Of a stretch of DNA of 41,599 bases, positions 1-41,599 are shown piece by piece. Under the pieces are notes generated by a model. It was not told the DNA's origin, did no database searches, and saw nothing but the letters and a program-made list of their open reading frames with translations. Source of the stretch: a virus (lineage: Duplodnaviria > Heunggongvirae > Uroviricota > Caudoviricetes). Positions within the stretch are counted from its first letter, which is position 1; every line of letters begins with the position of its first letter. The stretch is taken from IMG/VR virus record IMGVR_UViG_2740892231_000012; one strand, written 5' to 3'. The position numbers were made by a program, and so were the translations under genes.

Positions 1-285
1 ATGATTATCAATAACGTCAAACTGGTGCTGGAAAACGAAGTGGTACACGGTTCGCTGGAGGTGCAGGATGGCGAAATCCGCGCCTTTGCCGAAAGCCAGA
101 GCCGCCTGCCAGAAGCGATGGACGGCGAAGGTGGCTGGCTACTACCCGGCCTGATTGAGCTGCATACCGACAACCTCGATAAATTCTTCACCCCGCGCCC
201 GAAAGTCGACTGGCCCGCCCATTCGGCGATGAGCAGCCACGACGCGCTGATGGTGGCAAGCGGCATCACCACCGTGCTGGTATAG
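1..285 (+). pseudogene. phnM: 5' fragment (94 aa) of a phnM-like gene (phosphonate C-P lyase pathway), ending at a premature stop at the prophage junction
   Basis: Translation MIINNVKLVLENEVV...SGITTVL matches my recollection of the E. coli PhnM N-terminus (about 378 aa in full). The reading frame stops at 283-285, immediately before AT-rich phage-end sequence. Confidence 0.6.
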
Positions 286-408
286 CGCGGCGATTTTTTT
301 GATACCGATTTGCATTTCATTTGATACCGCTGAAAAACGCCGATACGCAACTTATTTGATACTAAATCGGCGCTTTTCTTTTGGGTTTTAGAATGAGTTT
401 TTAAGCGT

Positions 409-1146
409 TCACTCACTCTCTTTTAAACCAGTTTTAACTGTTTGTGGTTTTGGGTAAGGCTGGACTTTGAATAGCTTTGTGTTGAGGCGTTTTCTGGCCC
501 TCTTGTTCAGAAACCGGATGTAACGAAACTGACGGAATTTATGAACACTGGCTCTGTCGATATTAGCCCTCAGATGTTCACCTCGCTGTCCGCCTCGTTT
601 AATGGCATTCCTGCAAATCTCGTGATACCACTCGCCATCAAGTTCATAGAATGTTGATTCGTGGCTGCCTACATAATCAAAATTGCTTGCCTGATACACG
701 ACACCAAGACAGCCACAACGCTCATCTGCAAACGACTGAACCCACTGTACCTGCGGATAAAGCTGCCTGATTAGCTTGAGCGCGTAACTGATTGCCCTTG
801 ATTCGGAGTTTCTCGGCATACAGTCATGCAGCCATAACCGGTTAAGCTCCATATATTCACGGTTCCGCGTGCCCGTTACGACGCGTGCACCACTGTTTGG
901 ATTAAGGGCATAGCCCCATTGCATTACGCCAACCAGCTCCCGTTCTGAAAATATGCCCAGATGAAGGTAGGAGTTATTTACGAAACGGTGGCTGTAATGT
1001 TTATTGACGATGACCAGTCTGGCCAGCCAGCAACTTATTGTCTCAACCCGCAACTCACGGGAGCCATAACCAACGATATTGTCGTTATAGCGAATAAGTT
1101 CAGGCGTGCTGATGATACGGGATGTGACTTGCTTTCTGTTCCCCAC
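409..1146 (-). CDS. mom: Mom-like DNA modification protein
   Basis: 245-aa ORF that is the last gene before the phage end and overlaps the 3' end of a Com-like zinc-finger ORF, as in the Mu com-mom operon. The true start may lie downstream of 1146. Confidence 0.65.
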
Positions 1147-1300
1147 GACAGGATTTCCTTGTGTATGTGGGGTGCTCTGTGGCGCTCGGAGATGTGATTT
1201 GATTGAGGGTTTTACAGCGCGGACATTTTACTTCCAGATAACTGAAACTGGCCCGTGCCAGTAGCTTATTGCAGTGTCGGCACCGTATGTTTCGATACAT
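1100..1300 (-). CDS. com: Com-like zinc-finger translational activator of mom
   Basis: Contains [10 protein letters not shown]...VKCPRCKTL, two CxxC pairs as in Mu Com. Internal ATG at 1300 has an AGGAGG 9 nt upstream; the longer ORF reaching 1345 is probably not translated. Overlaps the mom start. Confidence 0.7.
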
Positions 1301-1342
1301 GGCCGCATAACCTCCTGCTTTGTTGTTGATGCCTTTCTCATG

Positions 1343-1490
1343 CAATCGATCGACAAAAACGATCGATTCGATTTGTTTAATTGATACAACAAATAGATTG
1401 AAAAGTCATCAACAATGATTCAGGGAGGTGATTATTTACTTAAAGAAAACGAAGAGTTAGCGAGTGAAAACGATCATAAAATGATCATTT
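1343..1490 (-). promoter_or_regulatory. GATC-rich region upstream of com-mom, candidate Dam-methylation-sensitive mom promoter region
   Basis: Several GATC sites clustered just upstream of com (in CGATCGAC and ACGATCGATT near 1345-1365, and CGATCAT and ATGATCAT near 1470-1490). In Mu, the mom promoter is controlled by Dam methylation of upstream GATC sites. Confidence 0.4.
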
Positions 1491-1573
1491 TATTGACTTT
1501 TTATCCAGTGAAGGTAGGATCGCGCGTATATGTAGTATGTTTCAAATCAACAGGATACTACATAAAAGGGAAA

Positions 1574-1612
1574 CCCAGCATAGCTGGAACTATGCTGGGT
1601 CAATCTGTAAAA
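1574..1612 (-). terminator. Candidate rho-independent terminator for leftward transcripts (perfect 10-bp inverted repeat followed by a T-rich run on the minus strand)
   Basis: CCCAGCATAG-ctggaa-CTATGCTGGG at 1577-1602. On the minus strand the stem is followed by TTTCCCTTTTAT. Confidence 0.4.
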
Positions 1613-1707
1613 ACTTGCATCAATGCTTTACTTCGAGCTCGTGGCGTATCCTATGATATTCCCCGGTCTCCTGTAAAGCAGAGATGCATAAAAAGGAGAT
1701 CTTTATC

Positions 1708-1878
1708 ATGGATAAAGAGCCTGTTTGCCCTGCCTGTAAGACTCCCTTACAGCTCATCTATCGCCGTTCTCGATCTCAAAATGGCAAGACATACAAACCA
1801 AAAAATGCTTCCTGTTTCAGGATGCTGATATGTCCTGCCTGTTCTCCCCGGAGGGAAAATACACAAAACGTGCATTAA
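1708..1878 (+). CDS. Small hypothetical zinc-ribbon protein (56 aa, CPAC...CPAC)
   Basis: ATG at 1708 is preceded by AAGGAG at good spacing. Two CPAC motifs. It is the only plus-strand ORF inside the cargo block. No homology recognised. Confidence 0.35.
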   Translation: MDKEPVCPACKTPLQLIYRRSRSQNGKTYKPKNASCFRMLICPACSPRRENTQNVH

Positions 1879-1916
1879 CAAATTCACCCGGCAGGGAAAC
1901 CTGCCGGTCGGTATTG

Positions 1917-2162
1917 TTACATCATAGTACCGTCAGTTCCGGGCTGAACCGGCTCTGGTTGCTCTACGGCTTGAGGCTCATTCTCCGTGCTGTTTTCAGC
2001 CGGAGAATGGCCAACCATTCGGGCCAGCACTTCATCAACATATGCGTCGATTTGTGCCTCAAAATCCTTGCGAACCTGCGCCTTCAGCACGCGGTTCACT
2101 TCTTCAGAATAAAGTGCCTGTTTGACAAGCTCTTCAGTAACCGTGCCTTTAATCTCTGGCAT
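1917..2162 (-). CDS. Hypothetical protein (81 aa, acidic and Pro-rich C-terminus)
   Basis: ORF co-oriented with the esterase, with GGAGAA ahead of the ATG. No homology recognised. Confidence 0.4.
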   Translation of the reverse strand: MPEIKGTVTEELVKQALYSEEVNRVLKAQVRKDFEAQIDAYVDEVLARMVGHSPAENSTENEPQAVEQPEPVQPGTDGTMM

Positions 2163-2197
2163 GAATATTCTCCTTTTGCAGGTATATTGCCCCGTTA

Positions 2198-2380
2198 TCA
2201 GAGCGGGGTCGGGTCGTTTGGGGATGACGGTGCCTGTGCTGTTTTACTGAGTTTTTCAGCTGCCGCATCATCAATTTTACGGCGAATATAATTTCTGATG
2301 ACCTTATAACCGCCGCTCACCAGATATAACGCACTGACCACTGCGCAGAAATAAAGCAGCATTGTATGAACGAATGTCAT
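2198..2380 (-). CDS. Hypothetical small membrane protein (60 aa, one predicted TM helix)
   Basis: Hydrophobic N-terminal segment LLYFCAVVSALYLVSGG followed by a basic stretch. Co-oriented with the esterase. Confidence 0.35.
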   Translation of the reverse strand: MTFVHTMLLYFCAVVSALYLVSGGYKVIRNYIRRKIDDAAAEKLSKTAQAPSSPNDPTPL

Positions 2381-2526
2381 ATAACCTTACCTTTGATATT
2401 GACTACATAATTCGTTATCGGGTAAAAACATCGAAGCGACTGATAACCACTCCTTCGGGAGTATTTTTATTTTCCTTTATGGGTTAGGTAGCTCCCGCCA
2501 GCCATATCATGACCGGCGGGATTTTT

Positions 2527-4566
2527 TTATTCTGTTACCGCTTTTTTCACTTCCACCACAATGCTGTCAATCAGCACCGGGTAAGTTGCATTTTTTGTGA
2601 TATCCGTTACGCGGAGTTTGTCCACCGGGAAAGTTCCTACTGGTGACTGCGTCAGGGTAAACGCGGCACCATCCTGACCATCAATAACCGGAATAACCTG
2701 AAGGCTGTTATTTCCTGCAAAACGGAAGGCCAGCGTATGCCATTCATTATCAAATGCACCAAAGGTTCCCAGTTTCTGGTTATTTGTTGCCACTTTTGCA
2801 TTGTGGTACATCACATTCAGGTCTTTTGCGTCTGTCTGGATGTAGAACGATGCCAGCAGATTATTCCCTGCATCCCCTGTCAGGGTGACACCCTGCGGCA
2901 GAGAGGAAACCGGCCAGTAAAGCGCCATGACATACTGGTTTGCCACCAGGTCGCCCGGTACTTTAAAACGACAACTGATTAAACCACCATTTTTCAGCAG
3001 TTCAGCACCAGTACCGGCATCATGATCCAGATACCAGGATGATTTACCTGTTTCCTTGGTCAGTTTCATTGCCTTACCACCTGTGCCTCCTGCATCACTG
3101 ATAATTTCAGCTTTACCGCCAGCCGGCTCCCAGCCCTGGGCTTTCAGATTTCCTTCTGACTCACTGACACGGTAAGACAGCAGTGTTGTGGTTACTGCTT
3201 CAGTTTCTGAAGGTGACGGCACTGGTGCTTCAGTTTCAGAAGATGGAACATCGGCTTTTACTGTGGTTCGCCCCGCATGAGTCAGAACTGCCGTGGCCAG
3301 ACGGTCGGAAATAATCCCACGACGTGCCCATGAACTGAAATGGCTGGCCCGGTCCGTAGATGTCCAGGTGGCGGCACTGTTACGCCACGTTGAGCCGTAA
3401 TAACCAATGGATTCAATATCCGGGTCTTCTGCCGGATTGTTGGTGGGTACATTCGCGCCATTTTCATCTGTCATTAATGGGACGAAATGAATGTTTTTAT
3501 CTGTTTTATTTTTGTAGCCGTCATAGATTGCCTGGTATGCCTGTTCGTTTTTCTGTTTCCAGAAATACGTGGTATCACCACAAATCCACGGAACGCCAGC
3601 AGCACTGCCACCGGTACACTGTTCCGCCTGTTCAGCCAGGTCTGCGCGGAATTTTTCCACCATCGCCAGAAACAGCGCAGAATGCTCCGTCGGCTTCGCA
3701 TCAATATCAAACTCGCCCTGCATCCACACCACAGCAAGCAGGCGGTTTTTCGGGTTCTTCGCCAGTGCCGCTTTTGTCCGGCTGATTAAGTCCTTATACA
3801 GCGGCTTATCCACACCCCAGCGGGCTGAGTCCTCTGAAGCACCCGTGCTGTCACTGTACGTGCCGTCAGCACCCACCGTGAATGCAGAACCACCACGGCA
3901 GCAGGGAACCAGCAGAATCCCCGCATCTGCCGGAATAAACGGCAGCAGTTTTTTGGCAATGTGAAGCCCCTGACCCACGGTGCCATATTGCCCTTTAGCC
4001 ACATCCGCTTTCGGGTGATTTTTTCCACTCATATCCTGCACATCATGCAGACAGTGGTCGGCCAGAATGATGTCGTTATACTGACAGGCTTTACCTCCCG
4101 GCGTGACTGTACTGCGACGGGCTAACTGCATAATACGCGGTTCGGGGCGGTCATATGTCTCCGGCAGTGGCAGACCTTCACCGTAAGCCATACCGTTTGA
4201 CTGACCAGCAAGAACCACCACGTAATACCAGGAAGGGGAGCTGGAAGCAGTTTCATTTCCTGACGGACGGGTATGTGTTTCAGCATTATCCCAGTCTGAC
4301 GGTTCAGCAGTACCGGCAACATCAGCACTTAACGGAATGACCGCACCAATACCCGCTCCGGTAATTTCCACACTCGGATCACCGGATACTGGCCTTACCC
4401 ACAGGCAATCCCGGGTATTAAAACTGATGAGACAGTCAGCAAATGTCATTCCTCCTTTTGTTTCGGCCGGAGGAAAGGGAGCCTCAAGAAATGCCGCTGT
4501 ACCACCGGAAACTTTAACAGTAAAGTTTCCGGGCATTGATGATAGTTGAACCCATTTGGACGTCAT
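2527..4566 (-). CDS. Putative carbohydrate esterase, sialate O-acetylesterase (SASA/DUF303) family, resembling prophage NanS-p; cargo gene
   Basis: 679-aa ORF with VVVLAGQSNGMAYGEG, which matches the GQSN catalytic-serine motif of SASA-family SGNH esterases. Long C-terminal domain looks like a carbohydrate-binding module. Sits between gin and com, where Mu has no gene. Confidence 0.6.
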   Translation of the reverse strand: MTSKWVQLSSMPGNFTVKVSGGTAAFLEAPFPPAETKGGMTFADCLISFNTRDCLWVRPVSGDPSVEITGAGIGAVIPLSADVAGTAEPSDWDNAETHTRPSGNETASSSPSWYYVVVLAGQSNGMAYGEGLPLPETYDRPEPRIMQLARRSTVTPGGKACQYNDIILADHCLHDVQDMSGKNHPKADVAKGQYGTVGQGLHIAKKLLPFIPADAGILLVPCCRGGSAFTVGADGTYSDSTGASEDSARWGVDKPLYKDLISRTKAALAKNPKNRLLAVVWMQGEFDIDAKPTEHSALFLAMVEKFRADLAEQAEQCTGGSAAGVPWICGDTTYFWKQKNEQAYQAIYDGYKNKTDKNIHFVPLMTDENGANVPTNNPAEDPDIESIGYYGSTWRNSAATWTSTDRASHFSSWARRGIISDRLATAVLTHAGRTTVKADVPSSETEAPVPSPSETEAVTTTLLSYRVSESEGNLKAQGWEPAGGKAEIISDAGGTGGKAMKLTKETGKSSWYLDHDAGTGAELLKNGGLISCRFKVPGDLVANQYVMALYWPVSSLPQGVTLTGDAGNNLLASFYIQTDAKDLNVMYHNAKVATNNQKLGTFGAFDNEWHTLAFRFAGNNSLQVIPVIDGQDGAAFTLTQSPVGTFPVDKLRVTDITKNATYPVLIDSIVVEVKKAVTE

Positions 4567-4860
4567 AATAATCAGCCTGTTCCTGAATAAACTGAATTAT
4601 CATATCCACAGACCGATAAACGCCATTTTGCGTTAATTCAGTAAAGGCCCAACAAAGGGAGCGTCTTATTTTTCCGAAACGCTCGCAGGATAATAACGAT
4701 AAAGGGTTGAAAGGCCGATATCAAAAATAAGTGCCACCTGTCTTCGACTGACACCCCCGGCCAGTAAACGCCCAACCTGCTCGTATTGTTCCTGCGTGAG
4801 ACGGCGGGGTCTGCCGCCGGTTCGTCCCCTTTCACGGGCAGCNNNNNNNNNNAGAGCGTC

Positions 4861-5603
4861 TTATTTTTCCGAAACGCTCGCAGGATAATAACGATAAAGG
4901 GTTGAAAGACCGATATCAAAAATAAGTGCCACCTGTCTTCGACTGACACCCCCGGCCAGTAAACGCCCGACCTGCTCGTATTGTTCCTGCGTGAGACGGC
5001 GGGGTCTGCCGCCGGTTCGTCCCCTTTCACGGGCAGCTGCAAGACCAGCCCGTGTCCGTTCGACAATTAATTCACGCTCCATTTCTGCCAGCGCACCCAT
5101 TATGTGAAAAAAGAAGCGCCCCATGGGGGTTGACGTATCAATGTTGTCAGTAAGACTACGAAAATTTATCCCCTGTTGCTGTAATTCATCTGTCAGCGCA
5201 ACAAGGTGGCGCATACTGCGCCCCAGCCTGTCCAGTTTCCAGACCATCAGCGTGTCACCGGGTTTTAGTTTCTTCAGTGCCCGCTTCAGTCCCGGCCGCT
5301 GTGTCGTTTTACCACTCATTTTGTCTTCAAAAATCTGCTCACATCCTGCACATTCCAGCGCATTTCTTTGTAAACCGGTGTTNNNNNNNNNNACATACTG
5401 CGCCCCAGCCTGTCCAGTTTCCAGACCATCAGTGTGTCACCGGGTTTTAGTTTCTTCAGTGCCCGCTTCAGTCCCGGCCGCTGCGTTGTTTTTCCGCTCA
5501 TTTTGTCTTCAAAAATCTGCTCACATCCTGCACATTCCAGCGCATTTCTTTGTAAACCGGTGTTCTGGTCATTTGTTGATACGCGTATATAGCCAATCAG
5601 CAT
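4861..5603 (-). CDS. gin: Gin DNA invertase (serine recombinase); coordinates include an N10 gap at 5383-5392 and its duplicated flank
   Basis: MLIGYIRVSTNDQNT...GDTLMVWKLDRLGRSM...INFRSLTD...GRFFFHIMGALAEMERE is closely similar to Mu Gin / Hin-family invertases. A second copy of the gin 3' end at 4666-4842 is a gap-flank duplicate. Confidence 0.9.
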
Positions 5604-5665
5604 GTATTTACCTTCCTTAAAAAGAGGTGGAAAAGCCTTTTAAAGCAGATATACGGCATCCCTGA

Positions 5666-5692
5666 AACCTCGGTTTACGGGATACGGTAAAC
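5666..5692. promoter_or_regulatory. gix-like recombination site, right boundary of the invertible segment
   Basis: AACCTCGGTTTACGGGATACGGTAAAC resembles the Mu gix core and is an inverted copy of the site at 7206-7232. Lies directly upstream of gin. Confidence 0.6.
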
Positions 5693-6037
5693 AGGGCCGC
5701 GAATGCCCTGCCATCAAACGGTACGGCTGTTGCAGCAAGCAGGCTGGCAAATGCCCGCAGAATCAATGGTGTCGCCTTTGACGGCACGCAGGATATAAAC
5801 ATTACGTCAGGAATGCCGGAATCAACGGCCAATCAGCGTTATGTTACAGGGGTAAGACTGGGAGCGCAGGCATTAAGCGGCGGACTGGAATATAATTACT
5901 CCCTGTCATCAGGAAATGTGATTACCGGTTTTAAGACTGACGGAGACTGGGAAATGCGTGGTGGTGATGACCGTGTTTATTACAGACAGATACAATATTG
6001 TATTAATGGGCATTGGGTATCCGCTGCAAGTATTTAA
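5681..6037 (+). CDS. Silent alternative tail-fibre C-terminal cassette (S'v-like), promoterless in this orientation
   Basis: Translation DTVNRAANALPSNGTAVAASRLANARRINGVAFDGTQDINITSGM... parallels the S segment ...TVNKAADALPSGGTAVAANRLATPRNINGVPFDGTLDINITSGM. C-terminal YYRQIQYCINGHW parallels YYRPVQIYINNAW in S. Confidence 0.6.
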   Translation, partial: DTVNRAANALPSNGTAVAASRLANARRINGVAFDGTQDINITSGMPESTANQRYVTGVRLGAQALSGGLEYNYSLSSGNVITGFKTDGDWEMRGGDDRVYYRQIQYCINGHWVSAASI

Positions 6038-6158
6038 TTAACGGGGGCATAGCACACAGCAGCCAGCATCTGAAATATGCGTTATTTCAGACAAGCATTG
6101 CCTGTATATGGCGATAGTATTATTCCTGTTTTTATCATTGATTTACATGGTGATGTTT

Positions 6159-6810
6159 ATGCAACTGATTAATGTCAAACGATATTACCCGAAAGACAAA
6201 CCCTATGGTGAGGATGTTCAGTATTTCCAGAGTGAGGACGGAAGGGATTTTTATGAATCTATCCCGCTTTTTACAAAGAAATACAAACTCTGTATTTCGC
6301 CTGTAACGGGTATTATCTGCTCTGTTGCTGAAGATGTCTCTGCTTTATATCCGGCAGGTTTTACTGTTGTTGAAGTGGACGAACTGCCGGAAGGTGTGAA
6401 TATTGACGGTAACTGGCAGTTTTCTGATGGCCTGATATCAAAGGTGCCGGTAAACTGGAAGACGGTTGCTGAAAAGCGCCGCTCATCGCTGCTCCAGGAA
6501 GCCAACGAAACTGTGGATGACTGGAAAACGGAATTAAAACTGGACATGATTAGCGATGAAAATAAATTACAGCTGACGCGCTGGATGGCGTATATCCGNN
6601 NNNNNNNNTCGCTCATCGCTGCTCCAGGAAGCCAACGAAACCGTGGATGACTGGAAAACAGAATTAAAACTGGACATGATTAGCGATGAAAATAAATTAC
6701 AGCTGACGCGCTGGATGGCGTATATCCGACAGCTTAAAGAAATGCACCTTAATGATATTGCCAGTGAGGGGCATTACCAGGCGATTCCCTGGCCGGAAAA
6801 ACCGGAATAA
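6159..6810 (+). CDS. Tail-fibre assembly protein (U/Tfa family); includes N10 gap at 6599-6608 and duplicated flank
   Basis: Similar to Mu U: ...GIICSVAEDVSA..., ...FTVVEVDELPEG..., and C-terminal ...MISDENKLQLTRWMAYIRQLKEM...IPWPEKPE. Confidence 0.75.
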
Positions 6811-6844
6811 TTCAGAGGGTGCATTCAGCACCCTTTTCTGTGGT

Positions 6845-7756
6845 TTACACTGAACTTACCGTTCTCCAGGCATTATTAATATAAATCTGAACCGGGCGAT
6901 AATAGACCCCACCGATATTGTCCGCAGACCGGGAGCCGGTTTCCTGCACGTTAATACCGGAAAGCATACAACCGGAAGGTGCGCTGTAATTCCATGACAT
7001 TTCATTGCCTCCGGGTGAATGATAGCTCTGTGCTCCAAGCTGAACATTCTGTACATACCGGCCATCTGCGGTTGACTGCGTCATTCCTGACGTGATGTTG
7101 ATATCCAGCGTTCCGTCAAAAGGAACACCATTAATATTTCTTGGGGTGGCGAGTCTGTTTGCTGCCACGGCGGTTCCACCCGATGGCAGGGCATCAGCAG
7201 CCTTATTTACCGTTTCCCGTAAACCGACGTTATCGATAAAAGCGCCTTTATCCGGAATGTCTGCGCCGTTCTGCTCCCTGCGCAGGTAACGGTTATCACC
7301 TTCGCTTTTGCTGTAAACATCCAGATTATTACGGGCGGTTCCCGCATTCTCCAGGTCGGCAAGGTTCTGATCCTTCGCCAGAGCATTAACGTCACCGGGA
7401 CCAAGACTGTTTTTTGTGGCAAGCGCCCCAAGACCAAGATAACCACGGGCAAGACGCTGGGCTTCCGCACCGGCATCAGCAATTTCTTTCAGGTTGTTTT
7501 TCCGGGAAAAGGCATTCGCAGCGATAATGGCTTTAATGGACAGCGTAAGCTGGTTTAACTGCGCCTTATCCGGCTGAATACTGGCTTCAGCCAGAATATT
7601 CAGCAGTTCGGCCTGGAGAATATTCAGCCAGTCCTGACCAATCCAGCTGATACCTTTTTGTCCGTCACCTTCGGTAAACCAGGTGGTGGTATTACTCTGC
7701 GCCGGAGCCAGTTCAGGCATATTCGCCACGCCGGAATTATTATCAACATGGAACAT
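6845..7756 (-). CDS. Tail fibre protein S (constant part plus currently expressed variable C-terminus)
   Basis: Start MFHVDNNSGV uses an ATG overlapping the stop of the upstream baseplate gene (TAATG), preceded by GAGGAG. Contains the gix-like site at the constant/variable junction. Confidence 0.75.
   Translation of the reverse strand: MFHVDNNSGVANMPELAPAQSNTTTWFTEGDGQKGISWIGQDWLNILQAELLNILAEASIQPDKAQLNQLTLSIKAIIAANAFSRKNNLKEIADAGAEAQRLARGYLGLGALATKNSLGPGDVNALAKDQNLADLENAGTARNNLDVYSKSEGDNRYLRREQNGADIPDKGAFIDNVGLRETVNKAADALPSGGTAVAANRLATPRNINGVPFDGTLDINITSGMTQSTADGRYVQNVQLGAQSYHSPGGNEMSWNYSAPSGCMLSGINVQETGSRSADNIGGVYYRPVQIYINNAWRTVSSV
7206..7232. promoter_or_regulatory. gix-like recombination site inside the S coding sequence, left boundary of the invertible segment
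   Basis: TTACCGTTTCCCGTAAACCGACGTT is the inverted counterpart of the 5666-5692 site. Confidence 0.6.
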
Positions 7757-8316
7757 TAAATATTCTCCTCTTCGTGACTGTTTGCATATACGTAAATAAA
7801 CGTCTGCCATGCAGGCTTATAACGGTTCAGAATACATTCCAGCGCACCACCCTCATAAATACGCAGCGGGGTGAGAATATCATCCAGCACATTCATATTC
7901 CGGTAGCCGGTTTCACTGTTTATCGTGACAATACTGACCCACTGTGAATCCGGTGATGGCTGAATATCTATTTCATAACCAAACTCTGCCGCAAACCGGA
8001 TATAAAATTCACGGTTCAGCGAAGGCTTCATCCGGTATTTATTCCCGGCATAACGCTGTCGTTCTGTGATGGTGGCTCCGGCCATATCACACTCGGGAAG
8101 GCCGAGATAACGCTCCCAGTCTTCCAGAAGCAGACGGGAACTGTCAGGGAAACGTTCTGCCAGCAGTTGTTTTCCCGTCCATGCAACACGTTCGGTGGAA
8201 TGGCTGAGGCCAAGGCATAACGCAGCCAGTACGGATGACGGCCGCTTGTCCCAGGCCAGTCCGTCAGGCAGCAACTGCAACAGGGCGCGCTGATGCGGAG
8301 TGAGGGTTACAGCCAT
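7756..8316 (-). CDS. Baseplate protein (Mu gp48-like)
   Basis: 186-aa ORF placed between the baseplate J-like gene and the tail fibre gene, as in Mu; translationally coupled to both. Confidence 0.6.
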   Translation of the reverse strand: MAVTLTPHQRALLQLLPDGLAWDKRPSSVLAALCLGLSHSTERVAWTGKQLLAERFPDSSRLLLEDWERYLGLPECDMAGATITERQRYAGNKYRMKPSLNREFYIRFAAEFGYEIDIQPSPDSQWVSIVTINSETGYRNMNVLDDILTPLRIYEGGALECILNRYKPAWQTFIYVYANSHEEENI

Positions 8317-9392
8317 GTGATTTCCCCCACTGTCAGCAGCTCACTGTCCCCCGCCTGAACCGACGTCAGCGGGCTGCGCACTTCAAAATCCTCCAGATTT
8401 TTCACCCCCGCCACGGCACGCCAGAAAGACGACGCCAGAACCAGACCGCCGGGCCGGGATTCGTTGTATAACAGGTCAGTCAGTGCCTGTTTTACGGCCG
8501 CCTGATTCTCCGGTGTTTTCGGGATGATCCTGATACTGAAGGGCACTGGCTTATTGGTCAGTTTAAACACGGTCACCGTCGGCCCCAGCGGCTGACCGAC
8601 AGGCTGACCGGTCGCCGGATCATCATGACTGCGGATATAATCCGCCACACGTTTCACATCACCTTCACCGGGAAAAATGTCCGGGTTGTTGTCCTGAACG
8701 AACGTCACCCCCACGCTGCCCGCCTGCGGCCATTCCGGGCGGCACCATGCCCGCGTCACCCCCGGCACTTCACGCGCCCAGCGTTCAAAATCGTACTGCG
8801 TGCCGCCGGACGGCGGATTCTGCACCCGGAAAACCAGGCGGGAAAGCAGCTCCGGCACTGTTTCCACATCCGCACCACCGGTGATCCCTGTTCCGGTCAC
8901 CGTGGCCGTCTGGTTGATCCCCGCCTGCGGAGTGACAAACGTCAGTTTCGTCCCTGCCGGGGCATTTCCCGCACGACCGGCACTTTCGGCCTCCACACTG
9001 ACATTCAGCGTACCGGCTTTACCGGTCAGTGAGGAGGTGATGCGGTAAACCACGCCGTCACTGCGCTGGAGAAGCACACCTTCCGTGATCCCCGCATCCG
9101 TGGTCAGCATCAGCTGAACCGGCCCGTCACCCCGTGAGGCGGGTTTACGCATGACACCCCAGAAAGCGCAGTGCTTCAGCAACTCGGCTTCATCGGCTTC
9201 TGTCGGGATGATCTGACGTGCAATCCAGGCCAGATGTTCATGCTCCTGTGCAGACAATCCTGCCTGAGCATACGCAATGGCATTCAGGGTGGTTTCATTC
9301 ACGCCCGGCTGCGAACCGGGAAGACGCTGGCTGATATCCTGCTGTGTCTGCGTGATTAATTGTGCCAGCGGTAAAGGCTGATAAGGCATCAC
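8307..9392 (-). CDS. Baseplate J-like wedge protein (Mu gp47-like)
   Basis: 361 aa, at the baseplate J position between the gp46-like and gp48-like genes. Confidence 0.7.
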   Translation of the reverse strand: MMPYQPLPLAQLITQTQQDISQRLPGSQPGVNETTLNAIAYAQAGLSAQEHEHLAWIARQIIPTEADEAELLKHCAFWGVMRKPASRGDGPVQLMLTTDAGITEGVLLQRSDGVVYRITSSLTGKAGTLNVSVEAESAGRAGNAPAGTKLTFVTPQAGINQTATVTGTGITGGADVETVPELLSRLVFRVQNPPSGGTQYDFERWAREVPGVTRAWCRPEWPQAGSVGVTFVQDNNPDIFPGEGDVKRVADYIRSHDDPATGQPVGQPLGPTVTVFKLTNKPVPFSIRIIPKTPENQAAVKQALTDLLYNESRPGGLVLASSFWRAVAGVKNLEDFEVRSPLTSVQAGDSELLTVGEITWL

Positions 9393-9826
9393 TCCCCCTT
9401 AAGATCAGCATAAAAAATCATGGGTCTTACCGAACCATCAGGCAGGGTTATGCGCACCGAAAGCGCCAGCCGCGCGTGTCCCACACGTTCTGCATGACAG
9501 ACCACGGATGACGCCACGCCATCCTGACTGAGCCAGCCCAGCGCCTCATCCGCGTAGGCACGGGCACGGCTTATCACGGAGACCAGCGTTTTTTCCCGGC
9601 TGAGAAGCCACAGACGGGAGCCAATGGGGCGCGGGCGAAAACTGTCTCCCCACCATCCCCGGCGGTCACGTGTGCCATCAGGGATTTCATCCGATGCCAG
9701 TGCCCGGCGGTCAGTAAACAGTGAAATCAGAACCGCTGTCAGCAGGCTGTCATCTGTCAGCAGGTCTGCACCGTTCAGTTGCAGCGAACCGCATCCCTGA
9801 TCCCACACAATTGCAATATCAGCCAT
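9389..9826 (-). CDS. Baseplate protein (Mu gp46 / gpW-like)
   Basis: Probable start MADIAIVWDQG...; the ORF track extends further 5' into the upstream gene. Position between the spike and J-like genes. Confidence 0.6.
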   Translation of the reverse strand: MADIAIVWDQGCGSLQLNGADLLTDDSLLTAVLISLFTDRRALASDEIPDGTRDRRGWWGDSFRPRPIGSRLWLLSREKTLVSVISRARAYADEALGWLSQDGVASSVVCHAERVGHARLALSVRITLPDGSVRPMIFYADLKGE

Positions 9827-10433
9827 TCTCCGGCGCTCCTGTCTTACTGCCTTCACCGTTATCATGATGTACATGGCCGGAATAGGTGATTCCCGCAATA
9901 ACAGCCTCGGACATCGTGAACGTACCCTGTGATTTTCCTGTGCCGTCAATGGTCAGATTACCTTTGATATGCAGGTTTTTATCCACCGTGACATTGCCCG
10001 TAAAGGTGGCTTCCGGTGTATCCACCTGAACACCTTCATCGGCGTAAATTTCCAGCGTCTTACAGGTCACAATGATCCGACCGTTCTTTGTCAGACGTAT
10101 ACGGTGCCCCTCATGGTGATACACGCCGGTATCTCCGGCAGTGAGTCCGGTCGGGCGACTGCGGCGGTCTTCCACCACAAGCACCACGGTCTGATCACGC
10201 TGCCCGCCCAGACAGGCAAAAAAGGTTTCCGCACCCGGCAGGGGAACACTGATCTGCCCGTACTGCTGGGGACGCTCCACATCATCAAAGGTTTCGCCGT
10301 CCATGCCGGTGAGCTGCACATTCTGCATTTTCAGTTCGTCATGTGTGCCGGTCAGAACGCCCCGGCCAAACAGCAGGCGAATGCCGCGCGTTACCGGGGC
10401 AATCAGGCGGCTGAACACTTCATCATTCATCAA
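9819..10433 (-). CDS. Baseplate assembly protein V / central spike (Mu gp45-like)
   Basis: 204 aa with Gly-rich C-terminal spike-like region (...NLTIDGTGKSQG...GHVHHDNGEG); syntenic position. Confidence 0.7.
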   Translation of the reverse strand: MMNDEVFSRLIAPVTRGIRLLFGRGVLTGTHDELKMQNVQLTGMDGETFDDVERPQQYGQISVPLPGAETFFACLGGQRDQTVVLVVEDRRSRPTGLTAGDTGVYHHEGHRIRLTKNGRIIVTCKTLEIYADEGVQVDTPEATFTGNVTVDKNLHIKGNLTIDGTGKSQGTFTMSEAVIAGITYSGHVHHDNGEGSKTGAPENG

Positions 10434-11547
10434 AGCTAATCCCCTGTTTTTTCATCTGCTGGCGAATAAAGGCATCAACATCATCACCGGAACCACCACG
10501 GCCCTTACTGTCCGGCTCTGCCGGAACGATAAAGCCGTCACGCGGTGCCAGTACCAGCCGGGTGACTTCCCCGTTCTGCTCATCCAGTAAAAACTCCACC
10601 TGGCAGACCAGCAGTTCAGTCTGTTCGATACCGAAACGCAGGGCTGAAACACCGGTCAGCAGATTGACATCCCATAACCGGCCATCATCCCGGAACCAGC
10701 CACGCACGGTGGCGGAAAACCGTTCTGAACGGGCAACCGCACGGCGCATCTCCCGCAGGGCGCGCTGCCGTGCACCGGTGGTGTCTGTCTGCTGATCGGC
10801 GAGGATGATTTTCGGCCGGTAGCGACCGATCTGCTCATCACTGATGATGCCCACTGGGGCCGCCAGCCGGGCGGCAGATTCGCTGTCTCCCCGTTTGCCA
10901 CCACCGCGTCCATGCCCCCGGACACGGTATTCGCTGTATCGTCCTCGCCAGTCCGTGTTGTAATCGGCATCAAGCAGGTTTTCCCCCAGCACCAGTCTGT
11001 CCGTCTGCTGATTTCCTGCCTGGGTGAACACCAGATCACCGTCAGCATTACTGGTCACCAGCACCCCACGATGCCGGGCCGCACGGGTCAGCGCATCCGC
11101 CACGGTTTCTGAGTTTTCCAGGGTAAAAGAGCTGAAGGGGCGTGCAGCCGTGTCGTCGTTAACCTGCCAGCGCACGGCTATTCCGAAGGGCGCACATAAA
11201 TCTGCGGCAATCTGTGCCAGCGTCCGGTTTCGCCACTGGCTGCCGGGATGGATGGCGGCACAGTCCACCAGGTCGCCGGTTTTATCCCGACCGTTAATGC
11301 TGATCTGATGACGGGTTGCACTGATCCGCTGACTGACCTGATCCAGCCAGCCACTGATGACAGTCTGCCCGTTAATTCTGAGCGTCAGGGACTGACCGGT
11401 CCGCAGGGCTGAGGGGATGCGCTCACCGGGCAGCATCAGCCCCAGTTCAAACGACCCGGCCAGATGCTCCAGAGAACGACGGACGCTTACCGTCAGCCAG
11501 CCGGAAAAAATACTGCCGCCAATATACAGCTCAATCCTGCTGCTCAC
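10423..11547 (-). CDS. Baseplate hub / late-control gpD-like protein (Mu gp44-like)
   Basis: 374 aa, immediately downstream of the DNA circulation protein, as in Mu. Confidence 0.7.
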   Translation of the reverse strand: MSSRIELYIGGSIFSGWLTVSVRRSLEHLAGSFELGLMLPGERIPSALRTGQSLTLRINGQTVISGWLDQVSQRISATRHQISINGRDKTGDLVDCAAIHPGSQWRNRTLAQIAADLCAPFGIAVRWQVNDDTAARPFSSFTLENSETVADALTRAARHRGVLVTSNADGDLVFTQAGNQQTDRLVLGENLLDADYNTDWRGRYSEYRVRGHGRGGGKRGDSESAARLAAPVGIISDEQIGRYRPKIILADQQTDTTGARQRALREMRRAVARSERFSATVRGWFRDDGRLWDVNLLTGVSALRFGIEQTELLVCQVEFLLDEQNGEVTRLVLAPRDGFIVPAEPDSKGRGGSGDDVDAFIRQQMKKQGISFDE

Positions 11548-12889
11548 TAATCACCTCCACACTGCGACCACCAGGAACAAAAACCGGATCAGGGATGTTG
11601 TTCCTGCGGACAAAATACTGCCAGCGACGGCTGTTGCCGGTGGCACGGTACAGCGTGACCAGTGCCGGTTCGGTGGTTCTCACCATGACCAGAGAAGCAC
11701 CGGGAAGATGCACGCTACGCGTTGTTAAATCCTCTGTCAGCGCAAGCCTGGCATCACGTAATGCAAGGGCGGTTCCGGTATGGCCCTGTGCGGACAAATC
11801 CAGCACCTGTTGTTCCAGGGCATCACTCAAATCCCGGTTGATCCGCTGCACATCGGCAGAACTTTCCAGCCAGGCCAGTCCGCCCTCCCGGTCTGTATCC
11901 TGAACGTGCGTCGCACTCTGCCGGACGACCTGATCCAGCAGTTTTCCTACCGTCTGCGCCTGTGACACCAGGGTTGCGCTCTGCATGACTGTCCGCAGCA
12001 GACGGATATTTTTCTGTGCCGCAGGCGTCAGACCAATCAGGATCTGCGGATCATCCTGCCCGCTGAGGGTATAACGCAGGGAAGAAAGTGTGCGGTACAG
12101 TTGCGGCATTGCCTGCTCTGTCATGCTGTCACGATTTGTGGTCAGGCTGCCGGACGGCGTTGCGGCCTTCCCGGTCAGTGACAGGGAAGGATCGCCGGGC
12201 AGTCCCGTCAGCACCGCAAACATTCCGGCCAGAGATTCAGCCATGCGACGGGGCGAATTAATCAGGGCGGCAGCATTCCCTTTCAGGGCAGTGAAACTGG
12301 CCGTAAAGGCACTGATATCCTGCACAATCCCCATTCCCGAAACGGCATTCTCCAGCGCATCAATTTTATCGCTGATGGTGTCGGTCATGGCCTGCACATC
12401 ATGCAGGCCGTCTGAAATCACTGTCCAGCTGTCTGAAAGCGTGTTAAACAACTGATTCATTGCTGAACCGCTTTTCTGCTCCAGAACGGCAGCCGTGTCT
12501 TCAGCCACCGCCGGTGCGGTATCGTCACTGGCGGGGATCGCGTTGATCGTGAACTCAACCGTTCCCTGTTCGCTGGCGTTATAACGGCTTTCAAAGCTGT
12601 TTATCAGCACATTTAAGGTGCCGTAATCCGGGTGCATCAGTTCACCGGCACCGGGTGCCCGCAGCGCATCCCGCAGGCGGCTTCGCTGCGTCTGAAGATC
12701 ATCGCCGATCACAAGAGCCGTGAATGTAAACTCCGGGAGTTTTGGCCCTAAATCATCCGCGCCGCCGCTTTCCCGCAGAGGATATTCACGGCGTACAATG
12801 TTACGTCCGCCCCGTTCCCGTTGTTCCTGATAAACCAGAAACGGTACACCACGAAAGGAGCCACGCCCCGGCGTGTCAGTAGAGGCCAT
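11531..12889 (-). CDS. DNA circulation protein (Mu gp43-like)
   Basis: 452 aa, directly downstream of the tape measure gene, as in Mu. Confidence 0.7.
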   Translation of the reverse strand: MASTDTPGRGSFRGVPFLVYQEQRERGGRNIVRREYPLRESGGADDLGPKLPEFTFTALVIGDDLQTQRSRLRDALRAPGAGELMHPDYGTLNVLINSFESRYNASEQGTVEFTINAIPASDDTAPAVAEDTAAVLEQKSGSAMNQLFNTLSDSWTVISDGLHDVQAMTDTISDKIDALENAVSGMGIVQDISAFTASFTALKGNAAALINSPRRMAESLAGMFAVLTGLPGDPSLSLTGKAATPSGSLTTNRDSMTEQAMPQLYRTLSSLRYTLSGQDDPQILIGLTPAAQKNIRLLRTVMQSATLVSQAQTVGKLLDQVVRQSATHVQDTDREGGLAWLESSADVQRINRDLSDALEQQVLDLSAQGHTGTALALRDARLALTEDLTTRSVHLPGASLVMVRTTEPALVTLYRATGNSRRWQYFVRRNNIPDPVFVPGGRSVEVISEQQD

Positions 12890-15097
12890 AGTTCCCTCCG
12901 TTCCAGACGTTCACATCCAGGCCATGCTGTGCGGTATCATCCACATCAATACTGCGTGCCCGCCAGCCTTCAGGGGCCACAAGCTCCACCCGTGCGGCGG
13001 TTTTCGCGGTGGCCTGTCCGCCATTTTCATCACTGCCCCGTAATTTCTGCCAGGCTTCGGTCAGCCATCCCCCCAGATAATCACCGAGATAACTGCCCAC
13101 CGTGGAGCCAATGGCAACCCCGACCGGACCGGCGGCAGCCCCCAGCGCGCCACCGGCGATACTTCCGGCAAGGGAACCCATGGCACCGGCTTTATCAGCT
13201 GCACTGGCGCTGTTGTCCAGCAGTACAGGAGCCGCCATGGCACCGGCCCACAGGGCACCACCGCCCAGCCGACCGGCACCACGGAACAACCCGGCAAAAC
13301 GCCCCAGCCCCATGCGGTTTCCGGCAGCCGAAAGCAGACCACCGGCACGGCTCATCATACGACCGAAGAAGCCCTGTTTACCGGCGCTCTCTGCCAGTTG
13401 TTCGCCTGCGGTCACAACGGTCGGGACACCCCGCCCACGTCCGGGGCCGCGTTTTTTACGGCCGCGCACGGTTTTGCCGTCACCGCTGACCACCACATCC
13501 CCGCCACCTGATGCCAGACCACCCGCAGGCCAGTTGGTGACCAGTACGGGCTGAACGGCAGCAGGATTTACCCCGGTAAGAAAGTTCATAAAACGCTGGC
13601 CGCGTCCTGGCTGCGTGCCCGGAACGGTGGTCTGCGGTTTACGAAAAGGCGAGGTCAGCACAGCGGCCGTGGATAACCCGTACCCCAACAATGCCGCCCC
13701 CGGTCGCAGTGCCCCAAGACCTATGGCGCGGACAGCCTTCAGCGCACGGGTGGCGAGATACATATACAGGAGATATTTCGCGGCGGTCTGTGCGCCCTGA
13801 CCAATGCGATCCAGCGCATCGCCATAACCAGCGTCACGCAATGCCTGAAGCGTTTCCCTGACTTTCTGAATGGCCCGGTAAAACCCCGTCGCTGCGTCTC
13901 TGGCATACTCAAACCCCTGATTCAGGGCTGAGGCTGTTTGTGTGGCCAGCTTGTCCTNNNNNNNNNNGCAATGCGATCCAGCGCATCGCCATAACCGGCG
14001 TCACGCAATGCCTGAAGCGTTTCCCTGACTTTCTGAATGGCCCGGTAAAAACCCGCCGCTGCGTCTCTGGCATACTCAAACCCCTGATTCAGGGCTGAGG
14101 CTGTTTGTGTGGCCAGCTTGTCCTGTAAGCCGCTTTTCTGTGCCGCATCGGCATAATCCAGGAAGCCTTTCAGGCTCTTTTTCAGGTTGTCAAATGGCCC
14201 TTTTGCCATTACTTCACGGGCAAATCCGTCCCAGACGTCGCCCATCATGGATGTCATCCCTGTCCATGAGTTCATGGCGTTTTTCTGGGCACCTTTTGCC
14301 TGTTCGGCCATCACCTGAAATAACAGCCGAATGCTGTCCGGTCCCAGTTTTCCTTTCTCGCCTTTCTCACGGATGATCTTCTGGTTTACACCCAGTTTAT
14401 CGGCCAGCAACTGGTAAACGTTTATCCCGTATCCGGTCAGGATACTGGCGTCCGCAGCCTGGATACTCTGGCGGGCAAACATCTGTTTGAGTTGCAGGGA
14501 CGCACCCTGTGCATCTGACAGTGACCAGCCGTGATAGCCGCCCTGATCCTGAAGCATGGTAATAAAGCGGCGGGCTTCCCTGTCACTCATACCGAACCCG
14601 CGACTGGAGGCGTATTCCTGCATAACCCCCGCCAGTCCCCAGGTGGTTTCCTTTGCGTTCTGTACCGCCCAGGCTTTCACTGCTTCCGTTTTTGCCGTAT
14701 CGCCATGATTAATGGCATTGAGACGCAGAATATAGTTCTCCATCTCTGCGGCCGGGCGGATAAAGGCTTTATTAAAACCATAGACCGCAGCCCCTCCTGC
14801 CAGCATCCCGTAAAGGTTGCTGAGACGTCCCAGCGTGCCGGTAATACTGCCCTGAAGACGGTCAAAATCCGACGTTACCGTGCGGATACTGCCACGGACA
14901 CCGGCAAGCGTACGCTGCATACGGGAGCCGACAAGCTCTGTCTCCTGACCGGCACGGCGGGCTGCATTTCCAATTCCACCCAGCCCCGTCCTGCCGACTC
15001 GGGAGAACGCCCCCAGCTCCTGTGACCACTGGCGGGATTTGGCAGAAACATTGCCGAGTAAATCGACAATCAGGGAGGCTTTCAGGTTTTTTGCCAT
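12876..15097 (-). CDS. Tail tape measure protein; interrupted by N10 gap at 13958-13967 with duplicated flanks
   Basis: Long, Ala/Gly-rich, largely helical ORF between the tail chaperone and DNA circulation genes. The track splits it into 391-aa and 321-aa pieces at the gap. Confidence 0.8.
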
Positions 15098-15224
15098 GGG
15101 TTACTGCTTCGTTCTGAGAATTTTTTCCGTTTGTTGGCAGTGCCGGTAAAGTTGCGATAAGGGGAGGTTAAGCGCCCATTCCGGGCCGCTTCTGGTCACC
15201 ATCCCCAGCACTATTGCCGCTTCT

Positions 15225-15701
15225 TCAATCTGCGCCCGACACTGCGCCTGCTCGCCCCCGGTCAGCCGCCAGCTTTCCGGCAAGCGCAGTATCCAGCAGG
15301 CTGACCGCTGCCATCAGACGGGAGAGATCGCGCTCGCTTAACTGCCCAATCTGGCGTTGTGACAACGGCCCCTGAATGTCACCGACAGCGGCAATCTGGC
15401 GACGCAGCAGCGCAATACCGCGCAGGGCCGGTGATGCCACCAGAACCGGGCCATTTCGGGTTTCCATAAGACGTTCAGCATCGGTTTCCGCATCAATGCT
15501 GTCTTTCGCCGTCAGTTCGCGGAAGGTGACGCGGTATTCACGGGATTCCCCGAACGGCAGACCGTCGAGCAGATCCACATAGCCTTTCGCCAGTTGTTCA
15601 GCCAGACCGGCGGTGCGTGGATCGCCGTCCTCAAGTGCATCACGGATAGCCTCAATAACGGCTTCGTCAGAAACCGCGTTTTTTTTCTTTCGTGTGGTCA
15701 T
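15225..15701 (-). CDS. Tail assembly chaperone (Mu gp41-like)
   Basis: 158-aa ORF between tube and tape measure genes. A second ORF (15101-15283) overlaps its 3' end in another frame. Confidence 0.55.
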   Translation of the reverse strand: MTTRKKKNAVSDEAVIEAIRDALEDGDPRTAGLAEQLAKGYVDLLDGLPFGESREYRVTFRELTAKDSIDAETDAERLMETRNGPVLVASPALRGIALLRRQIAAVGDIQGPLSQRQIGQLSERDLSRLMAAVSLLDTALAGKLAADRGRAGAVSGAD

Positions 15702-15715
15702 TGCATTTTTCCTGA

Positions 15716-16081
15716 TTACTGGACATGGGTACTGGTGGCACTGGCGAACTTCGCGGAGATCTCCCCACCACCGTCAAGTGAGGCCGGTTCACTGCTCCAG
15801 GCTTTCGTCATCATGTGGACTTCGCCGGTATCCGCCACAAACTCGATAGTGACCGCAGTCCAGGTGTTGATTTCATCAGCGGCCGGTGAACCTTCTCCGC
15901 CTGCCGGAAATTTGCAGTCCAGCGTCGCTTCACGTGGTTTCTGGCGGTAACCATAGACTTTCGCGCCTTTCACCACTTCACGTTCAAAACCTGACGGAGA
16001 AAATGTAGCCCCCTCAAGTGTCTCGTATTCCTGACCGTTCACACGGATAGTGGCCGTGCCCTGATACTGTTTTCCGCTCAT
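15716..16081 (-). CDS. Tail tube protein (Mu gp40-like)
   Basis: 121 aa, immediately downstream of the sheath gene. Confidence 0.75.
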   Translation of the reverse strand: MSGKQYQGTATIRVNGQEYETLEGATFSPSGFEREVVKGAKVYGYRQKPREATLDCKFPAGGEGSPAADEINTWTAVTIEFVADTGEVHMMTKAWSSEPASLDGGGEISAKFASATSTHVQ

Positions 16082-16089
16082 GCCTTACC

Positions 16090-17589
16090 TCACAAAATGA
16101 AACGGATCTGTGCTGCCAGGAAGCGGAACTGGTTAACCAGATCCGGCGTGCATAACACGTCAAGACGGTTTCGATCTGACGCATTACGCTCCACAAGCAG
16201 ATTCTTTTTAAAGGTGTCCAGATTTTCGACCAGCCCGAGTTCCACCCACTCTTCACCCAGCGAAATTAACTGAAGCTTCATGATCTCCGGCGTCACGATA
16301 TTCTGACCGGCACGAACGGGCGTCCCGTCATCAGCCAGTTTATGGCGCGGAAAACGTTGTGTGATAAAAGTACGCAGGGAATAACGCAGCCAGGAGAGGG
16401 TGTAGATGGTTTCCACATCCAGATAGCTGGGATCACTTTCGCCGTACACGTTCTGGCGATACATGGTCACCTGACGTTCGATCTGAACCACATCACCGGC
16501 AGCCACACTGACCGTGGCAATCCCTCCCCACAGCAGACTGTTACGCTCTTCACGCGTCAGACGATCGGCCGGGGCCGGGGCCATGCGTGACGGAAGCGCC
16601 AGCGTCTGAAGCGGACGCGCAGGATCTGCCCCCAGAGACGGCGCACAGGTGGCGCAGACCGCCGCTGCCCAGAGGTAATCCGGTTCAGGGGCTTTGGGAA
16701 TGAATGTGCAGGTCGCCAGAAAATCATTGCGTTTTGCCCCGAATGCCTGCACCTCACCAAACGTGCCGGTATGCGCCATCCACAGCACACCGTCAGACAT
16801 TTTGGCCGGTCCCCAGCGTTTCAGAAGCTCATCACTGATGATTTTCAGGTTTGCATCATCCTTATAGGGCATGACGACATAGTTGTACTGGCGATCGCCC
16901 ATACCCGCCACGCTTCGGGTGATATCCGGGTTAGTGGCTTTTGTTTTGGGATACCCAAGTTCAATGGTCAGTCCACCCGGTGTGGTTTCTCCGTCATGAT
17001 AATTAACACGGATATCATGTACGGAACATTCACCGGTAAAACGGGCATTAATTCCCATACTTCCCTTGAGTCCGCTGGCGTTATCTGCTACCTGACCTGC
17101 ATAAGCACTGAAGGGCGCATCAGCATCGGCATTAATAACAGAGACCAGAGCGTCAATAAGCTCCTTACCTTTCTGCCCCTTCGTGACAGCCAGCAGATAA
17201 CGCCGACCGCCGATATAAATGTGCAGAACACCATCCTGAGAGGCGGTGCCAATTATATTCATGAGACATGCCTGAGCCTGACCGGTGCCGCTCCCCTGAG
17301 CAATGGCATACAGTTCAGCATCAGGATTGATGGCGATAAATTCCGCCACCATCAGGGCAATCATGGAGCCGCGCCCCCAGAATTCTGTTGCCTGAGACGC
17401 ACGGGTGATCCTGACCGGAACATCCAGAACACCGGTACCGTCCACGGCATTCTCTTTCATTCTCGCCTGACCAAACAGCAGTACACACTGACGCTGTGCC
17501 GGGGTGCCGGTGACAGCCATGGAGTTATTAAACTCAACCTCAATCAGCGGTATACGGCGGTCATTACCGATCCCGTCAAAATTAATCAT
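16090..17589 (-). CDS. Contractile tail sheath protein (Mu gp39-like)
   Basis: 499-aa ORF at the sheath position, with size matching Mu sheath. Confidence 0.85.
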   Translation of the reverse strand: MINFDGIGNDRRIPLIEVEFNNSMAVTGTPAQRQCVLLFGQARMKENAVDGTGVLDVPVRITRASQATEFWGRGSMIALMVAEFIAINPDAELYAIAQGSGTGQAQACLMNIIGTASQDGVLHIYIGGRRYLLAVTKGQKGKELIDALVSVINADADAPFSAYAGQVADNASGLKGSMGINARFTGECSVHDIRVNYHDGETTPGGLTIELGYPKTKATNPDITRSVAGMGDRQYNYVVMPYKDDANLKIISDELLKRWGPAKMSDGVLWMAHTGTFGEVQAFGAKRNDFLATCTFIPKAPEPDYLWAAAVCATCAPSLGADPARPLQTLALPSRMAPAPADRLTREERNSLLWGGIATVSVAAGDVVQIERQVTMYRQNVYGESDPSYLDVETIYTLSWLRYSLRTFITQRFPRHKLADDGTPVRAGQNIVTPEIMKLQLISLGEEWVELGLVENLDTFKKNLLVERNASDRNRLDVLCTPDLVNQFRFLAAQIRFIL

Positions 17590-17831
17590 TGCGGTTTCTC
17601 CTTATCGGATGCCGGTTGGGCGACCGGTTTTTCTGTCGCAGTCGTTGCATCCGCAGATACAGCCGGAGCCTCTTCAGCGGCTTTTTCAGCCTGAATGACA
17701 TCGCCGTCATCAAGACGCCGACACCAGAACGGCGTGAAGGGCTTTTCCTCCCCCTCCTGTGCCAGCGGGCGCATTGTGTCGGGATCACGAATCAGGCGTC
17801 CCGGCGCGGGTTTGATAAAGATGGTTTTCAT
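17586..17831 (-). CDS. Small conserved phage protein (Mu gp38-like)
   Basis: 81 aa, translationally coupled between the gp37-like and sheath genes. Confidence 0.5.
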   Translation of the reverse strand: MKTIFIKPAPGRLIRDPDTMRPLAQEGEEKPFTPFWCRRLDDGDVIQAEKAAEEAPAVSADATTATEKPVAQPASDKEKPQ

Positions 17832-18392
17832 TTACAGTTCCTCCGGCGGTTCGACCGCCGTTGTCGTGTTCCCCGGCAAATCAATATGTGCCTCAAACGG
17901 CGGCGTACCGGGCGGCTCCACAAAGGTTTCGTAATGACGCAGGAAGTCGTCCAGCGAGCTGATATCGGTCAGCGGTGCGATCATTTCCTCGCAGGAGAAA
18001 TAAAGCGCATACATCACCGCACCACTGTTCGCCTGGGTTTCGGTGTAACCGTTGACCGCCTTTTCAAAGTAAAGCGGTGAGGTTTTTTCTGTTCTGAAGC
18101 CGTTAAGCACGGCAATCAGCCGGGCCACAATCTGATACAGTCCGGGGCGGCTGGCCTCACGCCCGTTGAGCATGTCGCCAATGACGTAGAACACCCAGTG
18201 ACTGACCAGGCGACCACGGGTACGGCCTTCACCGGCACCCAGCCAGGCAACGTAGATCGCCGGGGCGTTAATCAGCATGCTGCGCAGTACGCCGTCGCTC
18301 CAGTCGCCGGGATGCGTGTCAACAGACACCAGTTCATTCCCGAAATACTCACGGATGCGGGCGATGTATGCCTGTTCGGTTTCCGTAATCAT
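17832..18392 (-). CDS. Virion morphogenesis / neck protein (Mu gp37-like)
   Basis: 186 aa, syntenic between the gp36-like gene and the sheath block. Confidence 0.6.
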   Translation of the reverse strand: MITETEQAYIARIREYFGNELVSVDTHPGDWSDGVLRSMLINAPAIYVAWLGAGEGRTRGRLVSHWVFYVIGDMLNGREASRPGLYQIVARLIAVLNGFRTEKTSPLYFEKAVNGYTETQANSGAVMYALYFSCEEMIAPLTDISSLDDFLRHYETFVEPPGTPPFEAHIDLPGNTTTAVEPPEEL

Positions 18393-18808
18393 ACGAAGCC
18401 CTTCTGGTTGCGCCCGAATACCGCTGCATCAGACTGAACCAGTGGTAAATCCCCGGATTCAGGGGCTGCACCGTTCGTATCCACACCGACCGGCACATTG
18501 CCGTTCATGACATCTTTCAGCCAGGCCAGCGCTTCACGGTAACGGTCACGCGCCTGATCGGAGGCTCGCTGATCGCACAGGTAATAAAAGGCAATCGCGC
18601 AACAGTGCTGAACAAGAACAGCCGGGATAACCTCCAGCGGCAGCGTGTAACGGGCGGACAGATAGCTGTCGATAAGGGCTGACGCATCTGTCAGCGCCCG
18701 GTTCAGCTTGCGCGTGTCCGGCTCATCCGAACGGGGCACAGCCAGTAACGGCCTGAGCAAATCCTCGCGGTAACGCGCCCGCATATCGGTTTCAGTGGCG
18801 TAATTCAT
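18389..18808 (-). CDS. Head-tail connector protein (Mu gp36-like)
   Basis: 139 aa, syntenic position downstream of the major head region. Confidence 0.6.
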   Translation of the reverse strand: MNYATETDMRARYREDLLRPLLAVPRSDEPDTRKLNRALTDASALIDSYLSARYTLPLEVIPAVLVQHCCAIAFYYLCDQRASDQARDRYREALAWLKDVMNGNVPVGVDTNGAAPESGDLPLVQSDAAVFGRNQKGFV

Positions 18809-19198
18809 GCACGGGCCTGTTTCGCTTTGTTACCGGTCTTTTTCCGGGGAGCATCCTGTCCGGCTTCGGCTTCGGCTTCGGCTTCGGCTTCGGCTTCGGC
18901 TTCGGCTTCGGCTTCGGCTNNNNNNNNNNCCGGCCACTGCATGAACCACACCCGCCACGCTCCCCGCATCATCAGCAGACGTCTGTAGTATTCGCACAGT
19001 GAGGCATGGCTCCGCCTCCAGTCGGGCAAGCTGCTCCGGGGTGACCTCAACCTGCTGACGTCCACGCGTGAACAGAAACCCCGCACGACGAAACGCCGAA
19101 CGACTGCAACGCACTTCTGCCAGCACCGTGACAGAATTGTCACCACTGACCTGAAGACCTGAATCATCTGTTGCTGCCACAGTGTGATGTTCATTCAT
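18805..19198 (-). CDS. Head-region protein with internal (Ala-Glu)n repeat (Mu gp35 position); frame uncertain across N10 gap at 18920-18929
   Basis: N-terminal part MNEHHTVAATDD... is in one frame; after the gap an (AE)n tract and basic tail GQDAPRKKTGNKAKQARA are in another frame. Confidence 0.45.
18859..18919. repeat. Tandem hexanucleotide repeat (GCTTCG)n of about 10 or more units, truncated by an N10 gap
   Basis: Directly visible as cggcttcggcttcgg... running into the gap; encodes (Ala-Glu)n on the minus strand. Confidence 0.9.
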
Positions 19199-19241
19199 AT
19201 TTGCCCTCCGCAGGGGCCGGGCCGTAAACCCGGCTCACCGT

Positions 19242-20189
19242 TTACAGATAATCCGCGACAACCAGCTCCAGCTTGCCCTTCATCTCGTTAGAGACGGTTG
19301 CGTTTCCGTCTGCGAACAGTTCACGCTCCAGCAGCTGCACCGCCTGTTTTTCCAGCGAGGTGGGGACAACAATATGGGTGGGTTTGATGCCGAGTTTGCG
19401 GCCACCGTCAGCGGTAAATTCGCGCATGGCTGACCAGCCGTGCCACAGTGCATCCAGCGTCAGCGGTGACTGCATCATGTAGGCCATCTGCCAGAAGCCG
19501 TAGCCCACATTGCGACGGGCGGAAGCACCGAACACAAATTCGTTATCGGTGAATGCGCGACCTTCATCGACTTTGGTCTGGGCAACCAGTTCAGCCTTAC
19601 GGCGATCCTGATAAATCAGCGGTTTTACCGCGCGGGAGCAGTCAAGCAGATACCAGGCCGGACCGCTGTAATCAGCCTGTGCGCCGACAGAGCCGGTTTT
19701 TGCCACAAACATATTGCTGACCATCTGCGCATCCCCGGAGCCATCCACTTTAGGGTAAACCGGATGTTCGGTATCAAAGAAGTTCTGACCGTCATAGCAG
19801 GCCGCACTGATCCCGTCACGCAGGGCAGCAAAGACCAGCTCATCCGGTTGTACCGCCGCAGCGCGCCCCATCTCCTGGAACAACGGGGAATAAATACCGA
19901 GGTTGTCGTCTTCGAAGTCATCGCGGCTAATGGCGACAGTGCCTTCAAAAGTTTTGTTCACGATGGCATAGCCATAGGCTTTCATCTTCTCGATGACGCG
20001 GGAGCCGATCCACTCACGGAACTGCGGGAACTGCCCCAGCCAGCCGTAGGTGTTGGATTTCGATGTGGAGGGCACGGTCATCGCAATTTTTTTATACTGC
20101 GACGGGGCCATGGACATCCCGGCCTGAAAATCAGAACGGTAGCCCGTCATCAGGGCGGTGATCATCGCCGGTGTAATCGGGGTAGGCAT
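19242..20189 (-). CDS. Major head subunit (Mu T-like)
   Basis: 315-aa ORF immediately downstream of the protease/scaffold gene, with size and position matching the Mu major head protein. Confidence 0.85.
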   Translation of the reverse strand: MPTPITPAMITALMTGYRSDFQAGMSMAPSQYKKIAMTVPSTSKSNTYGWLGQFPQFREWIGSRVIEKMKAYGYAIVNKTFEGTVAISRDDFEDDNLGIYSPLFQEMGRAAAVQPDELVFAALRDGISAACYDGQNFFDTEHPVYPKVDGSGDAQMVSNMFVAKTGSVGAQADYSGPAWYLLDCSRAVKPLIYQDRRKAELVAQTKVDEGRAFTDNEFVFGASARRNVGYGFWQMAYMMQSPLTLDALWHGWSAMREFTADGGRKLGIKPTHIVVPTSLEKQAVQLLERELFADGNATVSNEMKGKLELVVADYL

Positions 20190-21313
20190 TATTGCATTTC
20201 CTCTTTCATTTTCAGGAACTCGGCTTCGGTTTTACCCAGCAGTTTGGCGGCCGCGATATCTTCAGCCGACAGCGCAGCGGTGGCAGTCTTTTTATCCGGC
20301 ACGGTCACGGTGTCGGTCTGAAGAGAGGTCAGGGCCGCAACCGGCTGGCGGGCGTCAAGCTGTGCAGAAAGTGCCGCAACGCCAATCTGCCCGCCCAGTT
20401 GTTCCAGATAGCCGCGTTCGCTTTTGAAGATGCGCCCTTCGGATTCAGCCTTGTCCAGCACCTGCTCCAGCGTGGTGCTGCCGTGCTGCGCCGACAGCGC
20501 AACGTATTCGGTACGCAGGGCGTTATACGTTTCAACGGGCACGTATTTCGTCAGATCAATACTGCCGCCAGCCGGTGTGCCTTTTGCGGTTTCCAGCTCT
20601 GCCGACAGACTGGCGACCTGTGTTTTCAGGTTGTCGTGTGCATCCGCACGGGTTTTGATCCCGGTGAGGGCAGACAGCGCCGCCGTGCCCAGCTCCGGCG
20701 TAAATTCGTCACCGTCAGCCACGGTCAGACCGAGCGCCGTCAGCAACTGGCGTAATTGCTCATTCATGGAGGTATCCTTTAAAGGAGGGTTTAAGGCGTT
20801 ATAAAGGTCATCCGCCGACAGCGCGGCGACAGGATTCATGCCGGTCAGACCGGGGTCACCGGTAATAGCCAGCATCCGAAGTTCGACAGGTTCGCCGGTG
20901 TTCTCGTCATAGCCAATCACCGGTGAAAACCAGGGGAATTCGTTATTACGCAGATGTTCAAGGGCCGGAGGGTTCCACTTCGGGCGCACCTCGAAGCCAC
21001 GCTCTTCACTGAAGCGAAAATTCTCCGGTGAGGCCATCACAAAACCGGCAGCCGGTGCCTGATGCCCCTTAATCAGGGTCTGGTGGTTGTAGTCAATTTT
21101 CACCGGCTGATTGAGCGCCACAACCCGGGAGACCATGCGCTCAACGGCTGCATGGTTGATCAGCCAGCCCTCGGCCGGTTTTTCCGGGCGACCGTCACGG
21201 GCCTTTACCCGACCGGCTGGCATGATCTGACACCAGTCACCGTCCCCGTCTGCGGACAGGCTGATGGCATTCAGAATGGCATAAGCAAGTTTGGGCGTGT
21301 TTTTCGTCTTCAT
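20189..21313 (-). CDS. Head maturation protease / scaffold (Mu I-like)
   Basis: 374 aa with a protease-like N-terminal half and an Ala-rich helical C-terminal scaffold-like half; directly upstream of the major head gene. Confidence 0.8.
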   Translation of the reverse strand: MKTKNTPKLAYAILNAISLSADGDGDWCQIMPAGRVKARDGRPEKPAEGWLINHAAVERMVSRVVALNQPVKIDYNHQTLIKGHQAPAAGFVMASPENFRFSEERGFEVRPKWNPPALEHLRNNEFPWFSPVIGYDENTGEPVELRMLAITGDPGLTGMNPVAALSADDLYNALNPPLKDTSMNEQLRQLLTALGLTVADGDEFTPELGTAALSALTGIKTRADAHDNLKTQVASLSAELETAKGTPAGGSIDLTKYVPVETYNALRTEYVALSAQHGSTTLEQVLDKAESEGRIFKSERGYLEQLGGQIGVAALSAQLDARQPVAALTSLQTDTVTVPDKKTATAALSAEDIAAAKLLGKTEAEFLKMKEEMQ

Positions 21314-21489
21314 TCCGGCAGCATAAGCCGGGAATTTTCAGGGCGGGTTTTGCGGGATTTCAGGAAGTGCTTCCAGGGGAAAAATACAAAGGCGCTTCAC
21401 GCAGATTTTAAAGCCCGTTAAATACAGGTTAGAAAATCACGACACGCGCCTGAAGGGGGTAAGGTAATGCATTTGCATACCTTAAACAA
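21314..21489. other. Intergenic region between G-like and I-like genes; candidate Mu-type central strong gyrase site
   Basis: Position only: Mu carries its strong gyrase-binding site in the G-I intergenic region near the genome centre, and this 176-bp AT-rich spacer is in the equivalent place. Confidence 0.3.
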
Positions 21490-21963
21490 TTAAGGCGTTT
21501 CTGTGGCCTTTTTAAAGCGTTTTCTGATTTCGTCCATGATCTCCTGCTCTGCCACCTGATCAAAGCCCATATACGGACGTGCACCAATGGCCGCCGGTCC
21601 CGGCGGCATACCGGGCAGGCCACCCCACTGATGAATGGCCGCATAAGGCTCATTTGATCCAATCAGCGCCCAGGTGTCGCCATAATCCGTGGTCAGGCGT
21701 CGGGCCAGATCGCCGTTCAGCGTCAGGATTTTGCCGGGCATGTATCCCTTACGGGTACGCCACTTGCGGTAAGGATCTGACCAGTCATGCCAGCGTTCGC
21801 CGTCCGGCTCTTTTTCCTGTTCAAACGCCATTTCTGACGATGACAGAAGACTCGCCGCCACACTGCGGGCCAGGTCTTTTCCACCACCCACAAACTGAAG
21901 CCGGGCAAAGACCCGCTGGAGACGCGCAACGTCCACCACCACGGCTGCATCGATGGATGACAT
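21490..21963 (-). CDS. Virion morphogenesis protein (Mu G-like)
   Basis: 157 aa, between the F-like and I-like genes. Confidence 0.7.
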   Translation of the reverse strand: MSSIDAAVVVDVARLQRVFARLQFVGGGKDLARSVAASLLSSSEMAFEQEKEPDGERWHDWSDPYRKWRTRKGYMPGKILTLNGDLARRLTTDYGDTWALIGSNEPYAAIHQWGGLPGMPPGPAAIGARPYMGFDQVAEQEIMDEIRKRFKKATETP

Positions 21964-22081
21964 GTTGCCTCCTTAAAACTATCTGATTAAAATAAATACA
22001 GGCCGGTGTACTCTTAACTGGTAAAGCGGCATAAACCCTCAGGGGTCATATGTTTATGCGGGTTCGACCCCCGTCACCGGC

Positions 22082-23407
22082 TTACAATTTACCTTCCAGT
22101 AGTTCCAGCTTTCCGCCCTCTATTGCTTTTTCAATATCAAATTTATTTACCCGGTAAGCATTAATTACCACATCCAGCTTATCCGGCTGGCGCTTCACAC
22201 CATAAGGCGCATTGACGGCAATCTTTGCCGTTCCGTCACGGGTTTCAGTGATGTAAAGCAGGTTCTGATGGACATGATCCCACAGCACGGCATCAGGCGC
22301 GGCCAGCATTGCCGGTAATCGCCCGAAATCCTCCGGCGTCAGGGCGATACCGTCATTCTGATGTTTCACGCTGTCCGCATGGAGCACATTTTTACCGCTC
22401 ATCGCCAGCAGGCGGGCCGGTGGCGTTCCCGTCCGGCTTTCCACCGCCTGCGCAATACTTTCGGTCATAAAGCCCAGCGTGCGGATATCGTTACCGCCTC
22501 GCCGGGTTTTCATGATGTTTTTTGCCCAGATGCGGAACGCCAGCTGCCGCTCCGGGCTGTTGTTCATCTCCTGAACCACCATTTCCCGTAACTCCGGGCT
22601 TTTCACCTCGATCAACTTGCGGAGCAGCGCCTGGTCTGTGCCGAACGCCGCCGAACCGGGGTTATATGACCAGCCCACATCCGGTGTCATGGTTCTGGTG
22701 CCATCTGAATATGTGGTCACCGGCATTTCTCTGACTTCCCCGGTCTGCTTATCCACGCCAGCCTCAACATTGCGGGTGGAGAGATGATCCTGACCGGATG
22801 AAACAGACAGCCCCATCGCATCCAGACGGGCCTGAGACAATGGCCGGACACGGCAGCGACAGTTCCAGCCATTGGGCGGGTAGTGTGTATTCCAGAACGG
22901 ATCGTCATAGCGGAATACCAGACCGTTAAGGGCGGAATGCGCCGGGCGGGTGCGGCTGTCCATCACCGCCACATACTGCCAGAACGGATGCGTGTCCGTG
23001 TTGTTCATCATCTGCGTGTAACGCCCGGCATTGTAAGCCACACGGGTGTTCACGTTGTAAATCAGCGCCAGACGGCGGGGACTGCCCAGCTGCACTTCTT
23101 CCGCGTTACCGGCACTGTCCACCACAATCTGTTTTCCCCACCATCCCAGCTTTTGCAGGCGGGGTGTCAGTGTGCGGATAAATGCTTTCTGTGAAATCCC
23201 CTCATCAACAGCACGCTGCACTTCCGCCTGTAGTGTGGTCAGTACGTCCAGGCGTGCCACTTTTGCCGCCGTGAATGAACGGGCATGAACATCTGCGTTT
23301 GTTTCGAACCAGTTCCAGCTGATATGCGCCCCTTTAGCGCGGAAGTATGCCACCGCCTCTTTTGAGGGAAGCGTGGCGGCATAACCTAAATCAATCCCCT
23401 GTGCCAT
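22082..23407 (-). CDS. Head morphogenesis / minor head protein (Mu F-like)
   Basis: 441 aa, immediately downstream of the portal gene; contains NGWNCRCR. Confidence 0.75.
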   Translation of the reverse strand: MAQGIDLGYAATLPSKEAVAYFRAKGAHISWNWFETNADVHARSFTAAKVARLDVLTTLQAEVQRAVDEGISQKAFIRTLTPRLQKLGWWGKQIVVDSAGNAEEVQLGSPRRLALIYNVNTRVAYNAGRYTQMMNNTDTHPFWQYVAVMDSRTRPAHSALNGLVFRYDDPFWNTHYPPNGWNCRCRVRPLSQARLDAMGLSVSSGQDHLSTRNVEAGVDKQTGEVREMPVTTYSDGTRTMTPDVGWSYNPGSAAFGTDQALLRKLIEVKSPELREMVVQEMNNSPERQLAFRIWAKNIMKTRRGGNDIRTLGFMTESIAQAVESRTGTPPARLLAMSGKNVLHADSVKHQNDGIALTPEDFGRLPAMLAAPDAVLWDHVHQNLLYITETRDGTAKIAVNAPYGVKRQPDKLDVVINAYRVNKFDIEKAIEGGKLELLEGKL

Positions 23408-24989
23408 CCAGCATCCCCTTCATTTCCGCAGCAAACATGGCATCACTGAGCAGCGTCATCAGGCGGGAATCATCCATTTCACGGTAAAGGGCAGGCAGGT
23501 CTGCCAGTGCCTCCGCCAGCCCCCGCGTTCTGATGGCTTCAATGACCGGCTCCAGTACCGGGTCGATGGCCTCCTGTAACCGGCGGGCAGGCACCGCATC
23601 CCCCATGTCGTCCAGTTCATCTCGGGGGCTGCTCTTCGCTTCCGGCAGTCTGGCAGCCAGCGCTGTCTGCTCTGTCTTCTCCTGTTTTTCCGGTGGCATC
23701 TCTTTGTCTGTCTGAGCAGGTTCATTGCCACTCTGACGGACACGGAAGATGGCTTCACCGGGGGCAGGCTGTGGAATACCGGTCTGCTCCCGTACCCAGG
23801 GATCAGGAATATCCATCCCCGTACTGAGCTGCATCACCGCACTGGTGATTTTGGTGATATCCCCCGGCTCTTTTGTCTGGAAACAGATACGCGGCAGGCG
23901 ACGGATATCAATGGCGTGGGCGGTGTTCAGGGCATACAGCGGATACACCAGATCGCGGTTCAGCGTGGCGGCCAGCTGACGTAAATCAGAATTCCTGATT
24001 TCCCGGCGCACCTCGTTATGCACTTCACCCAGCGAGCGCGCGCCTTTGTCTCCGGCTTCCGTGGTCAGCGTGCCGCCGAGTATTGCTTTGGAGATGGAAC
24101 GCTCCCCCCACGAAATCATGGTTTCAAACGGATCGGCCTGACCGTTCGCGGCTGCCTGAAACTCCAGAGACATCCCGGCCGGGATGATCCCGCCTGTACG
24201 TCGCCCGATATCCATCACCGCCCGCATCAGGGCGCTTTTCTGCTCCGGCGTTGCCCCGGACGGGTATTTACCGACCTTCATCGGCAGGCCGTACACCTCC
24301 AGAAATTCAGCCAGATCGCGCACGGAATAGTTTTTGAAAATGAACGGCCAGATAAGCGTCCTGACAAGCCCCGTTGCGCCGCCGTAACCGGTGCGTGAAC
24401 GTGACTGATGCACTATCCAGCCAAAGGGCTGAAACGCCACCCCGGCATGGCTGCCGTCACGCAGCCGCAGTTCGCTCAAATCATCCGGGTTAAGGCAGAA
24501 ATGCCCGCTGTCACGCCAGCGGATGGCGCGGATGATGTGCATTTTACCGAGCATCCCGTGCTCAATCTCCATGCAGGAATAGCCTTTCAGGATAGCATCG
24601 GTGGCATCAAACAGCATGGCATCAAACCAGTCGGCGGAATGCAGATATTCGTCGAGCATTTCCGCGTCCTTTTTCTCATTCGCGCTGGCGTTCGGGGGCG
24701 GCTCAATACTCCATGGCACCCCCTGAATGGCAAGGCGTCGCTTGCCCAGCTCTGCAAAAAGGTGGGTATCCTTTTCTTCAATGTCAGCGGCCAGATCGGA
24801 CTGGGCAATCAGATCGCCACGTTCAGCCCCGCGAAGGCACTGTGCCGCCCGGTTCGGGGTGATACCCGAGGCCGGATGTTCAATATAACGGCTGGCAATC
24901 TGCGGAATATCCAGCGCGGCACTCTGCATCTCCGGGTCAAAGGAGAAAGGTTTTCCGTCAAGATCAATTATGCGTCCCACTACCAGCAC
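23391..24989 (-). CDS. Portal protein (Mu H-like)
   Basis: 532 aa, downstream of and overlapping the terminase large subunit gene. Confidence 0.85.
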   Translation of the reverse strand: MLVVGRIIDLDGKPFSFDPEMQSAALDIPQIASRYIEHPASGITPNRAAQCLRGAERGDLIAQSDLAADIEEKDTHLFAELGKRRLAIQGVPWSIEPPPNASANEKKDAEMLDEYLHSADWFDAMLFDATDAILKGYSCMEIEHGMLGKMHIIRAIRWRDSGHFCLNPDDLSELRLRDGSHAGVAFQPFGWIVHQSRSRTGYGGATGLVRTLIWPFIFKNYSVRDLAEFLEVYGLPMKVGKYPSGATPEQKSALMRAVMDIGRRTGGIIPAGMSLEFQAAANGQADPFETMISWGERSISKAILGGTLTTEAGDKGARSLGEVHNEVRREIRNSDLRQLAATLNRDLVYPLYALNTAHAIDIRRLPRICFQTKEPGDITKITSAVMQLSTGMDIPDPWVREQTGIPQPAPGEAIFRVRQSGNEPAQTDKEMPPEKQEKTEQTALAARLPEAKSSPRDELDDMGDAVPARRLQEAIDPVLEPVIEAIRTRGLAEALADLPALYREMDDSRLMTLLSDAMFAAEMKGMLDGTGD

Positions 24990-26938
24990 CCCCGATCAAA
25001 TTCATGATATGCCTCATCGTCATCACGATAACCGCCCTCCATGGCCCGCGACCGCTCCGGCAGCGCCTGGCAGGCTGATTCATCCAGGATAAAGCCCTCC
25101 ATGTATGACGCCCGGTTTGCCATACAGAGCGCCACGGCAAAATCACCATGGCGGCGGGCGTTCACAGCCGTTGCGTTCTGGTCCTTCGTACGCCCCTTGT
25201 CGATTTGCGGGATACCGTTCACCACCTTCACATGGCGCAAATCATCAAGCGTGGTCTGATGGCGGGCGATGAGGATATTCTGATCCTCAAACTCGGCCTT
25301 CAGTTTTGGCATCCACTCGCCGTACCACTTCGGCGATAACATCACGCAGTCGATGATGTCCGGGCCAAAGGCCAGCAGCGCGGCTTCGGCCAGATAGCCG
25401 CCGTTACCGGTGGCGTCGAACGCCGCACCGACCAGCGCCGGAACGCGGGTCAGGATGTACATCATCACCTGCTCCTGCTGGGCATACGGCAGGTTGCGCA
25501 GCTCCACGCGAAACACCTCGCGTTTTGCCAGGGATTCAGTGATTTCCAGCAGCACAAAGCAGGAGAGGTCACCGGTGCGGGCAAAGTCTTCCCCGAAGCT
25601 GAAGCGGGAACGGGGATTTAACGCCTCTAAAAGCGGTTTTAAATGTTCTTCACACCAGGTTAAAACCTCCGATTCACGCAGCCATGTGGCACGGCTGATG
25701 AAGTCGTCCGGGGCTTCAAACGTCAGAATCGGGATGTCGCGGAGCATCGCCATTTCAATAAGCGCGTGAGGAATATAGGCACCGCCGGATTTTTTCGGGA
25801 TACAGCCGTATTCCTCGTCGGCATCCTCACGNNNNNNNNNNCGGCACGGCTGATGAAGTCGTCCGGGGCTTCAAACGTCAGAATCGGGATGTCGCGGATC
25901 ATCGCCATTTCAATAAGTGCGTGAGGAATATAGGCACCGCCGGATTTTTTCGGGATACAGCCGTATTCCTCGTCGGCATCCTCACGGGTCGGGGCGTTTT
26001 TGTAGAGATCATCACGCCACTTCTGCTCGCTTTCCGGTGACCATTCGCGGCCGGTGACATAACAGATACGACGGTACAGCCCGTCCGCAATGGCATCATC
26101 CAGGGTAATGCGGTGGACGCTGTAATCCTTGCGCCCTTCGCGGGCTTCCTGAATGTACTGATTAAACAGATTATCGACGCCGTTATGCGTGGAGATAATA
26201 CGCACGCGCGCGCCCCACATGGTGAGCGCCATTGCCGCCTTGAGAAGCTCATCCAGTGACTCGTGGAACGCGGCTTCATCAATCACCACATCCCCCTGAA
26301 GGCCGCGCAGGTTTGACGGACGGGAAGACAGTGCCTGAATTTTGAATCCACTGTTCGGAAAGCGGATCATGTAGGTCAGAATTTCTTCTTTTTTATCCCG
26401 ATCCCAGAAGGTCTGCTCATACACATCAGCATCTGCCAGCTGGTTAAAGGCACGGGAGAACAGTGCACAGGCAGAAATATATTCCAGCGCCATCTCCTGC
26501 TTTGACCCCACATAAAACACATTGCGGCCACCGCGCCGCTTCGGTTTTGCAGCGGTAATGACGTTACGCCCGGCTTCCGCCCAGGTAAGCCCGGTGCGGC
26601 GGGATTTTTCCGCGATGCAGACCTCGCTTTCATCCTCAAACCAGCGGGCCTGATAATCCAGAAATACCGGCATATCACCGGGCAAATCAAGGCTGTCCGG
26701 CACATCCACGCCCAGCAGGGCTTTTTCACCGGCCAGATCAATTTTGCGGGTNNNNNNNNNNTTCGCTTTCATCCTCAAACCAGCGGGCCTGATAATCCAG
26801 AAACACCGGCATATCACCGGGTAAATCAAGGCTGTCCGGCACATCCACGCCCAGCAGGGCTTTTTCACCGGCCAGATCAATTTTGCGGGTGGAGACGGTA
26901 TTCGTCAGTAAGGGGGAGAGTTCTTCGGCGTTATTCAT
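24980..26938 (-). CDS. Terminase large subunit; includes N10 gaps at 25832-25841 and 26751-26760 with duplicated flanks
   Basis: Large ORF split in the track into 66-, 385- and 257-aa pieces sharing repeated text at the gaps; position upstream of portal. Confidence 0.8.
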
Positions 26939-27625
26939 CAGGCTTTACCCAACAGAATCCCCTTAATACGGGACTCAAGCTGTTCACTCATCCCGTCCAC
27001 GCCGCGCAGCTCGTCGGTGACGGCGTTTGCCATCTCTTCAGCAAATGCGGCCCGGATTTCTTTTTCACGCTTAATGCTGCGCTCGGCGGCACTTTCCGCA
27101 CGCTGTGCTGACAGGAGGATGTCCTTAATAAGACGCATATCCACGTCGCTGTCACTGTTCAGGGATTCGGTCGCGGCACGCAGACGGCGGTACATCAGGG
27201 CGCGGGACATCTCCAGAATCAGCGCTGTGGTTTCACCGGTTGGCTTGTCTCCCAGTTCGGCCATCATGGCTTTTGTCTGCTCGCGTAAATCACGCAGGTT
27301 ACGGGCAATCAGCTCATTNNNNNNNNNNTGCAGTGGTTTCACCGGTCGGCTTGTCCCCCAGTTCGGCCATCATGGCTTTTGTCTGCTCGCGTAAATCACG
27401 CAGGTTACGGGCAATCAGCTCATTACGGGAGGCTTCCCGGCTGATGGCCGCCGGTGAAAGCTGCTGCTCTTCCGGCAGGCCCGCCTCACGGATCAGACGG
27501 TTGATTTCCTCGCGTATCTGGACCTGCGTCAGACGTTTTTCACGCAGCATTTCCAGCAGTGGCTTACGGATGCTGTCGGGGAGCAAATCCACCTTGCGCA
27601 CGCGTCCACGCGTCGGCTTGTCCAT
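26938..27625 (-). CDS. Putative terminase small subunit-like protein (Mu gp27-like); includes N10 gap at 27319-27328
   Basis: Basic N-terminus MDKPTRGRVRKVDLLPDSIRKPLLEMLREKRLTQ then helical region; ATGA overlap with the terminase large subunit start. Confidence 0.55.
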
Positions 27626-27627
27626 CG

Positions 27628-27918
27628 TTACCCCCTTGCGCGTGGTTTCTTCACACCCGGAACGCTGGCGCGACCTTCCGCCACATCCTGACCCCGGCCG
27701 GTCAGTTCGGCGATGAAATAACCGTTAACGAGCGTGCGCTTACGCACCAGTCCCTGCTCGGCAAGCCAGGCAATGTGGGTGTGAACGGTGTCGCGGGACA
27801 CGCGGTGGCCGTAATCATCCAGACAGTCCTGGAGCACGGATTCACCCAGTTCACCGTTGTAATCTGCCAGCGACCGCAGAATGACCAGACGCTGATCTTC
27901 AGTAATGAAATCACTCAT
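27628..27918 (-). CDS. Conserved phage protein (Mu gp26-like)
   Basis: 96-aa ORF, coupled to neighbours in the lysis-to-packaging block. Confidence 0.45.
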   Translation of the reverse strand: MSDFITEDQRLVILRSLADYNGELGESVLQDCLDDYGHRVSRDTVHTHIAWLAEQGLVRKRTLVNGYFIAELTGRGQDVAEGRASVPGVKKPRARG

Positions 27919-28223
27919 TGCGTTTTTTTCCTTACAGCCTGCTCCAGCAGCAGTTCGTTCTGATAGGAGACAGAGCGGAGCGTGGCATTCGTGGTTTTCA
28001 GTTCACCCCGCAGGGTCACGATTTCCACATTCAGACGGTTGACCTCGGCTTCTGTCGGCAGTGACGACAGGCGGGTTTCCACCTTCTCAACGCGGTCGGA
28101 GAGTTTTTCAAAGGCCTCGCGGGGGACAAACGTTTTGCGCATCAGCGCCATGAATATCCCGCCAGCGGTTGCCGTCGCCGAAAGGATCGGCACAACATAA
28201 TCTTTAACGATGCTGACCCACAT
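27915..28223 (-). CDS. Membrane-anchored coiled-coil protein (Mu gp25 releasin-like)
   Basis: N-terminal TM segment VVPILSATATAGGIFMALM then helical domain; position in the lysis cassette. Confidence 0.45.
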   Translation of the reverse strand: MWVSIVKDYVVPILSATATAGGIFMALMRKTFVPREAFEKLSDRVEKVETRLSSLPTEAEVNRLNVEIVTLRGELKTTNATLRSVSYQNELLLEQAVRKKTQ

Positions 28224-28497
28224 GACGGGCCTCCATGATGTTCTGGCAGTTCACACAACGGATGGCATCCGGCACAGCAACAAGACGTGCGGCGGGGATC
28301 TCTCCGCCACAGTCCGCGCAGACACGTCTGCCCGGAGCATCCATTGCCCGGCGCTTACGTGTCAGCCGGTTACAAAGGGCGCGTTCTGATCCCCGCTCCA
28401 TCACAGCCTGAGCACGATCTGAATCATCCATACCTTTTTCCTTACTTCGTCTTTCCTGCCGGAACAGCAGGCGTTCCGGCCATATCAGTAAATTCAT
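28204..28497 (-). CDS. TraR/DksA-family C4 zinc-finger protein
   Basis: CADCGGEIPAARL...RCVNCQ four-cysteine motif typical of phage TraR-like proteins. True start is probably the internal MDDSDRAQ. Confidence 0.65.
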   Translation of the reverse strand: MNLLIWPERLLFRQERRSKEKGMDDSDRAQAVMERGSERALCNRLTRKRRAMDAPGRRVCADCGGEIPAARLVAVPDAIRCVNCQNIMEARHVGQHR

Positions 28498-28717
28498 GTT
28501 GTCGCCGCGCCTCCAGACGACGAATACTGGCCTTGTCCACGTTGCAGTTCTTGATCACCGCCAGCAGTTGCAGGTTGTAAGTGACCGATGCCCCAAACGT
28601 GAACGGCTCCGGCGCAGGAGGGACCAGGCAGTCAGCCAGCCATTCAGCGGGGATCGGCACCGGCTTCACAGGCACGTATTTCACAGACGGCCCGGCGCAC
28701 CCGATCAGCCACATCAT
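28442..28717 (-). CDS. o-spanin (outer-membrane lipoprotein), overlapping the i-spanin 3' end in another frame
   Basis: LFLMMWLIGCAG lipobox-like signal followed by Pro-rich PVKPVPIPAEW...PPAPEP. Confidence 0.6.
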   Translation of the reverse strand: MMWLIGCAGPSVKYVPVKPVPIPAEWLADCLVPPAPEPFTFGASVTYNLQLLAVIKNCNVDKASIRRLEARRQHEFTDMAGTPAVPAGKTK

Positions 28718-29292
28718 CAGGAACAGGGGCAGAGGCCGCAGGCACTGCTGCCAGCGACCGGCGGACAACGCTCTGCTGCCCCTCGCTGTGCTGAATGTTC
28801 TGTTGTTTTTCATTCGTGGCCGCCTCACTGATTTGTGAAATGAGTTGCAGGGTGTGCTGCTGATTTGCCAGCACCTGACGCGCCTCATCCCGCTCACGCA
28901 CAAGCACCTGATTATTGTCTTCAAGGCGCTGCGTCTTCTGGTGCATTCCCCATACCACGGCAGCCAGCACGCTCATCACCCCCAGCGCCGCCATACAGCC
29001 TCCGGCAATCAGGGCCGGTAAGGGATTATTCACCGCAGCCACAGGACACCCCGTAACAGCAGTACCGCACACAGCAGCGCTATCATGAGCGGNNNNNNNN
29101 NNTAGCGGCAACCAGTACAGCGATAATCCCCAGCGCCGCCATGCACGCCCCGGCAATCAGGGCCGGTAAGGCATTATTCACCGCAGCCACAGGACACCCC
29201 GTAACAGCAGTACCGCACACAGCAGCGCTATCATGAGCGGTCGCCAGAAGCGGTTCAGACTTTCGGCAAGTCGTAGCGACATAACCATTCAT
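28644..29292 (-). CDS. i-spanin (inner-membrane, coiled-coil); start uncertain; includes N10 gap at 29093-29102 and duplicated flank
   Basis: TM segment LPALIAGGCMAALGVMSVLAAVVWG followed by Gln-rich helical region; immediately downstream of the endolysin. Confidence 0.55.
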
Positions 29293-29879
29293 CCGCCGAA
29301 CGGCGGGCCTCAAGGCCGGGGAGTTTCACCCCCTTTGAATAAATCCAGCGGATATACTGCTTACAGGACGCGGGCATCTGCCCGGCATTGATCAGGCGCA
29401 GAAGCGTGGAGTTGCGGAAGTTCGTTTCACCGGCCCAGAAGATCCACGAAGCCAGCGCCACAGTCTGACCACGGGTAAGCGGCACCTGAACACGCCGATC
29501 AATGGCCGCAAAGGCCCATTTCATGTCCTTNNNNNNNNNNAAAGTTCGTTTCACCGGCCCAGAAGATCCACGAAGCCAGCGCCACCGTCTGACCACGGGT
29601 AAGCGGCACCTGAACACGCCGATCAATGGCCGCAAAGGCCCATTTCATGTCCTTTTCCAGTAGTTCCAGGCATTCTTCATCTGTCAGGGTCATACCCGGT
29701 TTCACATCCGGGCCGGTATGGCCGTAACAGATGGTGGGTGTACCGGTGGGATCGATATACGTGGAGTTTTCTTTCCCTTCCCAGTAACCGGTGTAATGCG
29801 TGGCAATCGTGAACGTCCCGGCACCGGCCAGAACAAGGGCAATCAGCTTTTTACGCAGTGGTGCGGGGAGTTTTGGCAT
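29255..29879 (-). CDS. SAR endolysin (lysozyme-like); includes N10 gap at 29530-29539 and duplicated flank
   Basis: N-terminal signal-anchor-release segment LIALVLAGAGTFTIATHY, then TICYGHTGPD... and ...VPLTRGQTVALASWIFWAGETNF..., similar to Mu Lys. Confidence 0.8.
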
Positions 29880-29950
29880 TGTTACGCTGTCTCATGATGT
29901 TCTCTGAGTCAGCGTAACGGTGAAGGAAAGGCGGCAGGCTTTGCGGAATA

Positions 29951-30376
29951 TCAGAAAAGTGGCGGTTGCGTTCTTGCCAGATGCAGACGGCGCTGTTCGC
30001 GTATGACGGTATAAATCTGGGTTTCTGACATCCGGTAATGGCGGCGAAGGGATTCAATTTTCTCGCCCCGGTCCCAGCGCGAAAATATCTCATTGTTTCG
30101 CAGCTCGGCAAAGAGAGATTCCCCGACCGGCAGGTAATAACCCCGTCCGCCCATATAGGCTGCCTGAGCCGCAGCCACCTTGCGTGCCAGTTTACCGGCC
30201 AGTACCGGCTCAATCCCCTGACGCTGAAGTTCTGCGCCGGTGACTTCAACCAGTTCTGACAGGGTCCGCGGCCAGTTCTTTTTGAGAACATCATCAGGGA
30301 TGTCATCAAGGCGGTCGATAAGGGCGTGCAGTTGCTCACTGTCACCACCAAACATGCTCATCTGAGTTTCTGCCAT
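29951..30376 (-). CDS. Mor/C-family late transcription activator
   Basis: 141 aa, immediately upstream of the endolysin as for Mu C; helix-turn-helix-like C-terminal region. Confidence 0.7.
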   Translation of the reverse strand: MAETQMSMFGGDSEQLHALIDRLDDIPDDVLKKNWPRTLSELVEVTGAELQRQGIEPVLAGKLARKVAAAQAAYMGGRGYYLPVGESLFAELRNNEIFSRWDRGEKIESLRRHYRMSETQIYTVIREQRRLHLARTQPPLF

Positions 30377-30445
30377 ATCAGCCTCCGGTTCTCGCGTTCC
30401 CGGTAAGTTTAAAATAAAAATCCCGCGTTGTGGCGGGATTTGGGG

Positions 30446-31139
30446 TTAACGGGGAAGTGATTTTTCATACTGCCTGCAAACGGCGTCATACCCCATCAGC
30501 GTGCGTTCGGGCATTCCCATCGCGGCCAGCATTTTGCGGCGGTGCCATCGCTTGAGACGCTCCAGCACATCTGAGGCCAGGGCGGGGTGTTGCTCCAGCC
30601 ACTGCCAGTTTGCCACACCTTCGCCGCCGTTCTGCGCGGCCGTCTGCGATTTCACCCAGCGGTTAAGAGCGGTTTCCGCACCATCAGAGATAAAGCCCTG
30701 CCGGTGCATCACTTTCCAGATGGCGCGAATTTTGGCGGTCACCGTACCCGGTTTTAAGGCCCGGTTAACCGGTTTCTGACGCACTTTAAAACCGCGTTTT
30801 TTGAAAACATCCAGCACGCGGGATAACTCATCCGGTGACATNNNNNNNNNNGGCGGTTTCCGCACCATCGGTGATAAAGCCCTGCCGGTGCATCACCTTC
30901 CAGATGGCGCGAATTTTGGCGGTCACCGTACCCGGTTTTAAGGCCCGGTTAACCGGGTTCTGACGCACTTTAAAACCGCGTTTTTTGAAAACATCCAGCA
31001 CGCGGGATAACTCATCCGGTGACATATCCCGGCAGCTGGTTTTGCCGGTAGCTGCCAGCAGCGCGGATGTATAAGTCTCATCATCCAGGGCAAGCTCGCG
31101 CTTTGCCACATGAATGGCGGATATCAGTTTTCCTCTCAT
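30446..31139 (-). CDS. gemA: GemA-like protein (Mu gp16 family); includes N10 gap at 30842-30851 and duplicated flank
   Basis: MRGKLISAIHVAKRELALDDETYTS...TGKTS...MSPDELSRVLDVFKKRGFKV fits the GemA family pattern. The track shows the same text on both sides of the gap. Confidence 0.65.
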
Positions 31140-31432
31140 ACCGTATTTACCTTTTTACGGACATGGAAAGCCTTTTCTGCCTCATCCCACCGGGCATGGT
31201 GTGTTGGCGGAATAATCATTATGTGCCAGCCATCTCTGCTTGTTATTCGGCAGAAAAATTCACCGTTATATAACACAATGGCCTGCTGAATGAGCGCATC
31301 AGCCGCCCGTTCAACCGGATGTCTTTTATCAAAAAAGCAGATGATTTTTCGACATAACCACCGGGTAATAACAAATGCGCCGAAAAAGGATGTGATATAT
31401 AAGCACCAGAACAACAGAGAACTATTGTCCAT
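31136..31432 (-). CDS. Small membrane-anchored hypothetical protein (98 aa), paralog 1
   Basis: N-terminal TM LFWCLYITSFFGAFVITRWLCRK; AAGGAG ahead of the ATG; diverged paralog of 31631-31927. Confidence 0.5.
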   Translation of the reverse strand: MDNSSLLFWCLYITSFFGAFVITRWLCRKIICFFDKRHPVERAADALIQQAIVLYNGEFFCRITSRDGWHIMIIPPTHHARWDEAEKAFHVRKKVNTV

Positions 31433-31630
31433 TATCTTTCTCCTTATTCACTCTTCTGCGGCATTCGGCACAGTCATCAGGGCTTTCAAATGTATCCGGC
31501 TCGCGATTATGAGCCAGATNNNNNNNNNNACTGGTTTTGCCGGTGACCGCCAGTAGTACGGATGTGTAGGTTTCATCATCCAGGGCAAGCTCGCGTTTTG
31601 CCACATGAATGGCAGATATCAGTTTCCCTC

Positions 31631-31927
31631 TCATGCTGTATCAACACTCCTGCGGATATGATAGGTATTATTTTCCCGATCGAGCTGAACCCGATACTCC
31701 GGAGGAATCACAAAAATATTAAAACCATCATCAGTTTTTATTCTTGAGTAGCATTCCCCCTTATGATATCTGGCCAGTGCATTAATCAGAGAAGTCGCCG
31801 CCTGCCCAATCAGGTATTTTTTATGAAAAATACTGATAACTTTCCGGCACAGCCATCGTGTAATGACGAATGCACCGAAAAAGGATGTGATATATAAATA
31901 CCAGAACAACTGCGAACTACTGTCCAT
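31631..31927 (-). CDS. Small membrane-anchored hypothetical protein (98 aa), paralog 2
   Basis: N-terminal TM LFWYLYITSFFGAFVITRWLCRK; preceded by a copy of the same 90-bp upstream segment and followed by a diverged copy of the gemA 5' end. Confidence 0.45.
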   Translation of the reverse strand: MDSSSQLFWYLYITSFFGAFVITRWLCRKVISIFHKKYLIGQAATSLINALARYHKGECYSRIKTDDGFNIFVIPPEYRVQLDRENNTYHIRRSVDTA

Positions 31928-32026
31928 TATCTTTCTCCTTATTCAGTCTTCTGCGGCATTCGGCACAGTCATCAGGGCTTTCAAATGTATCCGGCTCGCG
32001 ATTATGAGCCAGATNNNNNNNNNNGA

Positions 32027-32573
32027 CTATTCATTTGCTTTATCCTCCATGCTGGACAGAATCATATGTATTAATGTCGGGCGTGGAGATATACGCATTT
32101 CATTAAGCGTCTGAAGGGCAGCAACAGCTGCCTGTTTATCGGTGCCTTTGGCAATCTCTGCAAGAGAATGCACAATCCATAACGGACTTAACGCCACGGC
32201 TGAATCCAGAATCATGTCATCCATAATAATTTCTGGCATATCCCGCTTGTCACATTCTTCATCCATAAAAGAAACGATTTTTTCTGCTTCTTCCGGTTTC
32301 ATGCCTCCGGCGATGAGAATTTTACGATATTCATAAGACGATCTTAATTCAATACTNNNNNNNNNNTTCAGCAAGAGAATGCACAATCCATAACGGGCTT
32401 AACGCTACGGCTGAATGCAGAATCATGTCATCCATAATAATTTCTGGCATATCCCGTTTGTCACATTCTTTATCCATAAAAGAAACGATTTTTTCTGCAT
32501 CTTCCGGTTTCATGCCTCCGGCGATGAGAATTTTACGATATTCATAAGACGATCTTAATTCAATACTCATCAT
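32027..32573 (-). CDS. Hypothetical early protein (about 112 aa real length); includes N10 gap at 32357-32366 and duplicated flank
   Basis: MMSIELRSSYEYRKILIAGGMKPEDAEKIVSFMD... appears twice across the gap. Confidence 0.4.
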
Positions 32574-32585
32574 TCACCTGCCTGT

Positions 32586-32978
32586 TTAATCAGTTTCCAG
32601 TGCTTTGCTACGGGCAACAGCCTCACACTCAAAAAATACCGACTCCGGCACACGCTCCTTTAATTCACGAACAAGAAAATCATTAACGAGTTCATGACGT
32701 CTTATATTTCTTTCCTTTTCCTCCTGGCGCAATACAGCAAGGCGGTATTCAACAGTCCGGCGTTGTTTCTGAAAGACAGCCAGTGCTTTTCTGGCAGAGT
32801 TACGCCATGTATCATCGCCACAGGGTTCGTATTCAAGCTGAAATTTAATCTCTTCAATGGTTTCTTTTATTTTTGCCAGCAAGCTAAGACAGTCGCTGAT
32901 TGTCTTCAGTTTTTCATTATCAATATAACTTCTCACGCATTCACCTCCCGTCATTCCGGTAAAGCTGAAATATGGCAC
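32586..32978 (-). CDS. Hypothetical early protein
   Basis: 130-aa ORF in a co-oriented, tightly packed early-gene array. Confidence 0.4.
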   Translation of the reverse strand: MPYFSFTGMTGGECVRSYIDNEKLKTISDCLSLLAKIKETIEEIKFQLEYEPCGDDTWRNSARKALAVFQKQRRTVEYRLAVLRQEEKERNIRRHELVNDFLVRELKERVPESVFFECEAVARSKALETD

Positions 32979-33262
32979 CAGTGCGTCACCTGTCCGTCCT
33001 CATCTTCAAGGCAGGCTCCGGTTTCTTCATCAATAAAAAAGCCTTCATACCCCATATGGCCGATGCGCAGTTCCTGTTGGTCACCATACTGAACAATCAG
33101 CACGACAGCCTCCATATCAGGCGGAAATGCGTCATCCAGTGAATGCCAGGGATAACCGCGCAAATCCCCGAAATAAACACCGGTCAGCGTTCCGCCACAA
33201 ACCGACATTCCGGCGGCACATACCAGAGGCTCGTCTGATTCAACAAATAATGTCGTTATCAT
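32951..33262 (-). CDS. Hypothetical early protein
   Basis: 103-aa acidic ORF in the same array. Confidence 0.4.
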   Translation of the reverse strand: MITTLFVESDEPLVCAAGMSVCGGTLTGVYFGDLRGYPWHSLDDAFPPDMEAVVLIVQYGDQQELRIGHMGYEGFFIDEETGACLEDEDGQVTHWCHISALPE

Positions 33263-33810
33263 GGCATTAACTCCCGTAATACAACATCTTCGGCAGTCCG
33301 GCGATGGTGATAAATAAAATTCACCGTACTCTCGGATAATTCAAATTTCTCGCCTATTTCCCGGAAGGTAAGACGTCGTGGTGATTCAGCATCCCGTAAT
33401 TCACGAATAAGATGAACATCATCATCAGGTATACGGGTGAAGGGCAGCAACTCTCCGTATTTTTTCATGCTTACGCCAATATATCGCGCCCGTTTGTGGA
33501 CAGAATCCCGGTCTCGCCCCAGATATTCTCCTATTTGCTTACCGGTCATCGTTCTGGCATTTTTTCGGATAAATTTATCTTCATCATGTTTAAATCTTGG
33601 ACGTTTGCATTTGAGCAACTCCGGGTAAGTACCGCGTAATAAAACAATCCGGTTATGTACACCCCAGAAACTTCTTTTTACCCTGACAGCAATATCCTTA
33701 ACCGGGGTGGATGGATAAAGCGCAATCAGCAGTGCATCTTCTTCAGGTGTCCACGCACGGACATGAGCGGGTGCACGGCCTTTTCGCCCCATGGGTTGTA
33801 AAATCATCAT
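33259..33810 (-). CDS. Putative DNA-binding protein with repeated helix-turn-helix-like segments
   Basis: Three similar segments: WTPEEDALLIALY...IAVRV, MTGKQIGEYLGRDRDSVHKRARYIGV, LTFREIGEKFELSESTVNFI. Confidence 0.4.
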   Translation of the reverse strand: MMILQPMGRKGRAPAHVRAWTPEEDALLIALYPSTPVKDIAVRVKRSFWGVHNRIVLLRGTYPELLKCKRPRFKHDEDKFIRKNARTMTGKQIGEYLGRDRDSVHKRARYIGVSMKKYGELLPFTRIPDDDVHLIRELRDAESPRRLTFREIGEKFELSESTVNFIYHHRRTAEDVVLRELMP

Positions 33811-33813
33811 ACA

Positions 33814-34329
33814 TCACCCCCTGACTCGCTTTTCAGCAGCATAAAACTCATCAGACAGAATTTCGGTCATTTTCCGTTTTGCGGAATCATCTTCGCACTG
33901 AAGGTAAATAACATCGTCAACGCAGAACCACTTCACGGGACCATGCAATATTGCTGAAAAGTCAATGCCCAGCCAGAACAACAGGGCATCGGTTCTGGCA
34001 TACGTGACGGGCGAATATTCACGCCACAGACTGTTAAGTTCGTCAGAGGCAACGCGCAGGGCTTTGGGAATACGTGATGTGCGCGGTGTGCAGCTCCAGC
34101 CATTCGACGCAGTCGGTTTTCGCCATAAGTCGCGATGAAAAGGATATTTGTCATCCATAAAGCGCAGCCCTTTAAAACAAAAGCCACTGATACCGGATAC
34201 AAATACCGACCGGCACGCAACATTCAGCACGGCCTCAAGGCGTTTTGCCTCATCCTTAACTTTCTGGCAGTCCTGCTGATATTTTTGCCACGCGGCCAGC
34301 GCGGAAGGGTTTGATGTTTTAAAGAACAT
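33814..34329 (-). CDS. Hypothetical early protein
   Basis: 171-aa ORF translationally coupled to the upstream gene (shared base at 34329). Confidence 0.4.
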   Translation of the reverse strand: MFFKTSNPSALAAWQKYQQDCQKVKDEAKRLEAVLNVACRSVFVSGISGFCFKGLRFMDDKYPFHRDLWRKPTASNGWSCTPRTSRIPKALRVASDELNSLWREYSPVTYARTDALLFWLGIDFSAILHGPVKWFCVDDVIYLQCEDDSAKRKMTEILSDEFYAAEKRVRG

Positions 34330-34862
34330 TACGCCACCTCCGCAGATATCCCGGCAGGCGCGGCCGTCCGGTCAACAATCAGGTAACGCAGAACACGCGC
34401 GGTGATATTCCAGCCGCTTAAACCGCAGATGATGACACCCAGGCGTATGTCGATATACGCCATCACAAACTGGGGCACGCCTTCTTTCATGGCCTGCTCA
34501 TCAACTTCAGCCACCACATAAACGGTTTCGCAGGTCAGTACGCCCTGAGCAAATTCCCACGCCATCGACGGAATATCATGCCCCTCAATCCACGGCAGGG
34601 ACTTTCTGAAGCTGCACCACTGAACATCATCAGCCGCACATTCCTGGCTGCATTTGCGACGAACCGGCTGCACCGGGCGGGGACGCGGAATATCATAAAA
34701 ACCGTTACATTCCGTCAGCACCCCGGCATCAACCGCATCACGCAGAAAATAAACCATCGAGGATGGCGGCATATTCATTTTTTCAGCCAGAACACCGCAG
34801 GTCAGACGTCCGTAAATACGCAGCCAGTTTTTAACCCCTTCAAGCACTTTTGCATCAATCAT
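34329..34862 (-). CDS. Hypothetical early protein
   Basis: 177-aa ORF in the same coupled array. Confidence 0.4.
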   Translation of the reverse strand: MIDAKVLEGVKNWLRIYGRLTCGVLAEKMNMPPSSMVYFLRDAVDAGVLTECNGFYDIPRPRPVQPVRRKCSQECAADDVQWCSFRKSLPWIEGHDIPSMAWEFAQGVLTCETVYVVAEVDEQAMKEGVPQFVMAYIDIRLGVIICGLSGWNITARVLRYLIVDRTAAPAGISAEVA

Positions 34863-34865
34863 GAA

Positions 34866-35408
34866 TTATTCCTCCGTCAGCGCCACATATTCAGAATGTT
34901 TAATTTCCTGGCATTCTTCAGGAATACACCCTATTATTTCCCTGCCATAAGCGCCTACTTTAAACACCACGCACAGGGCATCACGGGAGAGCGACGGGGT
35001 CCACCAGGAGTCCGTGTTAAACATGGAGGGGATTCTCATTACCCCCAGCTTTTCACAGAGCCAGACAAGGAAATCAGGACGCTTTCTTAACTCACGTTCA
35101 GCGGTTTCAATCATTGCGGCAATCGCCGGACCTTCAGGGCATGACTCATCAGGTCTGGCAATAAAGCACGGTCCGTCCCCGATAAAAGCCACATCATCGC
35201 GCTTACGCCAGCCCGCAGGCAGAGCACCAGAAAAATAAAACTCACTGATTACGTCCATGGCAAACGGCTTTAAGCGCAATCCGGCAGCGCCTGTATTTTT
35301 CAGTAATGCCCGAAGAATACTGTTGCGTAGCGGTAAAACAGTCTGTTGATATTTGGTGAAATATTTATTTGTCTGCACACGGTCTAATTTGAAATAAAAA
35401 TATGCCAT
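34866..35408 (-). CDS. Hypothetical early protein
   Basis: 180-aa ORF in the same array. Confidence 0.4.
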   Translation of the reverse strand: MAYFYFKLDRVQTNKYFTKYQQTVLPLRNSILRALLKNTGAAGLRLKPFAMDVISEFYFSGALPAGWRKRDDVAFIGDGPCFIARPDESCPEGPAIAAMIETAERELRKRPDFLVWLCEKLGVMRIPSMFNTDSWWTPSLSRDALCVVFKVGAYGREIIGCIPEECQEIKHSEYVALTEE

Positions 35409-35505
35409 ATATCCTGTTCCTTATTTTCAGTTTACAGGCGCAGGCAGTCCCCTGACGCGAGCGCCATAATTAAAACGAAGTGATATTTAATTGATTAATG
35501 CGGTG

Positions 35506-36036
35506 TTATTTATTCAGTCCGGCGTCCTGTTCAAAAGGCTCGACATAAAAACTTTCAGCGCCTTTATTCACCTTAATACCGGCAATCCCTTTCACCGCAT
35601 CCGGCTCCGCCAGGACCGCTTCCTTGTTCACTTCCTCTTTCGTGCGGATAAAACGCTCAAGGCCCATACGGCGCAGCATTTCAATCACACCTTCCACATC
35701 ACGACTGACGCTGCATGATGGATTCCCCAGTCGCCATGACACCGTTCCGGTGGTCAGATTGGCAGTTTTGGTTTTGCCGCCGTTCGTCAGCTCATCACGG
35801 TTGGTTTTGCACCAGTCCTGAATCCCCTTAAAAAGCACTTTGATTTCTTTTTTAAGGTTTTCAATCTGCGGCGTATAACGGGCGGTGATTTCTGCCACTT
35901 CATCATTCATCGCTGTTTCCAGGCGCAGCGCCTCTCGCTGAATATCGCCCAGGGTGCGGATATCGCGGCTGACCTCTTCACGGGTCTGCGGTGCCGCCTC
36001 TGCTGCGGCCTTTAATTTTGTAACGCGTTTTGCCAT
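35506..36036 (-). CDS. gam: Gam host-nuclease inhibitor (Ku-like DNA end-binding protein)
   Basis: Close similarity to Mu Gam: ...LGDIQREALRLETAMNDEVAEIT..., ...WCKTNRDELTNGGKTKTANLTTGTVSWR..., ...LERFIRTKEEVNKEAVL.... Confidence 0.9.
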   Translation of the reverse strand: MAKRVTKLKAAAEAAPQTREEVSRDIRTLGDIQREALRLETAMNDEVAEITARYTPQIENLKKEIKVLFKGIQDWCKTNRDELTNGGKTKTANLTTGTVSWRLGNPSCSVSRDVEGVIEMLRRMGLERFIRTKEEVNKEAVLAEPDAVKGIAGIKVNKGAESFYVEPFEQDAGLNK

Positions 36037-36047
36037 TTTGTTTTTCC

Positions 36048-36341
36048 TTATTGCACTGTGCCTGATGCTTTATGCACGCGGTGGCGTTTAATGATGGCAT
36101 CCGCCCCAAAAGCCTGTACAGATGCCTGAAATTCCGCTGAGAGAAACTGAATAATTTCAGGGCTGTGATACTGGAGAATACTTGCATAAACGTCACAGAG
36201 TGACGTCGGCCTGTTATTCGTATCACGTTCTGTTTTTACATCCACACCAATCTTTTCATGCACTTCAACACAGTCATTGCCTGCCGGTTTTTCGTCATGC
36301 GAAACATGCTTAAATTCAAAAATAACGCGTACTTTGCTCAT
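36048..36341 (-). CDS. Small hypothetical early protein, tandem paralog A
   Basis: Starts MSKVRVIFEFKHVSHDEK; the adjacent gene starts MSKVVRIIFEYKEHVIHK. Confidence 0.45.
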   Translation of the reverse strand: MSKVRVIFEFKHVSHDEKPAGNDCVEVHEKIGVDVKTERDTNNRPTSLCDVYASILQYHSPEIIQFLSAEFQASVQAFGADAIIKRHRVHKASGTVQ

Positions 36342-36345
36342 GGAA

Positions 36346-36618
36346 TTACCCCTGCTGATTAAATTCATTACCTTTAATAACCCCGGAACGCATGCTCATA
36401 TCTTTCATGAGCGCACTGGCTTTCATTGCCACAAGTTCAGCAAAGTCTCTGCTTTCCGCGAGCATAACCACCCCAAAAATCATGGCGGGTCCATCACCTT
36501 TCTGCTTTATCCCGGTTGAACGTATGTCCAGACTTACCCCCATGCGCACTGTTCCATCAGCGTTTTTATGGATAACGTGCTCCTTGTATTCGAAAATAAT
36601 GCGTACGACTTTACTCAT
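36346..36618 (-). CDS. Small hypothetical early protein, tandem paralog B
   Basis: 90 aa; N-terminus paralogous to the gene at 36048-36341. Confidence 0.45.
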   Translation of the reverse strand: MSKVVRIIFEYKEHVIHKNADGTVRMGVSLDIRSTGIKQKGDGPAMIFGVVMLAESRDFAELVAMKASALMKDMSMRSGVIKGNEFNQQG

Positions 36619-36896
36619 CCTCTGGTCCTCGTTCTGTTTGGATAACTGACCCGGCGTCTGACCTCACGGCAGAACCGAATCATGGCATTAAAGGCTTCTT
36701 CCTCCGTCACCGCTTCCGGTATCCCCGGAACCAGTAACTGCTCCTGTTCATCACGTCCATGACGCGCCATAACCTCAATCACATGCCGTACCGTGGCAGG
36801 CTTTCCGGCAACTATCGGCAATGCACCTTCCGGCAGGACGTAACCAAACTCAATAAGACCACTCGACCACGCCCATGCAATGAGATTTTTTTTCAC
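36615..36896 (-). CDS. Hypothetical early protein
   Basis: 93-aa ORF coupled to neighbours. Confidence 0.4.
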   Translation of the reverse strand: MKKNLIAWAWSSGLIEFGYVLPEGALPIVAGKPATVRHVIEVMARHGRDEQEQLLVPGIPEAVTEEEAFNAMIRFCREVRRRVSYPNRTRTRG

Positions 36897-36897
36897 C

Positions 36898-37164
36898 TCA
36901 CACCTCCCAGTAAACCGTGCAGCCGCTGATGCGGGTGGCCTTCACACGGCGGCGCAGGCCGTTGGTCTGTATGGTGATTTCAATTTCACCGGTTCCCTGC
37001 ACGTTGCCTACCGGCGGCGTGGTTTTCAGTGCAAAACGTTGTGGGTAGCGCTTACTGCGTTCCAGTACCGCACCGGCAAGTTCGGTCAGACGGCGCGCGC
37101 TGTTCAGGGAGTCGAATAAATTCATTTTGTTACCGCAGGATTGCATATTCATATAACACCTCAT
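36898..37164 (-). CDS. Hypothetical early protein (candidate kil-region gene by position only)
   Basis: 88-aa ORF downstream of B in the early operon. Confidence 0.35.
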   Translation of the reverse strand: MRCYMNMQSCGNKMNLFDSLNSARRLTELAGAVLERSKRYPQRFALKTTPPVGNVQGTGEIEITIQTNGLRRRVKATRISGCTVYWEV

Positions 37165-37392
37165 TTAGCTGACTTGTTTCGCACCAACAGAACGGCATAT
37201 TCCGCTGTAAACTTCTGTCGCACCTTCGCGATCAAGTCCGGCAGATATCACCATTCGTGTGCGGTCATTAAATTCAAAAAGTAAATCGCCACATTCTTTA
37301 TTTTCGGCCAGTGAAATCACCTTCACGTTATCGAAATTAACCAGGTAAAAGCGTCCGTAAATATCAGGAATATAAAATACCGCCATAATCAC
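37165..37392 (-). CDS. Hypothetical early protein
   Basis: 75-aa ORF immediately downstream of B with ATGA overlap. Confidence 0.35.
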   Translation of the reverse strand: MIMAVFYIPDIYGRFYLVNFDNVKVISLAENKECGDLLFEFNDRTRMVISAGLDREGATEVYSGICRSVGAKQVS

Positions 37393-38321
37393 ACCTGTGA
37401 GAGTAATTCAGGGTTGGTATAAACCTCTTTAAAGGCCGCATTAATATGTTTTTCTGTCAGCGCCGCACCTTCACCGCTGGCGGTGAGCCACGCCTGGTTA
37501 AGCGTATGTGTCAGAACGCGTAACGCTCCCGGCTTTTCAGCGATAGCCTGCATGACGGCCAGCTCGGCCTCACCACTGATACCCCATGCCCTGGCAATGG
37601 CCAGCACATCCGCCTTTTTGGCCTTGCGAAGTTGTTTTGTACGGGCAAGACGGCTGAACAGGCGCGATAAATCATCAACGGCGCGGCGTCCACCTTTAAA
37701 CAATCCGCGCGGGTTACCAATAAGCACCATCCCGATCCCCGTGGCGTCCTGAATTGCCCGGAGTTGCTCCAGACCGTCAATACCAAGATGATCCGCCTCA
37801 TCCACAATCACCAGTCCACGCGTTCCCATCAGGCGACGGCGGATGGCGCGGGATAATGCCCCTTTGTTCGCGCGGGTGTAATCAATCCCCAGCGCATCGG
37901 CCAGCTCCAGCAGACACTCCGTGACGCTGGAGTGCGCGGGTGACAGGGTGATCATCCAGGTGTTTGGTTGCTCCTGGCAGTAATTACGGGCGGTGGCCGT
38001 TTTACCTACCCCCGGCACGCCCACAATGACGTTAATACAGCCCATCAGGCGAACCGCCTGAAACAGTGCGCGCAGCTCCTGAACTGTCTGCGTTTCCACA
38101 AACTGCGGCGGTTCCGGCAGTGCGCTTTGTTTATTCCAGTTCTCATACCAGGAACGCAGGGAAGCAGCCACAGCGGCGTTATCGCCTTTATATTTCCCCT
38201 TGCGGAAAGCCGATAATGTGCCGTCGGAAATTCCCGCCTCTCTGGCGATGGCATACTGCGTCAGTACGCCGCCATCAATAAGTTCATCAATGGTCTTGAT
38301 TACATCGTTAATATCAGTCAT
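37389..38321 (-). CDS. B: Transposition target-DNA activator B (AAA+ ATPase, MuB-like)
   Basis: 310 aa with N-terminal HTH region, Walker A GVPGVGKT and Walker B LVIVDEADHL; immediately downstream of the transposase. Confidence 0.9.
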   Translation of the reverse strand: MTDINDVIKTIDELIDGGVLTQYAIAREAGISDGTLSAFRKGKYKGDNAAVAASLRSWYENWNKQSALPEPPQFVETQTVQELRALFQAVRLMGCINVIVGVPGVGKTATARNYCQEQPNTWMITLSPAHSSVTECLLELADALGIDYTRANKGALSRAIRRRLMGTRGLVIVDEADHLGIDGLEQLRAIQDATGIGMVLIGNPRGLFKGGRRAVDDLSRLFSRLARTKQLRKAKKADVLAIARAWGISGEAELAVMQAIAEKPGALRVLTHTLNQAWLTASGEGAALTEKHINAAFKEVYTNPELLSQV

Positions 38322-38391
38322 ATTATTAACCTCTCATTTGATACCTTGTTTAATCAAATAACCTGAGTCGCCGCTCGGGTTATTTTTTATT

Positions 38392-40597
38392 TCAGGCCAG
38401 CGGGTCATTTTCTTTTAATTTCGCTTCGAGCAACTGCAATCCCCGCTGGAAATTGCGCTCGTATTCTTCATCAGGCTCATCATCAACGGCAGGTTGCTGA
38501 ACGGCCACCGTATTACCTACCGGGCGATAGATGTTTTCCAGCCAGGGCTCCTGCGGCTTGTGCTCCAGCACGTTGACAACCTCATCCTCGGCATCACGGA
38601 TTTTTTCCTCTGCGCGTTTACGCATGCCTTTAAGGCGTTGCTGCTGTTTGTAGTATTCCGCGCTAACCGGGAAGGCTTCGCGTTTATTACCGTCCCATAC
38701 CGCCTCGCAAATCACGCTGCCATCCAGGCGACGTACGGTAATTCGTTCGGCATCATGAATGTCATAGCTGATAAGCACCTTGCGGCCATGCTCATCACGC
38801 AGCTCGGGCGCGTAGTAAATATTATTCAGCCAGCGTATTTCACAGCGTCTTACAGGGCGTTCCACCATCGGCCGGAACATGTCCCGCAATTCCACATCGG
38901 ACAGCCATTCAATTTCCGTGTCCTCTTCCGCCAGGCGTTTTTTTCTGAACTCCGCCGGGCTGTAATGCTTGCCGTTCGGCTTCACCGGTAATTCATCGTG
39001 CGGCCGGTTGTTGTACCACTCAACACCATCACGAATGGCATCAATCAGTTCAGACCAGGACGGTAAATCACGCATCGCTGACTGCTGCCGGGCGTTCAGC
39101 CGTTTGCCCTGTTGCAGGGCAGTAAATGCCGAGCGTAAATCGCGGTTGGTTTTGCGTAACGTCTCGCGATCTGCACCTTTCCCGAAATAGGTGCGGTATT
39201 TACGGGCTATGCGCATCGGTAATGTGCGGTTAAGCCGTTCGATAATGCCTCGTCCCTGCGGATTACCGGCAATCCCGGTCGGGTGATTAATCCCCAGTCG
39301 CGGCAGTATCCCCACAACCTCCTTATCCAGGATGTCGGCGGTTTCCCCGGAGCCGTTATCCGAGTAATACAGAAACGGTTTGCCGTGATGGCGAATGCCG
39401 TGCTGTATGGCACCGGCTACGGCGAAAACATTTTCAGCCAGGTCAAGGCTCCAGCCCACCACAAAGCGCGTGCCACCGTCGATAACAAAGGTCACTTCCG
39501 GTGCAAATGGCCGACCGTGAACCGGGTGTGCGCATTTCAGCTTCATGCCGTGACCGTCACCAATCCAGACATAATTCACCGGCATTTTTGACCAGTCGCG
39601 GCGCGTGAATCCCTCAAGCTGGCGGTATTCACTGCCGGTCACCCGGCCTTTTTGTTTCACCACTTCCGGCAGTTTCTTCATTGCGCGGCGAATGGTGTCA
39701 TAAGACGGCATGATATCGAGCATATAAGGCTCATCAGCGTGCCGGTGCTGCCATTCAGCGACAAAATCCTCGTAAGCCTCGGTCATTGGTCGGCCGTTTG
39801 ACTGGCGATACTGCGCCAGAAATTCGGGCAGCCAGTTAATATCTTCGGCTTTTATTTCCTGGCGCTTACCCGGTGCCAGTAAAAGCAGGCGTTCAGCGGC
39901 GTTCTGCGCCTTGTTAAAGGCCGCAATCCAGCGTTTCAGCGTGATTTCACTTAACGCGCGGCTGTTTCCCTTTTTGGCGTTCGCCGTCTCAACCATTGCC
40001 ACAATGCGCTCGTCCAGCTGCGAACGNNNNNNNNNNTGCAATCCAGCGTTTCAGCGTGATTTCACTCAACGCACGGCTGTTTCCCTTTTTGGCGTTCGCC
40101 GTCTCAACCATTGCCACAATGCGCTCGTCCAGCTGCGAACGTGCCAGGTTGTCAACGATAAACCGGATAGCCTTCGCACAGCTGAAACCAGGTTGTTGCG
40201 CGACTTTCAGAACTTCGCTGACGATCGCGATTCGTGCATCAGCCACCTGGCGCTGGTTTTCAGTCAGGGCATTAAGGCGTTCGAGCATCAGTTGTGGTGA
40301 TCCGCGATATGCCTCCACCGCATCAACCACGGCAGGCGAGCGTCTGGCCTTTGTCACCACCGGAGCTGGTGATTCATCGGCTTTTTGCGTCATCAGTTGC
40401 AGGGCGTAGCGTTCACGTAATGCCTGCTGCGTCACTTCAGGTAAACAGTCGATGCTGTATTCAGTTGCTTTAGAGCCTGAGCGACGACGGGAACAACAGC
40501 TTTTCCCTTGTACGTAACGTTGTAATGCCTGGCGAATACCTTTTGTTGTAGCAGGCATTCCGGGCGCGCCAATCAGTTCTTTTGCAATGACATACAT
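38392..40597 (-). CDS. A: DDE transposase A (MuA-like); includes N10 gap at 40027-40036 and a duplicated flank of about 100 bp
   Basis: Long ORF downstream of ner, with MuA-like N-terminal DNA-binding region and catalytic core. The track shows ...ARSQLDERIVAMVETANAKKGNSRALSEITLKRWIA on both sides of the gap. Confidence 0.9.
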
Positions 40598-40598
40598 A

Positions 40599-40847
40599 TC
40601 ATGACGCCTTTCTCATATAGCTCTTAACCTGGTATCTACTGGGCCAGATTTCTTCAGGCGATACCCCAAGAGCATCAGCAATTATTTGCTGATACGGTCG
40701 GCAAGGAGTACGTAATACGCTTTTCAGCGAATCCCTGCTGTAACCAGCCTTTAAAGATAAAGAGCGCAGTGATAAGCCAGCCATGTGTAAGCGCGCCTTG
40801 ATGATTTCAGGCGGCCAATCGTGATCTGAAACTTCTCTTCTACTCAT
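40599..40847 (-). CDS. ner: Ner-like DNA-binding regulator
   Basis: 82 aa; ...AGLSLRSLSLKAGYSRDSLKSVL...QQIIADALGVSPEEIWPSRYQ resembles Mu Ner / Nlp. First gene of the early operon. Confidence 0.8.
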   Translation of the reverse strand: MSRREVSDHDWPPEIIKARLHMAGLSLRSLSLKAGYSRDSLKSVLRTPCRPYQQIIADALGVSPEEIWPSRYQVKSYMRKAS

Positions 40848-41014
40848 ACTTCCTCTATTCTAAAAAGTTACCCGCGCGGATATTCGTGCGGATATCTGTA
40901 CGGGTAAATAATAGAACAAACAAAAGAACCAGATCAAGGTATTTTGTTCTTTTTATTCTTTGTAGTGTTTTTGTTATTAATATCAATAAGATAAATACAA
41001 AGGAACCTGAGAGC
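40848..41014. promoter_or_regulatory. Divergent operator/promoter region between ner (early promoter) and the c repressor
   Basis: 167-bp AT-rich spacer between divergently transcribed ner and repressor genes, equivalent to the Mu operator region. Confidence 0.6.
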
Positions 41015-41599
41015 ATGAACATGAAAAACAGTTCTTTTCTCGACGAAGGAAAAGAACCAGTGATCGAACGGATTTTTCGTCTTGCAGAGCGTTACAAATC
41101 GAGAAGTGAGGCGGCTAGAGCATGGGGAATAAACGTTCAGACATTGCAGAACTACTACAAAAGGAGAAACAATCAGCCGCCACCACAACCAAGAAAGCAC
41201 CATCTCCAGAACATTGCAGAAAGAGAACATGTATCTATGGAGTGGCTAGTCCATGGTTATGGTGATGAGCCAAGCATGAAAAAAGAACCAATTGAACAAG
41301 CAAAAAGAACAAAAAAACAAAGAATTGATGATAGTGATTCCATCATCATGAGGGCGTGGGACTCGCTAACTTCATCTGAACAAGAGATTTTGTCCAACTT
41401 ATTGATCAGAAAAGGGGCCGAACTACTAACCGTTTTGCTTGATACAGATATTCAAAAACTGCACTCATTGAGCGGAGTCAAAAGAGCACTAGCATTGAGT
41501 CTACAAGAGTTACCCGATGATACTGTAAGAGAGATTTATGAAGAATGTGAAGCTAAGGTTAATCATTTAAATGTAACCCAGAAAAAGGCTAGTGCGTAA
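41015..41599 (+). CDS. c: Repressor c-like protein
   Basis: ATG at 41015 preceded by AAGGAA; 194 aa to the stop at the window edge; divergent from ner at the position of Mu c. The ORF track starts earlier at 40886, inside the operator region. Confidence 0.65.
   Translation: MNMKNSSFLDEGKEPVIERIFRLAERYKSRSEAARAWGINVQTLQNYYKRRNNQPPPQPRKHHLQNIAEREHVSMEWLVHGYGDEPSMKKEPIEQAKRTKKQRIDDSDSIIMRAWDSLTSSEQEILSNLLIRKGAELLTVLLDTDIQKLHSLSGVKRALALSLQELPDDTVREIYEECEAKVNHLNVTQKKASA

Follow-up and report, generated by a model that had tools for sequence, protein, structure and literature searches.

In bacteriophage Mu, lysis depends on the SAR (signal-anchor-release) endolysin gp22, the spanins gp23 and gp23.1, gp24 and the releasin gp25 (Chamblee et al., 2022, PMC9239132), and it is the experiments on this phage that define the functions of SAR domain, spanin and releasin. 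Releasins carry a twin-basic junction at the boundary between transmembrane domain (TMD) and cytoplasm, while on the side of the endolysin it is K6 and K7 of the Mu enzyme that confer releasin dependence. The decisive criterion for an endolysin of the SAR type is an inactive membrane-tethered form which is freed by depolarisation or by a pinholin; loss of the spanins leads to spherical cells when Mg2+ stabilises the outer membrane (PMC9239132). Phage 21 and P1-type systems, which combine a pinholin or holin with a SAR endolysin, likewise have a GH24 lysozyme that is exported by Sec and tethered to the membrane and whose catalytic Glu closely follows the SAR segment; two-component spanins are encoded downstream. 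The locus described here resembles them in this predicted arrangement, but no gene for a pinholin with two TMDs precedes its lysozyme and a DUF2730 protein is present instead.

A Mu-type cassette in Sp18-type prophages

The window analysed is a stretch of 41,599 nucleotides (IMG/VR record IMGVR_UViG_2740892231_000012). On its minus strand, five genes in the order of Mu occupy positions 27915-29879, from the lysozyme ATG at 29879 to the stop codon of the DUF2730 gene at 27915 (Table 1). With a C-type late activator upstream and homologues of gp26 and gp27 downstream, the order corresponds to C-22-23-23.1-24-25-26-27 of Mu. Further features shared with Mu are a GH24 lysozyme of the E-X8-D-X5-T type with a SAR-like basic N-terminus, spanins of the overlapped type, a small protein with a CxxC...CxxC pattern, and a DUF2730 protein of full length that carries a twin-basic junction, so that the defining features of the Mu system (PMC9239132) are present at the level of sequence. 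All proteins of the cassette and its flanks except the zinc finger are clearly homologous to their Mu counterparts (25-63% identity, BLASTP), although the identity of the lysis proteins is only 25-40%. Alignment to the individual Mu proteins gave 39% for the lysozyme (E=2e-33), 25% for the i-spanin with gp23 (E=3e-7), 40% for the o-spanin with gp23.1 (E=2e-15) and 35% over 91 aa for the DUF2730 protein with gp25 (E=3e-18, a type I similarity). The matches to the lysozyme, LysC, TraR, DUF2730 and Mor families all lie above the curated cut-offs. The activator has 40% identity with Mu C (E=1e-33) as against 27% with Mu Mor; it is the single activator of the Mor/C family here, and the 18-19-20 genes that Mu has between activator and early region are missing. 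The first-pass annotation had proposed a Mu-type lysis cassette of five genes, and synteny and protein homology bear out both the assignment and its limits.

Table 1. Features of the cassette and its surroundings (positions are those of the window).
Feature	Position	Strand	Details
gp26-like winged-helix protein, next gene of the late operon	27628..27918	-	63% to Mu gp26; NF050184 E=5e-34
DUF2730 protein, 102 aa, homologue of the Mu gp25 releasin	27915..28223	-	N-terminal TMD, R29-K30 junction, helical domain predicted to be cytoplasmic
TraR/DksA-family C4 zinc finger, 75 aa, at the position of Mu gene 24	28204..28431	-	PF01258, TIGR02419
o-spanin, 123-aa precursor	28442..28813	-	lipobox LIGC, Cys39; PF23793 LysC E=2e-16; phrog_3001 E=8e-42
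i-spanin, 132 aa from conserved GTG	28644..29042	-	N-terminal TMD, then periplasmic domain; phrog_214 E=1e-31
N10 29093-29102 with duplicated overlap	29093..29240		29106-29240 = 28958-29092, 135 bp, 13 mismatches
alt36, 36-codon ORF	29178..29288	-	basic N-terminus and one TMD
SAR-type GH24 endolysin, 3' part	29255..29530	-	aa 76-166 and stop; joined to 5' part, intact 166 aa
N10 29531-29540 with duplicated overlap	29531..29654		29542-29654 = 29418-29530, 113 bp, 1 mismatch
SAR-type GH24 endolysin, 5' part	29655..29879	-	aa 1-75: basic N-terminus, SAR 12-31, E34/D43/T49
Hairpin in lysozyme leader	29881..29918	-	14-nt arms, 93% complementary
C-type late transcription activator (Mor family)	29951..30376	-	PF08765 E=3e-32; phrog_532 E=3e-45

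The DNA of the cassette is 98-99% identical (98.6-99.3% over the whole cassette) to that of the Sp18-type Mu-like prophages, namely Sp18 of E. coli O157:H7 Sakai and its relatives, and the prophage of this type carries MuA, MuB, Gam, GemA and Mor. The cassette is intact in 231 out of 5426 complete E. coli genomes, where its genes are annotated as lysozyme, endopeptidase, LysC, TraR and DUF2730. This near-identity to annotated prophages identifies it as a known kind of cassette in a known prophage. The same cassette was found again in E. coli, in Citrobacter and on metagenomic contigs, where its surroundings are Mu-like (GemA, Mor, Gp27, transposase). When genome contigs were scanned with the lysozyme as the query, a single relative, from Citrobacter braakii, was returned; L045 and most of the relatives at 40-50% lysozyme identity were set aside, not being Mu-type cassettes.

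The genes of the cassette overlap or are tightly coupled, with Shine-Dalgarno sequences such as AAGGA..AAAGG before the zinc-finger ATG and GGAGG 7 nt before the ATG of the DUF2730 gene, and no sigma-70-like promoter was found inside the cassette. Both observations fit one activator-dependent late transcript. The locus is probably the late-operon lysis cassette of an E. coli Sp18-type Mu-like (transposable) prophage, each of its genes being the orthologue of its counterpart in Mu 22-23-23.1-24-25, and Mu-like in its mechanism. Save for a tiny unannotated gene for a membrane peptide, described below, the cassette is ordinary and built like that of phage Mu itself. The releasin-type, holin-less strategy defined for Mu in 2022 thus appears also to be the layout of Sp18-type Mu-like prophages, which occur commonly both in Shiga-toxin-producing E. 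coli and in other strains of the species.

The window has to be used with caution since it is a chimeric scaffold, with two runs of ten N and duplicated flanks inside the cassette. The raw ORFs of lysozyme and i-spanin are broken because of these gaps and duplicated contig ends, and both are intact once the overlaps are collapsed; the raw ORFs were therefore not taken at face value, their apparent truncations coming from the N10 gaps. The overlap next to the i-spanin gene (29093..29240) holds a second allele of the 3' end of the 36-codon ORF and of the 5' end of the i-spanin gene. Both the chimeric nature of the scaffold and the 36-codon membrane ORF had been overlooked in the first-pass annotation.

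Lysozyme, zinc finger and DUF2730 protein

Joined across the gap, the endolysin is 99% identical to a RefSeq ‘lysozyme’, matches PF00959 (E=6e-37) and contains the catalytic triad E34-X8-D43-X5-T49 of a GH24 muralytic domain. TMDs and lipoboxes were assigned throughout by hydropathy and motif rules, and by these rules the TM and lipobox signals expected of the cassette are present. A SAR domain was taken to be a weakly hydrophobic TMD rich in Gly/Ala/Ser/Thr which follows one to three basic residues, as judged by hydropathy and composition. Residues 12-31 of the lysozyme (LIALVLAGAGTFTIATHYTG) correspond to this description; they are weakly hydrophobic (maximum KD19 1.39, mean KD 1.3), 11 out of 20 are G, A, S or T, and the basic residues K3, R9, K10 and K11 stand before them. 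Together with the triad, this basic-flanked segment upholds, as far as sequence can, the earlier designation as a SAR endolysin. The lysozyme N-terminus can be aligned with the SAR domain of Mu gp22, for which there is experimental proof, although the segment has fewer glycines here. R9, K10 and K11 are out of register with K6/K7 of Mu in this alignment, which counts against the Mu-like reading.

The n-region/h-region layout of the N-terminus, with a possible A-G-A at residues 18-20, could also be that of an ordinary cleavable Sec signal peptide, in which case the endolysin would be soluble and secreted. We regard this as very improbable, as the hydrophobic run before A20 is just 9 residues long and continues to about residue 31, up to the catalytic E34, and as the segment is G/A/S/T-rich like proven SAR domains and can be aligned with that of gp22.

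The lysozyme leader contains a hairpin that ends 1 nt before the ATG, with the only SD-like sequence, GAGA, lying within it. Its RNA fold has −20.1 kcal/mol (z=−5.5) and none of 200 shuffled sequences folded as well. The leaders of relatives are too divergent to be aligned; hairpins of different sequence occur in them at the same position.

For the protein in the position of Mu gp24, the family scores exceed the cut-offs both for TIGR02419 (E=7e-22; 77.8 bits, cut-off 59.7) and for PF01258 (E=8e-12; 45.4, cut-off 24.9), and the motif CxxC-X17-CxxC, which reads CADC...CVNC, is that of the family. The TraR/DksA-type zinc-finger gene recognised earlier is thus a bona fide TraR-family member; it is weakly similar to Mu gp24, whereas gp24 itself falls below the TraR Pfam model and gave no match to it.

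The membrane protein encoded next, by the annotated gene that is fourth in line behind that of the lysozyme, had been described as releasin-like. It is a full-length DUF2730 protein (PF10805 E=7e-20, profile 3-101/102) with homology to gp25, and its N-terminal TMD comprises residues 9-28 (KD 1.8). The junction reads M28-R29-K30; across 7 clades R29 does not vary and either K or R stands at position 30, in agreement with the twin-basic junction of releasins; the N-out/C-in topology is assigned only by the positive-inside rule. The domain predicted to be cytoplasmic has more basic than acidic residues (14 and 11), in contrast to the anionic picture for gp25, a second point against the Mu-like reading.

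Genes, order, motifs and Mu homology are observed; for the mechanism we rely on the experiments with Mu. According to this model, the C-type activator would switch on the late promoter, and the lysozyme would be exported by Sec and kept tethered to the inner membrane in an inactive state by its weakly hydrophobic SAR segment together with K3, R9, K10 and K11. The DUF2730 protein, oriented N-out/C-in with its body in the cytoplasm, would act as a releasin, as gp25 does in Mu, and assist the exit of the SAR segment from the bilayer, whereupon the freed lysozyme would refold and degrade the peptidoglycan. The i-spanin, anchored in the inner membrane, and the o-spanin, an outer-membrane lipoprotein, would then disrupt the outer membrane. 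A canonical holin would take no part. It is thus by analogy with Mu that we infer tethering, dependence on the releasin and a lack of holin control.

DUF2730 proteins also occur with non-SAR, cytoplasmic endolysins (PMC9239132), so that membership of the family does not by itself prove releasin function. This, along with Mu gp24 having no assigned function and with the spontaneous release, at some rate, of most SAR endolysins (PMC9239132), would suit a model in which the genes for the DUF2730 and TraR-like proteins are needed not for lysis but for some other late process, for instance morphogenesis or transcription, and in which the SAR endolysin releases spontaneously. Such a model is improbable. 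In every case the DUF2730 gene is no more than a few genes away from the endolysin gene (PMC9239132, and the relatives examined here), Mu gp25 is needed for timely lysis and also acts on foreign SAR endolysins, and the SAR segment of the present lysozyme is preceded by four basic residues, it being such residues that lock SAR domains in the membrane (PMC9239132). The divergent pair of lysozyme and DUF2730 protein (35-39% to Mu) should be useful for finding out what makes SAR endolysins releasin-dependent.

A 36-codon membrane ORF beside the lysozyme

A 36-codon ORF, termed alt36 (MVMSLRLAESLNRFWRPLMIALLCAVLLLRGVLWLR), spans the gap from the lysozyme stop to the i-spanin start. It parts the two genes, whereas in Mu the i-spanin gene starts at the lysozyme end. 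Its own start lies within the 3' end of the endolysin gene, and its TGA stop shares bases with an in-frame GTG codon of the i-spanin (GTGA). The ORF is open, with the stop at the same position, in 24 or more haplotypes and in no fewer than six clades, and this holds down to a lysozyme identity of 49%. Synonymous and nonsynonymous changes are in the ratio 29:29 in its frame (omega ~0.43, p=0.001) as compared to 12:49 and 11:54 in the other frames, and pN/pS is 0.53 versus 2.03 and 0.84. Hence, alt36 evolves like coding sequence.

Searches of Pfam, PHROGs and NCBIfam returned no family match for alt36, an exact look-up in a collection of 15 billion proteins did not contain it, tblastn against phages gave self hits only, and it is never annotated in the RefSeq records of Sp18 and its relatives. 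It is missing in Mu and in three other clades with the same lysozyme, spanins and DUF2730 protein, and is therefore dispensable for such cassettes; it is an extra, uncharacterised component of this Mu-like sub-group. The idea that alt36 is a vestige of the 5' end of an i-spanin gene of the Mu type is not supported, since the downstream i-spanin has a TMD of its own, positioned, as judged by eye, as in the clades without alt36. An origin by partial duplication is possible.

These findings bear on the earlier statement that the cassette lacks an obvious separate holin. A TMD scan followed by PHROG scans revealed no holin family among the annotated proteins of an intact prophage copy, in which the annotated TMD proteins of the late region are the lysis proteins only. 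The early region of that prophage encodes two TMD proteins, one of 98 aa with a single TMD and one of 61 aa with two; the ORF for the latter is absent from this window. Neither these two nor alt36 matched a holin in Pfam, PHROG or NCBIfam, and by family match none of the three belongs to the holins or pinholins. The statement thus stands for annotated proteins but must be qualified because of the conserved, unannotated 36-aa membrane ORF that adjoins the lysozyme. As alt36 could supply holin-like activity, its presence in the cassette counts against the Mu-like reading.

It is conceivable that the system is not holin-less and that a small membrane protein, either alt36 or one of the TMD proteins of the early region, is a pinholin-like depolariser triggering SAR release, with the DUF2730 protein as an auxiliary. 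For alt36 this would accord with its occurrence in at least six clades, its coding-type substitution pattern, its basic N-terminus and single TMD, and its location directly after the SAR endolysin, the usual site of lysis accessory genes; for the early region, with the presence of the 61-aa and 98-aa proteins. We nevertheless give this little credence, in view of the dispensability of alt36 in Mu and three clades with the same cassette genes and the lack of a holin family match for any of the candidates. To our knowledge, a protein of 34-36 aa with one TMD would be shorter than any characterised holin. Furthermore, gp19 and gp20, the analogous non-late TMD proteins of Mu, are not holins (PMC9239132). 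DUF2730-dependent release without a canonical holin is our preferred reading.

A related proposal, that alt36 is a real and hitherto unrecognised inner-membrane peptide with a part in controlling lysis in one sub-group of the Mu-like phages, is tentative and unlikely. The peptide might replace a pinholin or act as a minimal depolariser; it might cooperate with the SAR anchor or the releasin, or oppose one of them; or it might be a truncated paralogue of the i-spanin anchor which tunes spanin assembly. If it did have a role in lysis, the sub-group would not be strictly ‘holin-less’. This conserved small membrane ORF is the sole potentially new biology at the locus.

Spanin genes and their starts

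After its TMD (KD 2.2), the i-spanin continues into a charged segment rich in Q, E and R. Its start position is a GTG in the E. coli clade and an ATG in the Citrobacter-like clade, with CGGGG in front. The lengths given by PGAP are inconsistent between records (429, 399 or 351 nt). The longer starts (TTG, the ATG of ‘MNGYV’ and the PGAP GTG of ‘VCGTAV’) were rejected because nonsynonymous changes greatly exceed synonymous ones in the i-spanin frame of the upstream stretch (the 12:49 given above) and because the conserved GTG/ATG with its CGGGG lies downstream.

The o-spanin gene is in the +1 frame relative to the i-spanin gene, overlapping its 3' end by 170 nt and extending 202 nt beyond its stop. 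It had been noted as an out-of-frame lipobox ORF inside the i-spanin gene; the lipobox with Cys39 is indeed found there, and the ATG at 28813, with GAGG 9 nt upstream, is a plausible start. Neither L36 nor C39 varies among five clades, and the mature part is short and proline-rich (85 residues, 11 Pro). Lipobox Cys, mature part and +1-frame overlap together characterise it as an o-spanin. As in P2 LysB/LysC and lambda Rz/Rz1, a type II inner-membrane protein is paired with an outer-membrane lipoprotein that is small, Pro-rich and encoded in the +1 frame, and the o-spanin is a member of the Pfam LysC family; unlike in lambda, where the second gene is embedded, the two are overlapped here.

In the RefSeq annotation of prophages of this type, LysC starts at an internal GTG, and in the Sakai record the o-spanin is not annotated at all. 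The 80-aa PGAP product was rejected because it lacks the signal peptide and the invariant lipobox Cys, and the longer ORF of the first-pass annotation is the better call. Public annotation is thereby corrected with regard to an o-spanin gene that is either truncated at its start or missing, and to the inconsistent starts of the i-spanin.

Lysis genes and their relationship to those of Mu

The Mu-type lysis cassette that the first-pass annotation had placed at 27915-29879 is real and was correctly located and described. Every gene is intact once assembly overlaps are collapsed, and the expected family matches and motifs are present (see table). The evidence supports an apparently holin-less, releasin-containing Mu-type cassette of a known Mu-like prophage, a diverged yet catalogued member of the kind described in 2022, for which we infer the lysis mechanism by orthology.

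Features of the window and of compared loci (L numbers); positions refer to the window unless a locus is named
Feature	Position	Strand	Evidence or remark
N10 runs	4843, 5383, 6599, 13958, 18920, 25832, 26752, 27319, 29093, 29531, 30842, 31520, 32015, 32357, 40027
Gap in cassette	29093-29102		overlap 28958-29092 = 29106-29240, 13 mismatches
Gap in cassette	29531-29540		overlap 29418-29530 = 29542-29654, 1 mismatch
98-aa one-TMD protein, two diverged alleles	31136-31432, 31631-31927	minus	phrog_17269
61-aa two-TMD protein	L004 23928-24113		another strain's prophage copy
Terminator-like hairpin	30418-30441	minus
C-type activator	30376..29951	minus	PF08765
Leader hairpin	29881-29918	minus	-20.1 kcal/mol, z=-5.5
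Lysozyme, 166 aa	29879..29655 joined to 29530..29255	minus	PF00959, E=6e-37
alt36, 36 codons	29288..29178	minus, third frame	KD19 2.3
i-spanin	29042..28644	minus	phrog_214, E=1e-31; TMD KD 2.2
o-spanin	28813..28442	minus, +1 frame	PF23793, E=2e-16
RefSeq 'LysC'	L003 2343-2585 = window 28442-28684		WP_000878401.1, 80 aa
TraR-family zinc finger	28431..28204	minus	TIGR02419, 77.8 bits (cut-off 59.7)
DUF2730 protein	28223..27915	minus	PF10805, E=7e-20, whole profile
gp26-like protein	27918..27628	minus
alt36 homologues	L005 3468-3578; L049 2935-3078; L149 1689-1802; L152/L154 2968-3081; L156 2968-3078
'tRNA-OTHER'	L004 14796-14875	opposite	RefSeq

The lysozyme contains the catalytic triad E34-X8-D43-X5-T49, and its N-terminus is consistent with the SAR-type segment proposed for it: a basic MPKLPAPLRKK is followed by a weakly hydrophobic stretch, LIALVLAGAGTFTIATHYTG, with 11 of 20 residues G, A, S or T and a maximum KD19 of only 1.39 (1.09 for Mu gp22 on the same measure). 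The o-spanin ORF does begin within the i-spanin gene in another frame, 170 nt ahead of the i-spanin stop and with GAGG 9 nt 5' of its ATG. It encodes the lipobox LIGC (Cys39) and a mature part of 85 residues that includes 11 prolines; L36 and C39 are invariant in the five clades compared. In RefSeq/PGAP, 'LysC' begins at a GTG within the gene (VKYVP...) and so lacks its signal peptide and the invariant lipobox cysteine. The Sakai record (L006) is without any o-spanin gene, and annotated i-spanin starts are inconsistent between records (429, 399 or 351 nt). The TraR/DksA-type zinc-finger gene scores above the model cut-off, and the whole-profile DUF2730 match, together with a predicted TMD at residues 9-28 followed by R29-K30, points to the releasin-like membrane protein that had been proposed.

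The gene order is that of Mu (C, 22, 23, 23.1, 24, 25, 26, 27). Alignment to gp22, gp23, gp23.1 and gp25 showed homology to all four (BLASTP identities 39%, 25%, 40% and 35%), and identity was 63% for gp26 and 40% for C, compared with 27% to Mor. The zinc-finger protein has weak similarity to Mu gp24 (37% in a 27-aa stretch around the second CxxC); gp24 itself falls below the TraR Pfam model, whereas same-position proteins in two other clades (L053 and L146) reach it. Experiments identified gp22 as a SAR endolysin and gp23/gp23.1 as spanins, Mu having no holin (Chamblee et al., 2022; PMC9239132). Release of gp22 needs gp25 (DUF2730) owing to the basic residues K6/K7, and DUF2730 genes lie at most five genes from the endolysin gene and encode a junction motif RR or RK (PMC9239132). 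The sequence-level hallmarks of this system are all found in the cassette. The basic residues of its lysozyme are out of column register with K6/K7, and the cytoplasmic domain of its DUF2730 protein is net basic.

Only one Mor/C-family activator is present in the prophage and it is nearer C, which suggests a simpler regulatory cascade than in Mu, where C follows Mor. Inside the cassette, no sigma-70-like promoter was found. A terminator-like hairpin (AAATCCCGCC...GCGGGATTT then a T-run) separates gemA from the activator gene.

Origin of the element and the holin question

Of 5426 complete E. coli genomes, 231 contain a chromosomal prophage with 99.3% identity over the 2.8-kb cassette region. 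Identity is 98.6% to Sp18, a prophage of O157:H7 Sakai recorded as a 'Mu-like phage', and 98.2-98.6% to a 'Mu-like phage' that two records of Stx-converting phages carry as an insertion. An intact copy (L004) encodes a Ner-like repressor region, MuA, MuB, Gam, GemA, the activator, the cassette, gp27, terminase, a DUF935 portal, head genes and Mu-type tail genes. RefSeq places a 'tRNA-OTHER' between its head-morphogenesis and virion-morphogenesis genes.

The proposal that there is no obvious separate holin stands for the annotated genes, because the late-region TMD proteins of the intact copy are the lysozyme, i-spanin and DUF2730 protein only, and the two early-region TMD proteins (61 and 98 aa) match solely PHROGs of unknown function and no holin family. 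The early pair, located in a low-GC stretch (0.41-0.45), is comparable in position to Mu gp19/gp20, neither of which is a holin (PMC9239132).

The window contains 15 runs of exactly 10 N. At nearly all of them the preceding 95-173 bp are repeated after the gap with few mismatches; these are joined contig ends whose overlaps were left unmerged. Between about 30.8 and 32.6 kb, alternative alleles stand in tandem (two GemA N-termini, two 98-aa TMD paralogues and two copies of a 110-aa gene). Because of these alleles and the overlap mismatches, the window is a scaffold mixing at least two related Mu-like prophage copies.

A small ORF and a leader hairpin

Only the unannotated ORF alt36 and, less so, the leader hairpin could add new biology. 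The alt36 product (MVMSLRLAESLNRFWRPLMIALLCAVLLLRGVLWLR) has a basic N-terminus and one TMD. The ORF starts within the lysozyme EWLC codons and is located between the stop of that gene and the i-spanin TMD. The i-spanin start (GTG in E. coli, ATG in the Citrobacter-like clade, with CGGGG in front) is 10 nt upstream of the alt36 stop, which overlaps an in-frame i-spanin GTG three codons further on (GTGA). The role of alt36 may be purely one of translational coupling.

The frame is open, with an unchanged stop position, in every recovered Sp18-type and Citrobacter-type haplotype (24 or more unique). Recognisable homologues of 36-37 codons occur in four further clades (L156, L152, L149/L154 and L049; lysozymes 49-70% identical), giving at least six clades in total. 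Those of the four further clades all have ...WR-x13-RG-x-L... immediately ahead of the stop, with x-LWL in all except L049. Mu, L053/54, L048/146/147 and L155 lack the ORF, and their i-spanin begins right at the lysozyme stop.

In the 64 nt outside both neighbouring genes, substitutions counted along a minimum-spanning tree (24 haplotypes) instead of a phylogeny gave 29 synonymous and 29 nonsynonymous changes in the alt36 frame (omega ~0.43; binomial p=0.001 against a neutral 30%), versus 12:49 and 11:54 in the other two frames. Among nine clade representatives pN/pS was 0.53 in this frame versus 2.03 and 0.84 elsewhere, coding-pattern tests being subject to the caveat that the 3' end of alt36 overlaps the i-spanin initiation signals. 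Pfam, PHROGs and NCBIfam gave no match, and a 15-billion protein collection contained no variant. On balance, alt36 is probably a translated small membrane protein, though by a modest margin.

In the viral contig L033 (IMGVR_UViG_2526164665_000023) a 1-nt indel makes the lysozyme reading frame run on into the TMD-encoding part of alt36, ending ...DLPKSLNRFWRPLMIALLCAVLLLRGVLWLR before the stop, and the L048 lysozyme has a 28-aa C-terminal extension compared with its near-identical relative L146; both are probably sequencing errors.

The leader hairpin ends 1 nt ahead of the lysozyme ATG and encloses a weak GAGA, the sole SD-like element. Several other clades have hairpins in this position, with unrelated sequences. 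The structure may hold back endolysin translation or stabilise the 5' end.

What the first reader, a model, noticed from the sequence alone, without database searches (positions are those of the whole stretch)
32027..37392. Semi-essential early region: about twelve small co-oriented ORFs of unknown function around gam
Between B and gemA lies a tightly coupled array in which only Gam is recognisable. It includes a tandem paralog pair (36048-36341 and 36346-36618, both starting MSKV[R/V]...IFE[F/Y]K) and a protein with three HTH-like segments (33259-33810). The equivalent Mu region encodes host-takeover functions, so this is the likeliest place in the window for undescribed anti-defence or host-manipulation genes.
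Basis: partly seen in the sequence, partly recalled or inferred. Interest (0 to 1): 0.6.

Follow-up and report, generated by a model that had tools for sequence, protein, structure and literature searches.

The report
Early accessory genes of Mu-like prophage
This is the real but already catalogued "semi-essential" early operon of an Sp18-type Mu-like prophage of E. coli: about 15 small genes, of which only two (Kil, Gam) have a known role, so it is a reasonable but unproven hunting ground for host-takeover or anti-defence genes.

Summary
The ORF array is real. Thirteen co-oriented, tightly coupled minus-strand ORFs lie in 32027-37392, and the intact operon has 15. All have Shine-Dalgarno-like sequences, strong PHROG matches and pN/pS of 0.08-0.52.

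It is not new. ORFs e01-e10 are 95.6-100% identical to ECs_4947-ECs_4956 of prophage Sp18 of E. coli O157 Sakai. The region occurs in 232 of 5,426 complete E. coli genomes.

"Only Gam is recognisable" is too pessimistic:
- e02 is a Kil-family protein.
- e08 and e09 are Mu gp11 and gp12.
- e10 is a three-repeat Myb-like helix-turn-helix (HTH) protein related to Mu gp9.
- e07 is DUF5420-related.
- e05 is weakly gp7-like.

The three-HTH claim is confirmed. The "tandem paralog" claim is only partly supported (hhalign 89%, over 56 of 90 columns).

The low end of the region (30842-32366) is an assembly artefact: N10 linkers, overlapping contigs and a second allele.

e03 belongs to a family of about 1,300 clusters labelled "host nuclease inhibitor". 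I traced that label to a frameshifted gam CDS in phage D3112, so it has no functional basis.

Related prophages swap cassettes at four slots. This fits accessory or host-takeover roles, but no ORF matches any known defence or solved protein. Function stays inferred.

The parts
37389..38321 (-). MuB-like AAA+ transposition protein (upstream anchor of the operon)
   Evidence: 310 aa, 99.7% identical to Sp18 ECs_4946. RefSeq calls it 'AAA family ATPase'.
37165..37392 (-). e01, 73-75 aa acidic protein of unknown function
   Evidence: phrog_3375, E 1.8e-46. 98.6% identical to ECs_4947 and 55% to a Salmonella Mu-like prophage ORF in the same position. The start overlaps the B stop by 4 nt. pN/pS 0.29.
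36898..37164 (-). e02, Kil-family protein (84-88 aa)
   Evidence: phrog_2679 'Kil', E 7.8e-46. 73% identical to a Salmonella protein carrying precomputed Pfam PF26843 Kil_protein. 33% identical to Mu Kil over 39 aa, and Mu Kil cross-hits phrog_2679 at E 9e-5.
36615..36896 (-). e03, 93-aa member of a large Mu-like-phage family mislabelled 'host nuclease inhibitor protein'
36346..36618 (-). e04, 90 aa, unknown function; probable distant paralog of e05
   Evidence: phrog_4107, E 1e-61. hhalign against the e05 family gives 89% probability, E 2.2e-6, over 56 columns. pN/pS 0.42.
36048..36341 (-). e05, 97 aa, unknown function; weakly Mu gp7-like
   Evidence: phrog_2230, E 1.4e-40. Mu gp7 hits phrog_2230 at E 0.009 over its full length. 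Only E. coli relatives at >=68% identity turn up in the word-indexed search, plus a 35%-identical Salmonella homologue. Two allele classes exist. pN/pS 0.52.
35506..36036 (-). Gam, Ku-like protein that protects double-stranded DNA ends
   Evidence: PF07352, E 1.5e-41. 57% identical to Mu Gam. pN/pS 0.08.
35409..35505 (-). 97-nt non-coding spacer after gam, partly conserved with the Mu gam-gp11 spacer
   Evidence: Its DNA aligns with Mu 6326-6406. Shared block TTTTAATTATGGCGC...GCGCCTG. The fold is not significant, z -0.63. No Rfam match.
34866..35408 (-). e07, 180 aa, divergent DUF5420-related protein in a variable slot between gam and gp11
   Evidence: phrog_2260, E 4e-74. 31% identical (E 1e-20) to a Salmonella PF17457 protein and 38% to its 182-aa neighbour. 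The alternative 196-aa allele hits PF17457 at 51.9 bits. e07 itself has no Pfam hit.
34329..34862 (-). e08, Mu gp11 homologue (weak winged-HTH match at the N-terminus plus Gp11_C)
   Evidence: 68% identical to Mu gp11. PF25754 Gp11_C, E 4.6e-40; HTH_20 is weak.
33814..34329 (-). e09, Mu gp12 homologue
   Evidence: 53% identical to Mu gp12. 50% identical to a Salmonella protein with precomputed PF26885 Phage_Mu_Gp12.
33259..33810 (-). e10, basic 183-aa protein with three tandem Myb/SANT-like HTH repeats; Mu gp9 matches repeats 2-3
   Evidence: phrog_323, E 6e-58. 31% identical to Mu gp9 over residues 66-166. 723 representatives at E<=1e-3, many with 3-8 matched stretches. P0158 has 7 Pfam Myb_DNA-binding stretches, and one HSP aligns all three e10 segments to three consecutive repeats.
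32951..33262 (-). e11, 103-aa acidic protein (pI 4.1); variable cassette
   Evidence: phrog_6925, E 2.4e-52. 81% identical to a Salmonella prophage ORF. Absent from Sp18.
32586..32936 (-). e12, 116 aa (RefSeq GTG start; the longest ORF runs to 32978), unknown function; variable cassette
   Evidence: phrog_6158, E 1.8e-57. Annotated in CV261. Absent from Sp18. e11+e12 occur in 160 of 274 prophage copies in complete E. coli genomes.
32027..32570 (-). e13, a 110-aa acidic protein in the intact reference; here split and partly duplicated across the N10 linker at 32357-32366
   Evidence: phrog_1988. The two pieces overlap by 67 aa at 95.5% identity. They map to L001 2870-3200 and 3001 onwards. 98% identical to ECs_4957.
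30842..32024 (-). Assembly-artefact zone. It holds two alleles of the 98-aa N-terminally hydrophobic ORF e14 (31631-31927 and 31136-31432), two copies of the gemA 5' end, and the C-terminal half of a 65-aa Cys-containing ORF (31422-31519). N10 linkers sit at 30842, 31520 and 32015.
30446..31139 (-). gemA (gp16 family), split by an N10 linker with a 174-bp overlap
   Evidence: PF06252 on both halves. 98.8% identical to ECs_4960. Overlap shown.
29951..30376 (-). Mor-family middle-transcription activator (downstream anchor)
   Evidence: PF08765, E 2.8e-32. 100% identical to ECs_4961.

Best explanation
The region is the semi-essential early (SE) segment of the early operon of an Sp18-type Mu-like transposable prophage of E. 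coli.

Shown here:
- About 15 short genes sit on one strand directly after the transposition genes A and B and before gemA and mor.
- They are packed with overlapping or near-abutting stop and start codons and their own ribosome-binding sites. This fits one polycistronic, translationally coupled message.

Inferred from phage Mu:
- The message starts at the early promoter once the repressor is lost.
- Its products act in the first minutes of lytic growth.
- The Kil-family protein e02 disturbs host division and viability.
- Gam caps double-stranded DNA ends against RecBCD-type nucleases.
- The basic three-repeat Myb-like protein e10 (Mu gp9-like), and perhaps the gp11 homologue (only a weak winged-helix match), bind DNA.
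- GemA and Mor follow.

The remaining genes (e01, e03, e04, e05, e07, e11-e14) are conserved proteins of unknown function. Several occupy slots where related prophages carry different cassettes. Their most likely role is dispensable modulation of the host (takeover, counter-defence or exclusion), not core replication. No specific target is shown for any of them.
For: Identity and layout:
- ORF map.
- Gam, Gp11_C, GemA and Mor Pfam hits.
- Mu homologies: Gam 57%, gp11 68%, gp12 53%, gp9 31%, Kil weak.
- 95.6-100% identity to Sp18 ECs_4947-4956 in the same order.
- 232 of 5,426 complete E. coli genomes carry the region at >=90% identity.

Coding and coupling:
- Spacings of -4 to +15 nt and Shine-Dalgarno-like sequences.
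- pN/pS 0.08-0.52.
- PHROG hits for every ORF.

Family assignments:
- Kil.
- DUF5420 relation of e07.
- Myb-like repeats of e10.

Accessory character:
- Cassette exchange at four slots among 20 related loci.
- The alternative cassettes include Mu gp8-like and gp14-like ORFs.
- Copy counts in complete E. coli genomes: gam 274, e03 257, e07 245, e11-e12 160.
- G+C falls to 41-47% in 31-34 kb, against 55-60% in the late genes.

Literature:
- The functions of the corresponding 'semi-essential' genes of Mu are described as largely unknown (PMC3820752).
- Sp18 is intact and its DNA is packaged (PMC2669165).
Against: - No transcription data were examined, so the single-operon reading and its timing are carried over from Mu.
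- The Kil assignment rests on family membership. Identity to Mu Kil is only 33% over 39 residues.
- No ORF of unknown function has a hit to a defence, anti-defence or solved protein, so 'host modulation' is a default inference.
- In complete E. coli genomes most copies carry the same cassettes (e03 94%, e07 89%), so turnover is moderate rather than rapid.
Confidence: 0.85

Rival explanations
1. The region is chiefly a counter-defence island. Several unknown ORFs (for example the acidic e01, e11 and e13, plus e03, e04/e05 and e07) directly inhibit bacterial immune systems such as restriction, RecBCD-linked, abortive-infection or signalling systems.
For: - They sit in the early operon next to Gam, a known nuclease antagonist.
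- Cassettes are exchanged among close relatives.
- pN/pS is higher for e04, e05 and e14 (0.42-0.52) than for the core genes (0.08-0.18).
- The proteins are small and sometimes very acidic (pI 4.1-4.9).
- The e11-e14 segment has low G+C.
Against: - No similarity to any solved protein, and so to none of the anti-defence proteins whose structures are solved.
- No PHROG with an anti-restriction or anti-defence label.
- I could run no anti-defence HMM library.
- e03, e07 and e01 are conserved across Salmonella, Pseudomonas and Burkholderia phages. That looks more like a general phage function than a strain-specific counter-measure.
Confidence: 0.35
2. Most of the unknown ORFs are auxiliary replication, transposition or regulation factors of the phage itself. 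In classical Mu genetics these correspond to the arm, cim, lig/gem and sot functions. On this reading they are neither host-takeover nor anti-defence genes.
For: - DNA-binding folds are present: three Myb-like repeats in e10, a weak winged-HTH match in e08, and GemA and Mor downstream.
- gp11, gp12, e03 and the DUF5420-like genes are conserved in order across distant Mu-like phages.
- The core genes are under strong purifying selection.
Against: - By established knowledge the region is dispensable for Mu plaque formation.
- Slots are filled by unrelated cassettes or left empty (e07 is absent in several loci and in Mu itself). That is hard to reconcile with a required mechanistic role.
Confidence: 0.3
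3. Some of the small ORFs are expressed from the prophage and benefit the lysogen, for example through superinfection exclusion or membrane functions.
For: - One e14 allele has an N-terminal hydrophobic segment (Kyte-Doolittle 1.82). The Sp18 cassette ECs_5772 is a 61-aa strongly hydrophobic protein (2.79).
- Low-level Pe/Pe* transcription through the SE genes in Mu lysogens has been proposed to benefit the host (PMC3820752).
Against: - No PADLOC hit above noise.
- No independent promoter above chance inside the region: 9 promoter-like sites against 10.8 expected.
- All genes are co-oriented with the lytic early operon.
Confidence: 0.15
4. The array is partly an artefact: chance ORFs, or duplications created by assembly.
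For: Fifteen N10 linkers, overlapping contig ends and a second allele create false duplications at 30842-32366.
Against: - For 32367-37392 the sequence is one contig, 99% identical over 7.66 kb to a finished genome.
- Every ORF is annotated in finished genomes.
- Every ORF has a PHROG family and pN/pS well below 1.
Confidence: 0.03

Closest known systems
Prophage Sp18 (Mu-like) of E. coli O157:H7 Sakai, genes ECs_4947-ECs_4960
   Same: Same gene order. e01-e10 are 95.6-100% identical at the protein level, as are e13, the 65-aa ORF, one e14 allele, gemA and mor.
   Different: - Sp18 has a 61-aa hydrophobic ORF (ECs_5772) where the window has e11+e12.
- The window also contains a second, 50%-identical allele of ECs_4959, from a co-resident copy.
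- Sp18 is inserted in sorM. This copy abuts phnM.
Semi-essential early region of phage Mu (kil/gp5 to gemA/gp16) and its relatives D108 and SfMu
   Same: - Position between B and gemA/mor, on the same strand.
- Gam (57%), gp11 (68%), gp12 (53%), a gp9-type Myb-repeat protein and a Kil-family protein are present.
- A conserved non-coding block follows gam.
   Different: - No detectable homologues of Mu gp6, gp8, gp13, gp14 or gp15 in this copy. gp8-like and gp14-like cassettes do occur in sister prophages.
- The gp9-like gene has three repeats instead of two and lies after gp12 instead of before gam.
- e01, e03, e04, e07 and e11-e14 have no detectable Mu counterpart.
Early regions of Salmonella Mu-like prophages (loci L086-L088)
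   Same: The order B, e01-like, Kil, e03-like, e05-like, Gam, e07-like/DUF5420, gp11, gp12, e11-like is shared, at 35-81% identity.
   Different: - They have a gp8-like 136-aa ORF.
- They carry two tandem DUF5420-type genes.
- Some replace Gam with DUF3164.
- They have no e04.
Early regions of Pseudomonas D3112/JBD/DMS3-type transposable phages
   Same: They contain Gam (54% identical) and an e03-family gene (43-50% identical).
   Different: - There the e03-family gene follows gam directly, with the gam stop separated from its ATG by 1 nt. Here it precedes gam and follows kil.
- No other SE gene of the window was detected there.

Membership tests
Mu-type semi-essential early region | Lies between transposition gene B and gemA/mor, on the same strand as A and B | tested here: met
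   ORF map. GemA and Mor Pfam hits. MuB homologue in RefSeq annotation and Sp18 comparison.
Mu-type semi-essential early region | Contains Mu Gam (PF07352) | tested here: met
   E 1.5e-41, above the curated cut-off. 57% identical to Mu Gam.
Mu-type semi-essential early region | Kil-family gene close to B | tested here: met
   phrog_2679 'Kil', E 7.8e-46. 73% identical to a PF26843 Kil_protein carrier. Similarity to Mu Kil itself is weak. The killing phenotype was not tested.
Mu-type semi-essential early region | gp11-gp12 pair downstream of gam | tested here: met
   68% and 53% identity to Mu gp11 and gp12. Gp11_C, E 4.6e-40.
Mu-type semi-essential early region | Dispensable for plaque formation ('semi-essential') | not testable with these tools
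   Needs deletion genetics. Only indirect support: cassettes are absent or exchanged in sister prophages.
Tandem paralogs (e04/e05) | Significant similarity over most of both proteins | tested here: inconclusive
   - BLAST finds only 17 residues (E 0.02).
- Shuffle z-score is 5.0 with the N-terminus and 0.0 without it.
- hhalign gives 89% probability, E 2.2e-6, over 56 of 90 columns.
- No PHROG cross-hit.
- The two 5' ends are only moderately similar at DNA level, with many third-position differences, so this is not a recent duplication.
Myb/SANT-like HTH repeat proteins (Mu gp9 / phrog_323) | Tandem ~47-50-residue three-helix repeats starting with a W/F-x-x-[ED]-[ED]-D motif | tested here: met
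   - phrog_323, E 6e-58.
- One HSP aligns the three e10 segments with three consecutive repeats of P0158, which has 7 Pfam Myb_DNA-binding stretches (E 2e-41).
- On e10 itself the Pfam Myb and HTH hits stay below the curated cut-offs.
- The single-sequence AlphaFold2 model is poor (pLDDT 43). Repeat 2 reaches block-mean pLDDT 70-77 over residues 81-110 and is modelled as three helices.
Host nuclease inhibitor (Gam) - label carried by e03 | Homology to Mu Gam (PF07352) or lambda Gam, or evidence of nuclease inhibition | tested here: not met
   - No Pfam or NCBIfam hit.
- The label traces to the D3112 'gam' CDS. There a one-base frame change fuses Gam (residues 1-161) to the downstream e03-family ORF (173-263). 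Other phages keep two separate genes.
MbtH-like proteins (considered for e03) | MbtH fold plus the Pfam MbtH sequence signature | tested here: not met
DUF5420 (PF17457) - considered for e07 | Scores above the Pfam gathering threshold | tested here: not met
   e07 has no Pfam hit at E<=0.1. It is still homologous to members: 31% identity, E 1e-20, to a Salmonella PF17457 protein, and jackhmmer links it to the 196-aa allele that scores 51.9 bits. It is therefore a divergent relative.
Known anti-defence proteins | Sequence or structure similarity to a characterised inhibitor of a bacterial defence system | tested here: not met
   - No PDB sequence relatives at E<0.01 for any unknown ORF.
- No relevant PHROG label.
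- e03 fold searches gave nothing relevant.
- No dedicated anti-defence HMM library was available.
Known anti-defence proteins | Restores phage growth on a host carrying a defence system | not testable with these tools
   Requires experiments.

The most novel reading that the evidence does not exclude
At least one unknown-function cassette inhibits a host defence or repair pathway by a mechanism not yet described. The most likely candidates are the e03 family, the acidic e11 and e13, and the e04/e05 pair.

e03 is the best candidate:
- Its family has about 1,300 sequence clusters in Mu-like and some other phages of Proteobacteria.
- It has no Pfam family.
- It gives a confident compact beta-beta-beta-alpha...alpha model.
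- It always sits next to kil or gam.
- It carries a functional label that is only an annotation artefact.
Probability: 0.3. Interest if true: 0.55.

Novelty: already known. Interest (0 to 1): 0.27.

Why it matters
If some of these small early proteins prove to be host-takeover or counter-defence factors, they would add new inhibitors from a prophage family present in about 4% of complete E. coli genomes, mostly Shiga-toxin-producing strains.

As it stands, the value of this check is mainly corrective:
- The region is the known Sp18/Mu semi-essential region.
- Half of its genes can be placed in named Mu-lineage families.
- The low-coordinate end is a scaffolding artefact.
- The widely propagated name 'host nuclease inhibitor protein' for the e03 family has no functional basis.

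Tried and rejected
- **e07 as a paralog of e09/gp12.** The N-termini looked alike by eye. hhalign gave 1% probability, so I rejected it. e07 is DUF5420-related instead.
- **The D3112 Gam-e03 'fusion' as Rosetta-stone evidence that the two proteins work together.** Rejected. Junction comparison shows a one-base frame change in that record, and separate genes elsewhere.
- **e04 or e05 as Mu gp7.** The only support is one weak PHROG hit (E 0.009). hhalign with shallow profiles gave 0.1-0.3%. I keep it as a weak lead.
- **Internal repeat detection in e10 with shallow segment profiles.** Failed. The exhaustive search settled the question instead.
- **Single-sequence AlphaFold2 of e10.** Too poor to use (pLDDT 43).
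- **First two word-indexed homologue searches (e05, e03).** They returned only close E. coli relatives.
- **The gam-e07 spacer as a structured RNA or terminator.** Fold z-score is -0.63, with no Rfam match and no terminator-like site.
- **PADLOC.** Only one sub-threshold homing-endonuclease hit, on e10, which I treat as noise.
- **BFVD fold search of e03.** No match at E<=0.001. The afdb50 library was unavailable.
- **Literature searches for functional work on Mu gp6-gp12 or ECs_4947-4957.** Nothing relevant found.

Full report
**What the window is.** The window holds almost a whole Mu-like prophage in reverse orientation.
- Repressor: from 40886 on the plus strand.
- Minus strand: ner 40599-40847, transposase A 38392-40597, B 37389-38321, the array in question, gemA 30446-31139, mor 29951-30376, lysozyme 29499-29879.
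- Mom/com and the right end lie near position 281, next to host phnM.

The sequence is a pseudo-scaffold. It has 15 runs of exactly ten N. The pieces either overlap their neighbours by 104-200 bp relative to a finished genome, or are a second allele of the same interval.

**Observation check.** Between B and position 32027 there are 13 minus-strand ORFs of 75-183 codons.
- Stop-to-start distances are -4, 0, +1, -4, +4, +11, +97, +3, -1, +3, -4, +14 and +15 nt.
- Almost every start is preceded by a GGAG/GAGG/AGGA-type sequence.
- Every ORF matches a PHROG family at E 1e-27 to 1e-105.
- Every ORF is annotated in finished genomes.
- Against alleles from 80 related IMG/VR loci, pooled pN/pS is 0.08 for gam, 0.14-0.18 for e03, gp11 and gp12, and 0.21-0.52 for the others.

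So the array is real and protein-coding.

The contig 32367-40026 is 99.0% identical over 7,660 bp to E. coli CV261. Below 32367 the picture is an artefact:
- e13 is split by a linker, and its two halves overlap by 67 residues at 95.5% identity.
- About 91 bp of the reference, inside a 65-aa ORF, are missing.
- The interval holding the 98-aa ORF and the gemA 5' end appears twice. One copy is 99.6% identical to the reference and the other 76.7%.
- The source genome therefore probably carries two or more related Mu-like prophages. Complete E. coli genomes hold up to four copies.

**Already known.** The proteins e01-e10 are 95.6-100% identical, in the same order, to ECs_4947-ECs_4956 of prophage Sp18 of E. 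coli O157:H7 Sakai. e13, the 65-aa ORF, one e14 allele, gemA and mor match ECs_4957-4961. Only e11 and e12 differ. Sp18 has a 61-aa hydrophobic ORF (ECs_5772) there, whereas CV261 and 160 of 274 copies in complete genomes have e11-e12. The region is present at >=90% identity in 232 of 5,426 complete E. coli genomes. [quoted passage not shown]

**Gene by gene.**
- **e02** is a Kil-family protein. It hits phrog_2679 at E 7.8e-46 and is 73% identical to a Salmonella protein carrying Pfam PF26843. It cross-hits weakly with Mu Kil.
- **Gam** is unambiguous.
- **e08 and e09** are Mu gp11 and gp12.
- **e07** fills a slot that is empty in Mu. It is a divergent relative of DUF5420.
- **e05** has a 35%-identical Salmonella homologue and a weak full-length link to Mu gp7 through phrog_2230.
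- **e01 and e11** have Salmonella homologues at 55% and 81% identity.
- **e04, e12, e13 and e14** have only PHROG families of unknown function.
- No unknown ORF has a sequence relative among solved structures, a curated NCBIfam name or a PADLOC match above noise.

**The paralog claim.** e04 and e05 share MSKV(V)R(I/V)IFE(Y/F)K(E)HV.H.
- The local alignment score is 5.0 SD above shuffles, but 0.0 SD once the first ~20 residues are removed.
- Profile comparison gives 86% probability over 32 columns. After adding the Salmonella homologue it gives 89%, E 2.2e-6, over 56 of 90 columns.
- The two 5' ends are only moderately similar at DNA level, with many third-position differences, so this is not a recent duplication.

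I read them as probable old paralogs. It is not proven.

**The three-HTH claim.** An exhaustive HMMER search with e10 found 723 representatives at E<=1e-3. Many are 300-865-residue proteins matched in 3-8 separate stretches, mostly by e10 residues ~17-115. One of them, P0158, has seven Pfam Myb_DNA-binding stretches (E 2e-41). A single BLAST alignment lays e10 segments 20-62, 73-112 and 124-160 onto three consecutive repeats of it. Mu gp9 corresponds to repeats 2-3. The claim holds: e10 is a basic (pI 10.0) protein of three Myb/SANT-like repeats, and presumably binds DNA.

**e03.** RefSeq and PHROGs call this 93-aa protein 'host nuclease inhibitor'.
- With a profile of diverse homologues, the family has 1,303 clusters in Pseudomonas, Burkholderia, Bordetella and many enterobacteria. 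It has no Pfam domain.
- It also occurs in non-Mu phages such as BcepMigl.
- In the D3112 GenBank record the 'gam' CDS is 266 aa: Gam (1-161) plus an e03 domain (173-263; hhalign 99.9%).
- Comparing that junction with three related contigs shows that D3112 differs by a frame change. Elsewhere gam ends in TGA, and one base later the e03-type ORF starts.
- So the label is very probably carry-over from that fused annotation, not evidence of function.
- Its constant position next to kil (enterobacteria) or gam (Pseudomonas) is the only functional hint. Salmonella prophages that replace Gam with DUF3164 keep it.

**Mosaicism.** I compared 20 Sp18-type loci that span B to gemA.
- Near-constant genes: B, e01, e02, e04, gam, gp11, gp12, e10 (two allele classes) and gemA.
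- Slot 1: e03 present or absent; 5 of the 8 loci that lack it carry a 139-aa Mu gp8-like ORF between e01 and e02.
- Slot 2: e07, a 196-aa DUF5420 allele, or nothing.
- Slot 3: e11-e12, or a 61-aa membrane ORF.
- Slot 4: e13, the 65-aa ORF and e14, or a set that includes a Mu gp14-like ORF.
- e05 has two allele classes or is absent.
- G+C falls to 41-47% over 31-34 kb, against 55-60% in the late genes.

This is the pattern of an accessory region. In complete genomes, however, most copies share the window's cassettes.

**How it most likely works.**
- Shown: gene content, coupling, selection and family placement.
- Inferred from Mu biology: transcription from the early promoter with A and B; Kil-mediated interference with host division; Gam protection of DNA ends from RecBCD; dispensability.
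- Inferred from fold: DNA binding by e10 and possibly e08.
- The remaining ORFs most plausibly modulate the host. Whether any is an anti-defence protein is open; I put about 0.35 on at least one being so.

**Verdict.** This is a correct but generic pointer to a known block of unknown-function genes. It is ordinary in kind and already in databases since the Sakai genome, with no feature that a specialist would find surprising. The useful by-products are the artefact diagnosis, the family assignments, and the debunked 'host nuclease inhibitor' label on a large orphan family.

Noticed in passing
whole window; N runs at 4843, 5383, 6599, 13958, 18920, 25832, 26752, 27319, 29093, 29531, 30842, 31520, 32015, 32357 and 40027: The window is a pseudo-scaffold. 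It has 15 linkers of exactly 10 N. Neighbouring pieces overlap by 104-200 bp relative to a finished genome, or are a second allele of the same interval. This creates false duplications and chimeric ORFs across the linkers. The source genome probably holds two or more related Mu-like prophages.
   Followed up: yes
L083 (Pseudomonas phage D3112, AY394005) 3976-4776; compare L048, L050 and L067: The deposited D3112 'gam' CDS (266 aa) fuses Gam to the downstream e03-family ORF through a one-base frame difference. Related contigs have two genes separated by TGA plus 1 nt. This is the likely origin of the 'host nuclease inhibitor protein' name on about 1,300 unrelated small proteins.
   Followed up: yes
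window 35409-35505 (minus strand): The only sizeable non-coding gap in the operon (97 nt, after gam) shares a ~60-nt block (TTTTAATTATGGCGC...GCGCCTG, with a GGCGC/GCGCC hairpin) with the Mu gam-gp11 spacer. e07 is inserted between this block and the gp11 homologue. There is no T-run, the fold is not significant, and there is no Rfam hit. Function unknown.
   Followed up: partly
window 38356-38385: A 13-bp-stem hairpin lies between the stop of transposase A and the start of B. The terminator scan picked it up on the plus strand, where it is followed by a T-rich tail. It could act on the early transcript as an attenuator or processing site.
   Followed up: no
L086 and L088 (Salmonella Mu-like prophages) 4572-5215: Some Salmonella Mu-like prophages carry a DUF3164 (PF11363) gene exactly where their sisters carry Gam (PF07352). 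Kil, the e03-like gene, DUF5420, gp11 and gp12 stay around it. This looks like a functional replacement of Gam.
   Followed up: no
window 1-285 and 409-1146: The first ~280 bases are host phnM. The prophage right end, with Mom (409-1146) and Com, follows. So this copy is inserted at or in phnM, unlike Sp18 of Sakai, which interrupts sorM.
   Followed up: partly
L038 9171-9422: One related viral contig has a hybrid ORF that joins the N-terminal two-thirds of e01 to the C-terminal third of e03, deleting the Kil-family gene between them.
   Followed up: no
window 32951-33262, 32027-32570 and 37165-37392: e11 (pI 4.1), e13 (pI 4.7) and e01 (pI 4.9) are small and markedly acidic. Some DNA-mimic anti-restriction proteins share this property, but nothing else links them.
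   Followed up: no
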